Shown here: positions 1 to 64,000 of the stretch, one piece after another | Layout of the letters: each line of letters begins with the position of its first letter | Numbering within the stretch: position 1 is the stretch's first letter | DNA from: a virus | Taxonomy: Duplodnaviria > Caudoviricetes | IMG/VR virus record: IMGVR_UViG_3300022173_000225 | Span: 2,905-66,904 of that record | Length of the DNA stretch: 64,000 nt | Reading direction: 5' to 3' (one strand) | Position numbers and translations under genes: made by a program | The notes under the pieces: model-generated | What the model was told of the DNA's origin: nothing | The model's input: only the letters and a program-made list of their open reading frames with translations | Database searches by the model: none

Positions 1-2
1 CG

Positions 3-788
3 CTGCTGCGTCAGAGCGCGAAGAGCGCGCTTCTGGGCGCTGGGTATGGCCTGGGGTGGGCGAGCTTCGCTGCGCAGCTTCTGGTGGGTTTCCTGGGGGC
101 TCCGCCCGTGCGCTACGACAAAGCGTTCGCCAAGGCGCTGGGGGTCACGCCGGAGTACATCGAGCGCTTCCTGGACTGGGACGAGAACCTCAAGCAGATG
201 GGCGAGATCCAGCACAACTGCACGACGCAGGAACTGCTGGTGCACTGCGTGGCGTCCAAGAAGATCATCGACATCTACCGCGCCACAGCAGCGCCCGTGA
301 AGGGCTTCTGGGACATGTGCACGGAGTTGATCCACAGCGCGCTGGCCGACGGTCAGGAGTACAACCACAAAGGCGCGCTGCTGTTCCGAAAGGAAGAGAT
401 TGTGCTTCCCAACGGCATGTCAATCCGCTATCCTAATCTCCGTCAAGAAGTGGATACGGAAGCCGCAGAGCGCGGCGTGAAGCGCAAGCAGTGGGTGTAT
501 GGCGACGGTGCAGAGACAACGAAGCTCTACGCCGGCAAAGTCACGAACAACGTGACCCAGGCGCTTGCGCGAATCGTGATGACCGACGGGTTGCTGAAGG
601 TCTCCACGAGGATTCCGCTCGTGGGTACGGTGCACGACGAAGGTCTGGGCATCGTGAAGAAGGAAGAGGGCGAGAAGGCTCTGGGCTGGATGATCCGGCG
701 CATGACCGAGGAGCCGAAGTACATGCCGGGGATCCCCCTGGCCGCTGACGGTGGCGTCCATCGTAGATATGGCATGGCGAAAAACTAG
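3..788 (+). CDS. polA: Family A DNA polymerase, C-terminal part (5' truncated by window edge)
   Basis: Frame open from nt 3; motif B RQSAKSALLGAGYG, KLYAGKVTNNVTQALAR, motif C VHDE. Confidence 0.92.
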   Translation: MLRQSAKSALLGAGYGLGWASFAAQLLVGFLGAPPVRYDKAFAKALGVTPEYIERFLDWDENLKQMGEIQHNCTTQELLVHCVASKKIIDIYRATAAPVKGFWDMCTELIHSALADGQEYNHKGALLFRKEEIVLPNGMSIRYPNLRQEVDTEAAERGVKRKQWVYGDGAETTKLYAGKVTNNVTQALARIVMTDGLLKVSTRIPLVGTVHDEGLGIVKKEEGEKALGWMIRRMTEEPKYMPGIPLAADGGVHRRYGMAKN

Positions 789-797
789 GAGAAGCAA

Positions 798-1022
798 ATG
801 GCAAACGGAATCCTCGACGATCCAGACACGACCTTGCTGAAAGCAATCATTGGCACGTTGGTGCACAAGCTAGGTGGCAGTGTGGTGTTCACGCAGGAAG
901 ACTTCGACAACATCGCGGGCTTCGTCATTGGCGAGCGTTGGGTGAGCCCCGACGCGTTTCAACTCGAAGTCGTTCTACCTACAGACAAGCGCCTGCCAAT
1001 GCCCAAGGAGAAAGCACAATGA
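798..1022 (+). CDS. Hypothetical protein (74 aa)
   Basis: RBS AGGAGAAGCAA 787-797; co-oriented in operon. Confidence 0.75.
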   Translation: MANGILDDPDTTLLKAIIGTLVHKLGGSVVFTQEDFDNIAGFVIGERWVSPDAFQLEVVLPTDKRLPMPKEKAQ

Positions 1023-1309
1023 TCCTTCCCTACAAGTTCAAGCTCCCAGGACAGACGTATGACGTCGCGATCTTCATGCAACGCAGCCGGAATACCGGAC
1101 ACACCCTGCCCAGGCTGGGCATTGTGCAAGTGGCCACTCGCACCGTTACAGGCCCGCGCAAGCCGGAGGACATCCAGCTGACCTTCTGGCACGAAGCCAC
1201 GCACGCCATCCTCTTCGACATGGGCAGCCCGCGCTGGGGCGACGAGGGGTTCGTCACCGAGTTCAGCAAGCGCCTCGTCATGCTCATCAACACAGCGGAG
1301 TTCAAATGA
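1019..1309 (+). CDS. Small HExxH metallopeptidase-like protein (96 aa)
   Basis: ATGA overlap with upstream stop, RBS AGGAGAAAGCA; TFWHEATHAIL motif. Confidence 0.65.
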   Translation: MILPYKFKLPGQTYDVAIFMQRSRNTGHTLPRLGIVQVATRTVTGPRKPEDIQLTFWHEATHAILFDMGSPRWGDEGFVTEFSKRLVMLINTAEFK

Positions 1310-1590
1310 GCACCGACCTTGTCACGGTCTGCTGCGAGGGCTGCGGCCCTTGTGGAACCAAGCTTATCGACTTCGTTACACATCAGACGCAAGCACAGCC
1401 GGGAGACCCGTGGGTTGTGGTGGCTTCGCACCCGCAGGTGGTTAGCACCTGCTGTGGTTCAACGGTGGAAGTCTGGGATGAGCGCAAGCAAGAAGTGGTG
1501 GGTGTGGTCAGCGTCGAGCTTATGGTCGACCCCATCACACAGTACTACACCGACCGCAACAACAGTGGCCTCGCGGCCAAAGCACCATGA
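1306..1590 (+). CDS. Hypothetical Cys-containing protein (94 aa)
   Basis: ATGA-coupled at both ends; CCEGCGPC and CCG. Confidence 0.65.
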   Translation: MSTDLVTVCCEGCGPCGTKLIDFVTHQTQAQPGDPWVVVASHPQVVSTCCGSTVEVWDERKQEVVGVVSVELMVDPITQYYTDRNNSGLAAKAP

Positions 1591-1643
1591 GCAAACCATA
1601 CGTCCACAGCCACACGGCCGTCGACTCCGCGAGGTTCAAATGA
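1587..1643 (+). pseudogene. Remnant 5' end of the PD-(D/E)XK nuclease gene (MSKPYVHSHTAVDSARFK*)
   Basis: First 10 codons encode the same peptide as 2164-2193 but 7 of 10 codons differ. Confidence 0.8.
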
Positions 1644-2167
1644 AGAAGCTCTGGAAACCCGTGCCCGGGTACGAGGGGCTGTACGAAGTGTCTTCAGCAG
1701 GTGAGGTCTGTAGCGTCCCTCGAGAAGTTCTGCGCAGGTACGCCGATGGCCACACGTCGATGGTCCACAGGACGGGGCGTCTACTGAAGCAGTACACCAA
1801 CGAAGACGGGTATCGCTCTGTGCGACTCAGTCGTGACGGAAAGTCTCGGACATTCACGGTGGCGCGTGTGGTGCTGTGCGCCTTTGTCGGTGAGCCTGCA
1901 GAAGGGCTTGAAGCGGCGCACAAGAACCACAGACGCTCCGACAATCGTCTGCGCAACCTGGAGTGGGCGACGCGTCTGGAAAACGAGCAGCAGAAGGATG
2001 CTGCCGGGCGCCGCCCCACGGTGACCTGGGCCAAACTCAACAAGAACGCTGCAGCGCGGATTCGAAGTATGCGCATCACAGGCCAAACCTACAAGAACAT
2101 TGCCGCCCAGTTCGGGTGTCATCTATCAACTATCGCGCTTGTTTGCGCAGGGAGGACGTGGAAATGA
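1640..2167 (+). CDS. NUMOD4-HNH homing endonuclease with C-terminal HTH
   Basis: WKPVPGYEGLYEVSSAGEV (NUMOD4), AAHKNHRRSDNRLRNLEW (HNH). Confidence 0.9.
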   Translation: MKKLWKPVPGYEGLYEVSSAGEVCSVPREVLRRYADGHTSMVHRTGRLLKQYTNEDGYRSVRLSRDGKSRTFTVARVVLCAFVGEPAEGLEAAHKNHRRSDNRLRNLEWATRLENEQQKDAAGRRPTVTWAKLNKNAAARIRSMRITGQTYKNIAAQFGCHLSTIALVCAGRTWK

Positions 2168-2832
2168 GTAAGCCGTACGTGCATTCGCACACTAGCATCA
2201 AGGAATTTACCCAATGTCCGAGAAAGTTCGAAGCCAAGCGCATCCTGAAGCTTTACCCCTACGTGCAGAGCGAAGCGGCGCGCTACGGCGACGAGGTGCA
2301 CAAGGCACTCGAAGACCACACCAACCTGGGGGAGCCGCTGCCCAAGAAGCACGAGCAGTTCCTGCCGGTGATCCAGGCGGTGCTGGCCAAGCCCGGGCGC
2401 CACAAGGCCGAGCTTGCAGTGGGGGTGCGCCGTGACCTGAGCCCCTGCGACTTCTTCGACAAGAAGGTCTGGCTGCGCGGCAAGATCGACCACATCGCCA
2501 TCGACGATGACGACCTCAAGGCCTGGGTGGTGGACTGGAAGACGGGCAAGAACAAGTACCCCGACTTTGACCAGATGACGCTCATGTCCCTGTTCACCTT
2601 CGCCCACTACAACCACCTGCGCCAAGTCAACTCAGCCATCATCTACCTGCTCTACAACGACTTGAAAAAGGCGATCATGACGATCGACAACGTGGAGAAG
2701 CAGTGGTGGAAGTTGAAGGAGAAGACGGCGAGAATCGAGAAAGCGATCGAAGTCGGGCAGTTCCCGCCAAAGCCCGGCCCCCTGTGCCCGTGGTGCGAAC
2801 ACACCGCGTGCGAACACCATCCGAAACATTGA
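2164..2832 (+). CDS. PD-(D/E)XK (RecB/Cas4-like) nuclease (222 aa)
   Basis: SHTSIKEFTQCP, GDEVHKALE, RGKIDH, VVDWKTGK, C-terminal LCPWCEHTACEH. Confidence 0.88.
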   Translation: MSKPYVHSHTSIKEFTQCPRKFEAKRILKLYPYVQSEAARYGDEVHKALEDHTNLGEPLPKKHEQFLPVIQAVLAKPGRHKAELAVGVRRDLSPCDFFDKKVWLRGKIDHIAIDDDDLKAWVVDWKTGKNKYPDFDQMTLMSLFTFAHYNHLRQVNSAIIYLLYNDLKKAIMTIDNVEKQWWKLKEKTARIEKAIEVGQFPPKPGPLCPWCEHTACEHHPKH

Positions 2833-2840
2833 GGTGAACC

Positions 2841-3080
2841 ATGACCCAAGTGAATGGCAAACGTGACTACAAGCATCAGTACAAGCTGGAGAAGGCCCGA
2901 GGCGAGACCAAGGACCAGATCGAGCGCCAGCGTGCACGGCGTGAGTACGACAAGGCCGGCATCGAGCGTGACGGCAAACACATCGACCACAAGACTCCGA
3001 TCCGCAAAGGCGGCAAGAGCACCAAGGGCAACACGCGGCTGCGCGCGCCCAAGGCGAACATGAGCGACAACGGGCATTGA
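2841..3080 (+). CDS. Small HNH-like protein (79 aa)
   Basis: HIDHKTPIRKGGKSTKGN...N motif. Confidence 0.7.
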   Translation: MTQVNGKRDYKHQYKLEKARGETKDQIERQRARREYDKAGIERDGKHIDHKTPIRKGGKSTKGNTRLRAPKANMSDNGH

Positions 3081-3081
3081 A

Positions 3082-3549
3082 GTGGACTACCACCCCAACC
3101 AAAAGTACCGCACCCTGCAGGACGTTTTGAACAACACGACGACCACCGCTTCGGGGTGCAAAGAGTGGCGAGGGCGGATGCACCGCAAAGGCTACCCACC
3201 ATGCAACGTGGGCGGTCTTTTCGAGTCACAAGCGTTGCACCGCGAAGTGCATCGCTTGGCTACGGGAGAGCGGCCATCAATGGTTCTGCACACCTGCGAC
3301 AACCCACGTTGCATAAACCCCGATCACCTGCAGAGCGGTGATGCGCTGAGCAACAAAGAAGACTGCGTGCGCAAAGGCCGGCATGCGTTCGGTTCGCGTA
3401 ACGGTAACTCGAAATTGGACGAGGCTCGGGTCTTGCAAATGCGTGCAAAGCGCAGCACGGGGCTCTCCTACGCAGCGTTGGCGCAAGAGTTCAAAGTATC
3501 GAAAGCCACGGTCTGGCGCGTTCTATCAAAACAAAACTGGAGAAGCTAG
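3082..3549 (+). CDS. HNH homing endonuclease with C-terminal HTH (155 aa, GTG start)
   Basis: CKEWRG, VLHTCDNPRCINPDHL...NKED, GSRNGNSKL. Confidence 0.88.
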   Translation: MDYHPNQKYRTLQDVLNNTTTTASGCKEWRGRMHRKGYPPCNVGGLFESQALHREVHRLATGERPSMVLHTCDNPRCINPDHLQSGDALSNKEDCVRKGRHAFGSRNGNSKLDEARVLQMRAKRSTGLSYAALAQEFKVSKATVWRVLSKQNWRS

Positions 3550-5108
3550 TGGAAATCATTGACAACAAAGCCGTGCTGCTCAAGACACGGTACCCGGAGA
3601 AGTTCGCGATCATCCCCAAGCACAAGATATTGCGAGAGATCCCCGGAGGCGCAGAGATACTTGTGCACTTCGGCCTCGATGAAGTGCGCGTTCTGCGCAA
3701 CATGGGGTTCACCAAAGTGCCCTCGCCCATCACCGGGCGCTACGACTGGCCGGGGCGCTACAAACCTGCGCAACACCAGATCGAGACTGCCGCCTTCGCC
3801 ACACTGCACAACCGCTGCTTCGTGCTCAACGAGCCCGGCACCATGAAGACGATCAGCGTGCTGTGGGCGGCCGACTACCTCATGCGCCTAAAGCGCGTGC
3901 GTCGCGTCCTGGTGCTGTGCCCCATGTCGATCATGTACACGGCGTGGATTGCGGACATCATGAACAGCGTCGTGCACCGCAGCGCGATCGTGGCGCACCA
4001 CAGCAAGGCCTCGCGTCGCATCGAGATGATCCAGGGCGACTACGAGTTCGTGATCACCAACTACGAGGGCCTGAACCTGATCGCCCACGAAGTGCGCGCC
4101 GATGGTCGCTTTGATCTGGTGATCGTCGACGAGGCCAACGCCTACAAGAACACGAACACCCGGCGCTGGAAGGCGCTCAACTCGATCTTGAAGCCCGAGA
4201 CTCTGCTGTGGATGATGACGGGTACCCCCGCCTCGCAGTCGCCGGTGGACGCGTACGGTCTGGCCAAGCTGGTGTCTCCCGAGCGTGTGCCGAAGTTTGT
4301 AACCGCGTGGAAAGAGAAGGTCATGAACAAGGTGACCCAGTTCAAGTGGGTGCCCAAGCCCAACGCACGCGACATGGTGTTCGAGGCGCTGCAGCCGGCC
4401 ATCCGCTTCGCGAAGAAGGACTGCCTGGATCTGCCGCCAGTGATCACCGAGACGCGCCACATCGAGATGTCACCACAGCAGAAGAAGTACTACGACATGC
4501 TCAAGACGCAGCTGCTGGTGCGCACGGGCGGTGAGACGATCAGCGCGGTGAATGCCGGCGTGGCCGTGAGCAAGCTGCTGCAGATCAGCGCTGGTGCTGC
4601 GTACACCGACGATCACGAGGTGGTGGAGTTCGATGCAGGCCCCCGGCTGCACGCGGTGCGTGAGATCCTGGAAGAGACCGACCGCAAGGTCATCATCTTC
4701 GCGCTGTTCCGCTCGAGCATGGACACCATCCACGCGGACCTCAACAAGCACGGCATCACCTGCACCCAGATCCACGGCGACGTGAGCGCCGGCAAGCGGG
4801 CACGTATCATCGAGGACTTCCAGTCGACGGACCTCACCCGGGTGCTGGTCATGCAGCCACAGGCCACGGCACACGGCATCACGCTGACTGCTGCGGACAC
4901 GGTGATCTTCTACGGCCCCGTCATGAGCGTGGAGCTTTACCTGCAGTGCATCGCACGGGCCGACCGCAAGGGGCAGACCAGCGACAGCGTTCGGGTGATC
5001 CACATCGAGTCCAGCCCAGTCGAGCAGAAGATGTTCAAAGCGGTCTCCGCGAAAGTGAGCGACCACACACTTCTGGTCGATTTGTTCCAAAGCGAATTTA
5101 ACGTCTGA
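3549..5108 (+). CDS. SNF2-family (SF2) helicase (519 aa)
   Basis: NEPGTMKT, VIVDEAN, MMTGTP, GITLTAAD, QCIARADRKGQ. Confidence 0.93.
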   Translation: MEIIDNKAVLLKTRYPEKFAIIPKHKILREIPGGAEILVHFGLDEVRVLRNMGFTKVPSPITGRYDWPGRYKPAQHQIETAAFATLHNRCFVLNEPGTMKTISVLWAADYLMRLKRVRRVLVLCPMSIMYTAWIADIMNSVVHRSAIVAHHSKASRRIEMIQGDYEFVITNYEGLNLIAHEVRADGRFDLVIVDEANAYKNTNTRRWKALNSILKPETLLWMMTGTPASQSPVDAYGLAKLVSPERVPKFVTAWKEKVMNKVTQFKWVPKPNARDMVFEALQPAIRFAKKDCLDLPPVITETRHIEMSPQQKKYYDMLKTQLLVRTGGETISAVNAGVAVSKLLQISAGAAYTDDHEVVEFDAGPRLHAVREILEETDRKVIIFALFRSSMDTIHADLNKHGITCTQIHGDVSAGKRARIIEDFQSTDLTRVLVMQPQATAHGITLTAADTVIFYGPVMSVELYLQCIARADRKGQTSDSVRVIHIESSPVEQKMFKAVSAKVSDHTLLVDLFQSEFNV

Positions 5109-5114
5109 AAGGAC

Positions 5115-5142
5115 TTGCACATGAAAAAATAGCCGCTATGAT
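5115..5142 (+). promoter_or_regulatory. Sigma70-like promoter
   Basis: TTGCAC-16 nt-TATGAT in AT-rich gap, upstream of CATCAGGAG RBS. Confidence 0.7.
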
Positions 5143-5182
5143 TGTCAAAGGTTTTACAGATTCACTTCATCAGGAGCAAGCA

Positions 5183-5599
5183 ATGAGCACCACCGAAACC
5201 CCGACGGTTCCTCTGGACCGTCTGGCCAAAACGTATCGCAAGATCCGCGATGCCAAGGCCGCACTCACCACGGACTACGACACCAAGCTGGCGGCCCTGG
5301 ACAGTCAACTCGATATCGTGGCTGACGCCATGAAGGAGCAGATGAAGGCCGCAGGCGTCACCTCCGTGAAGACCGAGGAAGGCACCGTCATCCTCAGCAA
5401 GCAGACGCGCTACAGCGTGCAGGACTGGGACGCCTTCAAAGCGTTCGTGATCCAGCACGACGCGCTGGACCTCTTCGAGCGCCGCGTTGCGCAGAAGAAC
5501 ACGGAGCAGTTCCTTGAACAGAACCCCGACGTGGCCATCCCCTCGCTCATGTCCGACGCCAAGTACGTCGTGAGCGTTCGCAAACCAGGAGCAAAGTGA
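5183..5599 (+). CDS. Coiled-coil phage protein, Gam/Gp157-like (138 aa)
   Basis: RBS CATCAGGAGCAAGCA; helical N-terminus, DWDAFKAFVIQHDALDLFERRV. Confidence 0.6.
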   Translation: MSTTETPTVPLDRLAKTYRKIRDAKAALTTDYDTKLAALDSQLDIVADAMKEQMKAAGVTSVKTEEGTVILSKQTRYSVQDWDAFKAFVIQHDALDLFERRVAQKNTEQFLEQNPDVAIPSLMSDAKYVVSVRKPGAK

Positions 5600-6168
5600 T
5601 GAAAGCACTCATGATCGACATCGAGACCCTGGGCCTGCACCCCACCGCTGTGGTGCACCAGATCGGTTTCTGCGGTGCAGACCTCTCCACCGGCAAGTAC
5701 GAGTACCCACCAACGAACTTGTACTTGAAGACAACGGCCCACACGGGCGTGGACTTCGAGACGGTGTGCTGGTGGATGCGCCAGAGTGACGCTGCGCGCA
5801 ACGCAGTGTTTCCTGCAGACGTGTATCGCATGACCGTGCAGGAAGCACATGAGGTGCTGAAGGACGCGTACGAACAGATGGGGGGCAAGGATGCGGGCGC
5901 CACGGTGTGGGCCAGCCCCGCCATGTTCGACCTGCCAATGCTCACGCACACCTTCGGCACAGTGATCCCCGAGCCGGGAGACGTGAAGCCCTGGCCCTAC
6001 TACATGGAGCGCGACCTCATGACGCTCTACAAGATGCTCGACCCGGAGAAGTTGCTCAAACCAACGAACCCGATCGAACATGACGCCGCATCTGATGCGA
6101 AGGCTCAGATGGATCACCTGATCGCAATTTTCCAAGCCAACTCAACCCTCTTGCAAGGAGCAAAATAA
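5599..6168 (+). CDS. DEDDh 3'-5' exonuclease / exoribonuclease (RNase T-like)
   Basis: LMIDIETLG, FDLPML, HDAASDA. Confidence 0.85.
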   Translation: MKALMIDIETLGLHPTAVVHQIGFCGADLSTGKYEYPPTNLYLKTTAHTGVDFETVCWWMRQSDAARNAVFPADVYRMTVQEAHEVLKDAYEQMGGKDAGATVWASPAMFDLPMLTHTFGTVIPEPGDVKPWPYYMERDLMTLYKMLDPEKLLKPTNPIEHDAASDAKAQMDHLIAIFQANSTLLQGAK

Positions 6169-7229
6169 TGGGTACCGAAGTCACTCTGTTCGGCAGCAAA
6201 CTGCCTGCCCACCTGCGCGCCAAGTCCGAAGCGCTGTCCTCGACCGCACTCGCCCTCATGGGCAGCGCGGGGGGTGGCAAGCGCATCTCCATGAAGAACG
6301 GCGTCTGGCGTCTGCTCGACAACGGCAAGGAAATTGCCCAGGTCGAAGAGCGCTATCTGGACGTGGTCATCATCAAGGCCGCCCCCAAGGTCTCCCGCGT
6401 GCTGTACCTCGGCGCGTACGACTCGGCCAACACGGCGCCGCCCGACTGCTGGAGCGCTGATGGCGACACGCCCGACGCGTCGATCAAGGAACCCCAGTCC
6501 AAGACCTGCGCCAAGTGCGAGCAGAACGTGGCTGGCTCCGGCAAGGGCAACAGCCGCGCGTGCCGCTTCCAGCAGCGCATCGCCGTGGTAACTGCCAGCG
6601 ATTTGGTCGAGAACGGCGAGAAGGCCAACGTGATGAACTTCACCGTGCCGGCCACCAGCCTGTTCGGCAAGGCCGAGGGCGACAAGCGTCCGCTGCAGGA
6701 ATACGCTCGCTGGCTGGGCGCCCAGAAGCTGGGCCCCGAGATGCTGGTGACGCGCATGAAGTTCGACACCTCGGATGAGACCGAGGGCCAGAAGGTCGTG
6801 TTCAAGGCCATGCGCTACCTGGAGCAGGAAGAGTTCGACGCCATCGAAGTGCTGGCCGAGTCCGACGACGCGCTCAAAGCCATCACGATGACCGTGGCCC
6901 AGGCCGACGGTGTGACCAAGCCGGCCGACGCGGTGGAAGGCAAGCCCCCGCAGAAGAAGTCCGAGGAAGATGCACCGCCACCTGCAGCGAAGTCGCGCGC
7001 CAAGCCGAAGCCAAAGGCCGAGGAAGACGACGCGCCCCCGCCGGCTGCGAAGTCGAAGCCGGCTGAAGAGGACGAAGATGCGCCGCCACCTGCTGCGAAG
7101 TCGAAGGCGAAGCCGGCCCCACCTGCAGCCGACGAGGATGAGGCCCCTGCGGTGCGCAAGGACCCCAAGGAAAAGGCTGAGACCCCCAAGGCAGACCTCG
7201 CGTCGGTCGTGGATGGTTGGGACGACTGA
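6168..7229 (+). CDS. Putative ssDNA-binding/annealing protein with Pro/Ala/acidic repeat tail
   Basis: PDCWSADG, CAKCEQN, ACRFQQRIAV; repeated EDAPPPAAKS; acidic end GWDD. Confidence 0.6.
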   Translation: MGTEVTLFGSKLPAHLRAKSEALSSTALALMGSAGGGKRISMKNGVWRLLDNGKEIAQVEERYLDVVIIKAAPKVSRVLYLGAYDSANTAPPDCWSADGDTPDASIKEPQSKTCAKCEQNVAGSGKGNSRACRFQQRIAVVTASDLVENGEKANVMNFTVPATSLFGKAEGDKRPLQEYARWLGAQKLGPEMLVTRMKFDTSDETEGQKVVFKAMRYLEQEEFDAIEVLAESDDALKAITMTVAQADGVTKPADAVEGKPPQKKSEEDAPPPAAKSRAKPKPKAEEDDAPPPAAKSKPAEEDEDAPPPAAKSKAKPAPPAADEDEAPAVRKDPKEKAETPKADLASVVDGWDD

Positions 7230-7235
7230 TTGAGC

Positions 7236-7256
7236 ACAGGGGCTTCGGCCCCTGTT
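7236..7256 (+). terminator. GC-rich hairpin with UUCG loop after SSB-like gene (weak U-tract)
   Basis: ACAGGGGC-TTCG-GCCCCTGT. Confidence 0.5.
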
Positions 7257-7263
7257 CAACACC

Positions 7264-7560
7264 ATGCCATACCATCCCAAAGTCGTCGCCCACATCAAGA
7301 AGCTGCCCATGACCAACATGGGCGCTGCTCTCGGGCGCTGGGCGATCTACTACGACCTGCCAGTCATGAAGGTGGCTGTTGCTCTGGGGGTCACGCGACA
7401 GAGCGTGTACAACTGGATGAAGGGCGGCGAGATCTTCGACGCTTACAAGCCTCGTGTGCAGACCCTGATCAAGATCATGGAACACGCCCACGCCACGAAC
7501 AAATCCTCGGAATACGTCTGGAGAACAGCATGTCAGGAATTCAAAATTACCACCACATGA
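7264..7560 (+). CDS. HTH DNA-binding protein (Cro/XRE-like, 98 aa)
   Basis: VMKVAVALGVTRQSVYNWMKG. Confidence 0.8.
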   Translation: MPYHPKVVAHIKKLPMTNMGAALGRWAIYYDLPVMKVAVALGVTRQSVYNWMKGGEIFDAYKPRVQTLIKIMEHAHATNKSSEYVWRTACQEFKITTT

Positions 7561-7721
7561 CCAACCTCGAGTTGGCAAAGTTGGTGGACAACAACGGGGT
7601 GGGGGCAGCGACCCCTGAGCTTCTGGAGCACGTCGCGCTCCGTTTCATCGAGCTCTTTCGCAACGGTGGTCTTACCCACGCCGGAAACCAAGTAACCCGC
7701 GTCCCCTTCGTCGTCAGCTGA
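7557..7721 (+). CDS. Hypothetical protein (54 aa)
   Basis: ATGA-coupled start MTNLELAKLV, fills the gap before primase. Confidence 0.55.
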   Translation: MTNLELAKLVDNNGVGAATPELLEHVALRFIELFRNGGLTHAGNQVTRVPFVVS

Positions 7722-7736
7722 CCCCCAAGGACTCAT

Positions 7737-10700
7737 ATGAACCCGCTTGAGTTCCTTGCGGCGGTTTTGCCGTCGTCGGGTCACGGCCACTACTGCGTGG
7801 CGGAATTGAACACCGCTCGCAAGCAGCATGTCTTCGTCGAGGACCTGCAAGAAATCAAGCCCCACGTCAAGCAGTGGCTGGCAAAGAAGCGCGACGTGTA
7901 CTTCGCGCTCTCCACATTCGCAGACCCCGCCAACGGGCGTAAGGCCGACAACGCCGAGCACATCAAGGCGCTGTTCATCGACATGGACGGCTACGAGAGC
8001 AAGAAGGCTGCCGGCGAGGCGCTGTTCGGTTTCCTGGCCAAGACCGGCCTGGATGAATTCGGCACACCCCACATCCTGTCATCGGGCGGCGGGCTGCACG
8101 CCTACTGGCCCTTGAGTCAGGTGGCCGAGATCGCGCAGTGGAAGCCTGTGGCCGAGTCGTTCAAGCGCCTGTGCAAACAGGAAGGCCTGTCCATCGACAT
8201 GACTGTCACCGCCGACGCGGCGCGCGTGCTGCGCATCCCGGGCACCTTCAACTTCAAGGCCAAGTACGGCGAGCCTCGCCCGGTCAAGGTGCTGCAGGTA
8301 GGCGACGCCAAGGTCGATCTGCGCCGCTTCGGCGCCACGGTGCGCGGGCTGCTGCGTGAAGAGTTCGCACCCCCATCAAACAACCACGTTCTCTCCGGCA
8401 TTGCGCTACCCGGCGCAGCCCCCACGCGCAAGAACAGCGCCAAGTCCACGACGGCCGAGGCGTTGATGGGCAACTCGCTCACACGCTTCGAGACCATCTG
8501 GCTCAAGACCGAGAAGGGCAGCGGCTGCGCCCAACTCGACTACTACATGCACAACGCGCAGGACGACGGCATGGAGCCGCTGTGGCGCGGCCTGCTCTCC
8601 CTGGCCAAGGTGTGCGAAGACGGCGAGGAGTACGCCGCCAAACTCTCGGCGCTGCACCCCTACACCCCGCAACGCACCCGCGAGAAGCTCGACAGCATCA
8701 AGGGCCCGTACCCCTGCGTGAAGCTCGACGGCGAGAACCCCGGCATCTGCGGCGGCTGCGCCCACTGGGGCAGGATCACCAACCCGCTGGCGCTAGGCCG
8801 TGAAGTGGCTGTGGACAATGAGCCGCGCCAGATTGAGGTGCCGACGACGAAGGCAGCGCCTGCACACGAGGATGATGACGAGCCCGCGATCAAGCCCACC
8901 ACGCGCAGCTTCACCCGGCCGGCACCCCCGAAGGGTTTCGACTACGGCCGCCACGGCGGCGTGTACCGCACGGTGGAGTTGGAAGACAGCACCGGCCAGA
9001 AGTCCAAGGTCCAGGTTGTCGTGCTGCCCTATGACCTGTACGTGGTCGAGATGCTGCGCATGGAAGCCAACGAGAAGTTCGCCCACCTCATGGCGATCAA
9101 GCCCTGCGGCCCGGAAGACGACGAAGGCAAACGTCCGATGGAGTACATCCCGATCCTGCTGCCCCAGAAGACGATCGTGTCCAAGGACGAGTTGCTCAAG
9201 GTCCTGGCCGGCTTCGGCGTGACGGCCGCCAACGGCAAGTTCAACGACCCCTTCCTCTACGACTACGTGCGCGGCGCTGTGGAGCAGGCGGGCATGGAGC
9301 GCGAGGCCATCGACGTGCCGATCCAGTTCGGCTGGCAGAAGGACCGCAGCTTCGTCTACAACAACAGGATCTTCCGCGCTGACGGCAACACGCTGCCCGT
9401 GCCCATGCCGGGCCTGGAGAACATCAACCGCGTCACCGACGCCAAGGGCACCATCGAGGAGTGGCGCGGCTTCTGGGAAGTCATGGTCAAGCGCAAGATG
9501 CACACGATGCTGGCGCTGTGCCTCAACGCCTTCGGCTCCACGCTCATGCACTTCAGCGAGTACGAGGGCTTCGTCTGGCACATCGGCTCCACCGCCTCAG
9601 GCACCGGCAAGTCGCTCACGCTGACCGCCATCGCAAGCGTCTGGGGGCACCCGATCCGTTACCGCACCGGCAAGGGCACCTCCCAGGTCGCCATGCAACA
9701 GCGCGCAGGCCTGCTCAACAGCCTGCCCTTGCTGATCGACGAGATCACCACCAAGGCCCGCAACGACGTGGAGTGGATCCCCGAGTTCATCTTCAACATC
9801 TCCGAGGGCCAGGGCAAGGAGCGCATGGAGTCCGGCGCCAACCGCGAGCGGGTGAACAACAGCACCTGGGCGCTGTCCTGCACCATGACCTCAAACACCC
9901 ACCTGACGGACGTGCTCACCGGCGCGCGCAAGCACTCCAGCAACGGCGAGGTGATGCGCATGCTGGAGTGGAACCCCACCAAGCAGCTGAACTTCACGGA
10001 TGAGGAGCGTGAGCACATCGGCGCCATGCGCCAGAACTACGGCGTGGCGGGCGAGATGTGGGTCCAGTATCTGGTGTCCAACTACACCACGGTGCGCAAG
10101 GTCTGGGACCGCACGCACGACCTGCTGCGCGAGCAGATGGGCTTCGCCGACGAGGAGCGCTACTGGCACTCGGCCTGCACCGCGGTCATCGCGGCGGCCA
10201 TCCTGTGCAGTTCCAAATACGCCGGGATCATCGATGTGCCTGTGCAAGGCGTGATGGACGCTCTGCTGGGGCTGGTGAACAAGGCCCGCGAGAACCACAA
10301 GAAGTCTGTGCGCACCGCCGAGGATGTGCTCTCCAGCTTCATCGGGGACCACAACGGGCGCTTCGTCACCGTGCGCCGCGACGAACTGGGCAAGACCAAG
10401 GCCGAGCTTGGCATGGACCTCTCCACCCGCAGCAGCACCAAGGGCTCGGTCATGGGCCGGGTCGAACTGGGCGTCAAGAACGAGACCAAGGACTTCTACA
10501 TCGAGGAGCAGCTGATGCGCCAGCACTGCGCGGCCATGAGCTTCGGCTACGCGGACTTCAAGCGCCAGATGATCGAGCTCGTGCGCACCCGCCGCGCCAA
10601 AGGCCAGATGTACGAGGTCAAGTTCGAGGTGAAGAAGAACCTGACCGCCGGCACCGACTCACCCGAGATGCGGGTCAACACCATGCGCTTCAGCGCCCCG

Positions 10701-10745
10701 ATGGGAGCCTTTGGTGAAGATGACGTGGCCGTGGAACAGGCTTGA
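7737..10745 (+). CDS. Primase-helicase (RepB-like/AEP primase plus DUF927-like helicase, 1002 aa)
   Basis: LFIDMD, SSGGGLHAYW, RVLRIPGTFN, Zn-binding CxxxxxxxxxxCxxC, Walker A ASGTGKS, LLIDE. Confidence 0.88.
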   Translation: MNPLEFLAAVLPSSGHGHYCVAELNTARKQHVFVEDLQEIKPHVKQWLAKKRDVYFALSTFADPANGRKADNAEHIKALFIDMDGYESKKAAGEALFGFLAKTGLDEFGTPHILSSGGGLHAYWPLSQVAEIAQWKPVAESFKRLCKQEGLSIDMTVTADAARVLRIPGTFNFKAKYGEPRPVKVLQVGDAKVDLRRFGATVRGLLREEFAPPSNNHVLSGIALPGAAPTRKNSAKSTTAEALMGNSLTRFETIWLKTEKGSGCAQLDYYMHNAQDDGMEPLWRGLLSLAKVCEDGEEYAAKLSALHPYTPQRTREKLDSIKGPYPCVKLDGENPGICGGCAHWGRITNPLALGREVAVDNEPRQIEVPTTKAAPAHEDDDEPAIKPTTRSFTRPAPPKGFDYGRHGGVYRTVELEDSTGQKSKVQVVVLPYDLYVVEMLRMEANEKFAHLMAIKPCGPEDDEGKRPMEYIPILLPQKTIVSKDELLKVLAGFGVTAANGKFNDPFLYDYVRGAVEQAGMEREAIDVPIQFGWQKDRSFVYNNRIFRADGNTLPVPMPGLENINRVTDAKGTIEEWRGFWEVMVKRKMHTMLALCLNAFGSTLMHFSEYEGFVWHIGSTASGTGKSLTLTAIASVWGHPIRYRTGKGTSQVAMQQRAGLLNSLPLLIDEITTKARNDVEWIPEFIFNISEGQGKERMESGANRERVNNSTWALSCTMTSNTHLTDVLTGARKHSSNGEVMRMLEWNPTKQLNFTDEEREHIGAMRQNYGVAGEMWVQYLVSNYTTVRKVWDRTHDLLREQMGFADEERYWHSACTAVIAAAILCSSKYAGIIDVPVQGVMDALLGLVNKARENHKKSVRTAEDVLSSFIGDHNGRFVTVRRDELGKTKAELGMDLSTRSSTKGSVMGRVELGVKNETKDFYIEEQLMRQHCAAMSFGYADFKRQMIELVRTRRAKGQMYEVKFEVKKNLTAGTDSPEMRVNTMRFSAPMGAFGEDDVAVEQA

Positions 10746-10980
10746 AGTGGGCCAGGGCTTCTTCGTGCCCTGTGTCGACGTGGCCAAGGTCCGCGAAATC
10801 GGCCTCAGGGCAGCCGTAGGCGCTCGGGTGAGGGCAGAGGGTCGCCCCGCCATCGTTCGAGGCGCCTACGGCGTTTGGTTCAGCCGCCTGCCCGACGCTG
10901 TGCGTCGCGGATCTGGCGCGCCAGCGTCAACTCCACCTGCCGCAGACGGTCCACCTGATCCCGCTTCTGATCCGGGGTGA
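10720..10980 (+). CDS. Hypothetical protein, last + strand gene of the replication block
   Basis: MTWPWNRLEVGQGFFVPC...GVWFSR; 3' end overlaps convergent gene. Confidence 0.6.
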   Translation: MTWPWNRLEVGQGFFVPCVDVAKVREIGLRAAVGARVRAEGRPAIVRGAYGVWFSRLPDAVRRGSGAPASTPPAADGPPDPASDPG

Positions 10981-13900
10981 GTTCCTTGTTGGCCAGGATG
11001 GCGCGGCGCACCTGGGCCAACTCCCCCATCTGCTGGCGGAACGCGCCGCCGGTGGCGTTCAAGGCGATCTGCATGCTGAAGTCCTGGGCGAACTTCTGTG
11101 CGTCGGCGCGCCGGCCCTGCTCGATCATGCGCTTGTAGGTCTGGGTGGCCTGCTGCCACGACTCGATGTCCTTGTAGGCCTCGTCGATCACGCCCCGGCC
11201 GTCGGTGGGCTGGAACAACGCCCCGATCAGCGGCAGCTGGTTCGCAGTCTTGGTGGCGCCGTCGGCCAGCGCCTCGGACGGGTTCGCCATGCGCAGCGCG
11301 AAGTTGGAGAGGCCAACCAGTGTCAAGCCCAGCCCGCCCGTGTAGCCGCGCAGCAGGTAGTCGATCTGCACAGGTGAGAGCACCTCGGCCTTGCCCAGGA
11401 TCTTGGCAAGCTCGGTCGTGTTGTCCCGGAAGCGCTCGCCCTTCTGCACCGTCTGTTCGCGCCGGCCCTCGATGCTGTCGCCCGTGTAGAAGGAGTAGTT
11501 GGCCATGACCTCGATGGCCGGCTTGATGGCCTGGGGCATGCCGATCGGCAGGGAGTTGTAGGCCAGGGCGCCCATGGCTTTGGCTGCGTCTTTGGTCTGC
11601 GTGTCGCCGAACGCGGTGTTCAGCATGACCTCGGGCAGCGCCTTGAACGCGAAGCCCAATTCGAACGGGATCGGCACCTTCAGCGGCTGGTCCAGACCCG
11701 GCAGCGGCAGGAACCAGTTCTGCGCGCGCTCCTGCGGCGTGGCGTTCTTGTAGGCATCGTCGTCCTGCATCATGGCGGTGTAGGCCAGGGTGCCGGCCAT
11801 CATCATGGCGCCGCGCTGGATCAGCTTGCGCTGCACGTCCAGCTTCTTCTCGAAGGTCGTCTGCCCCTTGGCCGCCCGGTAGATCACATCCAGGCCCTGC
11901 ACCTGCGCGTTGAAGAACGGCACCAGCATGGACATCATCTGCATGGTGGGCGACAGGCCCTTGCGCGCGAAGTTCATCGACTCCAGCGCGGCCAGCGTGG
12001 ACTGCATGTGCGTCATGCCCTGCTTGCGGAACTTGTCGTAGAGCACGGCGCGGGTGGCGGTGTCGCCCTGCATGGCGAACTTGTCGGCCGCCATCATCAC
12101 CTTGTGCCAAGCCGACTTGCCTTGGGCCACGTCGCGCAGGATGCGCGCCTGATCCTGCTGGTCGCCGGTGATCACGTTGGAACTGACTGCACCTGCGCGC
12201 TCCAGGCCGTCGGCCGCTGCGCTCTTGCCCTGCACGATCTTGGAGAGTTCCTTCACGCTGCTGACCACCGGGGTGAAGTTGCCGCCGGAGACAAGCCACG
12301 CGTTGATAGGTTCGCGGATGATCTGGCGGATGGCGTAGGCCGGCGCCCGGGTGATCATGGTGCGCAGCAAGTTGGCCGGGATCTGCATGGCACGCAGCGC
12401 CGCGGGGATCGTGGTCTTGATGCCTTCCAGGCCCTTGACCAGCAGTTCGGCCGGCACGCCCCACTCTTCGACAGCCTGCTCGATGTTGAGGTGCACCTGC
12501 TCGCCGTTGACCTTGAAGTTGACGCTGGTGCCGTTGTCGGGCCCGGTGTTCTTGCGGATCTTGCCCACACCCAGGGTCTGCAGCATGTTGCTAAGTTCCA
12601 TGGTCTGCTTGTTGCGCAGCGCCATGTCGATCAGCATCGAGGTGTTCTGCATCGCGCCGGTGAAGAACGGCAGGATCTTGTCATTGCCGCCCACCAGTTC
12701 CTTGAGGTAGGGCTGGTCCTTGATGTTGCCGATGCGCACGGGCGTCTCGCCTGCGATGATCAGGTTCACCACGCCGCTGGGGTCCTGGCGGTAGTAGGGC
12801 ACGTAGTCGCCCTTCTTGAGCGCTGTGGCCTGGGGCTTGTCCATGGCGCCCGTCTGCACGAGGAAGTCCAGCAAGCCGTTGTTGTACTCGCGGTACATCT
12901 GGCGCGCAGACTCGAACGCTTCCTTGCGCGCGGGGTCGGCTGCCACAAAGGCCTTGACCTCGGCGGCCTGCTCGGCGGTGACGGGGCGGTCGAAGTTGAG
13001 CTTGTCGAAGCCCACCTGCTCACCGCGCAGCACGGCCAGATAGGTCGTGAACAGTTCCTCGGTGGCTTGCTCGTTGCCCACGTTGGCCTTGGTCAGCGCC
13101 TGCGCGATCTTCATCAGGTTGGGGTGCTGACCCTCAGGGGTCTCGATGACGAAGTCACCCTCAGCCGTCTTGCGCAGCTGTGGCACGCCGTTGGTGGCGG
13201 CCTGCTCGACGAACTGGTTGCGCTGCTCGCCGAAGCGCATGAAGTAGCTGTACTGGGCGGCCTGCAGATCGGTGATCATGCCCTTGGCCACGCCCTTGCG
13301 CATCAGGTCCTCGTAGGGGTCGAAGCGGTCCACGAACTGCGCGCGGAAGCCGGCCACGTTGGCCAGGATCTTGTCCTTGACGGATGGGTTCTTGCCCACG
13401 GTGCCGGTGGCCAGCGCCTGCAGATCCTGCGGGACGTCGGCGTTGAAGGCGGGTTTGGTGCCGGGGAACACGCCGCGCATGATGCTGGGCACGCCCTGGT
13501 GGCGGTACTCGAAGCTGCGCGAGGGTGCGAACAGGCGCATGGTGTCGACCATGGCCTTGGTCGAGGTGGAAGGCACGTTGACGCCCAGCAGCCGCAGGAA
13601 GCCGTTGTACAGGCGCGTGAGCAGCGGCACGGAGCCAGCGGTGTACTTGTCGAGCTTCTCACGCACCGTCGGGTTGGTCATGATCTCGGCCGTGAACTCC
13701 AGCAGGTCCTTGCGCGCGTACTCCTTGGAGAACTCAGGCGTGTCCTTGATGCGGTTGTACAGCGCCTGCAGATCGCCCAGCGCCTGTTGCTGCTCTGCGT
13801 TGAGCGGGATGTCGCCCGAGATGGCCCGGATGGTGGCGGCGTGCACAAACTCGTGCATCACCGTTTCCTGGGACATGGCCATGCTGTCGAGCACCACCTC

Positions 13901-16900
13901 GTTGCGCTGCGGGAAGAGAGCACCCTCGGCGCGGCGCCCGCCAATGGTCAGACCGTCTTTCGTGCGGGTGCGCGTGCGCAGCAGGAAGGGACGCACGGCA
14001 GCTGCCACCGCGCGCAGTGTGGGCGTGGCGCCGTTGGCTGCGATGTCGTCCAGCAAGTCCAGGGTGCGCCCGTCGAAGGCTGCCTCGGCCGCTTCTTCGC
14101 TGAGATCGTGCGTCTGGCGGTCGGCGTAGAACGCGTTGTCCTCGCGCAGGAGCGCGTCGTCGTAGCCGTCGGTGTCGAACTCCATGTCGTCAATGGCGCT
14201 CTGGACCTTCGACTTGGGGCCGCGTGGCTTCTCTTCCAGCGCCCGGATGAGCACCTGACCCACGGTCTGTGCGTCGTCGACCTGCTTGCGGCGCTTGGGC
14301 GGCGTGCCCTTCTTGAGCGCGGCGGCTTCCTTGTTGGCGGCTGCAGCCTCGTCTTTGATGCGCTTGGCTTCCAGGTTGGCCACCATCTGCTCGGCGCGGC
14401 TGACGGGCGTGTCGCGCTCCTTGGGGCGCTGGGACTCGACGATGCGCTGGCGCTGTGATCCGGCGCGCTGCTCTGCGGTCTCGGCGTTGCCCGTGCGGAA
14501 CCCACCGGTCTGGCGTGTCTCGCGCATGGCCGGGCTGCTGGTGCGGCGCTTGGTTTGCCCCTCGGTCAACGACTCGACGCTGGCGGCATCGGCGTTTCGC
14601 TTGGACTGTGAGCGGGTGTCGGCCTGGGCGAGGCGCTCGGCCTGCGACACGATGGCTTCGCGGCGGATGCCCCACGCCTTGGAGAGCTTCTGGCCCTGCT
14701 TCTGCAACTGGTCCATCAGCCGCGCCACCCGGTCCTGCGCCTTGGCGCGCTGGGGGCTGTCGACATCGGCGGCGTCGTACTCGGCCTGCGCGCGCTGCAG
14801 CATCTCGATGCGCTTGCGCTGGGCGGCCAGCTTGCCCTCGACGTTCTCCAGCCGGGCCTGGGCTTTCTTCTCCAGCGCCTCGCTGCGGGCCTTGTACTCG
14901 ACAGCGGCTTCATCAAACTGCGTGCGCTGCTCTTCGTTCATCGGCACACGGCCCAGGATGTCTTCGAGGACTGCCATGCGCGCGCCGGCTTCGTCCAGGC
15001 TCTCTTGGTCCAGACGGCGAGGCTCGAACGACACCGACTCGCGACGGGTGCCGGGGCCTTCTTGGCGGGCGGAGAGCGTCTCCTGCTCGGCGCGGCGGCG
15101 ATCGCCATCTTTGCGCTCACGGTCCAGCTGGGTCTCCAGCTTGCCGCCGGGCAGCTTGCCGCGGGCTTCACGGATGCGCTCAATGGCCTGCTGGCGCAGC
15201 GTGGGCACAGGTTCGCCGACCCGCAGCGCTTCACGGTCCAGCGTCGTTGCTTCTGCGTTGACAGCGTCGATGCCGGCTTCGGCGCCCCTGCGCTTGTCCT
15301 TGGCCAGCGCCAGGATCTGGTCTGCACGTGACTTGTTGTCACGCAGCGACTGGAACTCCGGGTCGACTTCCAGCTGGGCAAGGGCTGCGTCGAGTCGTGC
15401 TTGCGCACGGTTGCGCACGCTGGTGAGGCCGCCGATGCGACGTGCCTGCTGCGCGCGTTGCTGGGAAAGGGCTCGTGCCTGCTGCTGGAATGTGGCCAGG
15501 GCGCGCCCGTCTGCGTCGGCCCGGGCAAGACCGCTGGGGTGTGCAGCGCGTGCGCGTGTGCTGGCGGTGACCAACTGAGCTTCCAGATCCGCCACCTGCT
15601 TTTCCAGACGGTTGAACTCGGCCAGCTTGGGGCGGCTGATGGGGTCGGACGAACTGAACAGCGTGGGCGTGTACTTGGCCAGCTTCTGCTTGGCGTCAGC
15701 CACCTTGCGCGACAGGTCGATCATCTGCGTCTGGGCCTTGCGCAGCGCGGTGAACTCCCGCTCCTGCATCTGCCCGGCCTGATTCAGCTGCTTCAGGTTG
15801 TCGGCGATCTGCCCTGCGATGACGGCGTCTTCGTCAAAGGCCGCCTGCAGCTTCTCCTGGGCCGCCGTGAGCGCCTCGCTGTACTCGATGGTGGCAAAGT
15901 CAAGCACGTCCTGCGCTTCCATCACGGCTGCAGTGGCGTCGTCCACGTCCTTCTGGGACTTGGCATCTTCCTCGCCAGCCAGCGCACGCAACGCGTCGCG
16001 CCGGACCAGGAGCTTCTCGACCTGCGCCTGCAAGTCCGCAGCCTTCTTCTGCAGGGGCGCCACCATCTTGATGGCGCGCGACAGGGTCTCACGGGTCTGG
16101 CCCTGGGCCATCTTGATGGCTTCCAGCGCGTCGCTGCCCAGCCAGTCGTCAAACTCCGTCCAGCTGTCGAAGATCACGCCGGTGCCACCGAACATGTCGG
16201 GCTGCACAGCGGTCTTGCCGCCCTCGGTCTCCGAGCGCTTGCCTTGCTCCAGCCGGCCGAGTTCGTCGGTGATGGCGCGCTGCTGCTCAGTGATGTCCTG
16301 CCCGCGCTGCGCGCGCATGGCTGCCTCAACGGCGTTGTCGACCAGCGCTGGGGTCTTGACCTTGGACTCGGCAACTTGTTGCAGCAGCGGCTCGGCGGCC
16401 GTGCCGCGTGCCTGCGCCTGGGCGGTGGCCAGACGTTCGTCTTGCCCACGGGTGCTGTCCGTGCGGTCGGTACCCCGGCCGGTCTCCTGCGTGCCCGCGC
16501 GACGGTTGCGGATCTCGTCAAGGCCTTCCAGGATGCTCTGCGCGGCGGCGTAGCGGTTGCCGAAGGTGCGGCTGCCTTTGTCCTGCGTCTCGAAGTTCTC
16601 CAGCCCCATGCCGGTGGGCCCGGCTCCTTCGCCCGGCAGATCGGTGCGGAAGTCGCCACCGCGCCGCTGCACGGGCTCCATCTGGGGCTCCTTGCGGGTG
16701 CCCAGGTTCACTTCGTCACGCGTGTCGCCGAAGCGGTTCTTCAGGTCGGCCAGCAGGTCGCGCGCCTCAGCCATGACACTCTGGCGCTCCATCGTGCTCA
16801 TGGGACTACCGGTGATGGAGTCGATCTCGCGCACGAGGTTGTCGATCACGCCTTGCTCGGCCTGCTTGAGCGCAGCACCATCAGCCCGGCCACGGTTGAA

Positions 16901-18916
16901 CCGGTCCAGGGTGGAGACCATCTGACCGAAAGAGCGGTAGCGTGCGTCCGTGAGCGACTGGCGCCGCGCAGTCTCGGCGGGGAGCTTCATGCCGGCGGCC
17001 TGCTCCAGATCCTTGCTCTTGATCTCGGAAGCGTCGGACTGCTTGGTCTTGGCGTCGGCTTCACGCGTGCGGTTGTCGTCACGCAGCGCGCGCAGTTCCT
17101 GCACGATCTCGGAGACCCGCTCCTTGTTCTGGCTGGCGCGCGCGATGTCCAGATCAGCCATCACCTGCGCTTCACTGCGCGCGGTGCCCGCTGTACCTGA
17201 CCCGACACGGGCCGTTTCCTGCGGCTCAGCGAACAGACGAGGCTGCTGCACGGCCTCACCGATGCCACCGGCGGCCTGCTTGATGCGGTCGATCTCGTAG
17301 TTGAAGTTGCCTTCGTCACGCTGTGCGTCGGCCTGTTCGGTGCTGTCGCGGAACATGTCCAGGGTGGAGTCGTCCCTACCCGTGCGCTGCGCGCGCAGCT
17401 GCTCATCCCGTCGAGCCAGTTCCTCTTTGGTCAGCTGGGTGAACGCGCGTTGGTTGTTGCCCTCAATGTCGATGCGGCGGGTCTTGCCCAAGTCCAGTGA
17501 ACCCTGCACGCCACCCAATGCTTCAAGCTGCTCGGCCAAACGTAGTGCTTTGGTGGTATCTCCGGCTTCATCGGCCTGCTCGATCTGCTTCTGCAGCTTG
17601 GCTGCGCGCCGGGCCGTTGCGTCGGTGTCCGGCAAGTCGAGCGCCTTGAGTTCCTGCTCGGCCAGTGATTTGGCTTGTCGCAGCTGGTCCATGAGGCGCT
17701 CGCGCTCGGTGCGCTCTGCCAGTGTGGCGCCGCCCTGGTTCGACTGGCGGATCTCGTCCATCCGGGCGTCCAGCTGCGGGATGGTGGCGCGCAAGAAGCC
17801 CGCGCGCTGCACAGGGTCCTCGGCTGCCTCAGGTGTCGGCTGCACGTCGGGCGTGTTCTCCATGCCGGGCAGGGAGCCCTGGGCCGCACCCGTGTCGGGC
17901 ATGACGGCGGCCGGCGCGTTGCGTTCGGCTTCGATCAACCCGGCTTCACGTTGCTGCGCGGCTTGCTGCTCGGCAGCGCGCTTCTTGGCTTCCTCTTCGT
18001 CGGCCATGCCCTGGCTCTTGCGGGCAGCCGCGCCGCGCTCGACAAACGTGCCAGCCGGCGACAACGTGCCTGCCATGATGGCGCCGCCGAAGAAGCTCTG
18101 CAGGTACTCGCCGCGGGCCTCGGGGTCTACAGTCGACAGGCCCGCCTGCGCGCGCTCCAGAACCTGCTGCATCGTCTCGGTGAGACCTTCGGCCGTCATG
18201 GCCTTGCCCGTGCGCTGCGCGTACTCCATCGCGATCTGCTTGGCGGTCTGCGCGGCCATCTCCTTGGCCGTCTCTGCAGTCACCTTCTGGCCGGCGGCTC
18301 CGAACAGCTTGCCGATGCCGGGGATGAAGCGAAAGCCGATGACGTCCAGTGCTGCCTGAGGCACAGCAGCCATGGCGGCGTTGGCGCCACTCGTGTCCTC
18401 GAGCGACGTCTTGTTGGCCTGCATGCTCCGGTCAAGGTTGGAGCCGAAGAACTGCGCGCCAGAGGCCAGACCTGCAAGGCCTGCACCGGCCAACGCCGGG
18501 GCACCGAACGCTGCTGCACCACCCGCCAGTGCCAGCGGGGCCACCATGTAGGGGGCCGAGCCACCCAGCAGTTCCTTGACGTTCTGCACCGGCGCTTCGA
18601 GGAAAGACTCCTCGGTGGGCTTGAAGATCTGCTGCGCGCGCTGCTGGCGCTCGGTGTTGAACTGCTCCGCCGCCTGCGTGTCCATGAGCCCGGCTTTGCC
18701 TGCGGCAAGGGCGCCCTGGCCGGCGAGGCGCTGCGCACCTGCCTTGAGTGCGGGCATGAAGCCGCCCTGCGGTTGCTCGCCGGGAGCCGGCGCTGCAGGT
18801 TCGATGCCGAAGGCCGTGGGGTACTCGCGCTGGGCGCGCTCCCACGCATCAGCTGGCTGCTCCCCCTCGCGTACGGTTACGAAAGATCCATCCGGCAGGG
18901 GGAGGTACTGGGCCAT
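10880..18916 (-). CDS. Large polyvalent/ejected virion protein (~2678 aa) with HExxH peptidase motif and LPD38-like C-terminus
   Basis: Start MAQYLPLPDG; long coiled-coil; VMHEFVHAAT (13841-13855); PFFNAQVQG, KVPIPFELG; last gene of late operon. Confidence 0.75.
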   Translation of the reverse strand: MAQYLPLPDGSFVTVREGEQPADAWERAQREYPTAFGIEPAAPAPGEQPQGGFMPALKAGAQRLAGQGALAAGKAGLMDTQAAEQFNTERQQRAQQIFKPTEESFLEAPVQNVKELLGGSAPYMVAPLALAGGAAAFGAPALAGAGLAGLASGAQFFGSNLDRSMQANKTSLEDTSGANAAMAAVPQAALDVIGFRFIPGIGKLFGAAGQKVTAETAKEMAAQTAKQIAMEYAQRTGKAMTAEGLTETMQQVLERAQAGLSTVDPEARGEYLQSFFGGAIMAGTLSPAGTFVERGAAARKSQGMADEEEAKKRAAEQQAAQQREAGLIEAERNAPAAVMPDTGAAQGSLPGMENTPDVQPTPEAAEDPVQRAGFLRATIPQLDARMDEIRQSNQGGATLAERTERERLMDQLRQAKSLAEQELKALDLPDTDATARRAAKLQKQIEQADEAGDTTKALRLAEQLEALGGVQGSLDLGKTRRIDIEGNNQRAFTQLTKEELARRDEQLRAQRTGRDDSTLDMFRDSTEQADAQRDEGNFNYEIDRIKQAAGGIGEAVQQPRLFAEPQETARVGSGTAGTARSEAQVMADLDIARASQNKERVSEIVQELRALRDDNRTREADAKTKQSDASEIKSKDLEQAAGMKLPAETARRQSLTDARYRSFGQMVSTLDRFNRGRADGAALKQAEQGVIDNLVREIDSITGSPMSTMERQSVMAEARDLLADLKNRFGDTRDEVNLGTRKEPQMEPVQRRGGDFRTDLPGEGAGPTGMGLENFETQDKGSRTFGNRYAAAQSILEGLDEIRNRRAGTQETGRGTDRTDSTRGQDERLATAQAQARGTAAEPLLQQVAESKVKTPALVDNAVEAAMRAQRGQDITEQQRAITDELGRLEQGKRSETEGGKTAVQPDMFGGTGVIFDSWTEFDDWLGSDALEAIKMAQGQTRETLSRAIKMVAPLQKKAADLQAQVEKLLVRRDALRALAGEEDAKSQKDVDDATAAVMEAQDVLDFATIEYSEALTAAQEKLQAAFDEDAVIAGQIADNLKQLNQAGQMQEREFTALRKAQTQMIDLSRKVADAKQKLAKYTPTLFSSSDPISRPKLAEFNRLEKQVADLEAQLVTASTRARAAHPSGLARADADGRALATFQQQARALSQQRAQQARRIGGLTSVRNRAQARLDAALAQLEVDPEFQSLRDNKSRADQILALAKDKRRGAEAGIDAVNAEATTLDREALRVGEPVPTLRQQAIERIREARGKLPGGKLETQLDRERKDGDRRRAEQETLSARQEGPGTRRESVSFEPRRLDQESLDEAGARMAVLEDILGRVPMNEEQRTQFDEAAVEYKARSEALEKKAQARLENVEGKLAAQRKRIEMLQRAQAEYDAADVDSPQRAKAQDRVARLMDQLQKQGQKLSKAWGIRREAIVSQAERLAQADTRSQSKRNADAASVESLTEGQTKRRTSSPAMRETRQTGGFRTGNAETAEQRAGSQRQRIVESQRPKERDTPVSRAEQMVANLEAKRIKDEAAAANKEAAALKKGTPPKRRKQVDDAQTVGQVLIRALEEKPRGPKSKVQSAIDDMEFDTDGYDDALLREDNAFYADRQTHDLSEEAAEAAFDGRTLDLLDDIAANGATPTLRAVAAAVRPFLLRTRTRTKDGLTIGGRRAEGALFPQRNEVVLDSMAMSQETVMHEFVHAATIRAISGDIPLNAEQQQALGDLQALYNRIKDTPEFSKEYARKDLLEFTAEIMTNPTVREKLDKYTAGSVPLLTRLYNGFLRLLGVNVPSTSTKAMVDTMRLFAPSRSFEYRHQGVPSIMRGVFPGTKPAFNADVPQDLQALATGTVGKNPSVKDKILANVAGFRAQFVDRFDPYEDLMRKGVAKGMITDLQAAQYSYFMRFGEQRNQFVEQAATNGVPQLRKTAEGDFVIETPEGQHPNLMKIAQALTKANVGNEQATEELFTTYLAVLRGEQVGFDKLNFDRPVTAEQAAEVKAFVAADPARKEAFESARQMYREYNNGLLDFLVQTGAMDKPQATALKKGDYVPYYRQDPSGVVNLIIAGETPVRIGNIKDQPYLKELVGGNDKILPFFTGAMQNTSMLIDMALRNKQTMELSNMLQTLGVGKIRKNTGPDNGTSVNFKVNGEQVHLNIEQAVEEWGVPAELLVKGLEGIKTTIPAALRAMQIPANLLRTMITRAPAYAIRQIIREPINAWLVSGGNFTPVVSSVKELSKIVQGKSAAADGLERAGAVSSNVITGDQQDQARILRDVAQGKSAWHKVMMAADKFAMQGDTATRAVLYDKFRKQGMTHMQSTLAALESMNFARKGLSPTMQMMSMLVPFFNAQVQGLDVIYRAAKGQTTFEKKLDVQRKLIQRGAMMMAGTLAYTAMMQDDDAYKNATPQERAQNWFLPLPGLDQPLKVPIPFELGFAFKALPEVMLNTAFGDTQTKDAAKAMGALAYNSLPIGMPQAIKPAIEVMANYSFYTGDSIEGRREQTVQKGERFRDNTTELAKILGKAEVLSPVQIDYLLRGYTGGLGLTLVGLSNFALRMANPSEALADGATKTANQLPLIGALFQPTDGRGVIDEAYKDIESWQQATQTYKRMIEQGRRADAQKFAQDFSMQIALNATGGAFRQQMGELAQVRRAILANKELTPDQKRDQVDRLRQVELTLARQIRDAQRRAGG

Positions 18917-18977
18917 AGCTGTGTGTGCTCCGTAGAAGCTGAAAAGCGCCGTCAAGCGGCGCTGTGATTATGCCCGG

Positions 18978-21530
18978 TCAGGGCCGGATTGTGGCCCCCT
19001 GTGGAGGGGCGCCGCCGCTGACTGGCGCCGGTGGGAACATGCGCGAGAACTCGCCGAAGGACATGGCCTTGGACCCCGGCGTCATGGGATCCGGCTTGAA
19101 GTTCTTCATGTAGTCCACGTACTCTGAACGTGGGTCGAAGGCGTTGCCCCGCGACTGCATGTTCTGGTACGTGCGCAGCAGGTTCGGATCCCGCGACAGG
19201 GCGTTGATGATCTCCAGTTGCGCGTTGCTGCGCCCGCCGGCCGAGATGCGGGCGTTCTTCTCGTCGGCCTTGATCTTGATCTCGGCGAGGTAGCGGTCCT
19301 GGGACATCTTGGCGGCGGCCGTGGTGAGCGGAATGCCGACGTCCTTGGCCAGGGCCACCTGCTCGCGAACTGCAGCGCCGGTGAGTCCGCGGATCTTCGA
19401 AGTGATGGCGCGGCGCTCGGTAGCGGTGGCGTTGGCTTCCTGGCGGCGCAGGTCGTCGATCTGGTCGAGCTTCTCCATCAGCGCCTCGCGCTTGGTCTCC
19501 AGCTTCTCGACGTCGCCACGGTACTGCGCCACACCCTTGCCTGCACCCTCGGCGATGGCAGCGAGCCCGCCCCGGCTGGGGTCGGCGGTGAGGATGGCCA
19601 GACCTGCCTGCAAGAAAGCCGCCTTGCGCGCGCGCTCCTCGGCGCCGGCCATGCCCGCCTGCTGTTCCTTGATGCGTGCCTCGCGGCCTTCACCGGCTTT
19701 GCCCCGGGCAGCGACGTCCTTTTCGAAGTCGGTTCGGTCGGCGTCTGCGGCCGCGCGGTCGGCGGCCTGGGCTTCCGTGAGACCCTTCTGCAGCGGCTCC
19801 ATGATGCCCTTGACGTCGAACGCCGGTGCGGCGGCCAGCCCAGCAGGTGCGCCAGAACGAGTGGTCGACGACGAGGCAGACGAGCGGGACCCGCCGGCCA
19901 GCACACCTTGACCATCGGCAGTGGGGCGGGGGAGCGCCTTGGGCAGGCCCTTCTCGTCCTCGACCATGACTCCAGCAGCATCGGACGGTGCCTCGACCAT
20001 CGGCATGCGACGGCCTTCGTTGCCCAGCCCGTATGCTTTGCTCTGCTCCAGGGTGGCGGCCTCTGCGTCGCCCTTGGCCACTTTGTCCTGCAGCGAGCCG
20101 GTGAGCCCCTTGCGGTCAGCCCAGTTGCCGATGTCAACGCCCATGGCGCGCAGGGCTTCCATGATGCCCATGCCCTCGTAGCCCGTGGTGCGCGGCAGCA
20201 GCGTGTCGCCGGCGCCTTCGTACTTGATCAGGCCGGGGTAGGTCTGGCCGCCGTCAGCGTAGCCCACGATGCCGCCATCCGCAAAGTCAACGTCCGGCGC
20301 GGCCGCAGCAATGCCGCCCTGCGTCATGGGGTCCATCTCCGCGGAGACTTCGTCCATCACGGTGCCCTGCGGGGCTTCGGCCGGAGCGCCGGCTTGGCGC
20401 ATGCGTGCACGTGCGTCCGTCTCCGACTTGGCCAGCGCCATGGAGAACAGGTCTTCGCTGTGCTGCTGCGCGAACTGCTGCAGCTGCTGGTCGGACATCG
20501 TGCGCAGACGCGCGGGCAGGGCCAGGGGCTCCACGGAGCCGCCAGCGGCGTAACCCACAATGCCGCCTTTGGCGTAGCGCACCGACCCACCACGGAAGAA
20601 CGCACCCGCCAGCGCGCCGAGACCGGCCAGATTCTGAAGCCCGCCTGCAGTCGGCTGCGAGGAGTACATGGTCCGGGTCGAACCCGAAGTGCCGCGCAGG
20701 ATGTCGGACAGGAAGCCCAGCTGCTGGTACGGGTAGTCGCGCTGCGCCTGGAAGTCGCCGTACTGGGTGTCAAGCTGCTTCTGCCCAAGCGCCTGTTGCT
20801 GCGCACCCATGTCACTTTGCAGACCCGTGATGTCCATCTGCTGGCCGAACTGCTGCTGGCCAAGCTGGCCGAGCGTCTGCGCCCCCGCGAGTCCGCGGTT
20901 CATCTCGTTGTTGAACTGGCCTTGGCCGGACTCGAAGGCGGCCTGCAGCCCCTTGGCCTGGATGTCACCTTGCTGCAGCGCGAGGTTGCGCCCCGCCTCG
21001 GCGTCCATGATGGCCTGACGGCTGCCGCCAAAGGCACCGGACTTGGTGAACTCGGCCGCGCGCTGGGTGCCCGCAATGCCTGCTTGACGCGACGCGTCGC
21101 GCTGCTGCGCCTCGACAACGCTCTGCATGTAGGGCGACATGTACGCGCCTGCAGTGCCAGGGTTTGTGAAGCTAGACGTGGCTGCGCCCGCCGCGAGCCC
21201 GGAGCCGAAACCGATCTGCCCGGCAACACCCTGGTTGGCCGCACTGGTCTGCGCCTGCTGCTGCAGCGGCGTGAACCCCTCGATGCGCTGCCCGGTGAAA
21301 GGCTGGTAGGGCGTGTTCGACAGCGCTTCGGACTTGCCGACCAAGTTCATGAACGGCTGCTGCGCGTACTCCGGGATGTTGGAGGTGTAGGTCGTCCCGG
21401 TGCTGGTCTGGTTCCCACCACCCCCACCGCCCTGCGGCTTGATCTTGCGGTCGCCGACGTGCTTGAACGCTTCCGGAGGAAGGTCCGGAATACCCAGCAG
21501 TGCCGCCTCTCGACTCCAACGTGTGTTCAT
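18978..21530 (-). CDS. Internal virion (DNA ejection) protein (850 aa)
   Basis: PYQPFTGQRIEGF, SGAFGGSRQ, Gln/Ala/Gly-rich; repeated YAxGG motifs; position after tail nozzle. Confidence 0.75.
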   Translation of the reverse strand: MNTRWSREAALLGIPDLPPEAFKHVGDRKIKPQGGGGGGNQTSTGTTYTSNIPEYAQQPFMNLVGKSEALSNTPYQPFTGQRIEGFTPLQQQAQTSAANQGVAGQIGFGSGLAAGAATSSFTNPGTAGAYMSPYMQSVVEAQQRDASRQAGIAGTQRAAEFTKSGAFGGSRQAIMDAEAGRNLALQQGDIQAKGLQAAFESGQGQFNNEMNRGLAGAQTLGQLGQQQFGQQMDITGLQSDMGAQQQALGQKQLDTQYGDFQAQRDYPYQQLGFLSDILRGTSGSTRTMYSSQPTAGGLQNLAGLGALAGAFFRGGSVRYAKGGIVGYAAGGSVEPLALPARLRTMSDQQLQQFAQQHSEDLFSMALAKSETDARARMRQAGAPAEAPQGTVMDEVSAEMDPMTQGGIAAAAPDVDFADGGIVGYADGGQTYPGLIKYEGAGDTLLPRTTGYEGMGIMEALRAMGVDIGNWADRKGLTGSLQDKVAKGDAEAATLEQSKAYGLGNEGRRMPMVEAPSDAAGVMVEDEKGLPKALPRPTADGQGVLAGGSRSSASSSTTRSGAPAGLAAAPAFDVKGIMEPLQKGLTEAQAADRAAADADRTDFEKDVAARGKAGEGREARIKEQQAGMAGAEERARKAAFLQAGLAILTADPSRGGLAAIAEGAGKGVAQYRGDVEKLETKREALMEKLDQIDDLRRQEANATATERRAITSKIRGLTGAAVREQVALAKDVGIPLTTAAAKMSQDRYLAEIKIKADEKNARISAGGRSNAQLEIINALSRDPNLLRTYQNMQSRGNAFDPRSEYVDYMKNFKPDPMTPGSKAMSFGEFSRMFPPAPVSGGAPPQGATIRP

Positions 21531-21934
21531 AGCTCGGTCCTCATGACGTGGTGGGTGTTTTCAAGACCCATTTTTTCGTACATCGGAACAAGCGACTTCC
21601 GGCACCAACACTGCGCTTTCGTGGCGCCATAGAGGCGCATCCATTTCTTGGCTTCTGCGAACACGTGCTCGCGCACGATGGCCTTGCCGCCCATGTGATC
21701 CACGTGGGCCACCCGCTCACGTGGATAGTCGATGAACTCCACCGTCACCGCGCCGGTGATGCCCTCGCCGGGCTCTTCCCAGACCAGCAGGTTGAGGCGC
21801 CCCGTGCGAACGAGGAACTCGATCTGCTCGAGCGTGATGCCTTGTGGCTCCGTCTCAGTGTACTTGGCAATGAGCGGGGCGGCCAACGGCCAAACCTGGG
21901 GGAGTTCATTGGGGTTGACGTGGTACAGCGGCAT
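21527..21934 (-). CDS. GNAT-like acetyltransferase of the podoviral virion module (135 aa)
   Basis: LPQVWP, GAVTVEFIDYP, AKKWMRLYGATKAQCWCR; typical position among ejection genes. Confidence 0.6.
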   Translation of the reverse strand: MPLYHVNPNELPQVWPLAAPLIAKYTETEPQGITLEQIEFLVRTGRLNLLVWEEPGEGITGAVTVEFIDYPRERVAHVDHMGGKAIVREHVFAEAKKWMRLYGATKAQCWCRKSLVPMYEKMGLENTHHVMRTEL

Positions 21935-21936
21935 GA

Positions 21937-23124
21937 TCAGGCCAGTGCTTTGCGGAGATCCACGGGACGTTGCTGCTGCGTCTTGCCGTGGGCCATGTGG
22001 CGCACGCGCTCCACCATGTCGTAGAGCTTCTTGGCGCCGCCGACGCGGGCAACAGTCTCAGGGGGCAGGTACGCTTCCTGACGCGCCACACGCGCCGGGG
22101 CGCGCCCGTCAATGCTGGCGGGGATGTCGTCGCTCATACCGTCACCGGGGCCGTCGATGGGCTGTGCGCCCAGGAGCGTGCCGAAGGCTTCGAGGCCTGC
22201 ACTGGAACTGCCATTGCCGGCCATGGACACCACGTCGGCCGGGATCACGAAGCCGCCCTCAGCCATCTGGACTTCACCACCAGAAGCGTAGCGTGCCAGC
22301 CCACCGGCAGCCATGCGCGGGGTGTACGAGGAGCTGAACCACTGGCGCTCGCTGGAGGGGTCGGTGCCCGTCATGGTGCCGCCGGTGTAGCCCGGGCTGT
22401 AGTCGTACTCCTGACCTTCGGCATTTGCCCAGTCTGGTTTTTCTTCGTCGCCCTGCTTGGGCATCATGGACTGATACAACATCGGAGCGGCTGCGAGGCC
22501 GGCGGCCTTGGCGGTTGGCATGGCGCCGCCCATGCCCTGCATGAAGGCCTTGGGGTCGTTGAAAGCTGCAGATGCACCCTGGGTCATCTGGTCAGTGACG
22601 CCTTGACCGAGGAACTGGTTTGTCCCGTCCGCTGCGGCTTGGCTCAGAAATGACTGCTGCGCGCCGGGTGCCGTGAGCACGCCGGCCCCGCCCATGGTGC
22701 TGTCAACGGCGACGTTCTGTGCCAGTTGCTGTGCAGCGGCTTCCTGGGCAGCAGTTTGGGCGACACCCGCTCCCGCACCCTGAATGCCTGCAGCCAGCTG
22801 CCCGCCGCCGTAACCACCCATGGCACCGAGGGCCGCGCCCATCAGCGGGTCGTCTTTGTTCGTGGCTGCGCCTGCCAGCCCGCCGACAATCATGCCGGAG
22901 CCGGGCACGATGAAGTTGGCGCCGATGCCAAGCAGGGTGGGGAGCATCGAGTCCAGAAACCCGGCCTCTAGCATGCCCGTCTTCGGGTTGCGCGTGAGCT
23001 TGCCGCCAGCGGCCTTGGCCAGCCCCTTGAGCGCGCCTACTTCGTTCTTGGTGAAGTGGACCAGTTCGGTGTCCTTGCCGCGGCCGGCGCTGCGGACATT
23101 TTCGGCTGCTTTTTTCAGGCTCAT
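21937..23124 (-). CDS. Internal virion protein (395 aa)
   Basis: GRGKDTELVH, TRNPKTGMLEA, hydrophobic Gly-rich segment, GPGDGMSDDIPA. Confidence 0.7.
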   Translation of the reverse strand: MSLKKAAENVRSAGRGKDTELVHFTKNEVGALKGLAKAAGGKLTRNPKTGMLEAGFLDSMLPTLLGIGANFIVPGSGMIVGGLAGAATNKDDPLMGAALGAMGGYGGGQLAAGIQGAGAGVAQTAAQEAAAQQLAQNVAVDSTMGGAGVLTAPGAQQSFLSQAAADGTNQFLGQGVTDQMTQGASAAFNDPKAFMQGMGGAMPTAKAAGLAAAPMLYQSMMPKQGDEEKPDWANAEGQEYDYSPGYTGGTMTGTDPSSERQWFSSSYTPRMAAGGLARYASGGEVQMAEGGFVIPADVVSMAGNGSSSAGLEAFGTLLGAQPIDGPGDGMSDDIPASIDGRAPARVARQEAYLPPETVARVGGAKKLYDMVERVRHMAHGKTQQQRPVDLRKALA

Positions 23125-23150
23125 GGTGTGTTCCTCAGGTTCCGCGCATT

Positions 23151-23399
23151 TTAGGTCTTGATCTTCAAAACGTCACCTGCTGTCGTGTCCCGGTAGACAT
23201 CCCCTGGGCGCAGGTCGGCGATGTCTGCTTCTGTGGGCAGGCGGTTGATGTTGATGTTGAGTCGCGTGACAGTCAGCGGCTGCTCGGCCGTGATCGCATC
23301 GAAGAACAACCGCAGCGTGCGCAGCAGGTCGTTCATGTAGAAACGCTGCCCTGCCTCGAAGGCAGTGGACGCATCGGGGAGTCGAGGTGGTTTGACCAT
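23151..23399 (-). CDS. Hypothetical tail-region protein (82 aa)
   Basis: Start MVKPPRLP overlaps upstream stop; LRPGDVYRD...LKIK. Confidence 0.6.
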   Translation of the reverse strand: MVKPPRLPDASTAFEAGQRFYMNDLLRTLRLFFDAITAEQPLTVTRLNININRLPTEADIADLRPGDVYRDTTAGDVLKIKT

Positions 23400-25258
23400 C
23401 AGCCGCGCCTCCCGGAAGGCTTCAAGTCCACCCGCGGCGAGCCCAGCTGCCACGCAACGCCGGGGTTCGTGGCCTCAACGCGCATGACCATCTGCCGCCC
23501 GCGCAGGCGGATGTTGATCTGCTCTGTGTACTGCTCGACAGGGACCGTGCTGCTGCGCACGACCGCCCGCGAAGACTCGCCACCGACCGACAGGGGGCTG
23601 CGGTACCCGGATCCAGAGTTGTTCGCCGGCAGCACCGTGAGCTCAACTTGCGGAGAGCCTGAGGTCGAGCGTGCGAACGTGATGTCCGGCAGCATGCGCG
23701 TCACGAGGGCGAAGCGGTCCCCGTCGTCGATGTCGACAGGTGCAGACTCCAGCCAGGAGTTCAGCGCCACCGTGGTGCCGTCCGAGTCATCAACGCCGAC
23801 CTCGTGGTCGAGCAGCGTGTTCTCGTAGGCCGCGATGGGGTTACCCCGCAGGCGGCTGTCCAGCCACGCGGTGCGCGTCATGACGCCGGGGTACCAGATG
23901 TCCTGCTCATAGTTGTAGACGACGTAGCGGTCTGGCTCCAGGCTGCCGGCCGACGGGAAGAACCACCACACCTCGCCGAAGCCTTCGTTGGTGCCGCAGT
24001 GGACTTGGTCCGTCTGCTCGAAGTTGAAGTCTGTGAACACGTCGCGAAGCAGGCTGCACTCCAGCGTCTGCACACGCCCGTCGTACTTGTAGAACTTGTC
24101 GCCGCCCATCCAGTAGGCCACGCCCTGCGCCAGGGTCACCGCCTGCGCGGACACGAGCGAGGTGTTCTCGCCCAGCAACTGGAAAGCCCAGATGGCGTCC
24201 GGCCCCACGTACTGCATCGAGTAGAGCGCCGTGTCGGTCCACAGCAAGATCTCTTGTCGGCTCTGGCGCCCGGTGATGAGCTTCGACCCGTTGGACAGAC
24301 GCTGCCCACCCGCTTGGTTGGTGATCGCAGGGGTCCAGTTGGTGTGGTCTTCCTGATCCGACCAGCGCACCAGCATCGGGTCGATGGTCACCGTGCCAAG
24401 CTCGTTCACCCCCAGCGCGATGACGAAGCGCGAGACGTCCGAGACCAAGAGGGCGTTGTGCACGACGGGCACGTCGCTGCCCGTGATAAGAGTACCCCGG
24501 TTTGCGCTGGTGAAGCCTGAACTAGCATCAAAGTAGTACAGTCCACCCCCGCGAGGGCCGAAGATTAGATCTTCTCCGTACACGGCGTTGTTCCAGATGC
24601 GCAGCGACTGCACACCGCCCGTGCCTGCCCCCCACGGCCCCTCCCCCCAGGGGCCGGCTCCCCATCCATCTGTAGCGCCGAACGTGACCAGCCCTGGCGT
24701 GACTTGGTACGCGCCAACAACGGCCGCGCCGCCGTTACCTGTGTCGGATGCGTTGGCCACCGCTGGCACCAGGATGGTGTATGTGTTGGTCGTGGGCACA
24801 TCGACGATCTGATGGTCGCTATTGAGGATAGCGGCCGTGATGTTACCGCCCAACGAGACGGCGCCGGTGAAGCCCACAAAAGACCCCGCGAGCGCGCCAT
24901 GCGCTGTGTCCGTCACCGTGATCGTGCTACTGCCGTTGGTGGCTGCGAATGTGACGTCGCCTGCGGCCGTGGTGGCACGCAAAGGAGTAATGTCAACGTA
25001 CTCATCTCCTCGAGAGATGTAGTACTTAAGGTTGGTGCCGATGCCGTAGAGCGTGATGCCACCGAGCGTGGCCCACTCGACCAGCGTGCGGCACGTGCCA
25101 AGAAAAGAAGCTGCTGCGAAGCGCTGCCACCCACCGATGCTCTCCGGGAAGCCTTTGCGAAACCGCACGCGATCGCAGTCGACCCATCCACCCTCGGCAC
25201 TGTAGGGGGTGATCTCTTTGTTGATCCCTGGGCGGAACTGGAGTTTTTTGAAAGGCAT
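23399..25258 (-). CDS. Tail nozzle / head-stabilisation protein (P22 gp10 / T7 gp12-like, 619 aa)
   Basis: FRPGIN, WVDCDRVRF, VRWSDQE, beta-propeller-like content, size and position. Confidence 0.8.
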   Translation of the reverse strand: MPFKKLQFRPGINKEITPYSAEGGWVDCDRVRFRKGFPESIGGWQRFAAASFLGTCRTLVEWATLGGITLYGIGTNLKYYISRGDEYVDITPLRATTAAGDVTFAATNGSSTITVTDTAHGALAGSFVGFTGAVSLGGNITAAILNSDHQIVDVPTTNTYTILVPAVANASDTGNGGAAVVGAYQVTPGLVTFGATDGWGAGPWGEGPWGAGTGGVQSLRIWNNAVYGEDLIFGPRGGGLYYFDASSGFTSANRGTLITGSDVPVVHNALLVSDVSRFVIALGVNELGTVTIDPMLVRWSDQEDHTNWTPAITNQAGGQRLSNGSKLITGRQSRQEILLWTDTALYSMQYVGPDAIWAFQLLGENTSLVSAQAVTLAQGVAYWMGGDKFYKYDGRVQTLECSLLRDVFTDFNFEQTDQVHCGTNEGFGEVWWFFPSAGSLEPDRYVVYNYEQDIWYPGVMTRTAWLDSRLRGNPIAAYENTLLDHEVGVDDSDGTTVALNSWLESAPVDIDDGDRFALVTRMLPDITFARSTSGSPQVELTVLPANNSGSGYRSPLSVGGESSRAVVRSSTVPVEQYTEQINIRLRGRQMVMRVEATNPGVAWQLGSPRVDLKPSGRRG

Positions 25259-25280
25259 GACACACCCGTAGTGTGGGCGG

Positions 25281-25505
25281 TCAGCAGTACCGACCCTTGC
25301 CCGGTTTCTTGACGGAGCCGCCGGCCTTCATGCCTGCTGCCTCGCGCGAGGCACGGTTCGCTTTGTTGCCCTCACCCATGGCCAGGGGGGTGCGCCGCTT
25401 GGCGCCAGCGGACATCGCAGTGGCTTCAGCCTCACCGCGCGGCGCAGAGGAGCGCTTGCCTTTGGCGTCGACGCTGACCTTGTTTCCAGCTTGCAGGATC
25501 TTCAT
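25281..25505 (-). CDS. Small basic protein with MKAGG motif (74 aa)
   Basis: Lys/Arg/Ala-rich; GMKAGGSV. Confidence 0.6.
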   Translation of the reverse strand: MKILQAGNKVSVDAKGKRSSAPRGEAEATAMSAGAKRRTPLAMGEGNKANRASREAAGMKAGGSVKKPGKGRYC

Positions 25506-25517
25506 GGTGGGCTCCAG

Positions 25518-25751
25518 TTACTTGCCCGATTTTACGGGGGCGTCTGCATCTGTGCCAAGCACAGCGGCGCGGCACTTGCGGTACTGTGCGGAGACCTCGA
25601 CCAGCTTGATGGTGGTGTCGCCGAAGGTGTCAGCGCCCCGGGGCAACGGGGTCAGCTTTGGGCAACTCGCCAGCACCAAGGGGCTCGGCCCCGCCAGTAA
25701 TGGCGCTGTTGAGGGCCCGCAGGCCGTCAGGAGTGTGCTTGCACTCAGCAT
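25518..25751 (-). CDS. o-spanin (Rz1-like lipoprotein)
   Basis: Lipobox LLTAC, Pro-rich, YRKCRAA; overlaps i-spanin in another frame. Confidence 0.75.
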   Translation of the reverse strand: MLSASTLLTACGPSTAPLLAGPSPLVLASCPKLTPLPRGADTFGDTTIKLVEVSAQYRKCRAAVLGTDADAPVKSGK

Positions 25752-25998
25752 ACACAGTGCGAGTGCGCACTTCCGTGCGAATGGGCTGCGTGATCGTGAC
25801 ATTTTTGATCTCCATTTCGGCAATGGCCTTGGCTGCAGCGCTCTGCGCGGACTCGTACGCCACCTGGGCGATCTTGTTCTCCCGGGCCTGCTGCGCCTCG
25901 ATCGAGTCTTTCCCGACCTCCTGGCCGTAGAGGAACGCGCCCCCGGTGGCCCCGACAAAGGCCACCCCGACGCCAAGGAGCAGGTATGGGTTGATCAT
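25630..25998 (-). CDS. i-spanin (Rz-like)
   Basis: N-terminal TM, helical periplasmic part, single Cys; directly after endolysin. Confidence 0.75.
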   Translation of the reverse strand: MINPYLLLGVGVAFVGATGGAFLYGQEVGKDSIEAQQARENKIAQVAYESAQSAAAKAIAEMEIKNVTITQPIRTEVRTRTVYAECKHTPDGLRALNSAITGGAEPLGAGELPKADPVAPGR

Positions 25999-26513
25999 GC
26001 TGTGAGCGCCTCGGCAATGGCGCTGGCCACCATCCACTTGCGCGCCTCGTACTTGGCAAGCTCGCCTGGGTTCGACAGAAAGAACACCTCGACGATGATG
26101 CCCCCAGCATTCACGAAGGCGAGCCGCCCGCGGGCGCTCTTGCTCTGGTCGATCCAGCCCTTCTCGCCGCGCAGCGGGATGTCCAGCACACGTGCAATGG
26201 CAGCCGAGATGCGCTGCGCCATGAGCTTTTGCCGGGGCAGGGCGATGGACTCGACGCCGGCAGCTGCCGGGTTGCTGAACGAATTGGTGTGCAGTTCGAT
26301 GGCCACGTCGCTGCCCGGGACCAATAGCAGTGCCTTGGCCAGCGGGAGGTTGGTGAGCAGTGTACCGTCTGTTTGCACCTCGTGGCCCATGTTGCGCAGC
26401 TTGAGCGCGACGATGTTGCGCAGGTCGGCCATCAGGTCCGCTTCACGCACGCCGCCCGGCTCGACGGCGCCTGGATCCCCGGCACCGTGGCCGGCAGTGA
26501 CGGTGAGCTTCAT
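25995..26513 (-). CDS. Endolysin, N-acetylmuramoyl-L-alanine amidase (Amidase_3)
   Basis: TAGHG, READL, IELHTNS, IIVEVFF (Zn ligands H/E/H and catalytic E). Confidence 0.9.
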   Translation of the reverse strand: MKLTVTAGHGAGDPGAVEPGGVREADLMADLRNIVALKLRNMGHEVQTDGTLLTNLPLAKALLLVPGSDVAIELHTNSFSNPAAAGVESIALPRQKLMAQRISAAIARVLDIPLRGEKGWIDQSKSARGRLAFVNAGGIIVEVFFLSNPGELAKYEARKWMVASAIAEALTA

Positions 26514-26815
26514 AGCACGTGGTCCGGCATGATCTGGCGGCCCTGCGCGTCTCTACGCATGCGCGGCGGCATTCCCTGTGGCGGCCATGTCTTGGCGAAG
26601 GCGGTCATGTAGAGCCAGAACACGAGCACCAGGATGATGTGCACTGCATCAGGCTGCCAGCCCGTGAAGGCAAGGTACAGCCCGTAGAAAGCCGTTGAGC
26701 CTACGCCGGTGACTGCCCACCGGATCCTCAGCATGGCGCCCTTGTCCAGGTGCACCGCACGGCAAAACGCGCTGTACGCCAGCGCCACGCACAAAACAGC
26801 GAAGAGGATATTCAT
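26510..26815 (-). CDS. Membrane protein, holin/antiholin candidate (101 aa)
   Basis: Three hydrophobic segments, basic C-terminus, upstream of endolysin. Confidence 0.6.
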   Translation of the reverse strand: MNILFAVLCVALAYSAFCRAVHLDKGAMLRIRWAVTGVGSTAFYGLYLAFTGWQPDAVHIILVLVFWLYMTAFAKTWPPQGMPPRMRRDAQGRQIMPDHVL

Positions 26816-27198
26816 CGGTCGGACCCTCGGGGCCGAATCAGCCCCAGTGGATTAAGGCGGCTGAAGATGTCTTTCCAGCGTCCGCCAATAGCGGATATGC
26901 CGAATGCGACGAGGATGGATAGCTCGACAGGCGAATCAAACTTGGTATCGATGTAGTCGCCAGCGATCGCCGTGCCTCCGCCCACGAGCACGACTGCGGT
27001 AATGGTATAGCGGACAAAAAGGCCTGCGCCGTCAAGGCGCGTAACAGTCTGTGCAGCCGAAACGCCCCACACAGCGCCGGCCATGGCCGCGAACAGGATG
27101 GCCATGTACGGGCCGTAGTGAGGCCCCACCCACAGCGACAAAAACGCTGCCAGACTGACTGAGGAGACACTCGCGGCAACGGTGGTGGGGTCGGTCAT
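26812..27198 (-). CDS. Membrane protein, holin candidate (128 aa)
   Basis: Three to four TM segments, basic C-terminal tail. Confidence 0.6.
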   Translation of the reverse strand: MTDPTTVAASVSSVSLAAFLSLWVGPHYGPYMAILFAAMAGAVWGVSAAQTVTRLDGAGLFVRYTITAVVLVGGGTAIAGDYIDTKFDSPVELSILVAFGISAIGGRWKDIFSRLNPLGLIRPRGSDR

Positions 27199-27201
27199 AG
27201 C

Positions 27202-27600
27202 TTATTTGAACTTTAGCCGTACCGCAATAGGCGTGCCAGCCGTGAATGGGTTTGTGCTGCCTGCATCGAATGCGAATTTCAGCGAGCTGACCTTGTCCAG
27301 AGTGCAGTAGAGCGTTCCGTTTATGTAAAAGTCGCAGAAGGTGAGTGCTGCCGGCAACGCCTCTGTAATGTCGATCTGCAAAGACAAGTTTGGGCCGGGG
27401 AAAGTCAAAAAAGCGAATTGCCCAATATACCCAGCAACCAATAAAACAGGATCGACGTCTGTTGAACCGAAGTAAGGCGCTGTTCCGTAACCTGTCCGTC
27501 TGTACCCCGTGAGATCTCTGGTAGCGTCAAACGCAGGCGTCATCAAAAACCCTACTTCAGGCTGCCCCGACCCGCGAGGAGAATGGACGGCGAAACTCAT
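27202..27600 (-). CDS. Hypothetical tail-fibre-associated protein (132 aa)
   Basis: ATGA-coupled to fibre gene; beta-rich; AT-richer codons. Confidence 0.5.
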   Translation of the reverse strand: MSFAVHSPRGSGQPEVGFLMTPAFDATRDLTGYRRTGYGTAPYFGSTDVDPVLLVAGYIGQFAFLTFPGPNLSLQIDITEALPAALTFCDFYINGTLYCTLDKVSSLKFAFDAGSTNPFTAGTPIAVRLKFK

Positions 27601-28430
27601 GCTGGCACCCAGGTCCAAGAACCTTCCCACCGACTTGCTCGGGCGGAGTACGTCATGCTTAGCCAACTGACGCCGTTGGCAGTCGTGTTCACGCTGCCGG
27701 CGATCTTGGAAGAAGCGGGGGGCGCCACTGTGCGCCCGCCAGTAGCGTCTTGCAGGAACCGAATGTTCACCGTCTGCCCACCCACCGCGTTGCTCATCGT
27801 GATGGAAGTGACGTTGCCGGTCATAGCCGCGGGCTCGAACACGTTGCTCACAGAGCAGTCGAACGTCGGTGTGGCGCTATGCGTGGGCTGTGTCGGCGGG
27901 GTGTAAGCGCCAGTGTGAACGGAGCGCTTGTTGAACGTCTTGATGCCGTCGACAGACTGGTCCGTCGTGACCTTGACTGCGTTGGGATCCGAAGCGCTGG
28001 TGGCCGTGGACGCGTTGCCGTTGACCAGGGTGATCGCGTCGACCACGTTAGTGCCATCACAGTACAGCGCCGCGCGCTGCCCGGCCGGGACCACGATGCC
28101 GGTACCGCCGGAGGTCTTGACCTGCACCCCGAAGCCGCCAGTGGTGCCGTTGTTCACGAAGTACAGCTTCGACACTGTCGGGACGATGAGGTCCCGCTGC
28201 GCGGTGTGCGCACCGGTGCAGTTGACGAACATGTTGCGCGCCTGATCAACCGCCTCGTTGGCTGTGGAGAGCGTGACGTTCGCGTTGGCCATGGCCACGG
28301 TCACGCTGCCCGCAATCGCGTCTTCCACAAGCTCGGTGATGCCGTTGTTGACGGTGTCGCCCCAGGTTCCAGTGAGCTCGCCGGTGACTGGCAGGACCAG
28401 TCGGAGGCTGGTGGTGTAACTGCTGGGCAT
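27597..28430 (-). CDS. Tail fibre / proximal fibre protein (277 aa)
   Basis: MPSSYTTSLRLVLP...GTWGDTVN N-terminus, QSVDGIKTF fibre-type repeat. Confidence 0.65.
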   Translation of the reverse strand: MPSSYTTSLRLVLPVTGELTGTWGDTVNNGITELVEDAIAGSVTVAMANANVTLSTANEAVDQARNMFVNCTGAHTAQRDLIVPTVSKLYFVNNGTTGGFGVQVKTSGGTGIVVPAGQRAALYCDGTNVVDAITLVNGNASTATSASDPNAVKVTTDQSVDGIKTFNKRSVHTGAYTPPTQPTHSATPTFDCSVSNVFEPAAMTGNVTSITMSNAVGGQTVNIRFLQDATGGRTVAPPASSKIAGSVNTTANGVSWLSMTYSARASRWEGSWTWVPA

Positions 28431-28439
28431 GCTGTGCTC

Positions 28440-29069
28440 CTATCGAACTGGGGTACGCACCTGCCCGGTGCGGTACGTGTCTTGGCGCAACTTGGCATCC
28501 GCCAACTGCTTCAGGTCTGCCACGGCCGAGTCGAACATCTTGCCGTACAGCGTGATGATATCCGCTTCCATCTGCAAGAAGCGCGCTGCTTCTAGGCACA
28601 TGCCGTTGAACAGAACCGCGTCCATGGTGTCGCCGAGCCAGCTGGTGCCAGCGGTGACGATCGACTCCGGGTACTTCGCGAACTGCAACTCAGCGCTGTA
28701 TGCGTCATCCGGCGTCGGGCCTAGGATCAAAGTGTCCGCATCAAGCTGTGCGTACACCTTCGGCAGTCCGGAGTCTGCAGGCTTGGGGTACGCGGAGCGG
28801 ATGTACCCGACGTCCTTGTTGAGCAGGAATTCGTACGCGCCGTCGGCCTGGACCACCGCCAGCGAGAAGGTGTACAGGTACCCGGCAGGCATGCTCAGCA
28901 GCGGGTTGGACGCCGTCAACGCGAGCGCCTGCGTCTCGCGCAGCACAGGGGGCTGCACCGTGTTGTAGGCCTTCTGCTCGGTCTGCTGACAAAAAAGGGC
29001 GAGTTGCTCCTCGGTGAACGTGTTCTCCACCGTGTCCTGGACCAGCGCGCAAAGTTCAACGTAAGTCAT
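28440..29069 (-). CDS. Tail tubular/adaptor protein (209 aa)
   Basis: LLNKDVGYIRSAYP, GLPKVYA, LILGPTPD; position. Confidence 0.6.
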   Translation of the reverse strand: MTYVELCALVQDTVENTFTEEQLALFCQQTEQKAYNTVQPPVLRETQALALTASNPLLSMPAGYLYTFSLAVVQADGAYEFLLNKDVGYIRSAYPKPADSGLPKVYAQLDADTLILGPTPDDAYSAELQFAKYPESIVTAGTSWLGDTMDAVLFNGMCLEAARFLQMEADIITLYGKMFDSAVADLKQLADAKLRQDTYRTGQVRTPVR

Positions 29070-29239
29070 CAGCCGTCACGCGAGAAGCGGTTGCCCTTGA
29101 TCGCTGCGCCGGAGCCGCGCGCCACCATGCCGCCGGCCTTCAGCTTGGTCTTGGGTTGACCGGGGTGCATTTTGGACTCGTGCTTGCCCACCGCCTGCTT
29201 GATCTGGGCCTTGTCCTGCTTCGTGTCATCGTGTTTCAT
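29069..29239 (-). CDS. Small basic protein with LKAGG motif (56 aa; absent from ORF track)
   Basis: RBS GAAGGAG; MKHDDTKQDK...LKAGGMVARGSGAAIKG; TGATG-coupled to next gene. Confidence 0.75.
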   Translation of the reverse strand: MKHDDTKQDKAQIKQAVGKHESKMHPGQPKTKLKAGGMVARGSGAAIKGNRFSRDG

Positions 29240-29250
29240 TTCAAGCTCCT

Positions 29251-29496
29251 TCAGGGTGCTGGTTCTCGGGACCGCGCGAGGGCGGGGTCTGGACGCGGCT
29301 CGCGCAGCGCCTGGGGGTCATCAACAGGGAAACGGCCGACCCAGTTCTGTGGGTGGTCCGGGTCGTTGCAGGTGGGGCACGCCTTGATGCCCGTCGGTCG
29401 GCCTTGGACAAAGTTCTCGCGCAGTGCCGACAGCGCGTAGCGGAAACCGCAGACGTCGCAGAAACCATGCGCTCTTTTGCCCGAGGCGTATTTCAC
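29251..29496 (-). CDS. Small Zn-finger-like protein (81 aa)
   Basis: CDVCG...CPTC, DPDHPQ. Confidence 0.7.
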   Translation of the reverse strand: MKYASGKRAHGFCDVCGFRYALSALRENFVQGRPTGIKACPTCNDPDHPQNWVGRFPVDDPQALREPRPDPALARSREPAP

Positions 29497-30173
29497 ATGT
29501 ACCCCGCGAACGGCACCAGCCGCAACGATGTCTTCTCACGGTCCTCATCCATGGCCATCTGCATGGTCTCGTCGTAGACGGCCTTCAGGGCGCCCATGCG
29601 CTCCATGCCGCCCGGCAGCTTCATGCTGAGGTAGTAGGCCAGCCCGGCCACCATGGCGGGGACGAAGCGAAAGGGCATGTCCTGCGTGTTGGGGCCGTTG
29701 CCGGCATCCTGGATGCGCCGCAGGCGCCAGTAGACGAACGTGTAGGGTGTGCTGCTGTCCGGGACCGGCCAGAACGTCACCTGGGGCGTGCTGTAGCGCT
29801 GGATGAACATCTGGATCGGGCGACCCTGCGTCGTCTTGTTGGGGATCGACTGGTACGTCGGCATGGGGATGCGCGAGATGACCAGATCCGCCTGCGTGGC
29901 GCCAGAGCCCGTGCGGATGGTGGCGTCCATGACGTCGACGCTGTCCTCGGGCAGCACGTAGGTCGCGGTGCCGGCCACCAGGGGGATCGACAGCTGCTCG
30001 AAGGTCCACATGTTCAGACCGCGGTTGCTCCAGTCCGCGAAGAGCAAGTTCAGGCTGCGCCGCGCCGTCTTGAAGTCGTAGCCCGTGCGCAACTCGTAGC
30101 CGCAGCGCTCCGCCGCCTCTTCGAGAATCTCGGCAAGGTCCAGGTTGAAGACAGCGGTGCCTGAGGTGGCCAT
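29493..30173 (-). CDS. Head-tail adaptor / tail tubular protein A-like (226 aa)
   Basis: MATSGTAVFNL, EEAAERCG, ARRSLNL, IPNKTTQGRP. Confidence 0.65.
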   Translation of the reverse strand: MATSGTAVFNLDLAEILEEAAERCGYELRTGYDFKTARRSLNLLFADWSNRGLNMWTFEQLSIPLVAGTATYVLPEDSVDVMDATIRTGSGATQADLVISRIPMPTYQSIPNKTTQGRPIQMFIQRYSTPQVTFWPVPDSSTPYTFVYWRLRRIQDAGNGPNTQDMPFRFVPAMVAGLAYYLSMKLPGGMERMGALKAVYDETMQMAMDEDREKTSLRLVPFAGYM

Positions 30174-30176
30174 GGT

Positions 30177-30398
30177 TTATGCCCCGCTGCAGCCGCGCGA
30201 GGGCTTGCGTGCGGCACCGTAGCCGCGAACAGCCCCACCGGCAGCCAGCTTGGCCGTCTTCGGCGTTCCGGCCCCTTTTTTCTGGGTCCACTCACGGTCT
30301 TTGCCATCGCGGAAAGACTCACCCGTCTCTTTGCCGCTCTTGTCCGCGATGATGCCCGTGTAGCGCATCTCGCCGGGTTTTCCAGCAGACTTGCCCAT
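30177..30398 (-). CDS. Small basic protein with LAAGG motif (73 aa)
   Basis: Lys/Gly-rich; KLAAGGAVRGYGAARK. Confidence 0.65.
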   Translation of the reverse strand: MGKSAGKPGEMRYTGIIADKSGKETGESFRDGKDREWTQKKGAGTPKTAKLAAGGAVRGYGAARKPSRGCSGA

Positions 30399-30401
30399 GG
30401 C

Positions 30402-30524
30402 TCAGCCCTTCTTCTTGGCAGGCGGCTTCTTGCCGAACGGGGGCGCCATCTTGCCGGCCGGCTTCTTCTTGTCGCCGGGCTTGCCCTTCAGCATGAAGGC
30501 AGGGAGTTCTTTTTTCGTGGCCAT
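30402..30524 (-). CDS. Tiny Lys/Pro-rich protein (40 aa)
   Basis: RBS AAAGGA; MATKKELPAFMLKGKPGDKKKP. Confidence 0.6.
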   Translation of the reverse strand: MATKKELPAFMLKGKPGDKKKPAGKMAPPFGKKPPAKKKG

Positions 30525-30549
30525 TGCGGTTCCTTTCGGGGGTTGTTGA

Positions 30550-30801
30550 TCAGCAGTTCCAGGCCTTGAGCGACAGCGCCTTGCGCGTGGGCTTTCCAGC
30601 GTCATCCTTCATCGGGCCCGGCATACCGCCCATGCGCGCACAGAACGACTTGCGCCGGCCCGCGTCTGCCTTGGTCTTCGGGTTCGGCGCCGGTGGCTTG
30701 AGGTTCATGCCCTGGGCCTTGGCCGATGCACGCCCCTTGGCTTTGAGCCCGCCCTTGGGGTCCTTGCCTTCCTTGCGGGTCCATGCAGCTGTTTTAGCCA
30801 T
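30550..30801 (-). CDS. Conserved basic phage protein (DUF6321-like, 83 aa)
   Basis: AWTRKEGKDPKGGL, RRKSFCARM. Confidence 0.7.
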   Translation of the reverse strand: MAKTAAWTRKEGKDPKGGLKAKGRASAKAQGMNLKPPAPNPKTKADAGRRKSFCARMGGMPGPMKDDAGKPTRKALSLKAWNC

Positions 30802-30825
30802 GTCGATTCCTTCAGGCGATTATCG

Positions 30826-31584
30826 TTACAAACCGAGGCGGATGCCAATAGCCATGCGGCTGCTGCGACCGTCTCCTGGCGTCGGTGGCACGACATTGCG
30901 CACGCGAGGGGGGTAGATGGTCGAGGCGTTGGTCAGCAGCGGGGGAGCCAGGGATACCGCCCCGCGGCCCACTGTAGGTGCAAAAAAGGTCTGGCTGTTG
31001 GTGAGCAGCGATGGGGTTAGGTTCTGCGCAGCTGCCGGTTGCGTGACTGTAGGTGCGAAGAACGTCTGGCCATTGGTGAGCAGCGGAGGGATCAGCGTGA
31101 ACTCTTGGTCGTACAGGTAGATCGTCGTGGTCTCAAAATAGTCGACCCCGTTGATCTTGATCTGGATCACCCAGATGGCCGGTGCTCCGCCCGTGTACTC
31201 GAAATCGCCAGCGATACCTGCGTCCAGCACGCCGCCCCCAGGCGTCGGGCCCGAGACCGTCGAATAGGTCATGTAGTCGCCCGGACTGACCAGCCCTGCG
31301 ACCTCGTACATGGCGCCAGCGACGTTGCCGCCCGTTGGGGCGGTGTTGGCCAGCACGTAGGCTGCTGTGACGCCGGGCAGCGCCACGACCGCGCCGTAGA
31401 ACGTCTGTGTGTTGGTCAGCAGGCCGGGGGCGAGAATCTGCGGGGCCGCACCGCCAGTGACAGCGGGCGAGTAGAACGTCTGGCTGTTGGTAAGCAGCGG
31501 CGGCAGCAGCGTTGCAGCACCACCCGCTGCCTCCGCATAGTCACCCAGCGGTGCAGCACCGAAAGGGGACCGCCCGAAGCTCAT
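30826..31584 (-). CDS. Virion-associated protein with five LLTNxQTF repeats (252 aa)
   Basis: Repeats PxLLTN[STG]QTF[YF]xPxV. Confidence 0.65.
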   Translation of the reverse strand: MSFGRSPFGAAPLGDYAEAAGGAATLLPPLLTNSQTFYSPAVTGGAAPQILAPGLLTNTQTFYGAVVALPGVTAAYVLANTAPTGGNVAGAMYEVAGLVSPGDYMTYSTVSGPTPGGGVLDAGIAGDFEYTGGAPAIWVIQIKINGVDYFETTTIYLYDQEFTLIPPLLTNGQTFFAPTVTQPAAAQNLTPSLLTNSQTFFAPTVGRGAVSLAPPLLTNASTIYPPRVRNVVPPTPGDGRSSRMAIGIRLGL

Positions 31585-32519
31585 GGAGTCACCTTAAGGC
31601 CTATCCAGGGAACGCTCAACAAATTCGATGCGCTAATCAGCGTTGTGGGCGCAGGGCTTGCGGGTAGGCCTGTGGCGTAACTGCCAGCCACAAAAACAGT
31701 GTTGCCATATCCATAGGAGCTATGACGCCCAAGTGGAGTACGCCCGACCCGTGACTCAATCGAAGTCTGCCCCCGAATGGCCACAGCATGGCTGTTTATG
31801 AAGCCGATGTAATACCAGCCGGGGGTCAGCCACGGAGTTCCAGCGGGCGACCACGTACCCGTGGTGGTGTCGGTGTCGAATCCTGTGGTAGTCGTCGCAA
31901 GGACGTTGAAATCCACGATTTTTGCGCCCGGAAGGCCGTTGGACCCCACCGAATACAGGGCCGTTTTCATGTTACTGCTGGCCTGTGCGGTCGTGACCTC
32001 AAACTGAATGCCTGACAAAAGACCTGCACTGTCCAGTCTGTAGCAGGTGTAATACTCACGATCAGCGGTCAACGCTTCGCCCGTCCCTGCGCCTGTCCAG
32101 TCGGCAATGTTGGTGATCGGGTAATCACGCCAGTTGGAGTCGCCTGCAATGGTCGTGTTCACCGATGGGATGACAGGCGCAACAATCTCGGCGGTCGCGG
32201 AAATGCGAACGCGGATGTTTCCAGAAGTCGGCGTGCTACCAAACGCAATCGCGCTGGGCGTGGTGTCGTCGTATGTGGTGCCGTCCCAAGTAAGCTGAAC
32301 CTTGGTACGGGTCAGCACGTTGGACGCAACCGAGCCAATACCAGTCTCGAACTTTTTCCCCACTGTGTCTTCGATGACATAGCGCACTGTGGTGGCTTGC
32401 GATCCGAACACTGTAGAAAAGCGTGGCGTGCTTGCAATAGCGGTCAGCGCCACTGCGCCGTTGCCCGAAGTCCCGGCAATGCTGGTGGTCGTTTCTTCGA
32501 CGTAGTTTGCGGCTCTCAT
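31581..32519 (-). CDS. Fibre/spike-like virion protein (312 aa)
   Basis: ANYVEETTTSIAGTSG N-terminus; Thr/Gly/Ser-rich. Confidence 0.55.
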   Translation of the reverse strand: MRAANYVEETTTSIAGTSGNGAVALTAIASTPRFSTVFGSQATTVRYVIEDTVGKKFETGIGSVASNVLTRTKVQLTWDGTTYDDTTPSAIAFGSTPTSGNIRVRISATAEIVAPVIPSVNTTIAGDSNWRDYPITNIADWTGAGTGEALTADREYYTCYRLDSAGLLSGIQFEVTTAQASSNMKTALYSVGSNGLPGAKIVDFNVLATTTTGFDTDTTTGTWSPAGTPWLTPGWYYIGFINSHAVAIRGQTSIESRVGRTPLGRHSSYGYGNTVFVAGSYATGLPASPAPTTLISASNLLSVPWIGLKVTP

Positions 32520-32884
32520 GCGTGCTCCTTTTCGGTCAGGCGATCCAGCCACTCAAGAGGAACGCCCTCTTTTGCGCCGTCAGGGTGTATGTCTGCGTGT
32601 TCGTGGCGGCAACGCAGCACCGTGCCCGGCTCAAGCGGCCAGACGCCGTGTTTTTTGTGCGCTTCCACCATGTAGCGGTCGCCTGCTTTCACAATGAAAG
32701 CCTGCCCGTCGATCATGATTTGCGCCGACCCGCTCACGCACTCCATCCAGTGGTCGAAGGTGTGCGCGTGCAGCCGGGTGTGGCTGATTGGACGGTCGAA
32801 ATTCATCTCAACGACCACAGCACCGGGTTCGATGCGGATGCTGGTCAGGGGGCCGTCTTCGTGTGTTCGGTATTCCATGGTCAT
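32516..32884 (-). CDS. Cupin-fold protein (122 aa)
   Basis: HAHTFDHWMECVSG...KHGVWPLE; ATGA-coupled on both sides. Confidence 0.7.
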   Translation of the reverse strand: MTMEYRTHEDGPLTSIRIEPGAVVVEMNFDRPISHTRLHAHTFDHWMECVSGSAQIMIDGQAFIVKAGDRYMVEAHKKHGVWPLEPGTVLRCRHEHADIHPDGAKEGVPLEWLDRLTEKEHA

Positions 32885-35328
32885 GCCGGGTAAGTTGCGG
32901 CCAGCGCAGAGCGCGGGTCGGTGGTGAATGAAACACCCAATGCCGCCACGTTCGCGTCGTGGTTTGCGCGGGCTGTCGCAATGAAGCTGTCTCCGCAGGC
33001 TTCGTGTAGGCGCGCTGCTTCGTAGATCAGGCGCACGTAGTAGTCGCCATCTACCCAGTTGCGCACCGGGCTGGAGTTCTGGAGCTGGGCCATGCAAGAG
33101 GTGACAACCGCACCTGTCGTCACGTCGATGGTCGATCCGCCCGCAGTCGCTGCCAGTTGTGCGGTCTGCCCGGTTGGGCTCACTGCAAACAGAGTCGTGT
33201 TGTTGCTCGCAGCAGTGAAAGGCTTGTCCGCGTCCAGGTTGGTGGAAAAGGCGAACTTGTCCCCCGCAGTTGGCGACCACGTACCCCGAGTGCCACTGAC
33301 CGTGAATCTTTCGGTTCCGGTGTTGAACGTCAGCGTCGAGTCGATGGTGAACAACACTTCTGCAATGCTGTCCACCAGCGTTCCGTCGCCCTTCCACTGC
33401 CGCCAGCGGTATGAGGCCAGTTGTGCAATGTCCATCTGTGCATCGACGGCGCTGATGAACTTGCCGAGGTGCGCCCGCAGTGTGGCCGCGTTGGCCCACC
33501 CGGTGATCTGGCTGATGTGACAAACCGAATGGCTCATATACATCTGCATCCAAGGGCTTTCGTACAGGGCATCACCACCTATTGCCGTGGCGTTGTCGGT
33601 CTGGGTGCTCCACAGCCCGGCATCTCTCCAAGAAGACGGCATGGCCGTGTTCAGTGCGTTGGCGGCGTCGATGTTCGACGACAGCACGTCTGCAAGGTAG
33701 CCCTTCACATCGGCACCGCTTGGAGAGACATCGGGCAGCAGCGCCACTGCTTGGGCAAGGTCACGCAAGGCCCATGCGTGCTGGCGAGTTCCGCCCTCAA
33801 GGAACATCAAGCCAGCGCCCTTGTAGGTCGTGCCGCTGATGCTCACATGGCGCAGCCCGCTGTACCCACCGCTGCGCAGGTTGGTGATCCCTGTCCCCAC
33901 GTTGCGGGTGTAGGTTCCTGGGTCGGTGTAAAGGATGATTTCAGCCGCGTACTCTTCCTGCATGTCGATGTACTGCGGCTCGCCAGTAATCAAAGCGGCG
34001 TAGTAGAACGCGCTTGGTCGGTGGCTCGGGTCGTTCTCACCGCTCCACAGGCTGGTCGTGTCGCTGGGGGTTTGCAGGCCGGTGTTGGTTCCACCGCTGT
34101 AGCGCCAAGTCGTTTGGATCGTGCCGAGTCCGGTGTAGCTCGCGTCAATATCAACGCAGGGGACAATCTCACCCGTTGAGCTTCGACGCACCACGTTGCG
34201 CTGACTGCCTGCCGCCAAGGCAGACACACGCACGGCTCGCTCATCAACGGCGGCCTGAGTGAGAAGGTGGATGACAGCCCATTGGGGCAGAACGCCGATG
34301 AAGTTGGAGGGGCCGGTGCTGTTGATGCCGCGATCATCGTATGACCCACGGCAACCGGCAACGTAGTTCACACTGGCATTGCTGGTCGGTGAAACCGTGG
34401 TGTCGTAAGACTCGACCATGCGCGAGCGAACGATGTGCTCGGGGTCGTGCTGCACGCGAACCGTGGGGCGGGCTGAGGTTGTTCCGCCACCCTGGACAAA
34501 GTTGAAGCGCCCATCTGTGTCACACACGAAGAACGAGCTGTAGTGATTCAGTGCAATGTTTGCACCGGGTGTCTCATTGCTGTCGTGCCCGGTCATCGTC
34601 AGAAGCGTGGTGGCTCCCGACTTCAGAACACAAGTCATCACTCGGCGGGTCGGCGTCGGGCTTGCAACATCACCCCACGGCTGCGCGACACGCGGCAGAT
34701 ATTCGATGTGCGAAAGGCCACCTGCGTTGTTCTGCGCGGCAAGCACGTAATGGAAGCACTCAAGCTGCCCATGTGCTGCGCCGGACTGCTTGAACGCACC
34801 ACGAATGCGCCAGAGCTTTCCAGCAGGACCGTCGCCAATCACAAGAATCTGCGTGGCGTCGGTGATCGCCGTGTTGAGCGATGCCGTCCACACGCCTGAA
34901 AGGTTCGTGCCGCCCGTAACTTCAACCTTCAGATCAGCAGCGGTCAGGTCTGACAGGGTGCGCGAGCTGGCCGATGGGGCAGAGCCACCACCACTGACAT
35001 TGATCGTCAGGCTGGCCGATCCCGCAATGGATGTGGGCGTGCGAAAGAACACCCCGCACACGCGCTTACTACCGTCATCCCACGAAGAATCGTTGTAGAT
35101 CGTCGCCGGGCATGGAGTGTCATCCTCAAGCGTGAACACCGGGTACTCACCAGACGGAATGTCCCCCGCCTTGAACGGCATCCCAAGCATCGGCGAAACA
35201 AAGTTAGCCGACTGCGTGCTGCCGGACGTGTTCACCAGACTCAGCGTCGTGATGAGCGAACCCCCGGCTGAAGGACGCCCCGCGTAAATCGTTTCCCCGG
35301 GCGTGCCGGGGACGTAGAGCACTGTCAT
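32881..35328 (-). CDS. Large virion-associated protein, putative polysaccharide lyase/hydrolase (PcRGLX/YetA-like RIFT barrel plus alpha-toroid, 815 aa)
   Basis: GMPFKAGDIP...WDDGS; DPSHRPSAFYYAALITGEPQY; RQHAWALRDL; atypical codon usage. Confidence 0.55.
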   Translation of the reverse strand: MTVLYVPGTPGETIYAGRPSAGGSLITTLSLVNTSGSTQSANFVSPMLGMPFKAGDIPSGEYPVFTLEDDTPCPATIYNDSSWDDGSKRVCGVFFRTPTSIAGSASLTINVSGGGSAPSASSRTLSDLTAADLKVEVTGGTNLSGVWTASLNTAITDATQILVIGDGPAGKLWRIRGAFKQSGAAHGQLECFHYVLAAQNNAGGLSHIEYLPRVAQPWGDVASPTPTRRVMTCVLKSGATTLLTMTGHDSNETPGANIALNHYSSFFVCDTDGRFNFVQGGGTTSARPTVRVQHDPEHIVRSRMVESYDTTVSPTSNASVNYVAGCRGSYDDRGINSTGPSNFIGVLPQWAVIHLLTQAAVDERAVRVSALAAGSQRNVVRRSSTGEIVPCVDIDASYTGLGTIQTTWRYSGGTNTGLQTPSDTTSLWSGENDPSHRPSAFYYAALITGEPQYIDMQEEYAAEIILYTDPGTYTRNVGTGITNLRSGGYSGLRHVSISGTTYKGAGLMFLEGGTRQHAWALRDLAQAVALLPDVSPSGADVKGYLADVLSSNIDAANALNTAMPSSWRDAGLWSTQTDNATAIGGDALYESPWMQMYMSHSVCHISQITGWANAATLRAHLGKFISAVDAQMDIAQLASYRWRQWKGDGTLVDSIAEVLFTIDSTLTFNTGTERFTVSGTRGTWSPTAGDKFAFSTNLDADKPFTAASNNTTLFAVSPTGQTAQLAATAGGSTIDVTTGAVVTSCMAQLQNSSPVRNWVDGDYYVRLIYEAARLHEACGDSFIATARANHDANVAALGVSFTTDPRSALAATYPA

Positions 35329-35340
35329 CAGTGCCTCCCG

Positions 35341-35742
35341 TCAGAACTGGATGATGCCGCTGGCGTTCCAGGTGATTGTGATGTCACCGCCGTTGGGGGT
35401 CACCGGCAGGCCCGTCACGCCCGTGTCGAGGAACGCCACCAGCCGCGAAGTCGAAGGGGTGCCCGTGTCGAGGAAGATGATGATCGCTTCGCAGGGGTCG
35501 CCAGACACAGCCGTGAAGGTCACATCGGCGCCGTCGAGCAGGCCGTTGGTGTAGGTCTTCGAGCCGATGGTGCCTGGAGTGCCCACAGCGCCGGCCGACA
35601 CGTCGTCGTAGAAGTCATGAGCCGAACTGTAGGTGTAGTCGGCCAGATCGATCAGCACCGCCTTCAGCGTGCCTGTCAGCGCCGAGCCCGACGTGGCCTG
35701 GATGACCGCTTCTTTGTACTTGGGGTAGACAGCGTTTGCCAT
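35341..35742 (-). CDS. Conserved virion protein (133 aa)
   Basis: MANAVYPKYKE, HDFYDDV, LPVTPNGGDITITW. Confidence 0.7.
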   Translation of the reverse strand: MANAVYPKYKEAVIQATSGSALTGTLKAVLIDLADYTYSSAHDFYDDVSAGAVGTPGTIGSKTYTNGLLDGADVTFTAVSGDPCEAIIIFLDTGTPSTSRLVAFLDTGVTGLPVTPNGGDITITWNASGIIQF

Positions 35743-35758
35743 GTTTTTCCTTCTGCAC

Positions 35759-36013
35759 TCAGTAGAGCGCGATGATGCCGGATGCAGTGGTGCCCGTGGC
35801 CCACACGCGCGTCACTTGAATGGGGAGCAAGTAGCCGCTGGGGACGGCCTCAAAAGTCAGGACCTGCTCCGAGCTCATGGTGACCTGGATGTCACCGCCA
35901 GTGCCCACCCAGAGCCCCCTGGACCCGTTGATGTCTGTGCTGTCGCTGGGCGTCACTGCACGGCCGTCGTGGGCCGAGACAGTGGCATCAGCTGTGCGGT
36001 ATGCGCCGGGCAT
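35759..36013 (-). CDS. Head-spike base protein (RcGTA Rcc01079-like, 84 aa)
   Basis: AVTPSD...RGLWVGTGGDI...VPSGYLLPIQVTRVWATGTTASGIIALY. Confidence 0.75.
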   Translation of the reverse strand: MPGAYRTADATVSAHDGRAVTPSDSTDINGSRGLWVGTGGDIQVTMSSEQVLTFEAVPSGYLLPIQVTRVWATGTTASGIIALY

Positions 36014-36025
36014 GTCGAGCCCCTA

Positions 36026-36544
36026 TCAAGCGTCAGCGAACGGGGTGGCCACGATGCCGCTGCCGAGCACCACGCCTTCGACACGCCACTTCAGCGCGGC
36101 CAGAGCCGTGATCCGCACCCAGGTGCCTGCGAGGCCGCCAGTCGTGGTGCCGTTGAAGTTGATGTTGTCGTTGGCCGCAGCGGGCGCGTAGCCCGAGGCC
36201 GCACCAGCAGTGTCGGTGTCCACCATCAGCAGGCTGCCGACGTACTTGTCGGTGCCGTTGGTAGCGATCTTGACGTTGGTGGCGGTGGTCTCGATGAAGA
36301 TCTCGAAATGTGCACCGACCAGCGAGGGGGTGTTGGGGTCGTCGTTTTCGCCGGTGGACGTGGTCAGCGGGGGCAGCGTGAGGACCAGCGTGGCATCGTT
36401 GGTGCGGATCGTGCGGCCTGCATGCAGGTCAACGTCCAGCGTGAGGGTGTTGGTGCCATCCGGCACGTTGATGACCGAGGCTTCGCCCTGGTTGTACATG
36501 CCGCCGAGCGACCGGACTGGACCGGAGAAAGTGTTGCGTCCCAT
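36026..36544 (-). CDS. Putative capsid decoration protein (172 aa)
   Basis: N-terminal TFSGPVRS; first structural gene after MCP. Confidence 0.6.
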   Translation of the reverse strand: MGRNTFSGPVRSLGGMYNQGEASVINVPDGTNTLTLDVDLHAGRTIRTNDATLVLTLPPLTTSTGENDDPNTPSLVGAHFEIFIETTATNVKIATNGTDKYVGSLLMVDTDTAGAASGYAPAAANDNINFNGTTTGGLAGTWVRITALAALKWRVEGVVLGSGIVATPFADA

Positions 36545-36666
36545 GGTGATTTCCTCACAAGCGAGTCACGCGCCAGTCTGCTTGTCGTCCGCCGGGCCGG
36601 CCGTAGCGCGCTGTGAAAATGATCCCGGGACGAGGCATTGTGCCATGCCTCTTCACAAAACGAAAG

Positions 36667-36682
36667 GCCCACCGAAGTGGGC
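36667..36682. repeat. Copy 1 of 16-bp hairpin GCCCACCGAAGTGGGC (copy 2 at 37298-37313)
   Basis: Exact direct repeat flanking the HNH gene. Confidence 0.9.
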
Positions 36683-36689
36683 AGTCGCT

Positions 36690-37256
36690 TCACTCCACGA
36701 CGCGGTTGCTCTTGCGCCGGTTCAGCGGCATCGGCACCACCTGGAGGTTCCACGGCACGTGCAGACCACAGACATTGTCGCCGGCCAGGGGCACGACGTG
36801 GTCGATCTCGTGAGGCACCCCCGTGCCTTTTGTCAGGGCTGCCGCGGCTTGGTACAGGGCGCGGATCTGAGCGCGCTGCTCGGAGCTCAGCCACTTCGGC
36901 GTCGCTTGCCGGTGGCGCTTACGGCGGACGTTTGTGTTGAGCCGAACTGTCGGCTTGTTTCGCTGGGCCCAAACCCTTTGATAGGCGTTCTTTTTCTGCT
37001 TCTCGCGCTGTGCGGCACGCTCTTTGACAAGCTCTGCATTGCGTTCGTAGTAGCGCCTCCCTGCGGCTTTCGAGGCCTCGCTCTTTGGCAGATCCTTGCG
37101 ACGCGCGTTGTCGGCAACCCAATCCTGCTTCATGCACTCGACACAGACGCCTTTGGTCTTGCGCAGGGCGATATGGCCGCGTGTGCACGGCAAGCCGGTG
37201 AAGTAGTGTGTGGCGCCAGTCGCTTTGGCTTCGGCGCGTGTTGAGGGGTATTCCAT
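36690..37256 (-). CDS. HNH homing endonuclease (188 aa)
   Basis: YFTGLPCTRGH, CVEC, HEIDHVVPLAGDNVCGLHVPWNLQ...N. Confidence 0.88.
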   Translation of the reverse strand: MEYPSTRAEAKATGATHYFTGLPCTRGHIALRKTKGVCVECMKQDWVADNARRKDLPKSEASKAAGRRYYERNAELVKERAAQREKQKKNAYQRVWAQRNKPTVRLNTNVRRKRHRQATPKWLSSEQRAQIRALYQAAAALTKGTGVPHEIDHVVPLAGDNVCGLHVPWNLQVVPMPLNRRKSNRVVE

Positions 37257-37279
37257 GCTTCTCTCCTTTGATACGAGAA

Positions 37280-37288
37280 ATTGTAGCA
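37280..37288 (-). promoter_or_regulatory. Extended -10 promoter for the HNH gene
   Basis: TGCTACAAT just downstream of MCP terminator, followed by AAGGAG RBS. Confidence 0.5.
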
Positions 37289-37291
37289 CGT

Positions 37292-37318
37292 AAAAAAGCC
37301 CACCGAAGTGGGCTTTTT
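37292..37318 (-). terminator. Bidirectional intrinsic terminator after MCP
   Basis: AAAAAA-GCCCAC-CGAA-GTGGGC-TTTTT. Confidence 0.85.
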
Positions 37319-37331
37319 GAGTGCGGAGGTA

Positions 37332-38240
37332 TTAAGCTCCGGGGGAACCGTACATGCCCAGAGGGTCGCTCCAGCCAAAACTGTAGCGTTCGCGTGCTTT
37401 ATAACGCATGTTCCCAGTGTCAAAATCCGTATCGGAACCGGTCTTCATGGCCACACGCTCGAAGTGCTTCAGGCCGTTGGGGACATCGGTGGTCAGGAAC
37501 CACGCGTCGGGGTCGGTCAGGTAGTGGTTGATGCGGTAGCCTTGGGGGATCGCACCCAAGGACTTCAGCGCGTTGATGTCGTTGTCCGACGTCGACACAC
37601 GCAGTTCCGTCTTCATCAACCGCTCGATCACGAACTGCAGCTGAGTGGGCACGATGGCCTTCATCGGCTTGGCCGCGATCAACAGGCCCTTCTCGTCAAC
37701 CCAACCGCTGATCTGGATCACAGCGTTTTCCAGGGCGGTCTCGTTGAGGTCCGAGGCCACGGCCGGCTCGTTGGAGTTCACACCGCCGTTGACCAGGGGG
37801 TGCAGGGTCGAGAACAGTTCGACGCCGTCGCCGCCGGCAAAGGCAGCGTTGAAGCCGTTGTTCAGGACTGCAGCAGCCTTGACCTGCTTGGTGTGGGCCA
37901 TGGAGCGCGCCAGCGCCTTGGTGTAGCGGCCCGAGAGGGACGCGTACAGGTTGTCTTCCATCGCCTCTTCAGTGATGGCGAAACCGAGCACCACGGTCTC
38001 GTGCACGTAGCGCGAGGTGAATGCTTCCTGGGCGTTGTCGTAGGCCATCGCAGCGCCTTCCTGCTTCACAGGGGCAGCGCTGAAGCCGGCCAGCTTGGTT
38101 TCCTCTTCGAAGGAGCGATCGCTCGACTCGGTTTCGAAGATTTCCTTGTGCTCTTCGGCGTACTTCTTGTACTCCAGACCGAACAGGGCGTTCAGGCCGG
38201 GAAGAAGCTCTTTGAGCATTTGTGCACGAGTGATTGCCAT
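37332..38240 (-). CDS. Major capsid protein (302 aa)
   Basis: MAITRAQMLKELLPGLNALFGLEY, strong RBS TAAGGAG, followed by terminator, downstream of scaffold. Confidence 0.9.
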   Translation of the reverse strand: MAITRAQMLKELLPGLNALFGLEYKKYAEEHKEIFETESSDRSFEEETKLAGFSAAPVKQEGAAMAYDNAQEAFTSRYVHETVVLGFAITEEAMEDNLYASLSGRYTKALARSMAHTKQVKAAAVLNNGFNAAFAGGDGVELFSTLHPLVNGGVNSNEPAVASDLNETALENAVIQISGWVDEKGLLIAAKPMKAIVPTQLQFVIERLMKTELRVSTSDNDINALKSLGAIPQGYRINHYLTDPDAWFLTTDVPNGLKHFERVAMKTGSDTDFDTGNMRYKARERYSFGWSDPLGMYGSPGA

Positions 38241-38250
38241 GTTGTGCTCC

Positions 38251-38871
38251 TTACAGGCCGACGGCGTTGGTGAAGGCGTGGTAGCCCGGGTTGAACTTCA
38301 CGAGCACATCGGCAAACGCGTCACCGGGAGGCGACACGTGCTCGACGATTCGGAAGGCCGCGGTCGTGGTCACCACCGTGCTCTCCAGGGCCGAGGTCGA
38401 GTTGCCCGTGCGGGTGCTGCCCGTGCTGGTCGACTGTGCTGCCGCGAAGAAGGTGTTGGTGCCGATGATGGTCTGCGCGCCAGATCCATCCAGCTGGGCC
38501 TGGAACAGCACGTCCGGATCGTTGACCACGTAGGCCTTGATCTGGGTGCCGGTGGGGGCCACGGTGCCGCTGGGGTAGTACTGAGAGTGAACCAGCTGAC
38601 CCTGGGCATTGACGTACTCGCAACCCATGAACACACCGATGGAGCCCGTGAGGGTCGTGCCGGTGGGCAATGCGTTGGTCGTGCCGTCGGCGCCGGTGGC
38701 GGTCGACAGTGCAATGTAGCCATCGGCACCCAGGTGGACCACTTGGCCCGTGAAGATGTTGGTGGCTTCCCCGGCGGGGTCGATCAAATACACGGTTTGG
38801 GCGCCAGCGTACGGCATGCCATCTGCACGCTTCACTGGACGCAGACCGTAAGGTGCTGCAGTCAATGCCAT
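38251..38871 (-). CDS. Capsid-associated (cement/decoration) protein (206 aa)
   Basis: APYGLRPV, IFTGQVV, NDPDVLFQAQ; directly upstream of MCP. Confidence 0.65.
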   Translation of the reverse strand: MALTAAPYGLRPVKRADGMPYAGAQTVYLIDPAGEATNIFTGQVVHLGADGYIALSTATGADGTTNALPTGTTLTGSIGVFMGCEYVNAQGQLVHSQYYPSGTVAPTGTQIKAYVVNDPDVLFQAQLDGSGAQTIIGTNTFFAAAQSTSTGSTRTGNSTSALESTVVTTTAAFRIVEHVSPPGDAFADVLVKFNPGYHAFTNAVGL

Positions 38872-38884
38872 TTTGAGCTCCTAT

Positions 38885-39328
38885 TCAGGTTCCGTTGCCG
38901 AATCCCCGACCCCGTGTCACGGTTGACTTTGTCTTCCGGAACTTGGGCATCAGGGGGTTGTTGTCTGCCATGAACTGTTCGTCCACGGACTGCATCTGCT
39001 GCGCGTTCTTGTTCGCGTAGAAGCGCCGACGTGCATTCACCCTACCTTCTTCGTTCTTGCAGAGCATCAGGCCGCCCACTTCGATGTTTCCGTCCTTGCT
39101 GGCAAGGTGTTGCATCTCGGGGTGGTCCACTGCCTTGGCTGGGACCCAACCATCTCGAAATTTCTGCGAGACGTTTCGGCCGGCGGCCTCACCCATCACG
39201 TGGGTGGCAATCCAACGAAAGCAGTACCCTGGCTCTGGTTTGGGCTCGGGCAACTGATCAGGCGGGGTGTACTCGAAGCGTTCTTCTTCGACGCGAGTTT
39301 CGATTTCGCGGGGTGTGCGGTTTGCCAT
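38885..39328 (-). CDS. Conserved head-module protein (147 aa)
   Basis: PGYCFRWIA, GWVP, IEVGGLMLCK. Confidence 0.7.
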   Translation of the reverse strand: MANRTPREIETRVEEERFEYTPPDQLPEPKPEPGYCFRWIATHVMGEAAGRNVSQKFRDGWVPAKAVDHPEMQHLASKDGNIEVGGLMLCKNEEGRVNARRRFYANKNAQQMQSVDEQFMADNNPLMPKFRKTKSTVTRGRGFGNGT

Positions 39329-39330
39329 GA

Positions 39331-40314
39331 TCAGGCTCCTTTCGATGCAATTTGAGCAGCGTACTGCTGCGGGGTGATTCCGAGTTTTTTGCAGATCAGC
39401 AATTGCGACTGCGTCATGACGACGCGGCGTTTGCCTGACTGCGTGCGCTCAACCGCGGCCACTGGTGAAGTGGTTTTGCGGCGTGGTGCTGGCTCGTCAT
39501 CGGTTGCACCGGCCTTGGAGTACAGATCCGGGAAGACCTTTTTCATGCGAGCATCGATTTGCTCGTAGTAGGGGTCGCTGCCTGCAACGTAACCCTTTTG
39601 CACTAGTTCTTGATGCAGCCCAAGTGCGAAGCTGGTTTCAGCGACCTTGTCCGGGGCGGTGAACCATTTGTTGGACTCCATCCAGGAGCTCAACTTGGGG
39701 TCCGCAGGCGCCGTGGGTGCTGCTTGACGCGTTTGTACCACATCCTGCGCGGTGGGCACAACAGGTGCGCGGAAGTTTTTTGCCTGCACCAGCTTGATCT
39801 TGGCGTCAGTGAGCGCTTCCTGCGCGGCCGTGATCTCGTCGGGGTCCAGGGTCTCGTTGGCCTTGCGCAGCTTGTCGAGCGCAGTCTTGACCTCCGCCTC
39901 GACGCTGGCCACCGTCACTTTGGAGAATTCCTGAGAACCTTCTTCGTACGCTTTGCGCAGCCGGGCATTCTCTTCCTGGATCGAGCGTGCCGCGTTGACA
40001 AGCTCGGTGTGTTCACGTTCCAGGGCTTCGCGGCGGCGGCGCTCGTCGTGACGCGCGTGCGTCAGTTCACCGATGCGCTTGCGTGCGTTCTGGCCGTAGC
40101 TGGCCAGTTCCTCGTCGGTGGGCTCGGCCACCTCGCGGTCCAGGGGGCGAGCTTTCTTGTCGGCCGCAGGCGTGTCGTCGACGATTTCCAGTTCGAACTC
40201 GTCGTCCTTGGGGCCCGGCAGGTCGACGGTGACGCTGCCGTCCTCGCCGCTGGTGATGTTGTCAAAGTCCGGATCGAACTCTTCGTGGGGGAAAGCAGGG
40301 TTTTGTGTAGCCAT
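39331..40314 (-). CDS. Scaffolding protein (327 aa)
   Basis: Acidic N-terminus, coiled-coil, NKWF, C-terminal ICKKLGITPQQYA. Confidence 0.75.
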   Translation of the reverse strand: MATQNPAFPHEEFDPDFDNITSGEDGSVTVDLPGPKDDEFELEIVDDTPAADKKARPLDREVAEPTDEELASYGQNARKRIGELTHARHDERRRREALEREHTELVNAARSIQEENARLRKAYEEGSQEFSKVTVASVEAEVKTALDKLRKANETLDPDEITAAQEALTDAKIKLVQAKNFRAPVVPTAQDVVQTRQAAPTAPADPKLSSWMESNKWFTAPDKVAETSFALGLHQELVQKGYVAGSDPYYEQIDARMKKVFPDLYSKAGATDDEPAPRRKTTSPVAAVERTQSGKRRVVMTQSQLLICKKLGITPQQYAAQIASKGA

Positions 40315-40325
40315 TTAGTTCTCCT

Positions 40326-40790
40326 TCAGGCTGCAGCGCGGGTGATACCGCGGGGGTCGCTCACGGTGGCCTCGACCTGATCGTCGTTGATCAGGCGCCA
40401 CTCGGTGCCGCGAATTTTGAAACGGGTTCCGGTGTACGTGCGCACCAGGATGAAGTCGCCTTCCTTGCACCAAGGCCCGTCGGGGAACTTCTCGGGGTCC
40501 TTGTAGGCTTGCGGGCCCACAGCGACGACGAACAAAATGGTAGTACCAATTTCTTCGTTTTTCTTGACGACATCGGCTTTAACGATACTTGAGTTCTCAA
40601 AAGTATCCTCCGCCTTGGGGATGGCACACAGGATCTTGTATCCGCAGGGGGTCGGGATCTGCTTGCCGCGCTCTTCCATCGGCGTGTTGTCGAACTCTTC
40701 GTCCGTAGCCTGCTTGAGGTGCGGGACCTCGTACACGCCCGGCGGCAGGATCAGCCCGGGTGGGTTCAGGGTTTCAATCGTCTGGGTCAT
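40326..40790 (-). CDS. groES: GroES-like co-chaperonin (154 aa)
   Basis: PTPCGYKIL, VVAVGPQAY, WCKEGDFIL, YTGTRFKI, RLINDDQVEA. Confidence 0.8.
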   Translation of the reverse strand: MTQTIETLNPPGLILPPGVYEVPHLKQATDEEFDNTPMEERGKQIPTPCGYKILCAIPKAEDTFENSSIVKADVVKKNEEIGTTILFVVAVGPQAYKDPEKFPDGPWCKEGDFILVRTYTGTRFKIRGTEWRLINDDQVEATVSDPRGITRAAA

Positions 40791-40974
40791 TGTGGTGCTC
40801 TGCTTTCTCTTGCACGGCCAGTATTTCGGCGATTGCGATGTCGAGGCCGTGAATCTCACCGCAACCGTATTTATAAGCACCAGGGTCTGCGGCCCCGGCG
40901 ATGAGCGAGTTGACGCGCGACTGACGCGCCTCCTCGAGGTTTTTGACCACCACGCGCACGAAGTCGTCGATCAT
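40774..40974 (-). CDS. Conserved small protein (66 aa)
   Basis: Coupled to portal stop; YKYGCGEIHGL. Confidence 0.7.
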   Translation of the reverse strand: MIDDFVRVVVKNLEEARQSRVNSLIAGAADPGAYKYGCGEIHGLDIAIAEILAVQEKAEHHNDPDD

Positions 40975-43502
40975 TTCGAGCTCTCCCCGACGTCATTGCC
41001 GGCGTTGTTCTGGCGCAGCAGTTCGACCAAGCGGAAGGCGTCGTCGCGATCGCGTTCCAGCACCGCCTGATCCTGGGCCCGGCCCATGACACCGACCTTG
41101 GCGGCCGACACCACGAGGTTCTGCTCGGCCAGTTCCTGCTTGGCGCGCTGGTCCTGCTCCTTCAGGCGCATGTTGTCCGCCTTCTCGGCCGCGTTGACCT
41201 GCAGCTGCTGCTCGGCCTGCTTGATCTTGTCGGCGTCGCCGGCGATCTTGGCCTGGGCCAGCTGCTCCTTGATGGCCACTTCGCGGTCCTTGCGGTCGGC
41301 TTCGCGCATCTGCATCTGGATGACTGGGTCTTCCATCTGCTGCTGGGCCTGCTGGGCCTGGGCCGCCGCTTGGTTGCGCTGCAGCAGGCGCATCGCCGCG
41401 CGCGCCATGAGTTTGGACACAGCCACCTCGATCTCGGGCGCCATTTCCTGGTCCTCTGGCGGCAGCACGACACCAAGCTCGGCCTCGATCTTCTGGCGGT
41501 ACGCAAAGCCGATGTGCTCGGCGAGGTGGGCCTGGGCCGCCGCCATCATGGTCTGGGCGCCGGGGTTCTGCCCCATCTGCTGCATCAGGATCGGATCCTG
41601 CATGGCCATGGTGTGCACTGCGATGTGCGACTCGTGGTCCTGGTGCAAGAAGGCCTTGATCGGGTCGCCGCGCAGCACGCGCATGTTCTCCGTCACCGGG
41701 TCCATGGGGTTCAGGTCCTCAGGCAGTGGGACCAGCTTGTCGGCGTTCTTGAAGCCGATCGTCTCCAGCATGTCGCGGTGCAGCAAAGCCAAGTTGTACA
41801 GCTGCGGGGCCGACTGGGACAGCTGAATGGCCGCCTGATACTGCACCAGCCGCTGGGTCATCGTGGCCGCATTCGGGTCGCTGACCGGCACGACGTCGAC
41901 CATGGCGTAGTCCGTGGCCCGGTCGCTCTTCTCGCCAGAGGCCGGCTCGTAGTCGTAGGGCGACTCGTCGTGCTCGACCACGCCTTCCTTGATCAGCTTG
42001 AGCTCTTCCTTCAGGCTGTTGTGCGTGCGGGCCTGGACAGCCGTCATGACCTTCAACTGGCGCTCGATCAGAGCCAGGGTGGTGCCCACCGGCGCCTGAG
42101 ACGACATGTCGCTGATCTTCATGTCCGCCATGCCGGGCAGGCGGCGGCCTTCCTCGATGAGGTCCTTGAGCAGCATGTGCAGGACGGTGCTGGGCTCCTT
42201 GTAGGGCAGCGGGATGATGTTGTCGCGCACGGTGCCCGAGCCCACATCCACGTCGCGGAACTCGCCCGGGCGGATCGGGGTGTCGTCGTTTTTGACCCGC
42301 ATGCCCTTGGATTTCAGGCCGCCGGGCAAGTTTGACAACGTGCCTGCGTCGATCAGCTGGCGCAGGATCGAGGTGCCCGCCTTGGCGTAGCCACCGATCA
42401 GGTGGATCAGGCCCATGCCGTACGGGCCCATGCCCGGCACGTAGTCGTACTGCACGAAGTGCTGCAGCGGCTTGTGGTGCTCGTCGCCTTCCTTCCAGTT
42501 GCGCCGCACGGCCAGGACCTTGTCGTTGTCCTCGCAGACCGAGACCACGTAGGGCATGGCCCGCCCGTTGGCCAGCGGGTCGTCCTCGATCTCCAGCAGT
42601 AGCACGCTCTCGTAGACCGTGAAGCGGTCGTCGTTGATGTTGCTGAGGCCCGCGGCCTTGTCCTTCTCTTCCTCGACTTCCGTCTGCTTGCGCTGCGGGT
42701 CGCCCAGGTCGCAATCCAGATAGAACCCCTTGGCCATCAAGGCCTTGAGCTTGTTGCGGGTGTACTTGATCCGGTCGGTCACGCGCTCCGAACTGCGGGC
42801 GTTGGTGCCGCCGTAGGCCAGGATCACGTTCTCGGCCTCGCGGAACTTTGACACCATGCGACCCAGGGTCGGATCCGGGTAGACCTTCTTGAACGCACAA
42901 CCGATCACGGGGAGGTTAAAAAGCATACGATCGTGTTCATCTCGGAACTCGACCATGCGCTCAGTAACCTGATAGTTCATATCCGCGCGCACGCGCAGCG
43001 CGGCCGCCATCTTTGCCTTGGTCTCCTTGCCCAGGACCTTGGTGAGCACCGGGCCGTGGGCCGGGAACGTCTCCATCATGGTCTCGGACTGGAACCGCAC
43101 CGCCGCCTCGGTGATCATGGGGTGGAAGATGCCGCAGGCGCCCATCCAGGGCTCGGTGCGCTCCTCGTACTTCAGCCCGAGCAGCTTGATGCCGTCCTTG
43201 TACGTGCTCTCCCAGTCCTCACGTCCCCGAATGTCGTCCTCGATGTCGGAGAGCAAGTCGTGCGCAATGTTAGTGAGCACTGACTCCGGCAGAACCTCAG
43301 CCAAGTTCTGGCCGAAGTCGTCATCCGGGTCCTCAGGATCGTCCGGGCCGTCCAACTCGATCGTGACGGTGCCGTCGGCGTTCTCGATGACCGTGGGCTC
43401 GCCGGTCTCCAGCACCACCTCCACGGGATCCTGGTCCTGCTCGGTGTCAAAGAGCATGTCCTGCTCACGGATCTTGTTCTCAAACGGAATTGCTGTGGCC
43501 AT
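40971..43502 (-). CDS. Portal protein (843 aa)
   Basis: REDWE, RTEPWMGAC, HPMITEAAVRFQ, AGTLSNLPGGLK; follows terL. Confidence 0.88.
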   Translation of the reverse strand: MATAIPFENKIREQDMLFDTEQDQDPVEVVLETGEPTVIENADGTVTIELDGPDDPEDPDDDFGQNLAEVLPESVLTNIAHDLLSDIEDDIRGREDWESTYKDGIKLLGLKYEERTEPWMGACGIFHPMITEAAVRFQSETMMETFPAHGPVLTKVLGKETKAKMAAALRVRADMNYQVTERMVEFRDEHDRMLFNLPVIGCAFKKVYPDPTLGRMVSKFREAENVILAYGGTNARSSERVTDRIKYTRNKLKALMAKGFYLDCDLGDPQRKQTEVEEEKDKAAGLSNINDDRFTVYESVLLLEIEDDPLANGRAMPYVVSVCEDNDKVLAVRRNWKEGDEHHKPLQHFVQYDYVPGMGPYGMGLIHLIGGYAKAGTSILRQLIDAGTLSNLPGGLKSKGMRVKNDDTPIRPGEFRDVDVGSGTVRDNIIPLPYKEPSTVLHMLLKDLIEEGRRLPGMADMKISDMSSQAPVGTTLALIERQLKVMTAVQARTHNSLKEELKLIKEGVVEHDESPYDYEPASGEKSDRATDYAMVDVVPVSDPNAATMTQRLVQYQAAIQLSQSAPQLYNLALLHRDMLETIGFKNADKLVPLPEDLNPMDPVTENMRVLRGDPIKAFLHQDHESHIAVHTMAMQDPILMQQMGQNPGAQTMMAAAQAHLAEHIGFAYRQKIEAELGVVLPPEDQEMAPEIEVAVSKLMARAAMRLLQRNQAAAQAQQAQQQMEDPVIQMQMREADRKDREVAIKEQLAQAKIAGDADKIKQAEQQLQVNAAEKADNMRLKEQDQRAKQELAEQNLVVSAAKVGVMGRAQDQAVLERDRDDAFRLVELLRQNNAGNDVGESSK

Positions 43503-43511
43503 GGGGTGTCC

Positions 43512-44006
43512 TCAGTGAGTGAAGGCCGCGCGGCCTTGTTCCGGGTATTGTGCAGTGTCGAAACGGTTGTTCTTGCGGCGGTTTTCGGCCGCTGTCAGTA
43601 CCTGCATGTTCCACCAGACGTGCAAACCACACACTTTTTTGCCGCGCAGGGGGACGATGTGGTCCACGTGGTGCTCAACCCCAGTGCTCTGCGTCAGTTC
43701 CGCCGCTGCAGAGTAGAGGCGCAGCACCTCTTTCTGCATGTCGACCTCTCTCCAGGCCGCTGCTGCTTGGCGTGAAACCACTTTCCTGAAGCGTGTGTAC
43801 TCCGCGACGCGGTGTGGGTTCTCTTTCTGCCACTCCGCCGTAGTCGTACGCGATTTTTCGCTGTTTGCAAGGCGCCACAGGCGTGTTCGTTCCGCTGCTG
43901 CCGCGTTGTACGCCGGATCTTGGCGGCGCTTTGCCCCGTGACGGCGCTCTTTTTCTAGGTACTTCTCTGTCTGGCGGTACTTGGCCTGTCGTTCAGCTTG
44001 GCTCAT
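43512..44006 (-). CDS. HNH homing endonuclease (164 aa)
   Basis: HHVDHIVPLRGKKVCGLHVWWNMQ...N; same family as 36690-37256. Confidence 0.88.
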   Translation of the reverse strand: MSQAERQAKYRQTEKYLEKERRHGAKRRQDPAYNAAAAERTRLWRLANSEKSRTTTAEWQKENPHRVAEYTRFRKVVSRQAAAAWREVDMQKEVLRLYSAAAELTQSTGVEHHVDHIVPLRGKKVCGLHVWWNMQVLTAAENRRKNNRFDTAQYPEQGRAAFTH

Positions 44007-44014
44007 TTGAGGTC

Positions 44015-45616
44015 CTAGTAATAGGCCGCGACGCGCGGCGGCGCGGGCTCATTATCGCCGTCGTCCTCGTCATCCGACAAGGTGATGAAGCCGCCGCGGC
44101 GGAACCGCTCCCAGGCCATCACAGTGCAGTCCACCGGGTCGTCGAAGTCGCCATTGGGGAAATCCGCGCACACCTCGATCAGTTCACGGGCCCACGGCGT
44201 GTCCGGCACCCACACCACGCCGTCTTCCAAAATTGGCGTCACGGCGTTGGTGCGCGCGTATTTGTCGTTGGACACGCCCACCTTGCCGCGGGACGGGCTG
44301 ACCTCCATGACGAACAGGCCCTGGGCCCGCATCTCCTGGATCAGCGGCGCGCCGGCCGCCTTCTTCTCGATGATCAGGTCGTCGGGCTGCCAGCGGTCGT
44401 AGAACTCCCGGGCCTTCTTCTTGAGCTCGGGGAACTCGGGGCGCCCCTTCCAGTAGTCCAGCAGGATAATGGCGTGGCGGTGGCGGTATTCGTCGAAGAA
44501 CACGCCCCAGGTGGTGCAGGCGCTGTAGTCGTTGCGGGTCTTCTGCTCGTGGGCCGTGTCCCAGGTCTGGATGATGAAGCTGCAGTCGGGCGGGTCTTCC
44601 TTGAGCCAGATGTTCCAGTGCTCGCGCTTGAGCAGTGCGGCGGAGTCGCTGGTGGGCTCCTGCATGTACTGCGCCGCCCAGAACGCGGGGCGCATGCCGG
44701 CCTTCTTGGCCAAAAGCTCGGCCAGGGGCCACTGCTCGGGCCAGAGCGAGACCATCTGCATCTTGCCGTCGCGCTCGACCTCCATCACCGCGGGGAAGCG
44801 CACCTCGTGCCATGGCAGCGCCCCGTCGGCCTTCTTGTCCTTGGACCACTGGATCGCCTTGGCGATCGGATCCTGCTTTCCCCAACGTGTGCCGATCATG
44901 ATGATCCGCCCGCCGGGCATCAAGCGCTGCAGGGGGCCCACCTGCATGTAGCTCCAGGCCGTCTCGAACGCCACCGCCGGATTCCCGTACAGCACCGACT
45001 GCTCGGAGACCAAGTCGTCGGCCACCAGCAAGTTGGCGCCCTTGCCTGCCGCGTTGCCGCCCACACCCAGCGCGAGGTACACGCCGCCCTGCACGGTGGT
45101 CCAGTTGCCGGCCGCGCTCTTGTCCTTGGACACCTGCACCGAGCGGTCGAAGATCTCCTGGTACTCGGGGCTGTCGATCAAGTCACGCACCTTCTTGCCG
45201 AAGCTCTCGGAAAGCTCGGCCGTGTGGGTGACCATCATGATCTGGTGCGTGGGGTTGTGCCCCAGATACCACGCCACGTAGAGGAACGCGATCGACTCGG
45301 ACTTGCCGAACCGTGGGGGCATGGAGACCGTCAGGCGCAGCGCGTGGGGCGGGATCTCCTCGGTGTTGCTCCAGACGGCTGCCATGTCGTGCAGCAGCGG
45401 GCGCAGGTGCCGGTGGTGCGGCCCTTCCTTGAACCCCGGGTAAACCCGGTGGCAGAACACCAGGAAGTCCTCCCGCGCGCGCCGGCGGGCGTTCTTGACG
45501 TCAAAGGCCTCGAGGTCCTCAAGCAGCGCAGCCTTCTCCAGCGCTGGCATCTCCGGGATGCGCGCTATCAGCAGCTGGATCTGCTCGGGGCTGAGGTGCT
45601 CCAGGCGGGTGGTCAC
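44015..45616 (-). CDS. terL: Terminase large subunit (533 aa)
   Basis: Walker A MPPRFGKS, Walker B LLVADD, nuclease QTWDTA and DDPVD. Confidence 0.95.
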   Translation of the reverse strand: MTTRLEHLSPEQIQLLIARIPEMPALEKAALLEDLEAFDVKNARRRAREDFLVFCHRVYPGFKEGPHHRHLRPLLHDMAAVWSNTEEIPPHALRLTVSMPPRFGKSESIAFLYVAWYLGHNPTHQIMMVTHTAELSESFGKKVRDLIDSPEYQEIFDRSVQVSKDKSAAGNWTTVQGGVYLALGVGGNAAGKGANLLVADDLVSEQSVLYGNPAVAFETAWSYMQVGPLQRLMPGGRIIMIGTRWGKQDPIAKAIQWSKDKKADGALPWHEVRFPAVMEVERDGKMQMVSLWPEQWPLAELLAKKAGMRPAFWAAQYMQEPTSDSAALLKREHWNIWLKEDPPDCSFIIQTWDTAHEQKTRNDYSACTTWGVFFDEYRHRHAIILLDYWKGRPEFPELKKKAREFYDRWQPDDLIIEKKAAGAPLIQEMRAQGLFVMEVSPSRGKVGVSNDKYARTNAVTPILEDGVVWVPDTPWARELIEVCADFPNGDFDDPVDCTVMAWERFRRGGFITLSDDEDDGDNEPAPPRVAAYY

Positions 45617-46236
45617 GTGGGGTCTCTGCGCACCAGGGCGCCATCCTCGCCGGCCAGGGGGACCCCCGGGGCACCGGAGGCGTCTGCGACAACGGTCGCG
45701 TCCAGCAGGCGTTTCAAGCGCTCGGCCACCTTGGTATTGAGCTCTTCCTCGTTGTGCTCGACCTTGGTCGTGACCTCCACCTTGGTGGTGAACAGGGCCA
45801 CCTCGGTCACCTCGCCCAGCATCTTCATGGCCTTCAGGCGCACCGTGGGCGTCGGGTGCTCCATGTCCTCGAGCAACTTGGCCACGATCTTGCCGCGGAT
45901 GCTCTTGGCGTGCTCGATAAACTCCCAGTCGTAGGCCGTGAGGCTGGCCACGAGGTGCTGCACTGCCTCTGGCGTCTTGATGGTAGTGAGCGCCAACTTC
46001 TTCTGATCGTCCTCGGGCTCGGTGATCAGCGTGACGAAGGCTTCCCGCGCGTCGCGGGTCTGGATGGCGTGGTCGATCTCGTCGTCGGACGGCACGCCGA
46101 AGGCTGCGAAGGGGTTGTCCTTGCCAGCACTCTTGTGCATGGCGTTCAGCACCTGGGCAGAGGAGGCCTCATCCAGCTGCAGTAGCTCGACGTCGGCTTC
46201 GTTCTCGATCTGGATGCTGAGCAGGTGGTCGAACAT
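45613..46236 (-). CDS. terS: Probable terminase small subunit (207 aa)
   Basis: First gene of late operon, overlaps terL start; helical. Confidence 0.55.
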   Translation of the reverse strand: MFDHLLSIQIENEADVELLQLDEASSAQVLNAMHKSAGKDNPFAAFGVPSDDEIDHAIQTRDAREAFVTLITEPEDDQKKLALTTIKTPEAVQHLVASLTAYDWEFIEHAKSIRGKIVAKLLEDMEHPTPTVRLKAMKMLGEVTEVALFTTKVEVTTKVEHNEEELNTKVAERLKRLLDATVVADASGAPGVPLAGEDGALVRRDPT

Positions 46237-46265
46237 GTTGGCGCTGGGGTTTCAGCGATGCGGGG

Positions 46266-46294
46266 TTGCCCCCGGGGTGAGCGCAGTGTATCCT
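46266..46294 (+). promoter_or_regulatory. Sigma70-like promoter for candidate sRNA
   Basis: TTGCCC-17 nt-TATCCT. Confidence 0.6.
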
Positions 46295-46314
46295 CACTTC
46301 CGAGGTCGGTGCAA
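46285..46314 (-). promoter_or_regulatory. Candidate promoter of late operon
   Basis: TTGCAC-18 nt-TACACT upstream of terS; same -35 as 5115 promoter. Confidence 0.5.
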
Positions 46315-46393
46315 CGCTTTGGCGTTGTCCTTGCTTCTCCTGATGGTTGGAAACGACCTTGAGCCCCCAAGTGCAAACCTGGGGGCTTTTTTT
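46301..46393 (+). ncRNA. Candidate trans-acting sRNA with anti-RBS loop
   Basis: Promoter upstream; stems 46302-08/46354-60 and 46311-28; loop TTGCTTCTCCTGATG complementary to early-gene RBS motif; terminator. Confidence 0.65.
46362..46393 (+). terminator. Intrinsic terminator
   Basis: AGCCCCCA...TGGGGGC followed by 7 T. Confidence 0.8.
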
Positions 46394-46575
46394 CGTCTGG
46401 AGGGGTTGTTTGGCGCGGTGGCAGGTGCTGATCTCCTGCTTTGATGCCAGTCTCATGCCGGTATGCCTACCAGCCATTTAGTCGGCGGCTTGCTCGGTTA
46501 GCCGACTTCCCGTTGAGCGCATCAGCCTGCGCATTCACCGCAGCCGCCAGTGTACCCCACGCGCGGTGGCACTTG

Positions 46576-46685
46576 GCTACTTTGACACGGGGTTTTCGTC
46601 GAATTTTTGGTGGGCCCCGGGGGTAGGGCGATCGGCGAAAACGGGGCGAATTCTGTATTTGGAGTACTTTTACGCTACTTTGACA
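46576..46685. repeat. 12-bp direct repeat GCTACTTTGACA (46576-87, 46674-85)
   Basis: Exact match in non-coding early/late junction. Confidence 0.7.
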
Positions 46686-46860
46686 TGGTTGCGCGGCGTT
46701 GGTGTGAAACAGTGTTACTACACGCCGCCACACACATCACAGATATTGGTCCCCCACCCACCCGTACCCTCGCCGCACCCGCAAAACACCGCACACCGCA
46801 ACGACAGAAAAGCTCTATTCATACAATATAGGTGTCAGTTGGATAGGCCATCTGACATAC

Positions 46861-46891
46861 CAAACCGTGAGCGATGCTCACACATCAGGAG
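46861..46891 (+). promoter_or_regulatory. Early cassette 1: palindrome B plus CATCAGGAG
   Basis: GTGAGC-GAT-GCTCAC 46867-81; CATCAGGAG 46883-91. Confidence 0.85.
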
Positions 46892-46898
46892 TTACACC

Positions 46899-47303
46899 AT
46901 GTCTTCCATCATCAACACCGCAGTCATCAACACCCTCAAGGCCGCCGCATCCTTTCAGTTGCGTGTCGCTGATCTTCGTGCTGCGCTGCCCCGCGCTACT
47001 TTGCAGGATCGTGATGCGCTTGTCATTGCGTTGCGCCCCGGCGTGGCCAAGTTCTACGGCATCGAGTGCGCTGAGCACGGTGCTACTGGCAAGTTCGTGT
47101 GCGACGACGACAAGGTCAGCATGGCCGCGCGTACCGCACTGAGCAAGCTGGTGCGTGCTGTGCAAGGCCCTGTGGCGCACGAGACGGTCGTGACCAAGGT
47201 TCGGGTCAAGGCCGCTGAGAAAAGCGCGTATGACGCGTTCTATGCAGCGTGCGGTGGCGACACCAAGCGCATGGCTGCTGTCATCAAGGCAATGAAGGCT
47301 TGA
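46899..47303 (+). CDS. Early hypothetical protein (134 aa)
   Basis: RBS CATCAGGAG; first + strand gene of early block. Confidence 0.8.
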   Translation: MSSIINTAVINTLKAAASFQLRVADLRAALPRATLQDRDALVIALRPGVAKFYGIECAEHGATGKFVCDDDKVSMAARTALSKLVRAVQGPVAHETVVTKVRVKAAEKSAYDAFYAACGGDTKRMAAVIKAMKA

Positions 47304-47410
47304 TTTACAGCGTGGTGGGCGTTGGAATTTGCTCGGTGATGCCGCGTACGTGTGGCTTTGCACGCTGTTCCAACGTCGCCACGCCTGCTTTCCCCTGCCC
47401 AACCTGTAAA
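47304..47410 (+). other. Long imperfect RNA hairpin
   Basis: 17-bp stem 47310-27/47368-84 with G-U pairs and one bulge; inner hairpin 47341-56. Confidence 0.65.
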
Positions 47411-47436
47411 CCGTGAGCAGTGCTCACACTTCGGAG
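47407..47436 (+). promoter_or_regulatory. Early cassette 2: palindrome B plus RBS
   Basis: GTGAGC-AGT-GCTCAC 47413-27. Confidence 0.85.
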
Positions 47437-47442
47437 AACCCC

Positions 47443-47661
47443 ATGACCCCAGAGAAATTCGCCCAACTCAAGCGCGAGTGCGCCAGCTACCTCACAGCCA
47501 ACGCCATCAAGACCAACAGCGTGCGAGGGCGCACTGCAATCCACACGTTCTGGTACGGCGCAATGTGCGCGCTCGACGACAAGACCGACGTCCGCGTCAG
47601 CATCCTGTTGCTCTCGGGCCGACACACCGACCTCGTCGACTTCAAACCCACCAAGGAGTAA
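47443..47661 (+). CDS. Early hypothetical protein (72 aa)
   Basis: RBS CGGAG; MTPEKFAQLK. Confidence 0.75.
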   Translation: MTPEKFAQLKRECASYLTANAIKTNSVRGRTAIHTFWYGAMCALDDKTDVRVSILLLSGRHTDLVDFKPTKE

Positions 47662-47664
47662 CCC

Positions 47665-47922
47665 ATGCTTCACCCATCCTTCTTCACCCCCGAACAGCTG
47701 GCCCGCGCCAACGAACTGGCCGGCGATCTCACACTGGCCACGGACAACGCCGAGGCAGACACACGCGCTCGTCTGCTGCGTGAACTGCGGGAAGCCACCG
47801 ATCACTACCTCCTGACCGCGCGCGTGTTCGTCGACGGGCTGCAAATGTACCGTGCGACCGGACGCCTGATCCAAGCCAAGAACGCGTGGGTCGCTGCCTA
47901 TGGAGCGCTACCCGAACTGTGA
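47665..47922 (+). CDS. Early hypothetical protein (85 aa)
   Basis: RBS AAGGAG. Confidence 0.75.
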   Translation: MLHPSFFTPEQLARANELAGDLTLATDNAEADTRARLLRELREATDHYLLTARVFVDGLQMYRATGRLIQAKNAWVAAYGALPEL

Positions 47923-47927
47923 CCTTG

Positions 47928-48006
47928 TCCGACCGGTGTCAGTACCCGGCGCAGCAGCGGTCCTGCTGCACATCAAAACCGTGAGCACTGCTCACACTTT
48001 CAGGAG
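47928..48006 (+). promoter_or_regulatory. Early cassette 3 (order A-C-B-D)
   Basis: TCCGACCGGTGTCA 47928-41; hairpin 47951-69; GTGAGC-ACT-GCTCAC 47981-95; TCAGGAG. Confidence 0.9.
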
Positions 48007-48012
48007 TTCCAA

Positions 48013-48282
48013 ATGACCTACGCAAACACCACCCGCACCGAAACTCTTCAGGGGGCGCAAGGTGCGCACCACACCCACTTCGCCCGTCTCTCCCTGCCTG
48101 CTGGCGCCATGGCGCTGCGCGCTCTGCGCCCCTCGGTGCACTCCGTGCGTCTGCCTGTGCGCTACCTGAGGAGCTACGTCTACTCGGTGCACTGCCCTGT
48201 CCCGCTCGATGCCGAGTTCTGGCCCACGCGCGAGATCCCCGTCTTCGTTAAGCGTACACGTTCTGCTTACTTGCAGCACTGA
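48013..48282 (+). CDS. Early hypothetical protein (89 aa)
   Basis: RBS TCAGGAG behind full cassette. Confidence 0.6.
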   Translation: MTYANTTRTETLQGAQGAHHTHFARLSLPAGAMALRALRPSVHSVRLPVRYLRSYVYSVHCPVPLDAEFWPTREIPVFVKRTRSAYLQH

Positions 48283-48644
48283 AAGTAATACCGGAGTACT
48301 CCTATTCAGGGGTATTCCGGGTCTTACCCACTTAATTACATCGACTTGCAAGCAGTTTGAGCGGATCAATCGCCAATAAAATCAACAACTTAGCGTTGGC
48401 AACAACATATATAACCTATCTCTTTATAGTTATAGTTATAGCCGTGGTTTTTTTTTTACACAACAGTCTTATAGCAGCCGAGCAAAATGTCGTGTTCAGA
48501 CTGCTGTGTTTTTTGTCGCGGCCAGCATGAAAAGCATCTTCAAAAAGATAGGTAACCCTGCATGTTCATGCACCTAAGCCTATGTTTCTATTAAAGATTG
48601 TGCTTTTCATACTGCGTTCAGGTCGGTGCCTATTAAGTGGACAC
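48283..48644. other. AT-rich non-coding island (candidate origin or terminus region)
   Basis: Sharp GC drop, long T-run, TATAGT tandem repeats, GGAGTACTCC palindrome. Confidence 0.5.
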
Positions 48645-48673
48645 TTTACCTGTTCAATTAAATAGCGTATACT
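48645..48673 (+). promoter_or_regulatory. Sigma70-like promoter, probably leaderless
   Basis: TTTACC-17 nt-TATACT, ATG 6 nt downstream, no SD. Confidence 0.6.
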
Positions 48674-48679
48674 GTGAGC

Positions 48680-49657
48680 ATGACCCACACTCTCTGCCGC
48701 ACTTGCAAAACCCTCAAGGCCGACGTCGATTTCCTCGGCGTGCGTGCTCCCTTCACCTGCATCGCATGCAACACTGAGCCGCTGATACAAGGCAAAGTGT
48801 GCCCCGCATGCGAGGAGTTCAGGCACGTGAAGCTCTTTCGCTACCCCCTGACGCTGGCTCAAGCCGAAGCGCGGGGCTACTACAACCACGAGGAGCGACC
48901 GATGCACGCCACATCGAAGTTCTGTTCGTACTGCCGCAAGACCCCGCCACGAGGCAAGGAACACATGCTCAAAGGCGTGCCACGCCACTACACCCCGGCC
49001 GATCTACCCGCCATACCCCGCGCCAAACTCCTGCTCGAACGCGAACGAGGGCGCCTCAAGCAAACCGCGGTGCAAGATGAACTGGACCAGCGCGACCTGG
49101 ACCGAGAGCGCAAGCGCCGGGAAGGCGGCCGGCTTGGCGGTCTGAACCGATGGGAGAAGCACGACGACAAGCGGTGGCAGTGGGTTGCGAACGAGTTGCG
49201 CAAGGAACTCCAGCGGGTGGCCACCAAGATGCCCGGCCTGCAGCACGCAGCCGATGGCGGCGGTGACACGGCGCGCGCGAAGCTCGCCTTCCATGTGGCG
49301 TACAAGCAGGCGCTGCGTGAGGCACGTAACAAGGCGGTCGTGGGTCTGGGCGCATCCAAAGAGGGGGAGCACAAGTGGCGGGACCTGCTCGGCGCCCTGC
49401 GGATGGTTGAACTGGAGCAGTTGTGGGGTGTGATCGACCACATGGCCCGGCCTGTCGAGCGCGAAGAGGGGGGCAAGAAGAAGTACGCGAAGCCTGGGCG
49501 GCCGGCGAACGTGCCTCTGTTGCTGGCGCGCCGGGATGCGGACCTGTTCGAAGGCTGCCCCGTCAAGACCCGCACCGAGCGGGTTGCCCCGGTCAAGGAA
49601 AAGCCTTTCAAACACTACGTGCACAAGCCGCACGTCGACAACACCTGGGATGCATGA
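48680..49657 (+). CDS. Multi-CxxC Zn-ribbon protein (325 aa)
   Basis: CRTC, CIAC, CPAC, CSYC; basic helical C-terminal half. Confidence 0.75.
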   Translation: MTHTLCRTCKTLKADVDFLGVRAPFTCIACNTEPLIQGKVCPACEEFRHVKLFRYPLTLAQAEARGYYNHEERPMHATSKFCSYCRKTPPRGKEHMLKGVPRHYTPADLPAIPRAKLLLERERGRLKQTAVQDELDQRDLDRERKRREGGRLGGLNRWEKHDDKRWQWVANELRKELQRVATKMPGLQHAADGGGDTARAKLAFHVAYKQALREARNKAVVGLGASKEGEHKWRDLLGALRMVELEQLWGVIDHMARPVEREEGGKKKYAKPGRPANVPLLLARRDADLFEGCPVKTRTERVAPVKEKPFKHYVHKPHVDNTWDA

Positions 49658-49658
49658 C

Positions 49659-50117
49659 ATGACGCAGTTCGAATTCGTGAAGCACCGCTCGGCCTTCGAC
49701 CACCTGCGTTGGCAGTGGCTCATTGACTTGTGCCGGGAAGAACAGAAGCGGTGCTACAAACGCCGCAGCTACCGCTTGCAAGCAGCCCATGGGCACGGAG
49801 CCAACGGCGTACTGGGCGTGCGCAATGCGAACAGAGACGACTATCTCAGCACGTATCTGCAATTGCTGCAGGCAGTTGCCCGACAGGCCAAGCTATGGCA
49901 AGCACAAGGGAAGGCGACCCTTGACCACACGACGTGGGAGCAGTTGGTAGGGGCTGTGAATCTACAAAACCTGCGCAGGCTGTACGAAAACGACGCCGAA
50001 CTCCGCGAGCTTGCGCGCTCCCATAGAGGTCCACTTGCCGCACCGCCGTTCATGCTGACGCAGCAGGACACTCCCGTCTTCGCGCCATGCAAGTGGAGGC
50101 TGGAGGCAGACATCTGA
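49659..50117 (+). CDS. Hypothetical protein (152 aa)
   Basis: Starts 1 nt after upstream stop; ends right before motif A. Confidence 0.65.
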   Translation: MTQFEFVKHRSAFDHLRWQWLIDLCREEQKRCYKRRSYRLQAAHGHGANGVLGVRNANRDDYLSTYLQLLQAVARQAKLWQAQGKATLDHTTWEQLVGAVNLQNLRRLYENDAELRELARSHRGPLAAPPFMLTQQDTPVFAPCKWRLEADI

Positions 50118-50118
50118 A

Positions 50119-50222
50119 TCCGACCGGTGTCAAAGCAAACCGGCCGCTCTCGAAGAGAACGTGAGCATCGCTCACACCCGGCGCCACAGCGGACCTGTGG
50201 CAGTTCAATCAGGAGAAAGCAA
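50119..50222 (+). promoter_or_regulatory. Early cassette 4 (order A-B-C-D)
   Basis: A 50119-32; B GTGAGC-ATC-GCTCAC 50161-75; hairpin GCCACAG-CGGAC-CTGTGGC 50183-201; ATCAGGAGAAAGCAA. Confidence 0.9.
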
Positions 50223-51124
50223 TGAGTCATTTCACAGTCATGGTCATCGGAGCAACCGACGTCGCAGCAGCGCTGCAGCCCTTCCACGAGTACGAGTGCA
50301 CGGGCATCAAGGACCAGTACGTGATCTGGGTGGATGAGACCGAGGAGGTGCGCAAGGAGTGGTTGGGGCTCAGTGCCGATGACAAGGCGGAGTACAAGAA
50401 CCTTGTCCACTTCGCTGAAAGTTGGTTCGGCTACGAGGAGAGCGAGGACAAGCCGGGCACCTACGGCCACTGGACGAACCCGAACCGCAAGTGGGACTGG
50501 TACCAGATCGGCGGTCGTTGGTCGGGCTTCTTGAAGCTCAAGGCCGGCGTCAAGGGCAAGCTCGGCTCGCGCAGCCTGCTGGACAGCAGCCCCGATGACA
50601 GGCGTGGACGTGCAGACCAAGCGCGCAAGGGCGACATCGACGTGGCGGGCATGCGCGACGAAGCGGGTGAGAAAGCAGGTGCCAAGTGGGACATCATCAA
50701 CCCGGTGATCGCCCCGCACGAGATGACCTACATGGACTGGGCACTGGCGCAGGAAATGTCGATGCGTGACGGCAAGGTGGACTACGAGCTCGCACGCAAG
50801 ACGTACCACGGGCAAGACCTGATGATGGCAGTGCAGGCAGTCGCACAGGACAAGAGCAACCCGCACCGTGAGATGTTCGTGTGGATCGACGATGTGCAGC
50901 AGTACCTGCGCCCGCGGGATGAGTTCGTGCAGATCGCGCGCAACGGGGCCATCGGCACCTTCGCTGTGTTGAAAGATGGCGAGTGGGCCGAGCGCGGTGA
51001 GATGGGTTGGTTCGGCATGGTCAGCAACGAGGGCGACAAGAACGCCTGGGACCAGCAGTTCAATGACATGTTCGACGCGCTGCCCGACGACACGCTGATC
51101 ACAATTTGTGATTGTCACATATAG
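50222..51124 (+). CDS. Conserved phage protein (300 aa)
   Basis: MSHFTVMVIG, NPNRKWDWYQIGGRWSG, GEWAERGEMGWFG, DCHI end. Confidence 0.85.
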   Translation: MSHFTVMVIGATDVAAALQPFHEYECTGIKDQYVIWVDETEEVRKEWLGLSADDKAEYKNLVHFAESWFGYEESEDKPGTYGHWTNPNRKWDWYQIGGRWSGFLKLKAGVKGKLGSRSLLDSSPDDRRGRADQARKGDIDVAGMRDEAGEKAGAKWDIINPVIAPHEMTYMDWALAQEMSMRDGKVDYELARKTYHGQDLMMAVQAVAQDKSNPHREMFVWIDDVQQYLRPRDEFVQIARNGAIGTFAVLKDGEWAERGEMGWFGMVSNEGDKNAWDQQFNDMFDALPDDTLITICDCHI

Positions 51125-51180
51125 TCTTGTCATATCTGACGAGTTGATGTACGCTGCATTTCTTTTTGAAAGGAGAAGCA

Positions 51181-51696
51181 ATGCGGCACGAATGGCGCCC
51201 TGTTCCAGGGTACGAAGGCATCTACGAAGTCAGACAAGGCAAAGACGGGGGGCGTGTGCGAAGAGTGCAGCCCCTTGCACGCACGCGCGTTGGTAGAGAA
51301 CTGTTTGGGCTCGACGCCAACGGCTACCCGCGAGCCGTGCTCACAGGCGCTGATGGCAGCGTCAAGTACACGCGAATGCACGTACTCATCATGCGGGCCT
51401 TCGGCCCCCCACAACCCTGCCCGCTGCACGTAGTGCTGCACAAAGACGACGTCAAGAAGCACAACGTCATAGGCAATCTTGTGTGGGGTACAAAGTCGCA
51501 AAACCTGCTCGACTCGTGGGCCAACAAGCGACGCAAGGCCTGCACACCAGCGGGCGCAGCACACCCGAGGTCCAAGCTCACGCCAGCACAGGCAAAACGC
51601 ATCCGCCTCAGCAAGAAGCCTTTAAGCGAAATGGCCCTTGAAATGGGTGTGTCCAAGCAAACAGTGTGGCGAGTGCGCACACGCAAGAGCTATTAA
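51181..51696 (+). CDS. NUMOD4-HNH homing endonuclease (171 aa)
   Basis: WRPVPGYEGIYEV, VLHKDDVKKHNVIGNLVWGTKSQN. Confidence 0.88.
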   Translation: MRHEWRPVPGYEGIYEVRQGKDGGRVRRVQPLARTRVGRELFGLDANGYPRAVLTGADGSVKYTRMHVLIMRAFGPPQPCPLHVVLHKDDVKKHNVIGNLVWGTKSQNLLDSWANKRRKACTPAGAAHPRSKLTPAQAKRIRLSKKPLSEMALEMGVSKQTVWRVRTRKSY

Positions 51697-51697
51697 A

Positions 51698-51774
51698 TCC
51701 GACCGGTGTCGGCCGGCGCAGCAGCGGTCCTGCTGCAAAACCGTGAGCATCGCTCACACATCAGGAGAAAGCAA
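51698..51774 (+). promoter_or_regulatory. Early cassette 5 (order A-C-B-D)
   Basis: A 51698-711; hairpin 51718-36; B 51743-57; CATCAGGAGAAAGCAA 51759-74. Confidence 0.9.
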
Positions 51775-52127
51775 TGGGTCAATACTGGATGCCAGTGAAT
51801 CTGGACAAGAAAGAATACCTGCACCCCCACGACATGGGTGACGGCGCCAAGTTGTGGGAGCAGGCGTTCAGCGCGGGTGGGGTGGCCTCCGCATTGGTGT
51901 TGTTGCTCGCACCACTACCTATCAGGCGCGGTGGTGGGGATCCGAGCGACTTGACGCACGTTGGCCGGTGGGCAGGGGACCGCATCGTGTTCGTCGGGGA
52001 CTACAGCGAGAAGGACGACTGCAAGGTGCGCAGCTTCGGCACGCTGTACAAGCGCGTGCGTGAGAACAAGGGGTACACCAACATCTCGGATCTGGCCAAG
52101 GCCATGGTCGATAGCAACAACAGCTGA
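51774..52127 (+). CDS. Conserved early protein (117 aa)
   Basis: MGQYWMPVNLDKKEYL, GRWAGDRIVFVGDY. Confidence 0.85.
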   Translation: MGQYWMPVNLDKKEYLHPHDMGDGAKLWEQAFSAGGVASALVLLLAPLPIRRGGGDPSDLTHVGRWAGDRIVFVGDYSEKDDCKVRSFGTLYKRVRENKGYTNISDLAKAMVDSNNS

Positions 52128-52139
52128 AGGAGAAAGCAA

Positions 52140-52574
52140 ATGAAACGCACCATCGCAACCCTCGCGCTGCTCTTCGCAGCCCTCACCACCCACGCACAAG
52201 GCCTCATGCCCGAGACCGTCGGGCTGCATCTGGCCAGCAAGCACAGCAGCTACAAGCAGCAGTGGAACGACGCCAACGTCGGTGTGTACGCACGCTGGGG
52301 CAACGGCATCACGCTGGGCACCATGCGCAACTCCGAGCGCACGCAGTCCTACTACGCGGGGTGGACAGGCGACTGGGCACTGACCAAGCGCATCGATGCT
52401 GGCCTCACGCTGGGCCTGATCACGGGGTACAAGCGCGCGAAGGTGCTGCCGATGGTGGTGCCGAGCCTGCGCCTCGCAGTGACCGAGAACCTGGGCCTGC
52501 GCACCAGCTACATCTTCAACCCAGACAAAGGAGGTGCACACGCACTGCACATATCAGCCGAGTGGAAATTCTGA
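52140..52574 (+). CDS. PagP-like outer-membrane beta-barrel protein (144 aa)
   Basis: Signal peptide ending THA, HLASKH, NDANVG, RNSERTQSYYAG, C-terminal EWKF. Confidence 0.65.
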   Translation: MKRTIATLALLFAALTTHAQGLMPETVGLHLASKHSSYKQQWNDANVGVYARWGNGITLGTMRNSERTQSYYAGWTGDWALTKRIDAGLTLGLITGYKRAKVLPMVVPSLRLAVTENLGLRTSYIFNPDKGGAHALHISAEWKF

Positions 52575-52594
52575 TCAACAACTGAAAGAGAACC

Positions 52595-52888
52595 ATGAGA
52601 AATTCGAAATCCGCGCTGCTCGCAGCACTCGCCATGTCCGCACTTGTGACAGCGGGCACCAACTCAACCGCTCGACCCGGCGGCGTGCTTGTGATCGACG
52701 AGAGCACGCAGCTGCGCAATATCCCCGCAGATCGTGGCCAGAACGTGCCCGGTGACACGAAGAGCGACAGGCTGGGCACTGGGTACTACCGACGCCACAA
52801 GGCGCCTGTGGGCAAGCGCTACCGCGCATCCGTCAAGCAACATCAACGCCACGCCGCCAAGGCACGCAACAGAGCCAAGATGCGCTGA
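52595..52888 (+). CDS. Hypothetical protein, hydrophobic N-terminus and basic C-terminus (97 aa)
   Basis: Co-oriented; ends 2 nt before motif A. Confidence 0.65.
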   Translation: MRNSKSALLAALAMSALVTAGTNSTARPGGVLVIDESTQLRNIPADRGQNVPGDTKSDRLGTGYYRRHKAPVGKRYRASVKQHQRHAAKARNRAKMR

Positions 52889-52890
52889 CA

Positions 52891-52961
52891 TCCAACCGGT
52901 GTCAAAAACGTGAGCGTTGCTCACACCCGGCGCAGCGGCGGTCCCGCTGCATATCAGGAGA
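52891..52961 (+). promoter_or_regulatory. Early cassette 6 (order A-B-C-D)
   Basis: TCCAACCGGTGTCA; GTGAGC-GTT-GCTCAC 52910-24; GCAGCGG-CGGTC-CCGCTGC 52932-50; ATCAGGAG. Confidence 0.9.
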
Positions 52962-52967
52962 TTCCAA

Positions 52968-53450
52968 ATGGAAAAGCAAGCAATCCTCCAGAACCTGCGC
53001 GATGCGCACGACATTCTGTCCAAGGTCGAAGAGCCCATCTTTAAGCTGAGCACCTTCAAGAAAGAACTCAGCTGCGGCACCATCGCATGCGCTGCAGGGT
53101 GGTTGGCTATGTCCGAGCGCTTTGCGCCGATCATGAAGCTGGTGCCTTTCGGAGTACAGACCCCCAACGCTCACCACTTCTTCAACTTGCGCCCCGCAGA
53201 CTGGGTCGAGGGTACTGTGGAAGACAGCGCGTACTACTTCGGGTGGCTTGACGGACACTTCGGCCCGCACGCATTCGACATGCTCTTCTGCGAAAGGGGC
53301 GGCGGCATGAAAGACCTGGACCACCCTATGGCGGAGCGAGATGAAGACGACGAAGACGAGTGCGTATTCCCGGACAGCGTCACCGACAAGGACCTTGCGC
53401 TCTGGCGCATCAGGCAGCAGATCGCCGCGATCGAAGGGAGTGCGGAATGA
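52968..53450 (+). CDS. Early hypothetical protein (160 aa)
   Basis: RBS ATCAGGAG; CGTIACAAGWL. Confidence 0.8.
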   Translation: MEKQAILQNLRDAHDILSKVEEPIFKLSTFKKELSCGTIACAAGWLAMSERFAPIMKLVPFGVQTPNAHHFFNLRPADWVEGTVEDSAYYFGWLDGHFGPHAFDMLFCERGGGMKDLDHPMAERDEDDEDECVFPDSVTDKDLALWRIRQQIAAIEGSAE

Positions 53451-53836
53451 AAGGCAAACCAATCGAGCCAGGATGTCTGGCCATGATCGTGGGGTCCAAG
53501 CGCAACCCCGAAAACAACGGGAAGACGGTACGTGTTCTTCGCGTGGCGGCATTCGAAGAGCGCCCCCCTGAAGCGAATGCGGTGGCTAAGCAAAAGGGCA
53601 TACGTTTCATACCGCTCCCGCCCGAGGTAGCGAACCTCAAACGCTGGTGGGTCGAGCCTGTCCACGGGCTGCTTCAGTGGCGCAGCGCGCGAGGGCGTGT
53701 TGACGCGGACTGCGCGGCGCGGAGCTACAAAGAGAAGTTTCTAATTCGCCTTGACGATGACGAAGCACCCAAGGAAGTCACCCGTACGGTTGTCAAGAAC
53801 GCACCCAAGAGCAAGCCTGTCGACGAAGTCATTTAA
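53447..53836 (+). CDS. Early hypothetical protein (129 aa)
   Basis: ATGA-coupled; PGCLAMIVG. Confidence 0.75.
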   Translation: MKGKPIEPGCLAMIVGSKRNPENNGKTVRVLRVAAFEERPPEANAVAKQKGIRFIPLPPEVANLKRWWVEPVHGLLQWRSARGRVDADCAARSYKEKFLIRLDDDEAPKEVTRTVVKNAPKSKPVDEVI

Positions 53837-53847
53837 GGAGAAGAAGC

Positions 53848-54450
53848 ATGACCCCCATCAAGACCATCAACTCGCGTGTGCCCGGCCTCGTAGCGCACAT
53901 CTACCAAGACTTTGCCCCCGTGTCACCCGCGGAGTGGGACAACCTGGGCGAGATCACCTACAACAAGGCCGCGCGCTACGTGCTGGGCACGCACCCCAAG
54001 TCCGCCGAGCAGGACGCCGAGATCGCACGCATGGTGCGTGACGGTGAGGCCTACGGCCTGCCTGTGTGGGCCTACGTGCACAGCGGCTCGACGATCAAGG
54101 CTGCGCTGACCAATCCCTTCGGCTGCCCATGGGACAGCGGGCGCAGTGGCTGGGCGTACGTGATGAAGGACAAGGCGCTCAAGGAGTTTGGCCGCAAGCT
54201 GCCATCGCGCAAGCTGAAGTTCCGCATTCTCGACGTGCTCAAGGGTGAGGTCGAGACGTTCAATCAGTGGCTCAACGGCGACGTGTACGGCTACCGCATC
54301 GAGCTCAACGGCGAGCAAGTGGACAGCTGCTGGGGCATGTACGGCCTGGAGGAGACGGTCAAGGAGGTCACGCTCTTGCTCGAGCTTGAGGCTCGACGCA
54401 TCGCGCCGATGCAGCAGATGGAACTTGAACTTCAAGGAGCAACAGCATGA
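53848..54450 (+). CDS. Conserved early protein (200 aa)
   Basis: PVWAYVHSG, CPWDSG, EVETFNQWLNGDVYGY, DSCWG. Confidence 0.85.
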   Translation: MTPIKTINSRVPGLVAHIYQDFAPVSPAEWDNLGEITYNKAARYVLGTHPKSAEQDAEIARMVRDGEAYGLPVWAYVHSGSTIKAALTNPFGCPWDSGRSGWAYVMKDKALKEFGRKLPSRKLKFRILDVLKGEVETFNQWLNGDVYGYRIELNGEQVDSCWGMYGLEETVKEVTLLLELEARRIAPMQQMELELQGATA

Positions 54451-54653
54451 GATACAAGGGCTACACCTTGGAGAACCACTACCTGCCGGGCAGCACGTTC
54501 CGAATCAAGGACGGTCGCGTCATCAACCGCAAACCAACGCTCAAAGACATCGACTACGTCCGCGCCACTCCGGACGACGGCGGCCATGCGCTCAACTGCG
54601 CGAACATGTCCGAGGCCAAGGCGTGGGCGGACAAGTGGCCGGTAAAGAAGTAG
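54447..54653 (+). CDS. Early hypothetical protein (68 aa)
   Basis: ATGA-coupled, RBS AAGGAG. Confidence 0.75.
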   Translation: MRYKGYTLENHYLPGSTFRIKDGRVINRKPTLKDIDYVRATPDDGGHALNCANMSEAKAWADKWPVKK

Positions 54654-54654
54654 T

Positions 54655-54729
54655 TCCGACCGGTGTCAAAAATGTGAGCGCTGCTCACACAACCCGCGCA
54701 GCAGGGGTCCTGCTGCAAATCATCAGGAG
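54655..54729 (+). promoter_or_regulatory. Early cassette 7 (order A-B-C-D)
   Basis: A 54655-68; GTGAGC-GCT-GCTCAC 54674-88; hairpin 54698-716; CATCAGGAG 54721-29. Confidence 0.9.
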
Positions 54730-54735
54730 TAAATC

Positions 54736-55146
54736 ATGGGTACACGTTCAATCACCACCATCATCGACAACCAATGGGGCAAGCCCTCCAAGGTCTGCAC
54801 CATGTACGCACAGTTCGACGGCTACCCCAGTGGCCACGGTCAGGCACTCTTCGACTTCCTTGTGAAGATGAAGCCCTGCAACGGCCTGGGCGGCAAGGCT
54901 CCGCAGGGAATGGAGTGGGCCAACGGCGCAGGGTGTCTGGCTGCACAGATGATCAAGCACTTCAAGGACGGCCCCGGCGGGCATTACATGACTGCGCCGC
55001 GCGTCACGCTCGACGGTGAGGACTACGGCTACGAGGTCACGTTCGAGCAGAACATGACGCTCACTGTTGTGGTCAAGAGTTACAAGGGCAAGGTCTTCAG
55101 TGGCAGCCTGCACGACTTCGGTATCTTTTGCGCAAAGGACAAGTGA
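54736..55146 (+). CDS. Conserved early protein (136 aa)
   Basis: MGTRSIT, YAQFDGYPSGHG, NGAGCLAAQMI. Confidence 0.85.
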   Translation: MGTRSITTIIDNQWGKPSKVCTMYAQFDGYPSGHGQALFDFLVKMKPCNGLGGKAPQGMEWANGAGCLAAQMIKHFKDGPGGHYMTAPRVTLDGEDYGYEVTFEQNMTLTVVVKSYKGKVFSGSLHDFGIFCAKDK

Positions 55147-55147
55147 C

Positions 55148-55312
55148 ATGAAGACAACGCCAAAAGTGCGCGAGCTCATCGCGGCTTGCAGCCAACCAGC
55201 TTGCCGGCGCGGCGCGCAGTACCGCATCAAAAAGACGGGACGTCTCATCTGCATGCTTTGTGCCAAATTACTGGACAAAGACGAGATCACTCAAATCGAG
55301 GAGAAAGCATGA
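55148..55312 (+). CDS. Small Cys-containing protein (54 aa)
   Basis: CSQPAC...CMLC; coupled to neighbours. Confidence 0.55.
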   Translation: MKTTPKVRELIAACSQPACRRGAQYRIKKTGRLICMLCAKLLDKDEITQIEEKA

Positions 55313-55515
55313 ACCACCCACCCTACGGACCCAACGTGCGCATCCGAACGCTGCGCAACACGGCCGAGCACCAAGACTACGAACTCGTCGAGGAGCGCGT
55401 CAACGACAAATGGGAAGAGCGCGGCCGCTTCGGCCATATGAGCAACGACTACGCGTTCACCGAGGCCGGTGCGCTGGCCCGCAGCTTGGCAACGAAACAC
55501 ATCGGAGGGCATTGA
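55309..55515 (+). CDS. Early hypothetical protein (68 aa)
   Basis: RBS AGGAGAAAGCA. Confidence 0.75.
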   Translation: MNHPPYGPNVRIRTLRNTAEHQDYELVEERVNDKWEERGRFGHMSNDYAFTEAGALARSLATKHIGGH

Positions 55516-55516
55516 G

Positions 55517-55864
55517 ATGCTTGCAATCATTGACCAATACAACGCGGCCAAGCAGGCCATCTTCGATCACGTCGGCTACGTCGAGAACTGGGTGGTGATC
55601 CCGCTCAACGACGACCGTGAGATGTTCTGGCGCTTGGAAGGTGGCGAGGGTGTCGGCGGCGTTCTCTGCTACGCGCCCACGGAACACGACTTGCATGACG
55701 AAGCCGGCAGCGTCTACTACGAGGACGAGATCTACACGCAGCGATTCTTGCCCAAGTGGGTCTATCGCGGGGCCGAGTTCACCATCGTGTGCTGCAACCC
55801 CGGCGTGGACGGCAACAAGTTTCTGCGCATTCTCGACAACACCAAAGAAAGGAACCCATCATGA
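55517..55864 (+). CDS. Early hypothetical protein (115 aa)
   Basis: RBS GGAGG; operon context. Confidence 0.75.
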   Translation: MLAIIDQYNAAKQAIFDHVGYVENWVVIPLNDDREMFWRLEGGEGVGGVLCYAPTEHDLHDEAGSVYYEDEIYTQRFLPKWVYRGAEFTIVCCNPGVDGNKFLRILDNTKERNPS

Positions 55865-56076
55865 GCTTCAAACCAGAAGTCCGCACGGGCAGCACCGACC
55901 CGAAGTTCTACGGCAACAACCTCGCCTTCGCCACACGCGAAGAGGCCGAGTACAGCGCCTACGCGCTGAGGGACCGCTGGATGCTCGTCGTCGAGTGCCG
56001 CGTGGTCGAGAGCGACCAGCCTGTGAACTACCACATCGATGTCACCACGGGGATCATGACGGAGGTTAAGCCATGA
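55861..56076 (+). CDS. Early hypothetical protein (71 aa)
   Basis: MSFKPEV, GNNLAFATREEAE. Confidence 0.8.
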   Translation: MSFKPEVRTGSTDPKFYGNNLAFATREEAEYSAYALRDRWMLVVECRVVESDQPVNYHIDVTTGIMTEVKP

Positions 56077-56435
56077 GCGAATCCTCAGAAGACTGGGCCG
56101 CCTACAAGGCGCAGCAGAAGCTGGAGCGCGCGGAGCGGCGTGCCACGGCTGAGCGGCAGCTGCAACGCACGGACATCAAGTACACCGTGCACAACGACGG
56201 CGCACACATCGTCATCGAGGAAGGCGGTGCGATCTTCGACTACTGGCCGGGCAACACACGCTGGCGCATGCGCCCGTATCGCAGTGACTTCGGTGTGGAC
56301 AAGCTGTTCGCTGCGATCGTGCAGCGGCGGCAAGTGGCCGCGGACTTCGAAGCGAAGCGCGCTCGGCACCAAGAAGATGAAGCGTTCGTCGAACGCATGA
56401 CGCGGGCATTCCCGCACTTAGGAGAAGAGGTATGA
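56073..56435 (+). CDS. Early hypothetical protein (120 aa)
   Basis: HNDGAHIVI, FDYWPG. Confidence 0.8.
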   Translation: MSESSEDWAAYKAQQKLERAERRATAERQLQRTDIKYTVHNDGAHIVIEEGGAIFDYWPGNTRWRMRPYRSDFGVDKLFAAIVQRRQVAADFEAKRARHQEDEAFVERMTRAFPHLGEEV

Positions 56436-56662
56436 AAGATCCGAAGTTCATTCAGTTGTTGGCCACTGTGGAGGAAGACGGCAACGTGCGCCAAGCCACG
56501 CCAGAGGAGCAGGCGGCACACGCGTGCCTGTGGTCTGTCTACAAGGGCGAGCCCGGTGCGTTCGAGTGGTTCGCCGACTTCAACTACTGGATAGACGCTA
56601 CGGCCTTCGCGCGCACGCAGGCGCAGATGTACGGCGCACAGCTGATCGAAGGGGGTGCGTGA
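56432..56662 (+). CDS. Early hypothetical protein (76 aa)
   Basis: ATGA-coupled; FEWFADF. Confidence 0.75.
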   Translation: MKDPKFIQLLATVEEDGNVRQATPEEQAAHACLWSVYKGEPGAFEWFADFNYWIDATAFARTQAQMYGAQLIEGGA

Positions 56663-56877
56663 TGGCCATTCAACCAACCATCATGACCGATGACGAGTTC
56701 ATCTACACCTGCTGGACCATGCGCACGTACGGTGGCGGCTTCGCGCAGCACATCGGACAGGCAGGGCATGCCGCAGACAGCTACAACAAGCAGCGCCTCA
56801 TGGCTGCCTTTCCCGACCTCTTCGAGAAGTTCGGCCCGGGGTCTTCGTTCTACATGGCTTACGTCGCCGAGCGGTGA
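56662..56877 (+). CDS. Early hypothetical protein (71 aa)
   Basis: TGATG-coupled; YGGGFAQ...AADSYNKQRLMAAFPD. Confidence 0.75.
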   Translation: MAIQPTIMTDDEFIYTCWTMRTYGGGFAQHIGQAGHAADSYNKQRLMAAFPDLFEKFGPGSSFYMAYVAER

Positions 56878-56899
56878 CGCCAACATCAGGAGAATCAAC

Positions 56900-57424
56900 A
56901 TGATCGACATCAACACCATCATCCAGCAAGCACTCGAGAAAGCCATCACCGAGGCAGTCGACAAGAAGTTTGACGAAATCGAGCTTCGCATCGAAGGCAT
57001 CGAGCAGGCGCTGCGTCACAAGAGCGACCTGGGCCCGCTGCGCGCTCAGTTTGCCGAGGACATCCAGCAGCTTGAGTACCGCATCAACAACGTGAACGAC
57101 TCCTTCAACGCAGGGCAGCGCATGCTGCTGAACTTCGAGCGGGACATGGGCACCGTCAAGGAAACCCTCAGCGGCATGCAGGAACGCTTCGCTTTGAAGG
57201 ACGTGGTCAATGCGGACATCGAGGGCATCAACAGAGTGCTCGACGAGCGCGCCAGTGTGGCTTCTGTGGAGTGTCTGGAAGAAGAAATGAATCGCATGCA
57301 GCGTCGGCTGGCTGCGGCCGAACGCGACAGCCGCGCCCCCGAACTGGACAGCCAGGAAGTGGCGGACGTCATCGCCGACCTGTTCAGCGACGGCACATTG
57401 ACCATCACCATCGACAAAGTGTGA
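56900..57424 (+). CDS. Coiled-coil early protein (174 aa)
   Basis: RBS CATCAGGAGAA; heptad-rich. Confidence 0.8.
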   Translation: MIDINTIIQQALEKAITEAVDKKFDEIELRIEGIEQALRHKSDLGPLRAQFAEDIQQLEYRINNVNDSFNAGQRMLLNFERDMGTVKETLSGMQERFALKDVVNADIEGINRVLDERASVASVECLEEEMNRMQRRLAAAERDSRAPELDSQEVADVIADLFSDGTLTITIDKV

Positions 57425-57491
57425 GCACCGCTCACGTTTGAGTCCGGCGCCGCAGCGGTTCTGCGGCATTTTTGTTTCTACACATCAGGAG
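57421..57491 (+). promoter_or_regulatory. Early cassette 8 (order B-C-D)
   Basis: GTGAGC-ACC-GCTCAC 57421-35; GCCGCAG-CGGTT-CTGCGGC 57449-67; CATCAGGAG 57483-91. Confidence 0.85.
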
Positions 57492-57498
57492 TTTCAAC

Positions 57499-57804
57499 AT
57501 GAACACGACCTTCAACCAAGCCATCGACAACGCCGTGCACAACGCGCCCACCAGTGCACTGACCAACAAGCTCACCCCCGAGCAAGCCGTGGACCGGCTG
57601 GCCTACATCAAGAGCGCCATCGCGTCGCTCAAGGAAGAGGAGACCGCGTGCAAGGACATCCTCATCACGCACAACCAGCGCGCCTACGAGAGCGACTTCT
57701 ACCGCGCCACGGTGGCTGAGGTGGCCGGCGGCACCAAGGTGGACTGGCAGGCCCTGGCCATGAGCATGAAGCCCAGCAAGCAGAAGATCGTGGCCTACAC
57801 CTAA
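57499..57804 (+). CDS. Early protein (101 aa), possibly truncated by a TAA; frame continues to 57855
   Basis: RBS CATCAGGAG; YRATVAE, VDWQALA; 16 open codons after the stop. Confidence 0.75.
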   Translation: MNTTFNQAIDNAVHNAPTSALTNKLTPEQAVDRLAYIKSAIASLKEEETACKDILITHNQRAYESDFYRATVAEVAGGTKVDWQALAMSMKPSKQKIVAYT

Positions 57805-57866
57805 AGCACGGCCGGCTACTACCGCATCGACGTTCGTGCGAAGAAAACCAGCTGAAGGAGAAGCAC

Positions 57867-58058
57867 ATGGAACACTCTCACTACTACTTCACGCCGCGCG
57901 AGATGGACTCGCGGTCAGGCAAGGGCCCCGGTACGCACGACCATGACAGCGCGCTGTGTGGCTATGGCAGCTTCCACTTCAAGCGCACGAAGGTGAAGGC
58001 CGACGTCACTTGCCCCAACTGTCGCGCCCGTCTCGGGCTGCCGGAGAAGACATCATGA
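57867..58058 (+). CDS. Small Cys/His protein (63 aa)
   Basis: RBS AGGAGAAGCA; LCG...VTCPNC. Confidence 0.75.
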   Translation: MEHSHYYFTPREMDSRSGKGPGTHDHDSALCGYGSFHFKRTKVKADVTCPNCRARLGLPEKTS

Positions 58059-58363
58059 ACGGAACTTGGCAATTCATCCCGGGCAGCGTTGCGGCGTTGC
58101 TCTACGTGCGCACACCTGAGACGACGGGTGCATCGCAGTCGGTCGTGTATCTGGGCAAGGTTCTCGGTGCTGTGACAGGGCGCCGTGACACGCCACTTGC
58201 GGAGACCGGCTGGCCAGCCGAGGTGCAGAAAAGCATCAACGACTGGTTCGAGCGTGTGTTCTCGCTTGAGCACGAGACCCGTGCAGACAAGAGCCTGCCT
58301 TCGACCCGAGCACAGTTCGTCGACGCAGCGAAACCCTGGACCATCACCATCAAGGAGCAATGA
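58055..58363 (+). CDS. Early hypothetical protein (102 aa)
   Basis: ATGA-coupled. Confidence 0.7.
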   Translation: MNGTWQFIPGSVAALLYVRTPETTGASQSVVYLGKVLGAVTGRRDTPLAETGWPAEVQKSINDWFERVFSLEHETRADKSLPSTRAQFVDAAKPWTITIKEQ

Positions 58364-58364
58364 C

Positions 58365-58601
58365 ATGAGCAACAACATCTGGATCGAATTGGAGAAACCG
58401 AAAGACGAAGCCCACGCGGTCGAGATATGCGAGCAGGCAAACCGCATGCTGCAGCGTCTGGGCACCAACGGCGGAGAGTTCGGCTGGGACAAGACGAGCC
58501 ATCAGTACACCTACGGCACGCGCATGGGGTATCGCGGCCTCACCGATCGCGGTGAGTGGTTCAACTTGGACTACCTCGGTCGTCCTCTTGAGGGGAAGTG
58601 A
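58365..58601 (+). CDS. Early hypothetical protein (78 aa)
   Basis: RBS AAGGAG. Confidence 0.75.
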   Translation: MSNNIWIELEKPKDEAHAVEICEQANRMLQRLGTNGGEFGWDKTSHQYTYGTRMGYRGLTDRGEWFNLDYLGRPLEGK

Positions 58602-58602
58602 A

Positions 58603-58818
58603 ATGGCAAAAGGAAAGACACGCTGGTTCCCCCGGCACGTGGAGCCTGTTCGCCACGGCGAGTACGAGTGCTTGGTGCGGCTGACCAGCAACGCGCCGCT
58701 GTTCTTCTGGCGCTTGCGTTGGGACGGCAAAGGTTTTCTCGTGCCATTCCCCATGGTCGTGAAGTTCTGGCGCGGGCGGACCAAAGCCGCAACGCATCAA
58801 CCCAAGAAGGGGAAATGA
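58603..58818 (+). CDS. Early hypothetical protein (71 aa)
   Basis: WFPRHVEPVRHGEYE, WDG, WRG. Confidence 0.75.
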   Translation: MAKGKTRWFPRHVEPVRHGEYECLVRLTSNAPLFFWRLRWDGKGFLVPFPMVVKFWRGRTKAATHQPKKGK

Positions 58819-58860
58819 AGTGCAGTATCATGCAACAACACATATCAAAGGAGCACTTCG

Positions 58861-59346
58861 ATGTTGACCGCCGAGCAGCTACGAGAACAGCTTTCGTACA
58901 ACAAGACAACAGGTCTTTTCAGGTACCGCCGGCAGGTGGGGCGCATGAAAAAAGGAGCCGTTGCCGGCACCCTGGGCACGCACGGGTACGTGCAGATTGG
59001 CGTTGCGGGGAAGCTGTACAAAGCATCTAGGCTGGCGTGGCTGTATGTGACAGGGGCGTGGCCGACGGAGATCGTGGACCACAAGAACCGAAGGCGCTCT
59101 GATGATCGGTGGAAGAACTTGCGGCTGCTGTCGAAAGCAGAAAACCAGCAGAACTGCACGCCGCTCCGAAAGAACAACAAGAGCGGTGTCAAGGGGGTGT
59201 CGTGGTGCAGCCGTCGCCAGCGCTGGCAAGCACACATCCAATACGAGAACCGACAGAAGAGCATCGGTGTTTTCAAAACCATCCGTGAAGCAGCCGCCGC
59301 ATACCGTGCGGCTGCACAACAGCTTCATACACATAGGAGTAAGTAA
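58861..59346 (+). CDS. HNH-AP2 homing endonuclease (161 aa)
   Basis: LSYNKTTGLF, VDHKNRRRSDDRWKNLRL, NNKSGVKGVSW, WQAHI (AP2). Confidence 0.92.
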   Translation: MLTAEQLREQLSYNKTTGLFRYRRQVGRMKKGAVAGTLGTHGYVQIGVAGKLYKASRLAWLYVTGAWPTEIVDHKNRRRSDDRWKNLRLLSKAENQQNCTPLRKNNKSGVKGVSWCSRRQRWQAHIQYENRQKSIGVFKTIREAAAAYRAAAQQLHTHRSK

Positions 59347-60077
59347 TGCCGGGAACAATTATTTATCAAGGGCCTTCACTGATCGACGCGCAGCCGATCT
59401 TTGTGGCGGCAGTGTGGAACTCTTCCAACCGTAAGACGGGGTCGATGGTTCAAACATATGTGATGCGCGCGGACCTTGACCCGCTCACGGCCAGCAAGCT
59501 GGGCGAGGACTACTCCATCTGTGGCACGTGCAAACACCGCGGCGAGCCGACGCTGGACCCCGAGCGCAAGCAGGCCGAAAAGCGTAGCTGTTACGTGCAG
59601 CTGTTCCAAGGCCCACTCATGGTGTTCAAGCAGTTTGAGAAGGGCGCCTACGCGCTCAACGACAGCCGCCAAGCACGCGCGGGTCTCGGACAGGGCCAGC
59701 GCGTGCGCCTGGGCACATACGGTGATCCGGCTGCGGTGCCTGCAGATGTGTGGGAGGACCTGCTCCTGCGGGCCAAGGGGTGGACGGGGTACACCCACCA
59801 GATGGGGCACCCGACTGCGGCGTTCAAGCCGTGGATGACCATGGTCTCGGCCGATGACTTGCCCACGGCGCAGCGCGCGTGGTCCAAGAGCTACCGCACC
59901 TTCCGCATCGTGTCGCACACGTCCGAGCTCATCAAGGGCAAGGAAGTGCTGTGCCCTGCTTCAGAAGAAGCAGGCAGGCGAGCGACGTGCAGTTCGTGCA
60001 TGTTGTGTGGTGGCAGCCAGCAGGTTGCTCGTTCCGTTGCAATCGTGGCGCACGGCGCCGGAAAGGGGTTTGTATGA
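59346..60077 (+). CDS. Conserved Cys-rich phage protein (possible Fe-S/Zn-binding, 243 aa)
   Basis: SICGTC, CYV, RLGTYGDPAA, TGYTHQ, CPAS, CSSCMLC. Confidence 0.75.
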   Translation: MPGTIIYQGPSLIDAQPIFVAAVWNSSNRKTGSMVQTYVMRADLDPLTASKLGEDYSICGTCKHRGEPTLDPERKQAEKRSCYVQLFQGPLMVFKQFEKGAYALNDSRQARAGLGQGQRVRLGTYGDPAAVPADVWEDLLLRAKGWTGYTHQMGHPTAAFKPWMTMVSADDLPTAQRAWSKSYRTFRIVSHTSELIKGKEVLCPASEEAGRRATCSSCMLCGGSQQVARSVAIVAHGAGKGFV

Positions 60078-60283
60078 AGAAGGAAATCGAAGTCGGCGAT
60101 CTCGTGGTGTTCAACACACTGGCAGACGCCACCGTGTTCAAGGTGCTGGAGCACCCGGCCAAGTTCACGCTGGTTGTGCGCGAGGCGGGGCGCCCGAAAG
60201 ACGCGAAGCGGATGGTGGACATCAGTCTCTATCGACAAGCGACGCCCGAGCAGTGCATGAACCACTTGAAGGATTTGTCATGA
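60074..60283 (+). CDS. Hypothetical protein (69 aa)
   Basis: ATGA-coupled; IEVGDLVVF. Confidence 0.7.
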   Translation: MKKEIEVGDLVVFNTLADATVFKVLEHPAKFTLVVREAGRPKDAKRMVDISLYRQATPEQCMNHLKDLS

Positions 60284-60477
60284 ACGACATCACAGGCTTC
60301 ATGGCGTGCATCGCGGTGCTGTTCCTGGCGCTGGTGGTGTATCTGCAGATGCGGCGCATCGACTTCTTGCAGAAACAACTGGACTCGTACAGCGATCTGC
60401 AGCAGGCGCAGATGCGGCATCAGTTCATCATCCTGGCCGACGCCATCTTCACGCTGGACAAGCGCACGCGCACCTGA
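60280..60477 (+). CDS. Small membrane protein (65 aa)
   Basis: N-terminal TM FMACIAVLFLALVVYL. Confidence 0.7.
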   Translation: MNDITGFMACIAVLFLALVVYLQMRRIDFLQKQLDSYSDLQQAQMRHQFIILADAIFTLDKRTRT

Positions 60478-60493
60478 CCACTTGTCGGAAAGC

Positions 60494-60525
60494 AGCATCA
60501 CGGACTTGCCCACCGTGGTGCTTTT
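60494..60525 (+). terminator. Intrinsic terminator-like hairpin
   Basis: AGCATCACGG/CCGTGGTGCT 10-bp stem followed by TTT. Confidence 0.6.
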
Positions 60526-60568
60526 GTAAAACATCGGGCATACTGTCAACTTCATCAGGAGAAATCAA

Positions 60569-61546
60569 ATGTCACATGCGCTCACACAACGTGCCAACGG
60601 CATGACCGAATTTGCGTACCTCAAGAGCGACGGCCTGCCGTGGCACAACCTGGGGCAACCCATGGAAGACAAAGCCAGCCTCGAAGAGTGGCGCGTCAAG
60701 GCCGGCATGGACTGGCGCATCAAGCGCGCCAAGGTCCGCTACCCCACCAGCGCCGACACCGTGAACGACGCCACGCAGTACGTCGAGGTACCTGACAAGC
60801 ACGTGCTCTTCCGCTCGGACAACGCCCACCCCCTGGGCATCGTCTCGGACAAGTACAAGGTGGTGCAGCCCGGCGAGGTGCTGGACTTCTTCCGCGACAT
60901 CGTGCACGTCGGTGGTCTGGAGTTGAGTGCAGCGGGCACGATCTATTCGGGCGCCCGTTTCTGGGCCACGGCCAAGATCGGCGAGGCGAGCCCTGCGTCC
61001 CTCAAGGACAAGGTGGGCGGCTACCTGCTGCTCTCCACCAGCGCCGACGGCTCGCTGGCCACCGAGGTGCGCCGCACCACCATCCGCGTCGTCTGCCGCA
61101 ACACGCTGGCCATGGCGCACGGTGAGGGCGCAGCGTCCGTGAAGATCTCGCACCGCTCGGTGTTCAAGCCCGAGGAGGTCAAGGATTTCATGGCGATCAA
61201 CAGCGCAGCCTTCGACGGCTTCATGCACACGCTCACCGATCTGGCCAACAAGGACATCACGCTGGAGCACGCCGAGTATCTGGCGGTGTCCATCATCGGC
61301 GGCGAGGAAGCCAAGGTGCGCACGAGCGCAGGCTTCGCCAAGGTCATGGACTTGTTCACCGCGTCTGGCGTGGGTGCAGGGGCGGACGGCGTCATCGGCA
61401 CGGCCTACGGGCTCTTGCAGGGGTTTACAGAATACTCCGATCACTGGGCACGCGCCCGAAGCGCTGAGAACCGGTTTGCCTCCAGCCAATGGGGCCCGGG
61501 CGCACAACTCAAGCAGAGGGCTTTGGAGACTTTGGTCGCCCTGTGA
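60569..61546 (+). CDS. DUF932 (phage/plasmid-like, TIGR03299-type) protein (325 aa)
   Basis: PWHNLG, YKVVQP, LLLSTSADGS, TTIRVVCRNTL. Confidence 0.88.
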   Translation: MSHALTQRANGMTEFAYLKSDGLPWHNLGQPMEDKASLEEWRVKAGMDWRIKRAKVRYPTSADTVNDATQYVEVPDKHVLFRSDNAHPLGIVSDKYKVVQPGEVLDFFRDIVHVGGLELSAAGTIYSGARFWATAKIGEASPASLKDKVGGYLLLSTSADGSLATEVRRTTIRVVCRNTLAMAHGEGAASVKISHRSVFKPEEVKDFMAINSAAFDGFMHTLTDLANKDITLEHAEYLAVSIIGGEEAKVRTSAGFAKVMDLFTASGVGAGADGVIGTAYGLLQGFTEYSDHWARARSAENRFASSQWGPGAQLKQRALETLVAL

Positions 61547-62075
61547 ACGTGGCGTAGAACTGCGCGAAGCGTCGAAGCTCGGCAAGCGTAGCGTTCTGCT
61601 TCATCTTGTTTGCCTTCCTTGAGATCACCATGACGTTGCCCTTCACATACCCCTTTCTGGAATCGATGCGATCCAGTTCAGGGGACGCGTCGTCTGGCAC
61701 CCCTGTCGCCTTGCGCAACAGAATGCCGAACACAGGGCAGCGCTTTGGTATCTCGATGTCGGCGAGCGTCAAGTTGAACGCAAGCTCTTTTTCTTTAGCT
61801 CGGATCTTTGCGCGAACCAGCATGTACTGCTCTGGCACCTCGGCCCTGCGACGTTGCTGGTGTTGCTTGGCATACGCGTTTGCGGCCGCTAGTCGCACGG
61901 GGTCTTGCTTCACGCGCTCGCGGTGCTTGGCGGACCAAGCGCGCATGTACACCTTCCGTCGTTCCCATACTTCGGGGCTGACCCATTGCTCCAAGTACCC
62001 GTGTGCACCCTTCTGGTAGCCACGAAAAATGAAGCCATCTTCGCGGACTTCGCCCGCCTTGCGTCGTGTGTTCAT
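61509..62075 (-). CDS. HNH-like endonuclease inserted in inverse orientation (188 aa)
   Basis: IPKRCPVFGI, PELDRIDSRKGYVKGNVMVISRKANKMK. Confidence 0.8.
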   Translation of the reverse strand: MNTRRKAGEVREDGFIFRGYQKGAHGYLEQWVSPEVWERRKVYMRAWSAKHRERVKQDPVRLAAANAYAKQHQQRRRAEVPEQYMLVRAKIRAKEKELAFNLTLADIEIPKRCPVFGILLRKATGVPDDASPELDRIDSRKGYVKGNVMVISRKANKMKQNATLAELRRFAQFYATFTGRPKSPKPSA

Positions 62076-62082
62076 AGTGACT

Positions 62083-62110
62083 ACTATACACAAGTGTTTT
62101 TAATTGACCA
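62083..62110 (-). promoter_or_regulatory. Promoter of inverted HNH gene, probably leaderless
   Basis: TGGTCA-16 nt-TATAGT, ATG 7 nt downstream, no SD. Confidence 0.5.
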
Positions 62111-62123
62111 TTAGGAGAAACAA

Positions 62124-62201
62124 ATGATCTTTACTTTTTCGCAGTGGGGTGCAGGTGCGCAGATGAAGCAGCGCGCTCTCGAAGTCCTGGTGGGGGTGTG
62201 A
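62124..62201 (+). CDS. 25-aa mini-ORF carrying a duplicate of the DUF932 C-terminus
   Basis: RBS TAGGAG; MIFTFSQWGAGAQMKQRALEVLVGV, 15/20 identical to DUF932 end. Confidence 0.75.
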   Translation: MIFTFSQWGAGAQMKQRALEVLVGV

Positions 62202-62202
62202 G

Positions 62203-62433
62203 ATGCAGTTCAAAAGCTACTTCACGAGCACACCGTTCTCTGCTGCCGGAGCAGTCACCAGCGAACTGCAAGTGTTCGACCCGTCCCACGGAGGCAAGCT
62301 GGAGCACCTGGAGGAGAAGATCGAGCGTCTTCAGCGTCTGTGCGCTGCCATGGTGGAGGTGTTGACGGAAGAGCAGCAGATCGGCCTCGTGGCCATATTC
62401 ACGCCCGCCTACAAACCTGTTCAGGAGGAATGA
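62203..62433 (+). CDS. Hypothetical protein (76 aa)
   Basis: Starts 1 nt after mini-ORF stop; LEHLEEKIERLQRL. Confidence 0.7.
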   Translation: MQFKSYFTSTPFSAAGAVTSELQVFDPSHGGKLEHLEEKIERLQRLCAAMVEVLTEEQQIGLVAIFTPAYKPVQEE

Positions 62434-62434
62434 A

Positions 62435-62560
62435 ATGAAGCTCGATTTGTTCTGGGTCTGCGCGCTCGCAGTGATCGTGCTCTTCTATTCGGACGATGGG
62501 CAGCCGTCGCTGCACAGCGCCATCGTCAAACACTATTCAACCTGTGAGGTATCTAAATGA
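62435..62560 (+). CDS. Small membrane peptide (41 aa; absent from ORF track)
   Basis: RBS AGGAGG; LFWVCALAVIVLFY. Confidence 0.6.
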   Translation: MKLDLFWVCALAVIVLFYSDDGQPSLHSAIVKHYSTCEVSK

Positions 62561-62730
62561 ACGCATTCTTCACCACTCTCTGCATCGTCTGGGGCATCGA
62601 ACTGGTGGCGCGCTGCTACTACCTGCTCAAGGGGGAAGCGCCCGAGCGTACCTTCGGCACGTTCGCGTTCGACACCGTGGCGGTGATGGGCTTCTTTGTG
62701 TGGGCGCTGTTTGTCTGGAAGGGGGTTTGA
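62557..62730 (+). CDS. Small two-TM membrane protein (57 aa; absent from ORF track)
   Basis: ATGA-coupled; MNAFFTTLCIVWGIELV...VAVMGFFVWALFVW. Confidence 0.65.
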   Translation: MNAFFTTLCIVWGIELVARCYYLLKGEAPERTFGTFAFDTVAVMGFFVWALFVWKGV

Positions 62731-62731
62731 G

Positions 62732-62914
62732 ATGCTCAAATACTTCCGCAAATACACACCCGCCGAGTTGATGCAGGCCGAGCTCGAAGAGCTTGAACTC
62801 CTGCGCTACAAGGAAGACCAGCGTCGTGACTTTCACGCCGCCCAGGTCGAGGGCTACGACAAGCGCATTGCCAAGCTGCGCGGAATGCTGGCCGCTGCGC
62901 AGCAGCCAAAGTAA
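62732..62914 (+). CDS. Coiled-coil hypothetical protein (60 aa)
   Basis: Starts 1 nt after upstream stop. Confidence 0.7.
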   Translation: MLKYFRKYTPAELMQAELEELELLRYKEDQRRDFHAAQVEGYDKRIAKLRGMLAAAQQPK

Positions 62915-62923
62915 ACAGGCATC

Positions 62924-62963
62924 GGCAGCGGGCCTGTATCAACCGCTGCCAAATCATCAGGAG
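62924..62963 (+). promoter_or_regulatory. Variant hairpin C plus CATCAGGAG
   Basis: GGCAGCGG-11 nt-CCGCTGCC then CATCAGGAG 62955-63. Confidence 0.6.
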
Positions 62964-62968
62964 TTTTT

Positions 62969-63559
62969 ATGAAAAAGAGTCTCATCGCAATCGCACTGTT
63001 CATCGCAGCATCCGCGCACGCCACTGTGTTCGGAGACACCACCAACAACCACGGGGGTCGAGGTGGCGACGGGGGTGATGGCGGCCACGCCGCAGCCTCT
63101 GCAGGCGCAGCTGCGGCAGCAAGCGCCAAAGCGCAGGCAACGGGGGTCGGTGTTGGTATCGCGACCGGTGTCAACAAAAGCCAGCAGAGCACCAGCGTGG
63201 TGGTCGAGGCCGAGCAGAACTTCCGCACCGCAGCCACGGCGTACGCCGCACCCCTGGCAGCCAGCAACGGCACCTGCATGGGCTCGAGCAGCGTGGGCGC
63301 CCAGGGCACCTTCGGCCTGTCTTTCGGTACCACCTGGACCGATGACAGCTGCGACATGCGCTACGACGCCGAGAGCCTGCGCGCGCTGGGCCAGCCCGTG
63401 GCGGCCCTGGCCCGTCTGTGCCAGAAGCCCGAGATCGCAGCCGCCATGTCCTCGGCCGGCACGCCGTGCCCGAGCAAACCGGCGCCCACTGCAGGTGTGC
63501 AAAAGCCCTGGATGACCGACCCGCTGGTCCGCGCACGTGAAGGTCTGGCCCCACTGTGA
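62969..63559 (+). CDS. Secreted/periplasmic protein (196 aa)
   Basis: Signal peptide ending AHA; GGRGGDGGDGG; TCMGSSS, SCD, RLCQ. Confidence 0.8.
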   Translation: MKKSLIAIALFIAASAHATVFGDTTNNHGGRGGDGGDGGHAAASAGAAAAASAKAQATGVGVGIATGVNKSQQSTSVVVEAEQNFRTAATAYAAPLAASNGTCMGSSSVGAQGTFGLSFGTTWTDDSCDMRYDAESLRALGQPVAALARLCQKPEIAAAMSSAGTPCPSKPAPTAGVQKPWMTDPLVRAREGLAPL

Positions 63560-63564
63560 ACAAC

Positions 63565-63589
63565 ACTCGCCCTTCGGGGCGAGTCTTTT
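63565..63589 (+). terminator. Intrinsic terminator
   Basis: ACTCGCCC-TTCG-GGGCGAGT-CTTTT. Confidence 0.85.
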
Positions 63590-63600
63590 AAGGAGAGAGC

Positions 63601-64000
63601 ATGACCGACAAAGTAGTGGCACCCCCTGTGCCCGAGCCGACGATCAGCACCGAGCATGGCCCGTGGATTCCGTCGAAGTACAGCGCCGAGGAAGGCGAGA
63701 AGTATTGCCAGCGGTGCCTGATGCGTGACAAGTTTTTGGGCGCGAAGGACTGCACGCCGCACATCGTCTATGCGGCACCCACCGAGGCAACCCACACGCA
63801 GCCAGCGAGTGATCCTGTTGCGCGAGCCGATGCGCTGAATACGCTTTGCAAGATGCTGCACAACGGTGAAGAAGTCGAAGGCGACGATGGGCTTGCCATG
63901 CTCGTGCCGATGGATTTGTGGAACGACGCGCAGGAAGCCATCGAATCGCTGGTCGGTGAAGATGACGCCACCCCGCAGCCAGCAGCCAAGCAGGCAGAGC
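63601..64000 (+). CDS. Hypothetical protein, 3' truncated by window edge
   Basis: RBS TAAGGAG; MTDKVVAPP...YCQRC; frame open to end. Confidence 0.75.
   Translation, partial: MTDKVVAPPVPEPTISTEHGPWIPSKYSAEEGEKYCQRCLMRDKFLGAKDCTPHIVYAAPTEATHTQPASDPVARADALNTLCKMLHNGEEVEGDDGLAMLVPMDLWNDAQEAIESLVGEDDATPQPAAKQAE

Follow-up and report, generated by a model that had tools for sequence, protein, structure and literature searches.

A predicted small RNA beside the late operon of a phage is complementary to the translation start sites of its early genes

The DNA analysed here, called the window, is a stretch of 64,000 nt that corresponds to bases 2905-66904 of the phage record IMGVR_UViG_3300022173_000225 (Caudoviricetes) in IMG/VR, which is 66,904 bp long and rated complete. 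The + strand (early) gene block runs from 46.9 kb to the end of the window and resumes at 1-10.7 kb; among its products are a DNA polymerase, an exonuclease, an SNF2 helicase, a DUF927 primase-helicase, a DUF932 protein, several HNH endonucleases and many small proteins of unknown function. The - strand (late) block extends from 46236 down to 10880 and begins with the gene of a 207-aa small-terminase-like protein (terS), followed by those for the large terminase (TerL), the portal and structural proteins. The TerL gene lies downstream of terS and overlaps it by 4 nt, and the N-terminus of the small-terminase-like protein (MFD...) is kept in more than 40 loci. Early and late genes diverge from a junction at 46237-46880, and the candidate small RNA (sRNA) gene described here lies within this junction, directly upstream of the first late gene.

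With its own DNA polymerase, exonuclease, helicase and primase the phage looks virulent. No integrase or repressor gene was found among the window proteins tested, and 185,579 species genomes contained no prophage copy or relative. A blastn search of the junction against 50,697 phage records gave no match. No cultured relative with matching sequence was found; the best TerL matches were at most 43% identical, and two phages among them, 023Pt_psg01 and DSL-LC04, lack such an sRNA unit ahead of their terminase genes. The window encodes at least three HNH endonucleases and one protein like endonuclease VII (84-785, 1319-2164, 51181-51693, 58861-59343 and 43512-44006), and one HNH gene adjoins a DNA-polymerase fragment, which suggests that the polymerase gene was split by a homing endonuclease. 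In the virion module, a 2691-aa protein (10880-18955, - strand) has LPD38 as its sole Pfam-recognisable domain.

The elements of the candidate sRNA gene and the start sites that its transcript is predicted to pair with are listed in Table 1.

Table 1. Predicted elements of the sRNA locus and predicted target start sites in the window
Feature	Position	Strand	Remark
-35 of sRNA promoter, TTGCCC	46266..46271	+	TTG 17 (+/-1) nt before -10 kept in ~21/25 non-redundant relatives
Shared -10 region	46285..46294	.	TATCCT 46289-94 (+, sRNA); TACACT 46290-46285 (-, late operon)
Predicted sRNA, ~92 nt	46302..46393	+	5' end placed from the -10; 3' end at the U-run
Hairpin H1	46302..46337	+	basal stem 46302-06/46333-37; inner stem 46311-17/46322-28
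-35 of putative late promoter, TTGCAC	46309..46314	-	inside H1 as GUGCAA
CU-rich box, complementary to early translation-start regions	46331..46345	+	open seed 46338-46344
Hairpin H2	46345..46358	+	fold; two pairing-compatible changes in L002
Intrinsic terminator, GC stem + U7	46361..46393	+	fold, sequence
Predicted late-operon 5' leader	46237..46278	-	no Shine-Dalgarno; GCAA-capped hairpin
Small-terminase-like gene, first of late operon	45613..46236	-	constant neighbour of the sRNA
Predicted target start site	787..800	+	11 nt contiguous
Predicted target start site	5168..5185	+	duplex -24.6 kcal/mol
Predicted target, first early gene	46883..46901	+	box match
Predicted target	50208..50224	+	duplex -22.3 kcal/mol
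Predicted target, HNH endonuclease gene	51171..51183	+	box match
Best predicted target	51759..51776	+	duplex -26.5 kcal/mol
Predicted target	52953..52970	+	box match
Predicted target	54721..54738	+	box match
Predicted target	56884..56902	+	box match
Predicted target	57483..57501	+	box match
Predicted target	57856..57869	+	box match
Predicted target, DUF932 gene	60553..60571	+	box match
Predicted target	62955..62971	+	box match

The original prediction, made from the letters of the window, had placed a promoter, an inner hairpin (46312-27), a CU stretch (46331-45) and a stem followed by T7 (to 46393) at this locus, and all of these coordinates check against the sequence. It had also drawn an outer stem with the CU-rich box exposed in the loop inside it. 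This stem appears in the centroid structure only; both the minimum-energy fold and the family consensus have in its stead a pairing of the 5' part of the box (46333-37) with 46302-06, which closes H1. UCCUGAU (46338-44) is open between H1 and H2 with an unpaired probability of 0.8-1.0. From the folding models, the seed is better described as a single-stranded linker between two hairpins than as a loop in an outer stem. The 98-nt stretch folds with -43.1 kcal/mol (z = -4.16). Across 31 family members the CU core is predicted to be unpaired (median p = 0.95), with the exception of relative L072, in which it is predicted to be paired.

The sRNA promoter was recognised as a consensus match only, with a spacer of 17 nt between its hexamers; among relatives the spacer between TTG and a -10 of the form TAnnnT varies while the TTG stays. 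A simple promoter scan with a 9-of-12 threshold reported no promoter at the locus, and its loop limit missed the main terminator of the sRNA. Judged by their hexamers, the putative sRNA and late promoters are both moderate consensus matches only.

The two divergent promoters would share one -10 region, their -10 hexamers overlapping by 2 bp. In the window this region is a degenerate copy of a family palindrome, AGTGTACACT, which occurs once per genome in relatives G006 and G007. Most relatives keep a TTGC 17-18 nt away from TACACT. The late -35 lies inside H1, which may explain why GCAA in H1 is at least 90% conserved in our family alignment A4. The first late gene has no Shine-Dalgarno sequence in the window and in L002, and the loop of the late-leader hairpin coincides with the sRNA promoter's -35 on the opposite strand. 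In L002, the stem of this leader carries one compensatory change from G-C to A-U.

Judged from the -10 hexamers, the predicted sRNA and late start sites are ~23 bp apart. In bidirectional promoters, divergent start sites are commonly 10, 18 or 23 bp apart and the -10 is symmetric; strong activation in one direction can repress the other (PMC12825309). With such a layout, the sRNA could be made while the late promoter is off, before late firing, and as it accumulates it could then restrain early translation. It could instead be made together with the late transcripts. Further elements lie in the same junction. A direct repeat, GCTACTTTGACA, at 46576-46587 and 46673-46685 holds a TTGACA -35-like hexamer and may mark early junction promoters. 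A run of CCCCCACCCCC / GGGGGTGGGGG type is located beside an A/T-rich TATAAAA-like box (window 46745-46770). Such a run is conserved in the junction of most relatives, and in G007, G008 and numerous loci it follows directly on the sRNA terminator; G007 has it in another orientation than the window, and it may be a promoter or origin element.

Using TerL as a query we obtained 73 related IMG/VR loci; the small terminase as query for such loci gave no matches. Within 330 nt upstream of the terS homologue, all of the 52 TerL-related loci with at least that much upstream sequence carried a CU box followed by a terminator, in every case on the strand of the CU box, and the unit was divergent from terS in 50 of the 52. 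The common anatomy is TTG, 17 nt, TACACT (part of the palindrome AGTGTACACT), H1, CU box, H2, a GC hairpin and U6-9. Scanning IMG/VR with a pattern made of the palindrome, 15-45 nt and CTTCTCCT matched at least 120 further contigs; among the 80 that we fetched, 75 had the terminator and 77 a divergent terS homologue. The family is large (>100 contigs) and compact (~130 bp including the promoter).

In L046, L047 and L059 the whole cassette is inverted and now lies on the terS strand, with a promoter TTGACA-18-TACTCT and a terminator that ends 5 nt before the terS ATG. The order promoter, hairpin, CU box, terminator is retained on one strand, which means that the CU-box strand is always the strand of promoter and terminator. 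The sRNA of these inverted relatives is the terminated leader of the late operon. Late-operon transcription must there read through the sRNA terminator, a layout like PR'-tR' of lambda that implies an antiterminator. A different arrangement was seen in L072 (2800-3590) and L066, where two extra genes on the terS strand separate the early region from the sRNA terminator; one of them encodes a small protein with a signal-peptide-like N-terminus, and the first uses the early-type start site CTGGAGAAG.

A covariance model, R1, was built from 66 sequences. The window sRNA, itself a member of these 66 sequences, scored 43.3 bits. Of 13 genomes searched with R1, 8 contained the locus, each as a single copy; among the related loci there were 36 matches, each in the place and on the strand expected. 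A further weak match (30406-30513; 22 bits, E = 0.15) sits in - strand coding sequence and was discarded as chance. A search of the window junction and of the loci of eight relatives against Rfam returned nothing at gathering score; the best sub-threshold matches were bacterial sRNAs with CU-rich motifs. We conclude that the sRNA gene is very probably real. On the strength of these database comparisons, in which no Rfam family or cultured relative matched, the family appears to be previously undescribed.

The two hairpins were examined for covariation in A4, an alignment of 66 sequences. In H1 and H2 together, 88.1% of cells were paired, compared with 75.0 +/- 0.9 in shuffles, and 95 cells had changes on both sides, compared with 36.9; none of 500 shuffles reached either observed value. 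Slid controls were 39-64% paired. In H1, 93.7% of the family cells were paired and both-side changes were found at 4 of 6 pairs; in H2 they were found at 5 of 5. The same columns read on the opposite strand were only 74.1% paired, and the + strand pairs comprised 124 G.U cells versus 23 A.C cells. The stronger pairing and the excess of G.U over A.C indicate that the RNA is the + strand, which also folds better than the opposite strand (Wilcoxon p = 0.0017). A pairwise substitution test of strandedness gave 17 early-strand-only and 15 late-strand-only changes, an outcome that varies with the reference sequence. RNAalifold on a MAFFT alignment of seven divergent members recovered the terminator alone.

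These data bear on the possibility that the locus makes no functional RNA and that its conservation reflects a late-promoter architecture at the DNA level, with sites for a late regulator and an insulating terminator. The palindrome and the late TTGC -35 inside the element would fit such an arrangement, as would the conservation of GCAA whatever its structural context. However, the covarying helices show a strong G.U asymmetry, which points to an RNA of one strand, the inverted cassette retains the order expected at the RNA level, and a protein-binding site is not expected to track the sequences of early start sites (see below). We therefore regard a purely DNA-level element as distinctly unlikely and return to the + strand RNA.

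The motif CATCAGGAG occurs nine times in the window where 0.49 copies are expected, a count that none of 100 shuffles reached. Duplication contributes to the copy number, since the shared early motif is partly contained in a repeated intergenic cassette. On the + strand there are eight copies, each followed after 5-8 nt by the ATG of an ORF; these are ribosome sites of early genes. The ninth is on the - strand (46337-45) and is the complement of the candidate RNA. Longer matches had been reported from the letters at 787, 5168, 50208, 51171, 51759, 56884 and 60553, and we found them as described. Start-like sites sharing at least 9 nt with the RNA complement numbered 15 on the + strand and 1 on the late strand. 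Those late ribosome sites that the original prediction had checked were said to lack the CATC extension of the early motif, and indeed late start sites do not match the box (at most one per late strand). Predicted duplexes in the window reached -26.5 kcal/mol, and the median duplex energy was -17.1 kcal/mol for early genes versus -13.25 kcal/mol for late genes (p = 1.9e-4).

A second motif is found near these sites. The perfect palindrome GTGAGC-N3-GCTCAC occurs at eight sites between 46867 and 57435, just upstream of many early start sites and sometimes 1 nt before CATCAGGAG; L002 has the same element, and L072 a slightly altered form. It resembles the operator of a dimeric regulator of early promoters. 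We also considered these palindromes as hairpin promoters of the N4 type, a reading set aside because the central loop bases are not consistently purines.

The - strand copy of the motif could in principle be a ribosome site itself, serving a short upstream reading frame or a small terminase subunit with an extended N-terminus. In L043, L069, G007 and L064 an ATG does follow at ribosome-site spacing, and it is in frame with terS in L043 and L069. No start codon follows the motif in the window, L002, L056, L049 or L016, however, and frame A of the window meets a first stop after 12 codons and another 15 nt upstream of the terS ATG. L002, whose TerL is 90% identical, retains the exact motif but differs from the window by a 2-nt deletion and a 1-nt insertion before the terS ATG; neither indel is a multiple of three. 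Across relatives, the ORFs after the motif show no conserved length, frame or peptide, and the CU box sits upstream of the predicted late -35. That the - strand copy does not look like a translation start, as originally proposed from its missing start codon, is thus borne out by frameshifting indels and by the lack of a conserved upstream ORF, and we consider a translation start at this site extremely unlikely.

If the box of the sRNA pairs with early start sites, the two may be expected to have changed together. The window and G001 are of the ATCAGGAGAAGCAAG type, and G001 has seven copies of ATCAGGAG on the early strand and one at the sRNA locus. G002 has lost the motif of the window and G001; ACTGGAGAAGC occurs there in the sRNA complement and at seven early start sites. 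In G006, GGAGAAAGACA is found in the sRNA complement and early start sites alike, and in G007, 16 early sites match over up to 16 nt including the ATG. Early matches of at least 9 nt numbered 15 in G000, 13 in G001, 7 in G002, 6 in G006, 16 in G007 and 4 in G003, with lineage-specific flanks, and the late strand gave at most one match per genome. The partial loci L003, L050 and L055 showed further lineage-specific flanks. When one genome per lineage was used, matches of each sRNA to its own genome summed to 51, and none of 133,496 derangements reached this value.

The larger set of loci gave a similar picture. In 75 pattern-derived loci, which as relatives are not independent samples and for which gene calls are crude, matches of at least 10 nt numbered 89 on the early side (248 kb) and 1 in late genes (385 kb). 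The dinucleotide before CAAGGAG followed the own sRNA in 42 cases compared with 29.5 under permutation (p = 0.0034), a test weakened by the relatedness of the loci. Relatives that keep the ribosome-site motif and lose the complementary stretch had been named in the original prediction as the pattern that would speak against it; we saw the opposite, a joint change of both in at least five lineages. G004, G005/G010, G008 and G009 retain the anti-Shine-Dalgarno core and show no clear excess of early start-site matches.

The four lineages without excess matches to their own early genes are what would be seen if the sRNA were a general anti-Shine-Dalgarno RNA, directed at host mRNAs (shut-off) or at any strong ribosome site. 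The family-invariant part of the box, a generic CUCC core, is in line with this, as are the bacterial CU-motif sRNAs among the best sub-threshold Rfam matches. On the other hand, the flanks beyond the Shine-Dalgarno core vary by lineage and follow the start sites of the own early genes, and late genes have AGGAG-type sites too, yet do not match the box. The CATC extension, moreover, is not complementary to the tail of 16S rRNA. Taken together, these points make a general anti-Shine-Dalgarno function unlikely.

The RNA may also be real and act through a protein such as Hfq, S1 or a phage translational regulator, or be the product of a leader or attenuator. A pyrimidine-rich open stretch beside a U-tailed terminator is a typical protein-binding surface, and in the L047-type relatives the RNA is a terminated late-operon leader. 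Neither mode of action would account for box flanks that follow the lineage or for matches of 11-16 nt, and we judge this explanation clearly improbable.

Finally, pairing could serve the exclusion of superinfecting relatives, with the sRNA conferring immunity as c4 does in P1/P7; an incoming genome with the same start-site signature would then have its early translation blocked. Box and start site form lineage-specific pairs that resemble immunity specificities, and c4 acts at a ribosome site (PMC12197685). Against this stand the lack of an integrase or repressor among the proteins tested, the virulent appearance of the phage and the empty search for prophage copies in the species genomes; an immunity RNA is very unlikely here.

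On balance we lean towards the view that the sRNA represses the translation of early genes by pairing. An ncRNA of ~92 nt would be transcribed from the + (early) strand (46302-46393) by a host-type RNA polymerase, starting from a promoter whose -10 region is shared with the promoter of the divergent late operon (terminase, portal, head). It would fold into two hairpins, H1 and H2, joined by a short open CU-rich linker and followed by an intrinsic terminator. In vivo, the linker and its flanks would pair with the Shine-Dalgarno sequence and spacer of 13-15 early-gene mRNAs, in some relatives extending over the start codon. Pairing would occlude the 30S binding site and reduce translation, and probably mRNA stability, of the early class; late mRNAs would escape because they lack the extended motif. 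Such repression may set in around the early-to-late switch. More tentatively, and with somewhat less than even confidence, we suggest that the lineage-specific extended start site is an 'address' read by a co-evolving sRNA from the bidirectional late-promoter locus, which would amount to an RNA-only switch-off of early genes, an RNA counterpart of T4 RegB/RegA, and possibly to a determinant of cross-exclusion between related phages.

To our knowledge, phage temporal control is known almost entirely from proteins, namely sigma factors, antiterminators, nucleases and translational repressors, and the phage RNAs described so far, as far as we know, have a single neighbouring target, affect the host or regulate few genes. 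In T4, the RegB endoribonuclease and the RegA translational repressor are proteins that inactivate early mRNAs via their ribosome-binding regions. Our proposal resembles RegB and RegA in its outcome only, the inactivation of a class of early mRNAs (for the context of RegB see PMC9409239); the recogniser would be an RNA acting by pairing.

The lambda PR'-6S RNA-tR' unit and the Stx-phage sRNA StxS are short terminated transcripts that head a late operon. The lambda layout is matched only by the inverted L046, L047 and L059, and no antiterminator as in lambda-type late control was identified. The window RNA and those of 50 of 52 relatives are transcribed away from the late operon and so cannot be its leader, unlike the product of PR'-6S-tR'. 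The putative divergent promoters on one pseudo-symmetric -10 would be like the bidirectional promoters of Warman, Grainger et al. (PMC12825309), with start sites that are predicted here; unlike in the described cases, their products would be a regulatory RNA and a phage late operon.

The sRNA shares with LhrC, RsaE/RoxS and RF02278 an open pyrimidine-rich seed for several Shine-Dalgarno regions, a terminator hairpin and a U tail. Those RNAs are chromosomal and serve host regulons, whereas the present one is phage-encoded and its flanks follow the early start sites of the phage itself. The model of RF02278, a toxic sRNA of Betaproteobacteria, scored 17.7 bits against a gathering score of 50.

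The closest parallel among phage RNAs in the part of the literature consulted is the c4 antisense RNA of P1 and P7 (Rfam RF01695; Citron and Schuster 1990, cited in PMC12197685). As portrayed there, c4 too is small and structured, and with its exposed stretches it pairs around the ribosome-binding site of a phage mRNA and blocks translation, as predicted here; its specificity is likewise set by few bases and differs between related phages. By the same account, c4 and its one target operon, icd-ant, are transcribed together in the immunity region of a temperate phage, and c4 is cut out of this transcript. In contrast, the sRNA has its own promoter and terminator beside the packaging genes of an apparently virulent phage, and its 13-15 predicted targets are dispersed. 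With E values of up to 10 allowed, the RF01695 covariance model still gave no match to the sRNA. The phage sRNAs named in a 2025 review are c4, sar, OOP, PreS, VpdS and others, and a multi-target RNA directed at the early start sites of a virulent phage itself is absent from it (PMC12197685). If the proposal is true, a conserved, regulon-wide sRNA against start sites adds an RNA layer to the early-to-late programme. With short target leaders and a compact sRNA, the idea is testable in synthetic reporters even though the family has no cultured member, and the family offers a natural set of orthogonal sRNA/leader pairs.

Follow-up and report, generated by a model that had tools for sequence, protein, structure and literature searches.

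Why does the same short hairpin, hairpin C, recur between the early genes of this phage, and why do its flank and loop look conserved? We analysed the window, that is, the whole 64-kb stretch of DNA, together with relatives, and conclude from covariation that, in the sense-strand RNA of the early operon, each copy is a predicted pseudoknot of the compact H-type, with two helices, S1 and S2, in a-b-a'-b' order, both covarying. The copies and their companion motifs are as follows.

46867..57435, + strand: companion palindrome B (GTGAGC-N3-GCTCAC), at 46867, 47413, 47981, 50161, 51743, 52910, 54674 and 57421
47929..54668, + strand: companion motif A (CCGACCGGTGTCA), at 47929, 50120, 51699, 52892 and 54656, just past upstream stop codons
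47946..47970, + strand: predicted pseudoknot copy 1, CCG-GC-GCAGCAG-CGGTC-CTGCTGC-A; motif A comes first in this gap, then hairpin C, palindrome B and SD; ATG at 48013
50178..50202, + strand: predicted pseudoknot copy 2, CCG-GC-GCCACAG-CGGAC-CTGTGGC-A; SD 9 nt 3'; ATG at 50222 (300-aa gene)
51713..51737, + strand: predicted pseudoknot copy 3, CCG-GC-GCAGCAG-CGGTC-CTGCTGC-A; followed by palindrome B and SD; ATG at 51774
52927..52951, + strand: predicted pseudoknot copy 4, CCG-GC-GCAGCGG-CGGTC-CCGCTGC-A; SD 5 nt 3'; ATG at 52968
54693..54717, + strand: predicted pseudoknot copy 5, with variant S1, CCC-GC-GCAGCAG-GGGTC-CTGCTGC-A; ATG at 54736
57444..57478, + strand: predicted pseudoknot copy 6, CCG-GC-GCCGCAG-CGGTT-CTGCGGC, then ATTTTTGTTTC (terminator-like); ATG at 57499; the last copy, closing the cassette-bearing early block

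The first-pass annotation had placed six hairpin C copies on the + strand, at 47951, 50183, 51718, 52932, 54698 and 57449, and both the positions and the quoted sequences are exact. These copies account for six of the eight matches to a loose pattern, GCNNCNGNGGNNCNGNNGC, in the 64-kb window, where 1.24 matches were expected and none of 100 shuffles reached eight. The annotation's observation that stem substitutions are compensated was borne out, as all 42 stem cells of the six copies are Watson-Crick, with both-sided changes at three of the seven pairs (in four cells). Only 1 of 500 shuffles of the six copies reached the observed pairing or covariation score, and sliding the registers by 1-3 nt lowered pairing to 17-60%. 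A covariance model built from the six copies, a check that the annotation had proposed, recovered no others than these six in the 64-kb window (43-49 bits; next match 15 bits), a generic pseudoknot scan of the window gave no extra copies above background, and folding placed the S2 hairpin in the MFE and centroid structures of all six cassettes. GG at loop positions 2-3 is present in 6/6 copies and CCGGC lies 5' of five, 54698 having CCCGC instead, both as originally described.

Selection on structure, which had been claimed from these copies, is supported and greatly strengthened by relatives collected via the terminase gene. Among 29 distinct copies, six of the seven pairs of S2, the hairpin C stem, have changed on both sides and 99.5% of cells are paired, which 0 of 500 shuffles matched; about 18 different stems occur among the relatives with the same architecture. 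Most copies were ascertained by criteria that included S2 pairing, and tests on flank plus loop only and on the stem only were designed as an offset. A search for the CCG-N2-...-CGG frame without a pairing requirement yielded 29 perfect stems, compared with 0-3 for four composition-matched control motif pairs. Furthermore, an unbiased tabulation of 7-bp/5-nt hairpins found 23 CGGNN loops on the early strand but two on the opposite one. An alignment made with the covariance model (A4) was excluded from the counts because its rows with 6-bp stems were mis-registered, and a metagenome scan by TerL added only four copies.

The reading of this element as a hairpin is correct for the stem and incomplete for the whole, since flank and loop form a second covarying helix. 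In this helix, S1, flank nucleotides -5 to -3 pair with loop nucleotides 1-3. When 29 contigs were matched on the stem alone, the triplet was fully complementary in 15 of them, where about 0.45 would be expected; two shifted controls gave 0/29. S1 was 76% paired in the unselected stem-only set (50% in shuffles), its covariation was 0.516 against 0.176 when shuffled (reached by 0/500) and 0.03-0.14 in slid registers, and all three of its pairs had changed on both sides. At least five triplet pairs occur (CCG/CGG, CCC/GGG, GCG/CGC, ACC/GGT and GCC/GGC); in copy 5 of the window, the flank change G->C is compensated by the loop change C->G. Bacterial matches to an equivalent stem carried a complementary triplet in 8 of 118 cases (7%). 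The first stem-only scan gave mostly chance matches among those listed, yet it was there that S1 covariation surfaced. A fourth S1 pair (-6 with loop nucleotide 4) was unsupported on inspection. Thus the flank and loop appear conserved in sequence because they are paired in a hidden second helix.

The resulting architecture consists of S1 (3 bp), L1 (2 nt), S2 (6-7 bp, abutting S1, with a hairpin loop of 5-6 nt) and L3 (2-3 nt), usually followed by A. L1 is always 2 nt across the 6-7-bp S2, and L3 spans the 3-bp S1 with 2-3 nt; linkers of such lengths are within commonly cited steric limits. A 3-bp S1 is thermodynamically marginal. The unpaired residues vary and shape alone is conserved. Because both helices covary and the unpaired residues do not stay constant, the element most likely acts as a structure, not as a sequence-specific binding site. 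A search of Rfam 15 gave no relevant match at E<=1 over 46-64 kb, nor at E<=10 on two segments of about 100 nt, and the pseudoknot was not found in Rfam or in the literature searched.

The orientation of the element is always that of the genes, and its single non-Watson-Crick S2 pairs comprise eight G·U and no A·C on the sense (non-template) strand. This one-sided tolerance of G·U argues against a DNA-level hairpin, whether as a single-stranded promoter of the N4 type or as a site of priming or recombination, a reading that we regard as highly improbable. The recurrence of a short GC hairpin among early genes would suit such a role, as would the 2691-aa virion-associated giant protein that the phage encodes, but this protein matches LPD38/polyvalent-protein families only, with none among solved structures, and the placement of the element tracks stop codons and SDs. 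The N4-like promoter suggested by the annotation is disfavoured by the loop of the element as well, which is 5-6 nt rather than 3. No RNA polymerase or sigma factor was detected for the 2691-aa or other large proteins in Pfam, PHROGs and PDB, searches that very divergent polymerases could escape; the search with PF00940 carries no weight, as this family gave no match in any control genome.

At the RNA level, a pseudoknot between phage genes could also be a small self-cleaving ribozyme, of the 'theta' or minimal HDV-like type, by which the polycistronic early RNA is cleaved. HDV-like/theta-type ribozymes are abundant in phages (PMC10879173). Nevertheless, this is scarcely credible for an element with only two helices in about 25 nt and neither P1.1, P3 or P4 nor a catalytic-C context; the HDV-like models of Rfam gave no match at E<=10 on the segments of about 100 nt, and the window contains no tRNA genes.

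The element is found past a stop codon and ahead of the next ribosome site, 5' of unrelated genes. Five of the six window copies are 16-60 nt past the stop, with motif A between, and about half of the elements in other phages begin within 0-10 nt of a preceding stop on the same strand. Where no palindrome B intervenes, the pseudoknot ends 5-11 nt 5' of the SD, in the window and in many lineages, and its 3' end is about 17-31 nt 5' of the start codon. Every pseudoknot of the window has a palindrome B on one side or the other, whereas the first two early junctions have palindrome B and no pseudoknot; at copies 47951 and 51718 the palindrome is located between the pseudoknot and the SD. The downstream genes belong to at least 25 unrelated clusters, and a gene-specific operator was rejected on this ground. 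Pairing with a neighbouring anti-RBS sRNA (46303-46395) was rejected, as inspection revealed no complementarity to loop or flank.

Given these distances from stop and SD, the element could equally serve the downstream gene. A knot on the 30S platform or standby region might insulate the ribosome-binding site from the sequence 5' of it, enhance initiation or dock a repressor. The 5-11-nt spacing to the SD in many lineages is consistent with this translational role, as are the SD and start found 19-34 nt 3' of the element in unrelated contigs and the SD-proximal place, which is always held by B or C. However, palindrome B can hold that place and separate the knot from the SD, so that the hairpin before an SD need not be the pseudoknot. 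Some copies have no SD within 70 nt, a full intrinsic terminator stands between the element and the next gene in three lineages, and no conserved unpaired residues are available for a protein to read. We therefore consider a translational element unlikely.

Terminators also bear on two further statements of the annotation, that hairpin C has no U-tract and is not a terminator. The former fails for copy 57449, which is followed by ATTTTTGTTT and is terminator-like in a terminator scan. The latter holds for five of the six window copies, where the stem is followed by A with no T-run, but not for 57449 and its orthologues. Besides copy 57449, only a few relatives (L086, L089) have a U-tract after the stem; the orthologue of this copy in the related phage G001 also has one, and that in G002 is immediately followed by a separate terminator. 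Copies in L123 and L259 are followed by a terminator and then an SD. The distance from element to terminator is 4-11 nt.

A position 5' of terminators in G002, L123 and L259, repetition along one operon and a size near that of boxB are what might be expected of nut/put-like antitermination, in which the RNA would load an elongation factor on RNA polymerase for read-through of early terminators. The annotation had raised this role, but its defining components are absent. The loop is neither GNRA-like nor A-rich, the alignments contain no boxA-like conserved box, no N-like arginine-rich early protein was seen, and only shape is conserved. Additionally, the element is far smaller than put and sits at the terminator rather than promoter-proximally. 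That phages with next to no proteins in common carry it speaks against a phage protein dedicated to this element. An antitermination signal is thus quite unlikely.

The element recurs in several unrelated phage groups. Carrier contigs share only 0-3 weak protein matches with this uncultured 67-kb phage, TerL identity to the closest cultured phages is only about 40%, and megablast of the region against GenBank phages gave no match. A 300-aa early protein was dropped as a lineage marker, being a scattered moron. Comparison of the window with G001 by blastn gave block edges at 47945, 50140, 51776, 52910, 54654, 57420 and 57437. Homology blocks start or stop at cassettes, in one case exactly at pseudoknot copy 3, and the element is thus at the joints of module swaps between related phages. 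One copy in G001 is a chimera that joins a 5' arm of one stem type to a 3' arm of a different type.

These breakpoints and the chimeric copy, along with the terminator-like 57449 and its orthologues, would fit the attenuator or terminator stem-loop of a PeSL-like mobile cassette, conserved via recombination and gene conversion and without further RNA function; PeSL crossovers map inside the stem-loop's loop (PMC2839356). Gene conversion, however, cannot yield about 18 stems of invariant architecture across lineages, nor the covariation of S1 among unrelated contigs. A U-tract is missing from most copies, and a scan for sigma-70-like promoters over 46-59 kb found four sites, against 2.9 expected, with none in a cassette. 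We find such an origin rather improbable.

We instead propose, with a probability of roughly 45%, that the pseudoknot is a gene-boundary mRNA element that acts as a shape-based stability barrier, a function that we infer from the fold, strand, placement and spread observed here. A mechanically stable knot would halt exonucleases, scanning RNase E or trailing ribosomes and would thereby give each cistron's message a protected, insulated end; where a U-tract is added, the S2 stem would double as an intrinsic terminator. The 'stabiliser' is the nearest of the annotation's three candidate roles to this proposal. The barrier reading does not explain why a knot is needed, given that 3' exonucleases are blocked even by a plain hairpin. 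More tentatively, the element may be a phage-specific, shape-only RNA 'bulkhead', a 25-nt knot at gene boundaries that physically halts the RNases of the host and perhaps also ribosomes or Rho, as a putative counterpart of eukaryotic-virus exonuclease-resistant RNAs. Lifetime would then be set per cistron and genes swapped as self-contained insulated modules, a possibility that we consider less likely than not.

Beyond the model phages, the list of known cis-acting RNA structures in phage mRNAs is very short. The pseudoknot described here is tiny, has strong covariation support for two helices and is common to phage groups with almost no common genes. A nuclease or ribosome barrier of this kind would represent a general, host-independent way for phages to partition long early transcripts, and would offer synthetic operons an insulator part of 25 nt, ready for use. 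The results also illustrate that apparent sequence conservation, such as a 'conserved flank' or 'conserved loop', can really be a hidden helix.

Among known systems, the N4 virion-RNAP promoters are likewise 5-7-bp GC hairpins repeated in an early region. Their 3-nt loop has its central purine on the template strand, and they depend on the virion RNAP, in contrast to the 5-6-nt loop and sense-strand wobble pairs described here, with no RNAP detected. The lambda boxB/nut element is similarly a small RNA hairpin with a pentaloop, found in early transcripts 5' of terminators. Its 5-bp stem and GNRA-like, A-rich loop, read by N, stand beside boxA at two sites per genome, whereas the present element has 6-7-bp stems, up to six sites and neither boxA nor N, and its CGGNN, GGGNN or GGCNN loops are paired to the flank; CGG, or a covarying alternative, is kept because it is base-paired.

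The classical compact pseudoknots of the T2/T4 gene 32 mRNA leader and of BWYV-type frameshift sites have, like the predicted fold, two coaxial helices, a 6-7-bp stem whose deep groove is crossed by a 1-2-nt loop, and a length below 30 nt in viral mRNA. The second loop of the gene 32 knot is long, and this knot serves as one autoregulatory site. In BWYV-type knots, which follow a slippery site within a reading frame, S1 has 5 bp, S2 has 3 bp and L3 forms an A-rich triplex. In contrast, S1 of the present element has 3 bp and S2 has 7 bp, L3 varies at 2-3 nt, and the element is intergenic and multi-copy.

The PeSLs (promoter-early stem-loops) of T4-like phages are also repeated intergenic cassettes between small early or ORFan genes, with a stable stem-loop and the SD of the next gene at their end, and they too form gene-swap joints between close relatives, with crossovers inside the loop. 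They are defined by a strong sigma-70 promoter and an effective terminator (PMC2839356, PMC4122927); here no promoter was found and most copies have no U-tract, and compensatory stem variation and a second helix have not been reported for PeSLs. Finally, the coremin/xrRNA-C elements of plant and fungal RNA viruses consist of a 4-bp hp1, whose loop is YGAD (or YGNNAD), and an hp2, separated by a conserved spacer of 8-10 nt, and pentaloops mostly failed to stall Xrn1 in that study (PMC10520033). Our element differs in its 6-7-bp stem, in having neither spacer nor hp2, and in a pentaloop paired to the 5' flank. Like it, coremin is a very small viral RNA, sometimes intergenic, and is thought to be a mechanical block to 5'-3' exonuclease and scanning ribosomes (PMC10520033).

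The source record, of an uncultured phage, is 66.9 kb long and rated complete; the window covers its bases 2905-66904. Its structural and packaging genes, among them those for TerL, the portal, the major head protein and a 2691-aa LPD38 'polyvalent' protein, lie on the − strand at 10.9-46.2 kb. Small early genes, mostly ORFans, occupy the + strand from 46.9 kb onward, in a block that runs on into replication genes at 0-10.7 kb. The first-pass annotation described six copies of a hairpin in this early region, and all six are present exactly as described, each in a gap between + strand genes:

47951, + strand: start of the first hairpin copy
50183, + strand: start of the second copy
51718, + strand: start of the third copy
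52932, + strand: start of the fourth copy
54698, + strand: start of the fifth copy, loop GGGUC
57449, + strand: start of the sixth copy, with ATTTTTGTTT directly after it

The annotation also stated that the hairpin lacks a U-tract, which is wrong for copy 57449, whose following sequence scored as terminator-like.

A few other features of this genome were recorded. The 2691-aa protein (10880-18955, −) carries its LPD38 'large polyvalent protein' domain near the C-terminus, has no second recognisable domain and adjoins an 850-aa DNA-ejection-like protein. Before the first early gene lies a non-coding stretch of ~470 nt (46400-46860) in which GCTACTTTGACA occurs twice, at 46576 and 46673; the two copies may serve as −35 elements of early promoters arranged in tandem, with no obvious −10 elements. 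The 300-aa early protein at 50222-51124 (phrog_10079) has relatives of 27-42% identity in widely differing phages, some of them contigs of 107-434 kb, and a close version only in the related genome G001. With cassettes (the element sets of early gaps) on both sides, it acts like a moron that travels widely.

Within the window, a loose hairpin pattern gave 8 matches against 1.24 expected, and a covariance model recovered the six copies only. Every stem cell is paired, three positions carry changes in both arms, and the pairing collapses when the register is slid. The hairpin is present in the MFE and centroid folds of all gaps. Since the loop of copy 54698 also permits an 8-bp stem, that copy alone would have been ambiguous.

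Relatives were collected independently of the hairpin, with TerL as bait (73 viral and 46 metagenomic loci, 53-92% identity), and model matches in them are confined to the early-gene strand. G001 carries six copies, G002 four, G003 at least three and the more distant lineages one to three each; a contig reached via palindrome B (GTGAGC-N3-GCTCAC) holds four more. When all perfect 7-bp/5-nt hairpins of the TerL loci were tabulated without bias, CGGNN loops numbered 23 on the early strand versus 2 on the other. The stem sequences are wholly different between lineages (e.g. GCCGGTG, GCCACTG, GGGGCTG, GGCAGGC, GCCAGT and ACTGGT), with about 18 different stems counted. Across 29 distinct copies, six of the seven pairs of this stem, S2, change on both sides and 99.5% of cells pair, a covariation that none of 500 shuffles reached. 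Detection by flank and loop only, used to offset ascertainment bias, found 29 perfect stems versus 0-3 for four control motif pairs.

Eight credible members have a single non-Watson-Crick pair, and read on the sense strand it is G·U in all eight and A·C in none. The folding strand is therefore the sense RNA, or at any rate not the template strand. A separate observation concerns the G001 orthologue (L209:16494; G001:8741-8771) of window 54693-54717, which is chimeric: its 5' arm GCAGCAG faces a 3' arm CTGCGGT, so that the stem contains an A·G mismatch and a G·U pair. Two copies seem to have recombined within the loop, which is where crossovers have been mapped in the promoter-early stem-loops (PeSLs) of T4-like phages (PMC2839356).

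Throughout, CCG precedes the stem at a distance of exactly 2 nt and the loop opens with CGG; the one window copy with a GGG loop has a CCC flank. This possible second helix, S1, was tested with stem-only patterns over viral contigs, flank and loop being left free. A first scan gave complementary triplets in 9 of 23 perfect-stem matches, among the matches listed. In a second, cleaner scan they occurred in 15 of 29 new contigs, against ~0.45 expected and none of the 29 in two shifted registers. The second scan yielded CCG/CGG, CCC/GGG, GCG/CGC and ACC/GGT, to which the first adds GCC/GGC. An unselected alignment gave 76% S1 pairing versus 50% in shuffles, and covariation of 0.516 versus 0.176 (0/500 shuffles; slid registers 0.03-0.14). 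In bacterial genomes, the same stem pattern was complementary in only 8 of 118 cases. The pairing and covariation of S1 thus indicate an H-type pseudoknot, with S1 of 3 bp, loop L1 of 2 nt, S2 of 6-7 bp without a gap to S1, and loop L3 of 2-3 nt, usually with a 3' A. We consider the element to be a selected sense-strand RNA pseudoknot with a probability of about 0.85-0.9. Candidate further S1 variants, GCU/AGC in the same geometry, occur in TerL-family members L022 (− strand index 8202) and L045 (− strand 13996 and 14289), each 5-10 nt upstream of a ribosome site (SD).

Contigs found by the stem-only scans have at most three weak protein matches each to the window phage, and one unrelated contig, L395, carries a second copy with a different stem. 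The geometry was absent from a quasi-random 686-kb viral sample and occurred 15 times in TerL loci versus 2 in the control. The pseudoknot is therefore lineage-restricted, yet found in several unrelated phage groups.

In the window, palindrome B accompanies every copy, before or after the pseudoknot, and motif A lies just past the stop codon at five of six. Where the pseudoknot is the proximal element, its 3' end lies 5-11 nt upstream of the SD, a position compatible with the rival reading of translational control of the downstream gene. At least 25 unrelated clusters are represented among the genes downstream, so the signal is a generic one. Other phages frequently have it starting 0-10 nt after a same-strand stop, the next start following 19-34 nt further on. 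At the junction of copy 57449 the knot carries a U-tract in both the window and G001, and in G002 a separate terminator comes after the orthologous copy; copies in L123 and L259 show the same order of knot, terminator and SD. These arrangements link the element with the place where the upstream unit ends. A mere attenuator or recombination linker is a rival reading that would suit the U-tract copies and the window/G001 homology blocks, which start or stop at cassettes with unrelated genes between; a nut-like factor site and a hairpin acting at the DNA level are further rivals. Tentatively, we propose instead a self-sufficient structural barrier that would shield or insulate each cistron's ends from exonucleases, scanning RNase E or ribosomes. 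This role is favoured by conservation of shape only, the marking of gene boundaries, double use as a terminator stem and occurrence in phages without shared proteins.

The early gaps of every lineage in the phage family contain a perfect palindrome peculiar to that lineage (window 46867-57435; L010, L016, L031, L039, L057, L060, L067), GTGAGC/GCTCAC in the window and elsewhere GTGAGAC/GTCTCAC, GTGTGAC/GTCACAC, TAGGGAC/GTCCCTA, GGGCGGA/TCCGCCC or TTAGGC/GCCTAA, uniform inside one genome and differing from genome to genome. In this it differs from the pseudoknot and resembles an operator or hairpin specific to the lineage. In the − strand reading (46866-46882, 47980-47996, 52912-52928), the A-run upstream of palindrome B becomes a T-run behind it. 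Palindrome B in this orientation scans as terminator-like and might keep antisense transcription from running into the early region. Some lineages (early strands of L019, L023, L076 and L039) have a third small hairpin, GGGC-ACA(A)-GCCC or GGGGGAC-A-CACCCC, between the pseudoknot and an AAGGAG site.

Rfam gave no match to the pseudoknot, 100-nt windows included, and our literature search found no published description of it. It lacks defining features of each of four known kinds of element: an N4-type promoter, a boxB/nut site, the coremin xrRNA-C (PMC10520033) and, as regards the rival reading as a ribozyme, the HDV-like theta ribozyme (PMC10879173). There is a loose resemblance to coremin's pair of hairpins at 47929-47995 and in similar gaps of the window, where motif A, able to form the mini-hairpin GAC-CGGU-GUC, precedes an A-rich spacer and hairpin B, but the loop does not match YGAD. 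The defining parts of PeSLs are a sigma-70 promoter and a terminator (PMC2839356, PMC4122927). No such promoter was seen at the present cassettes, but cassette logic and recombination joints are common to both.
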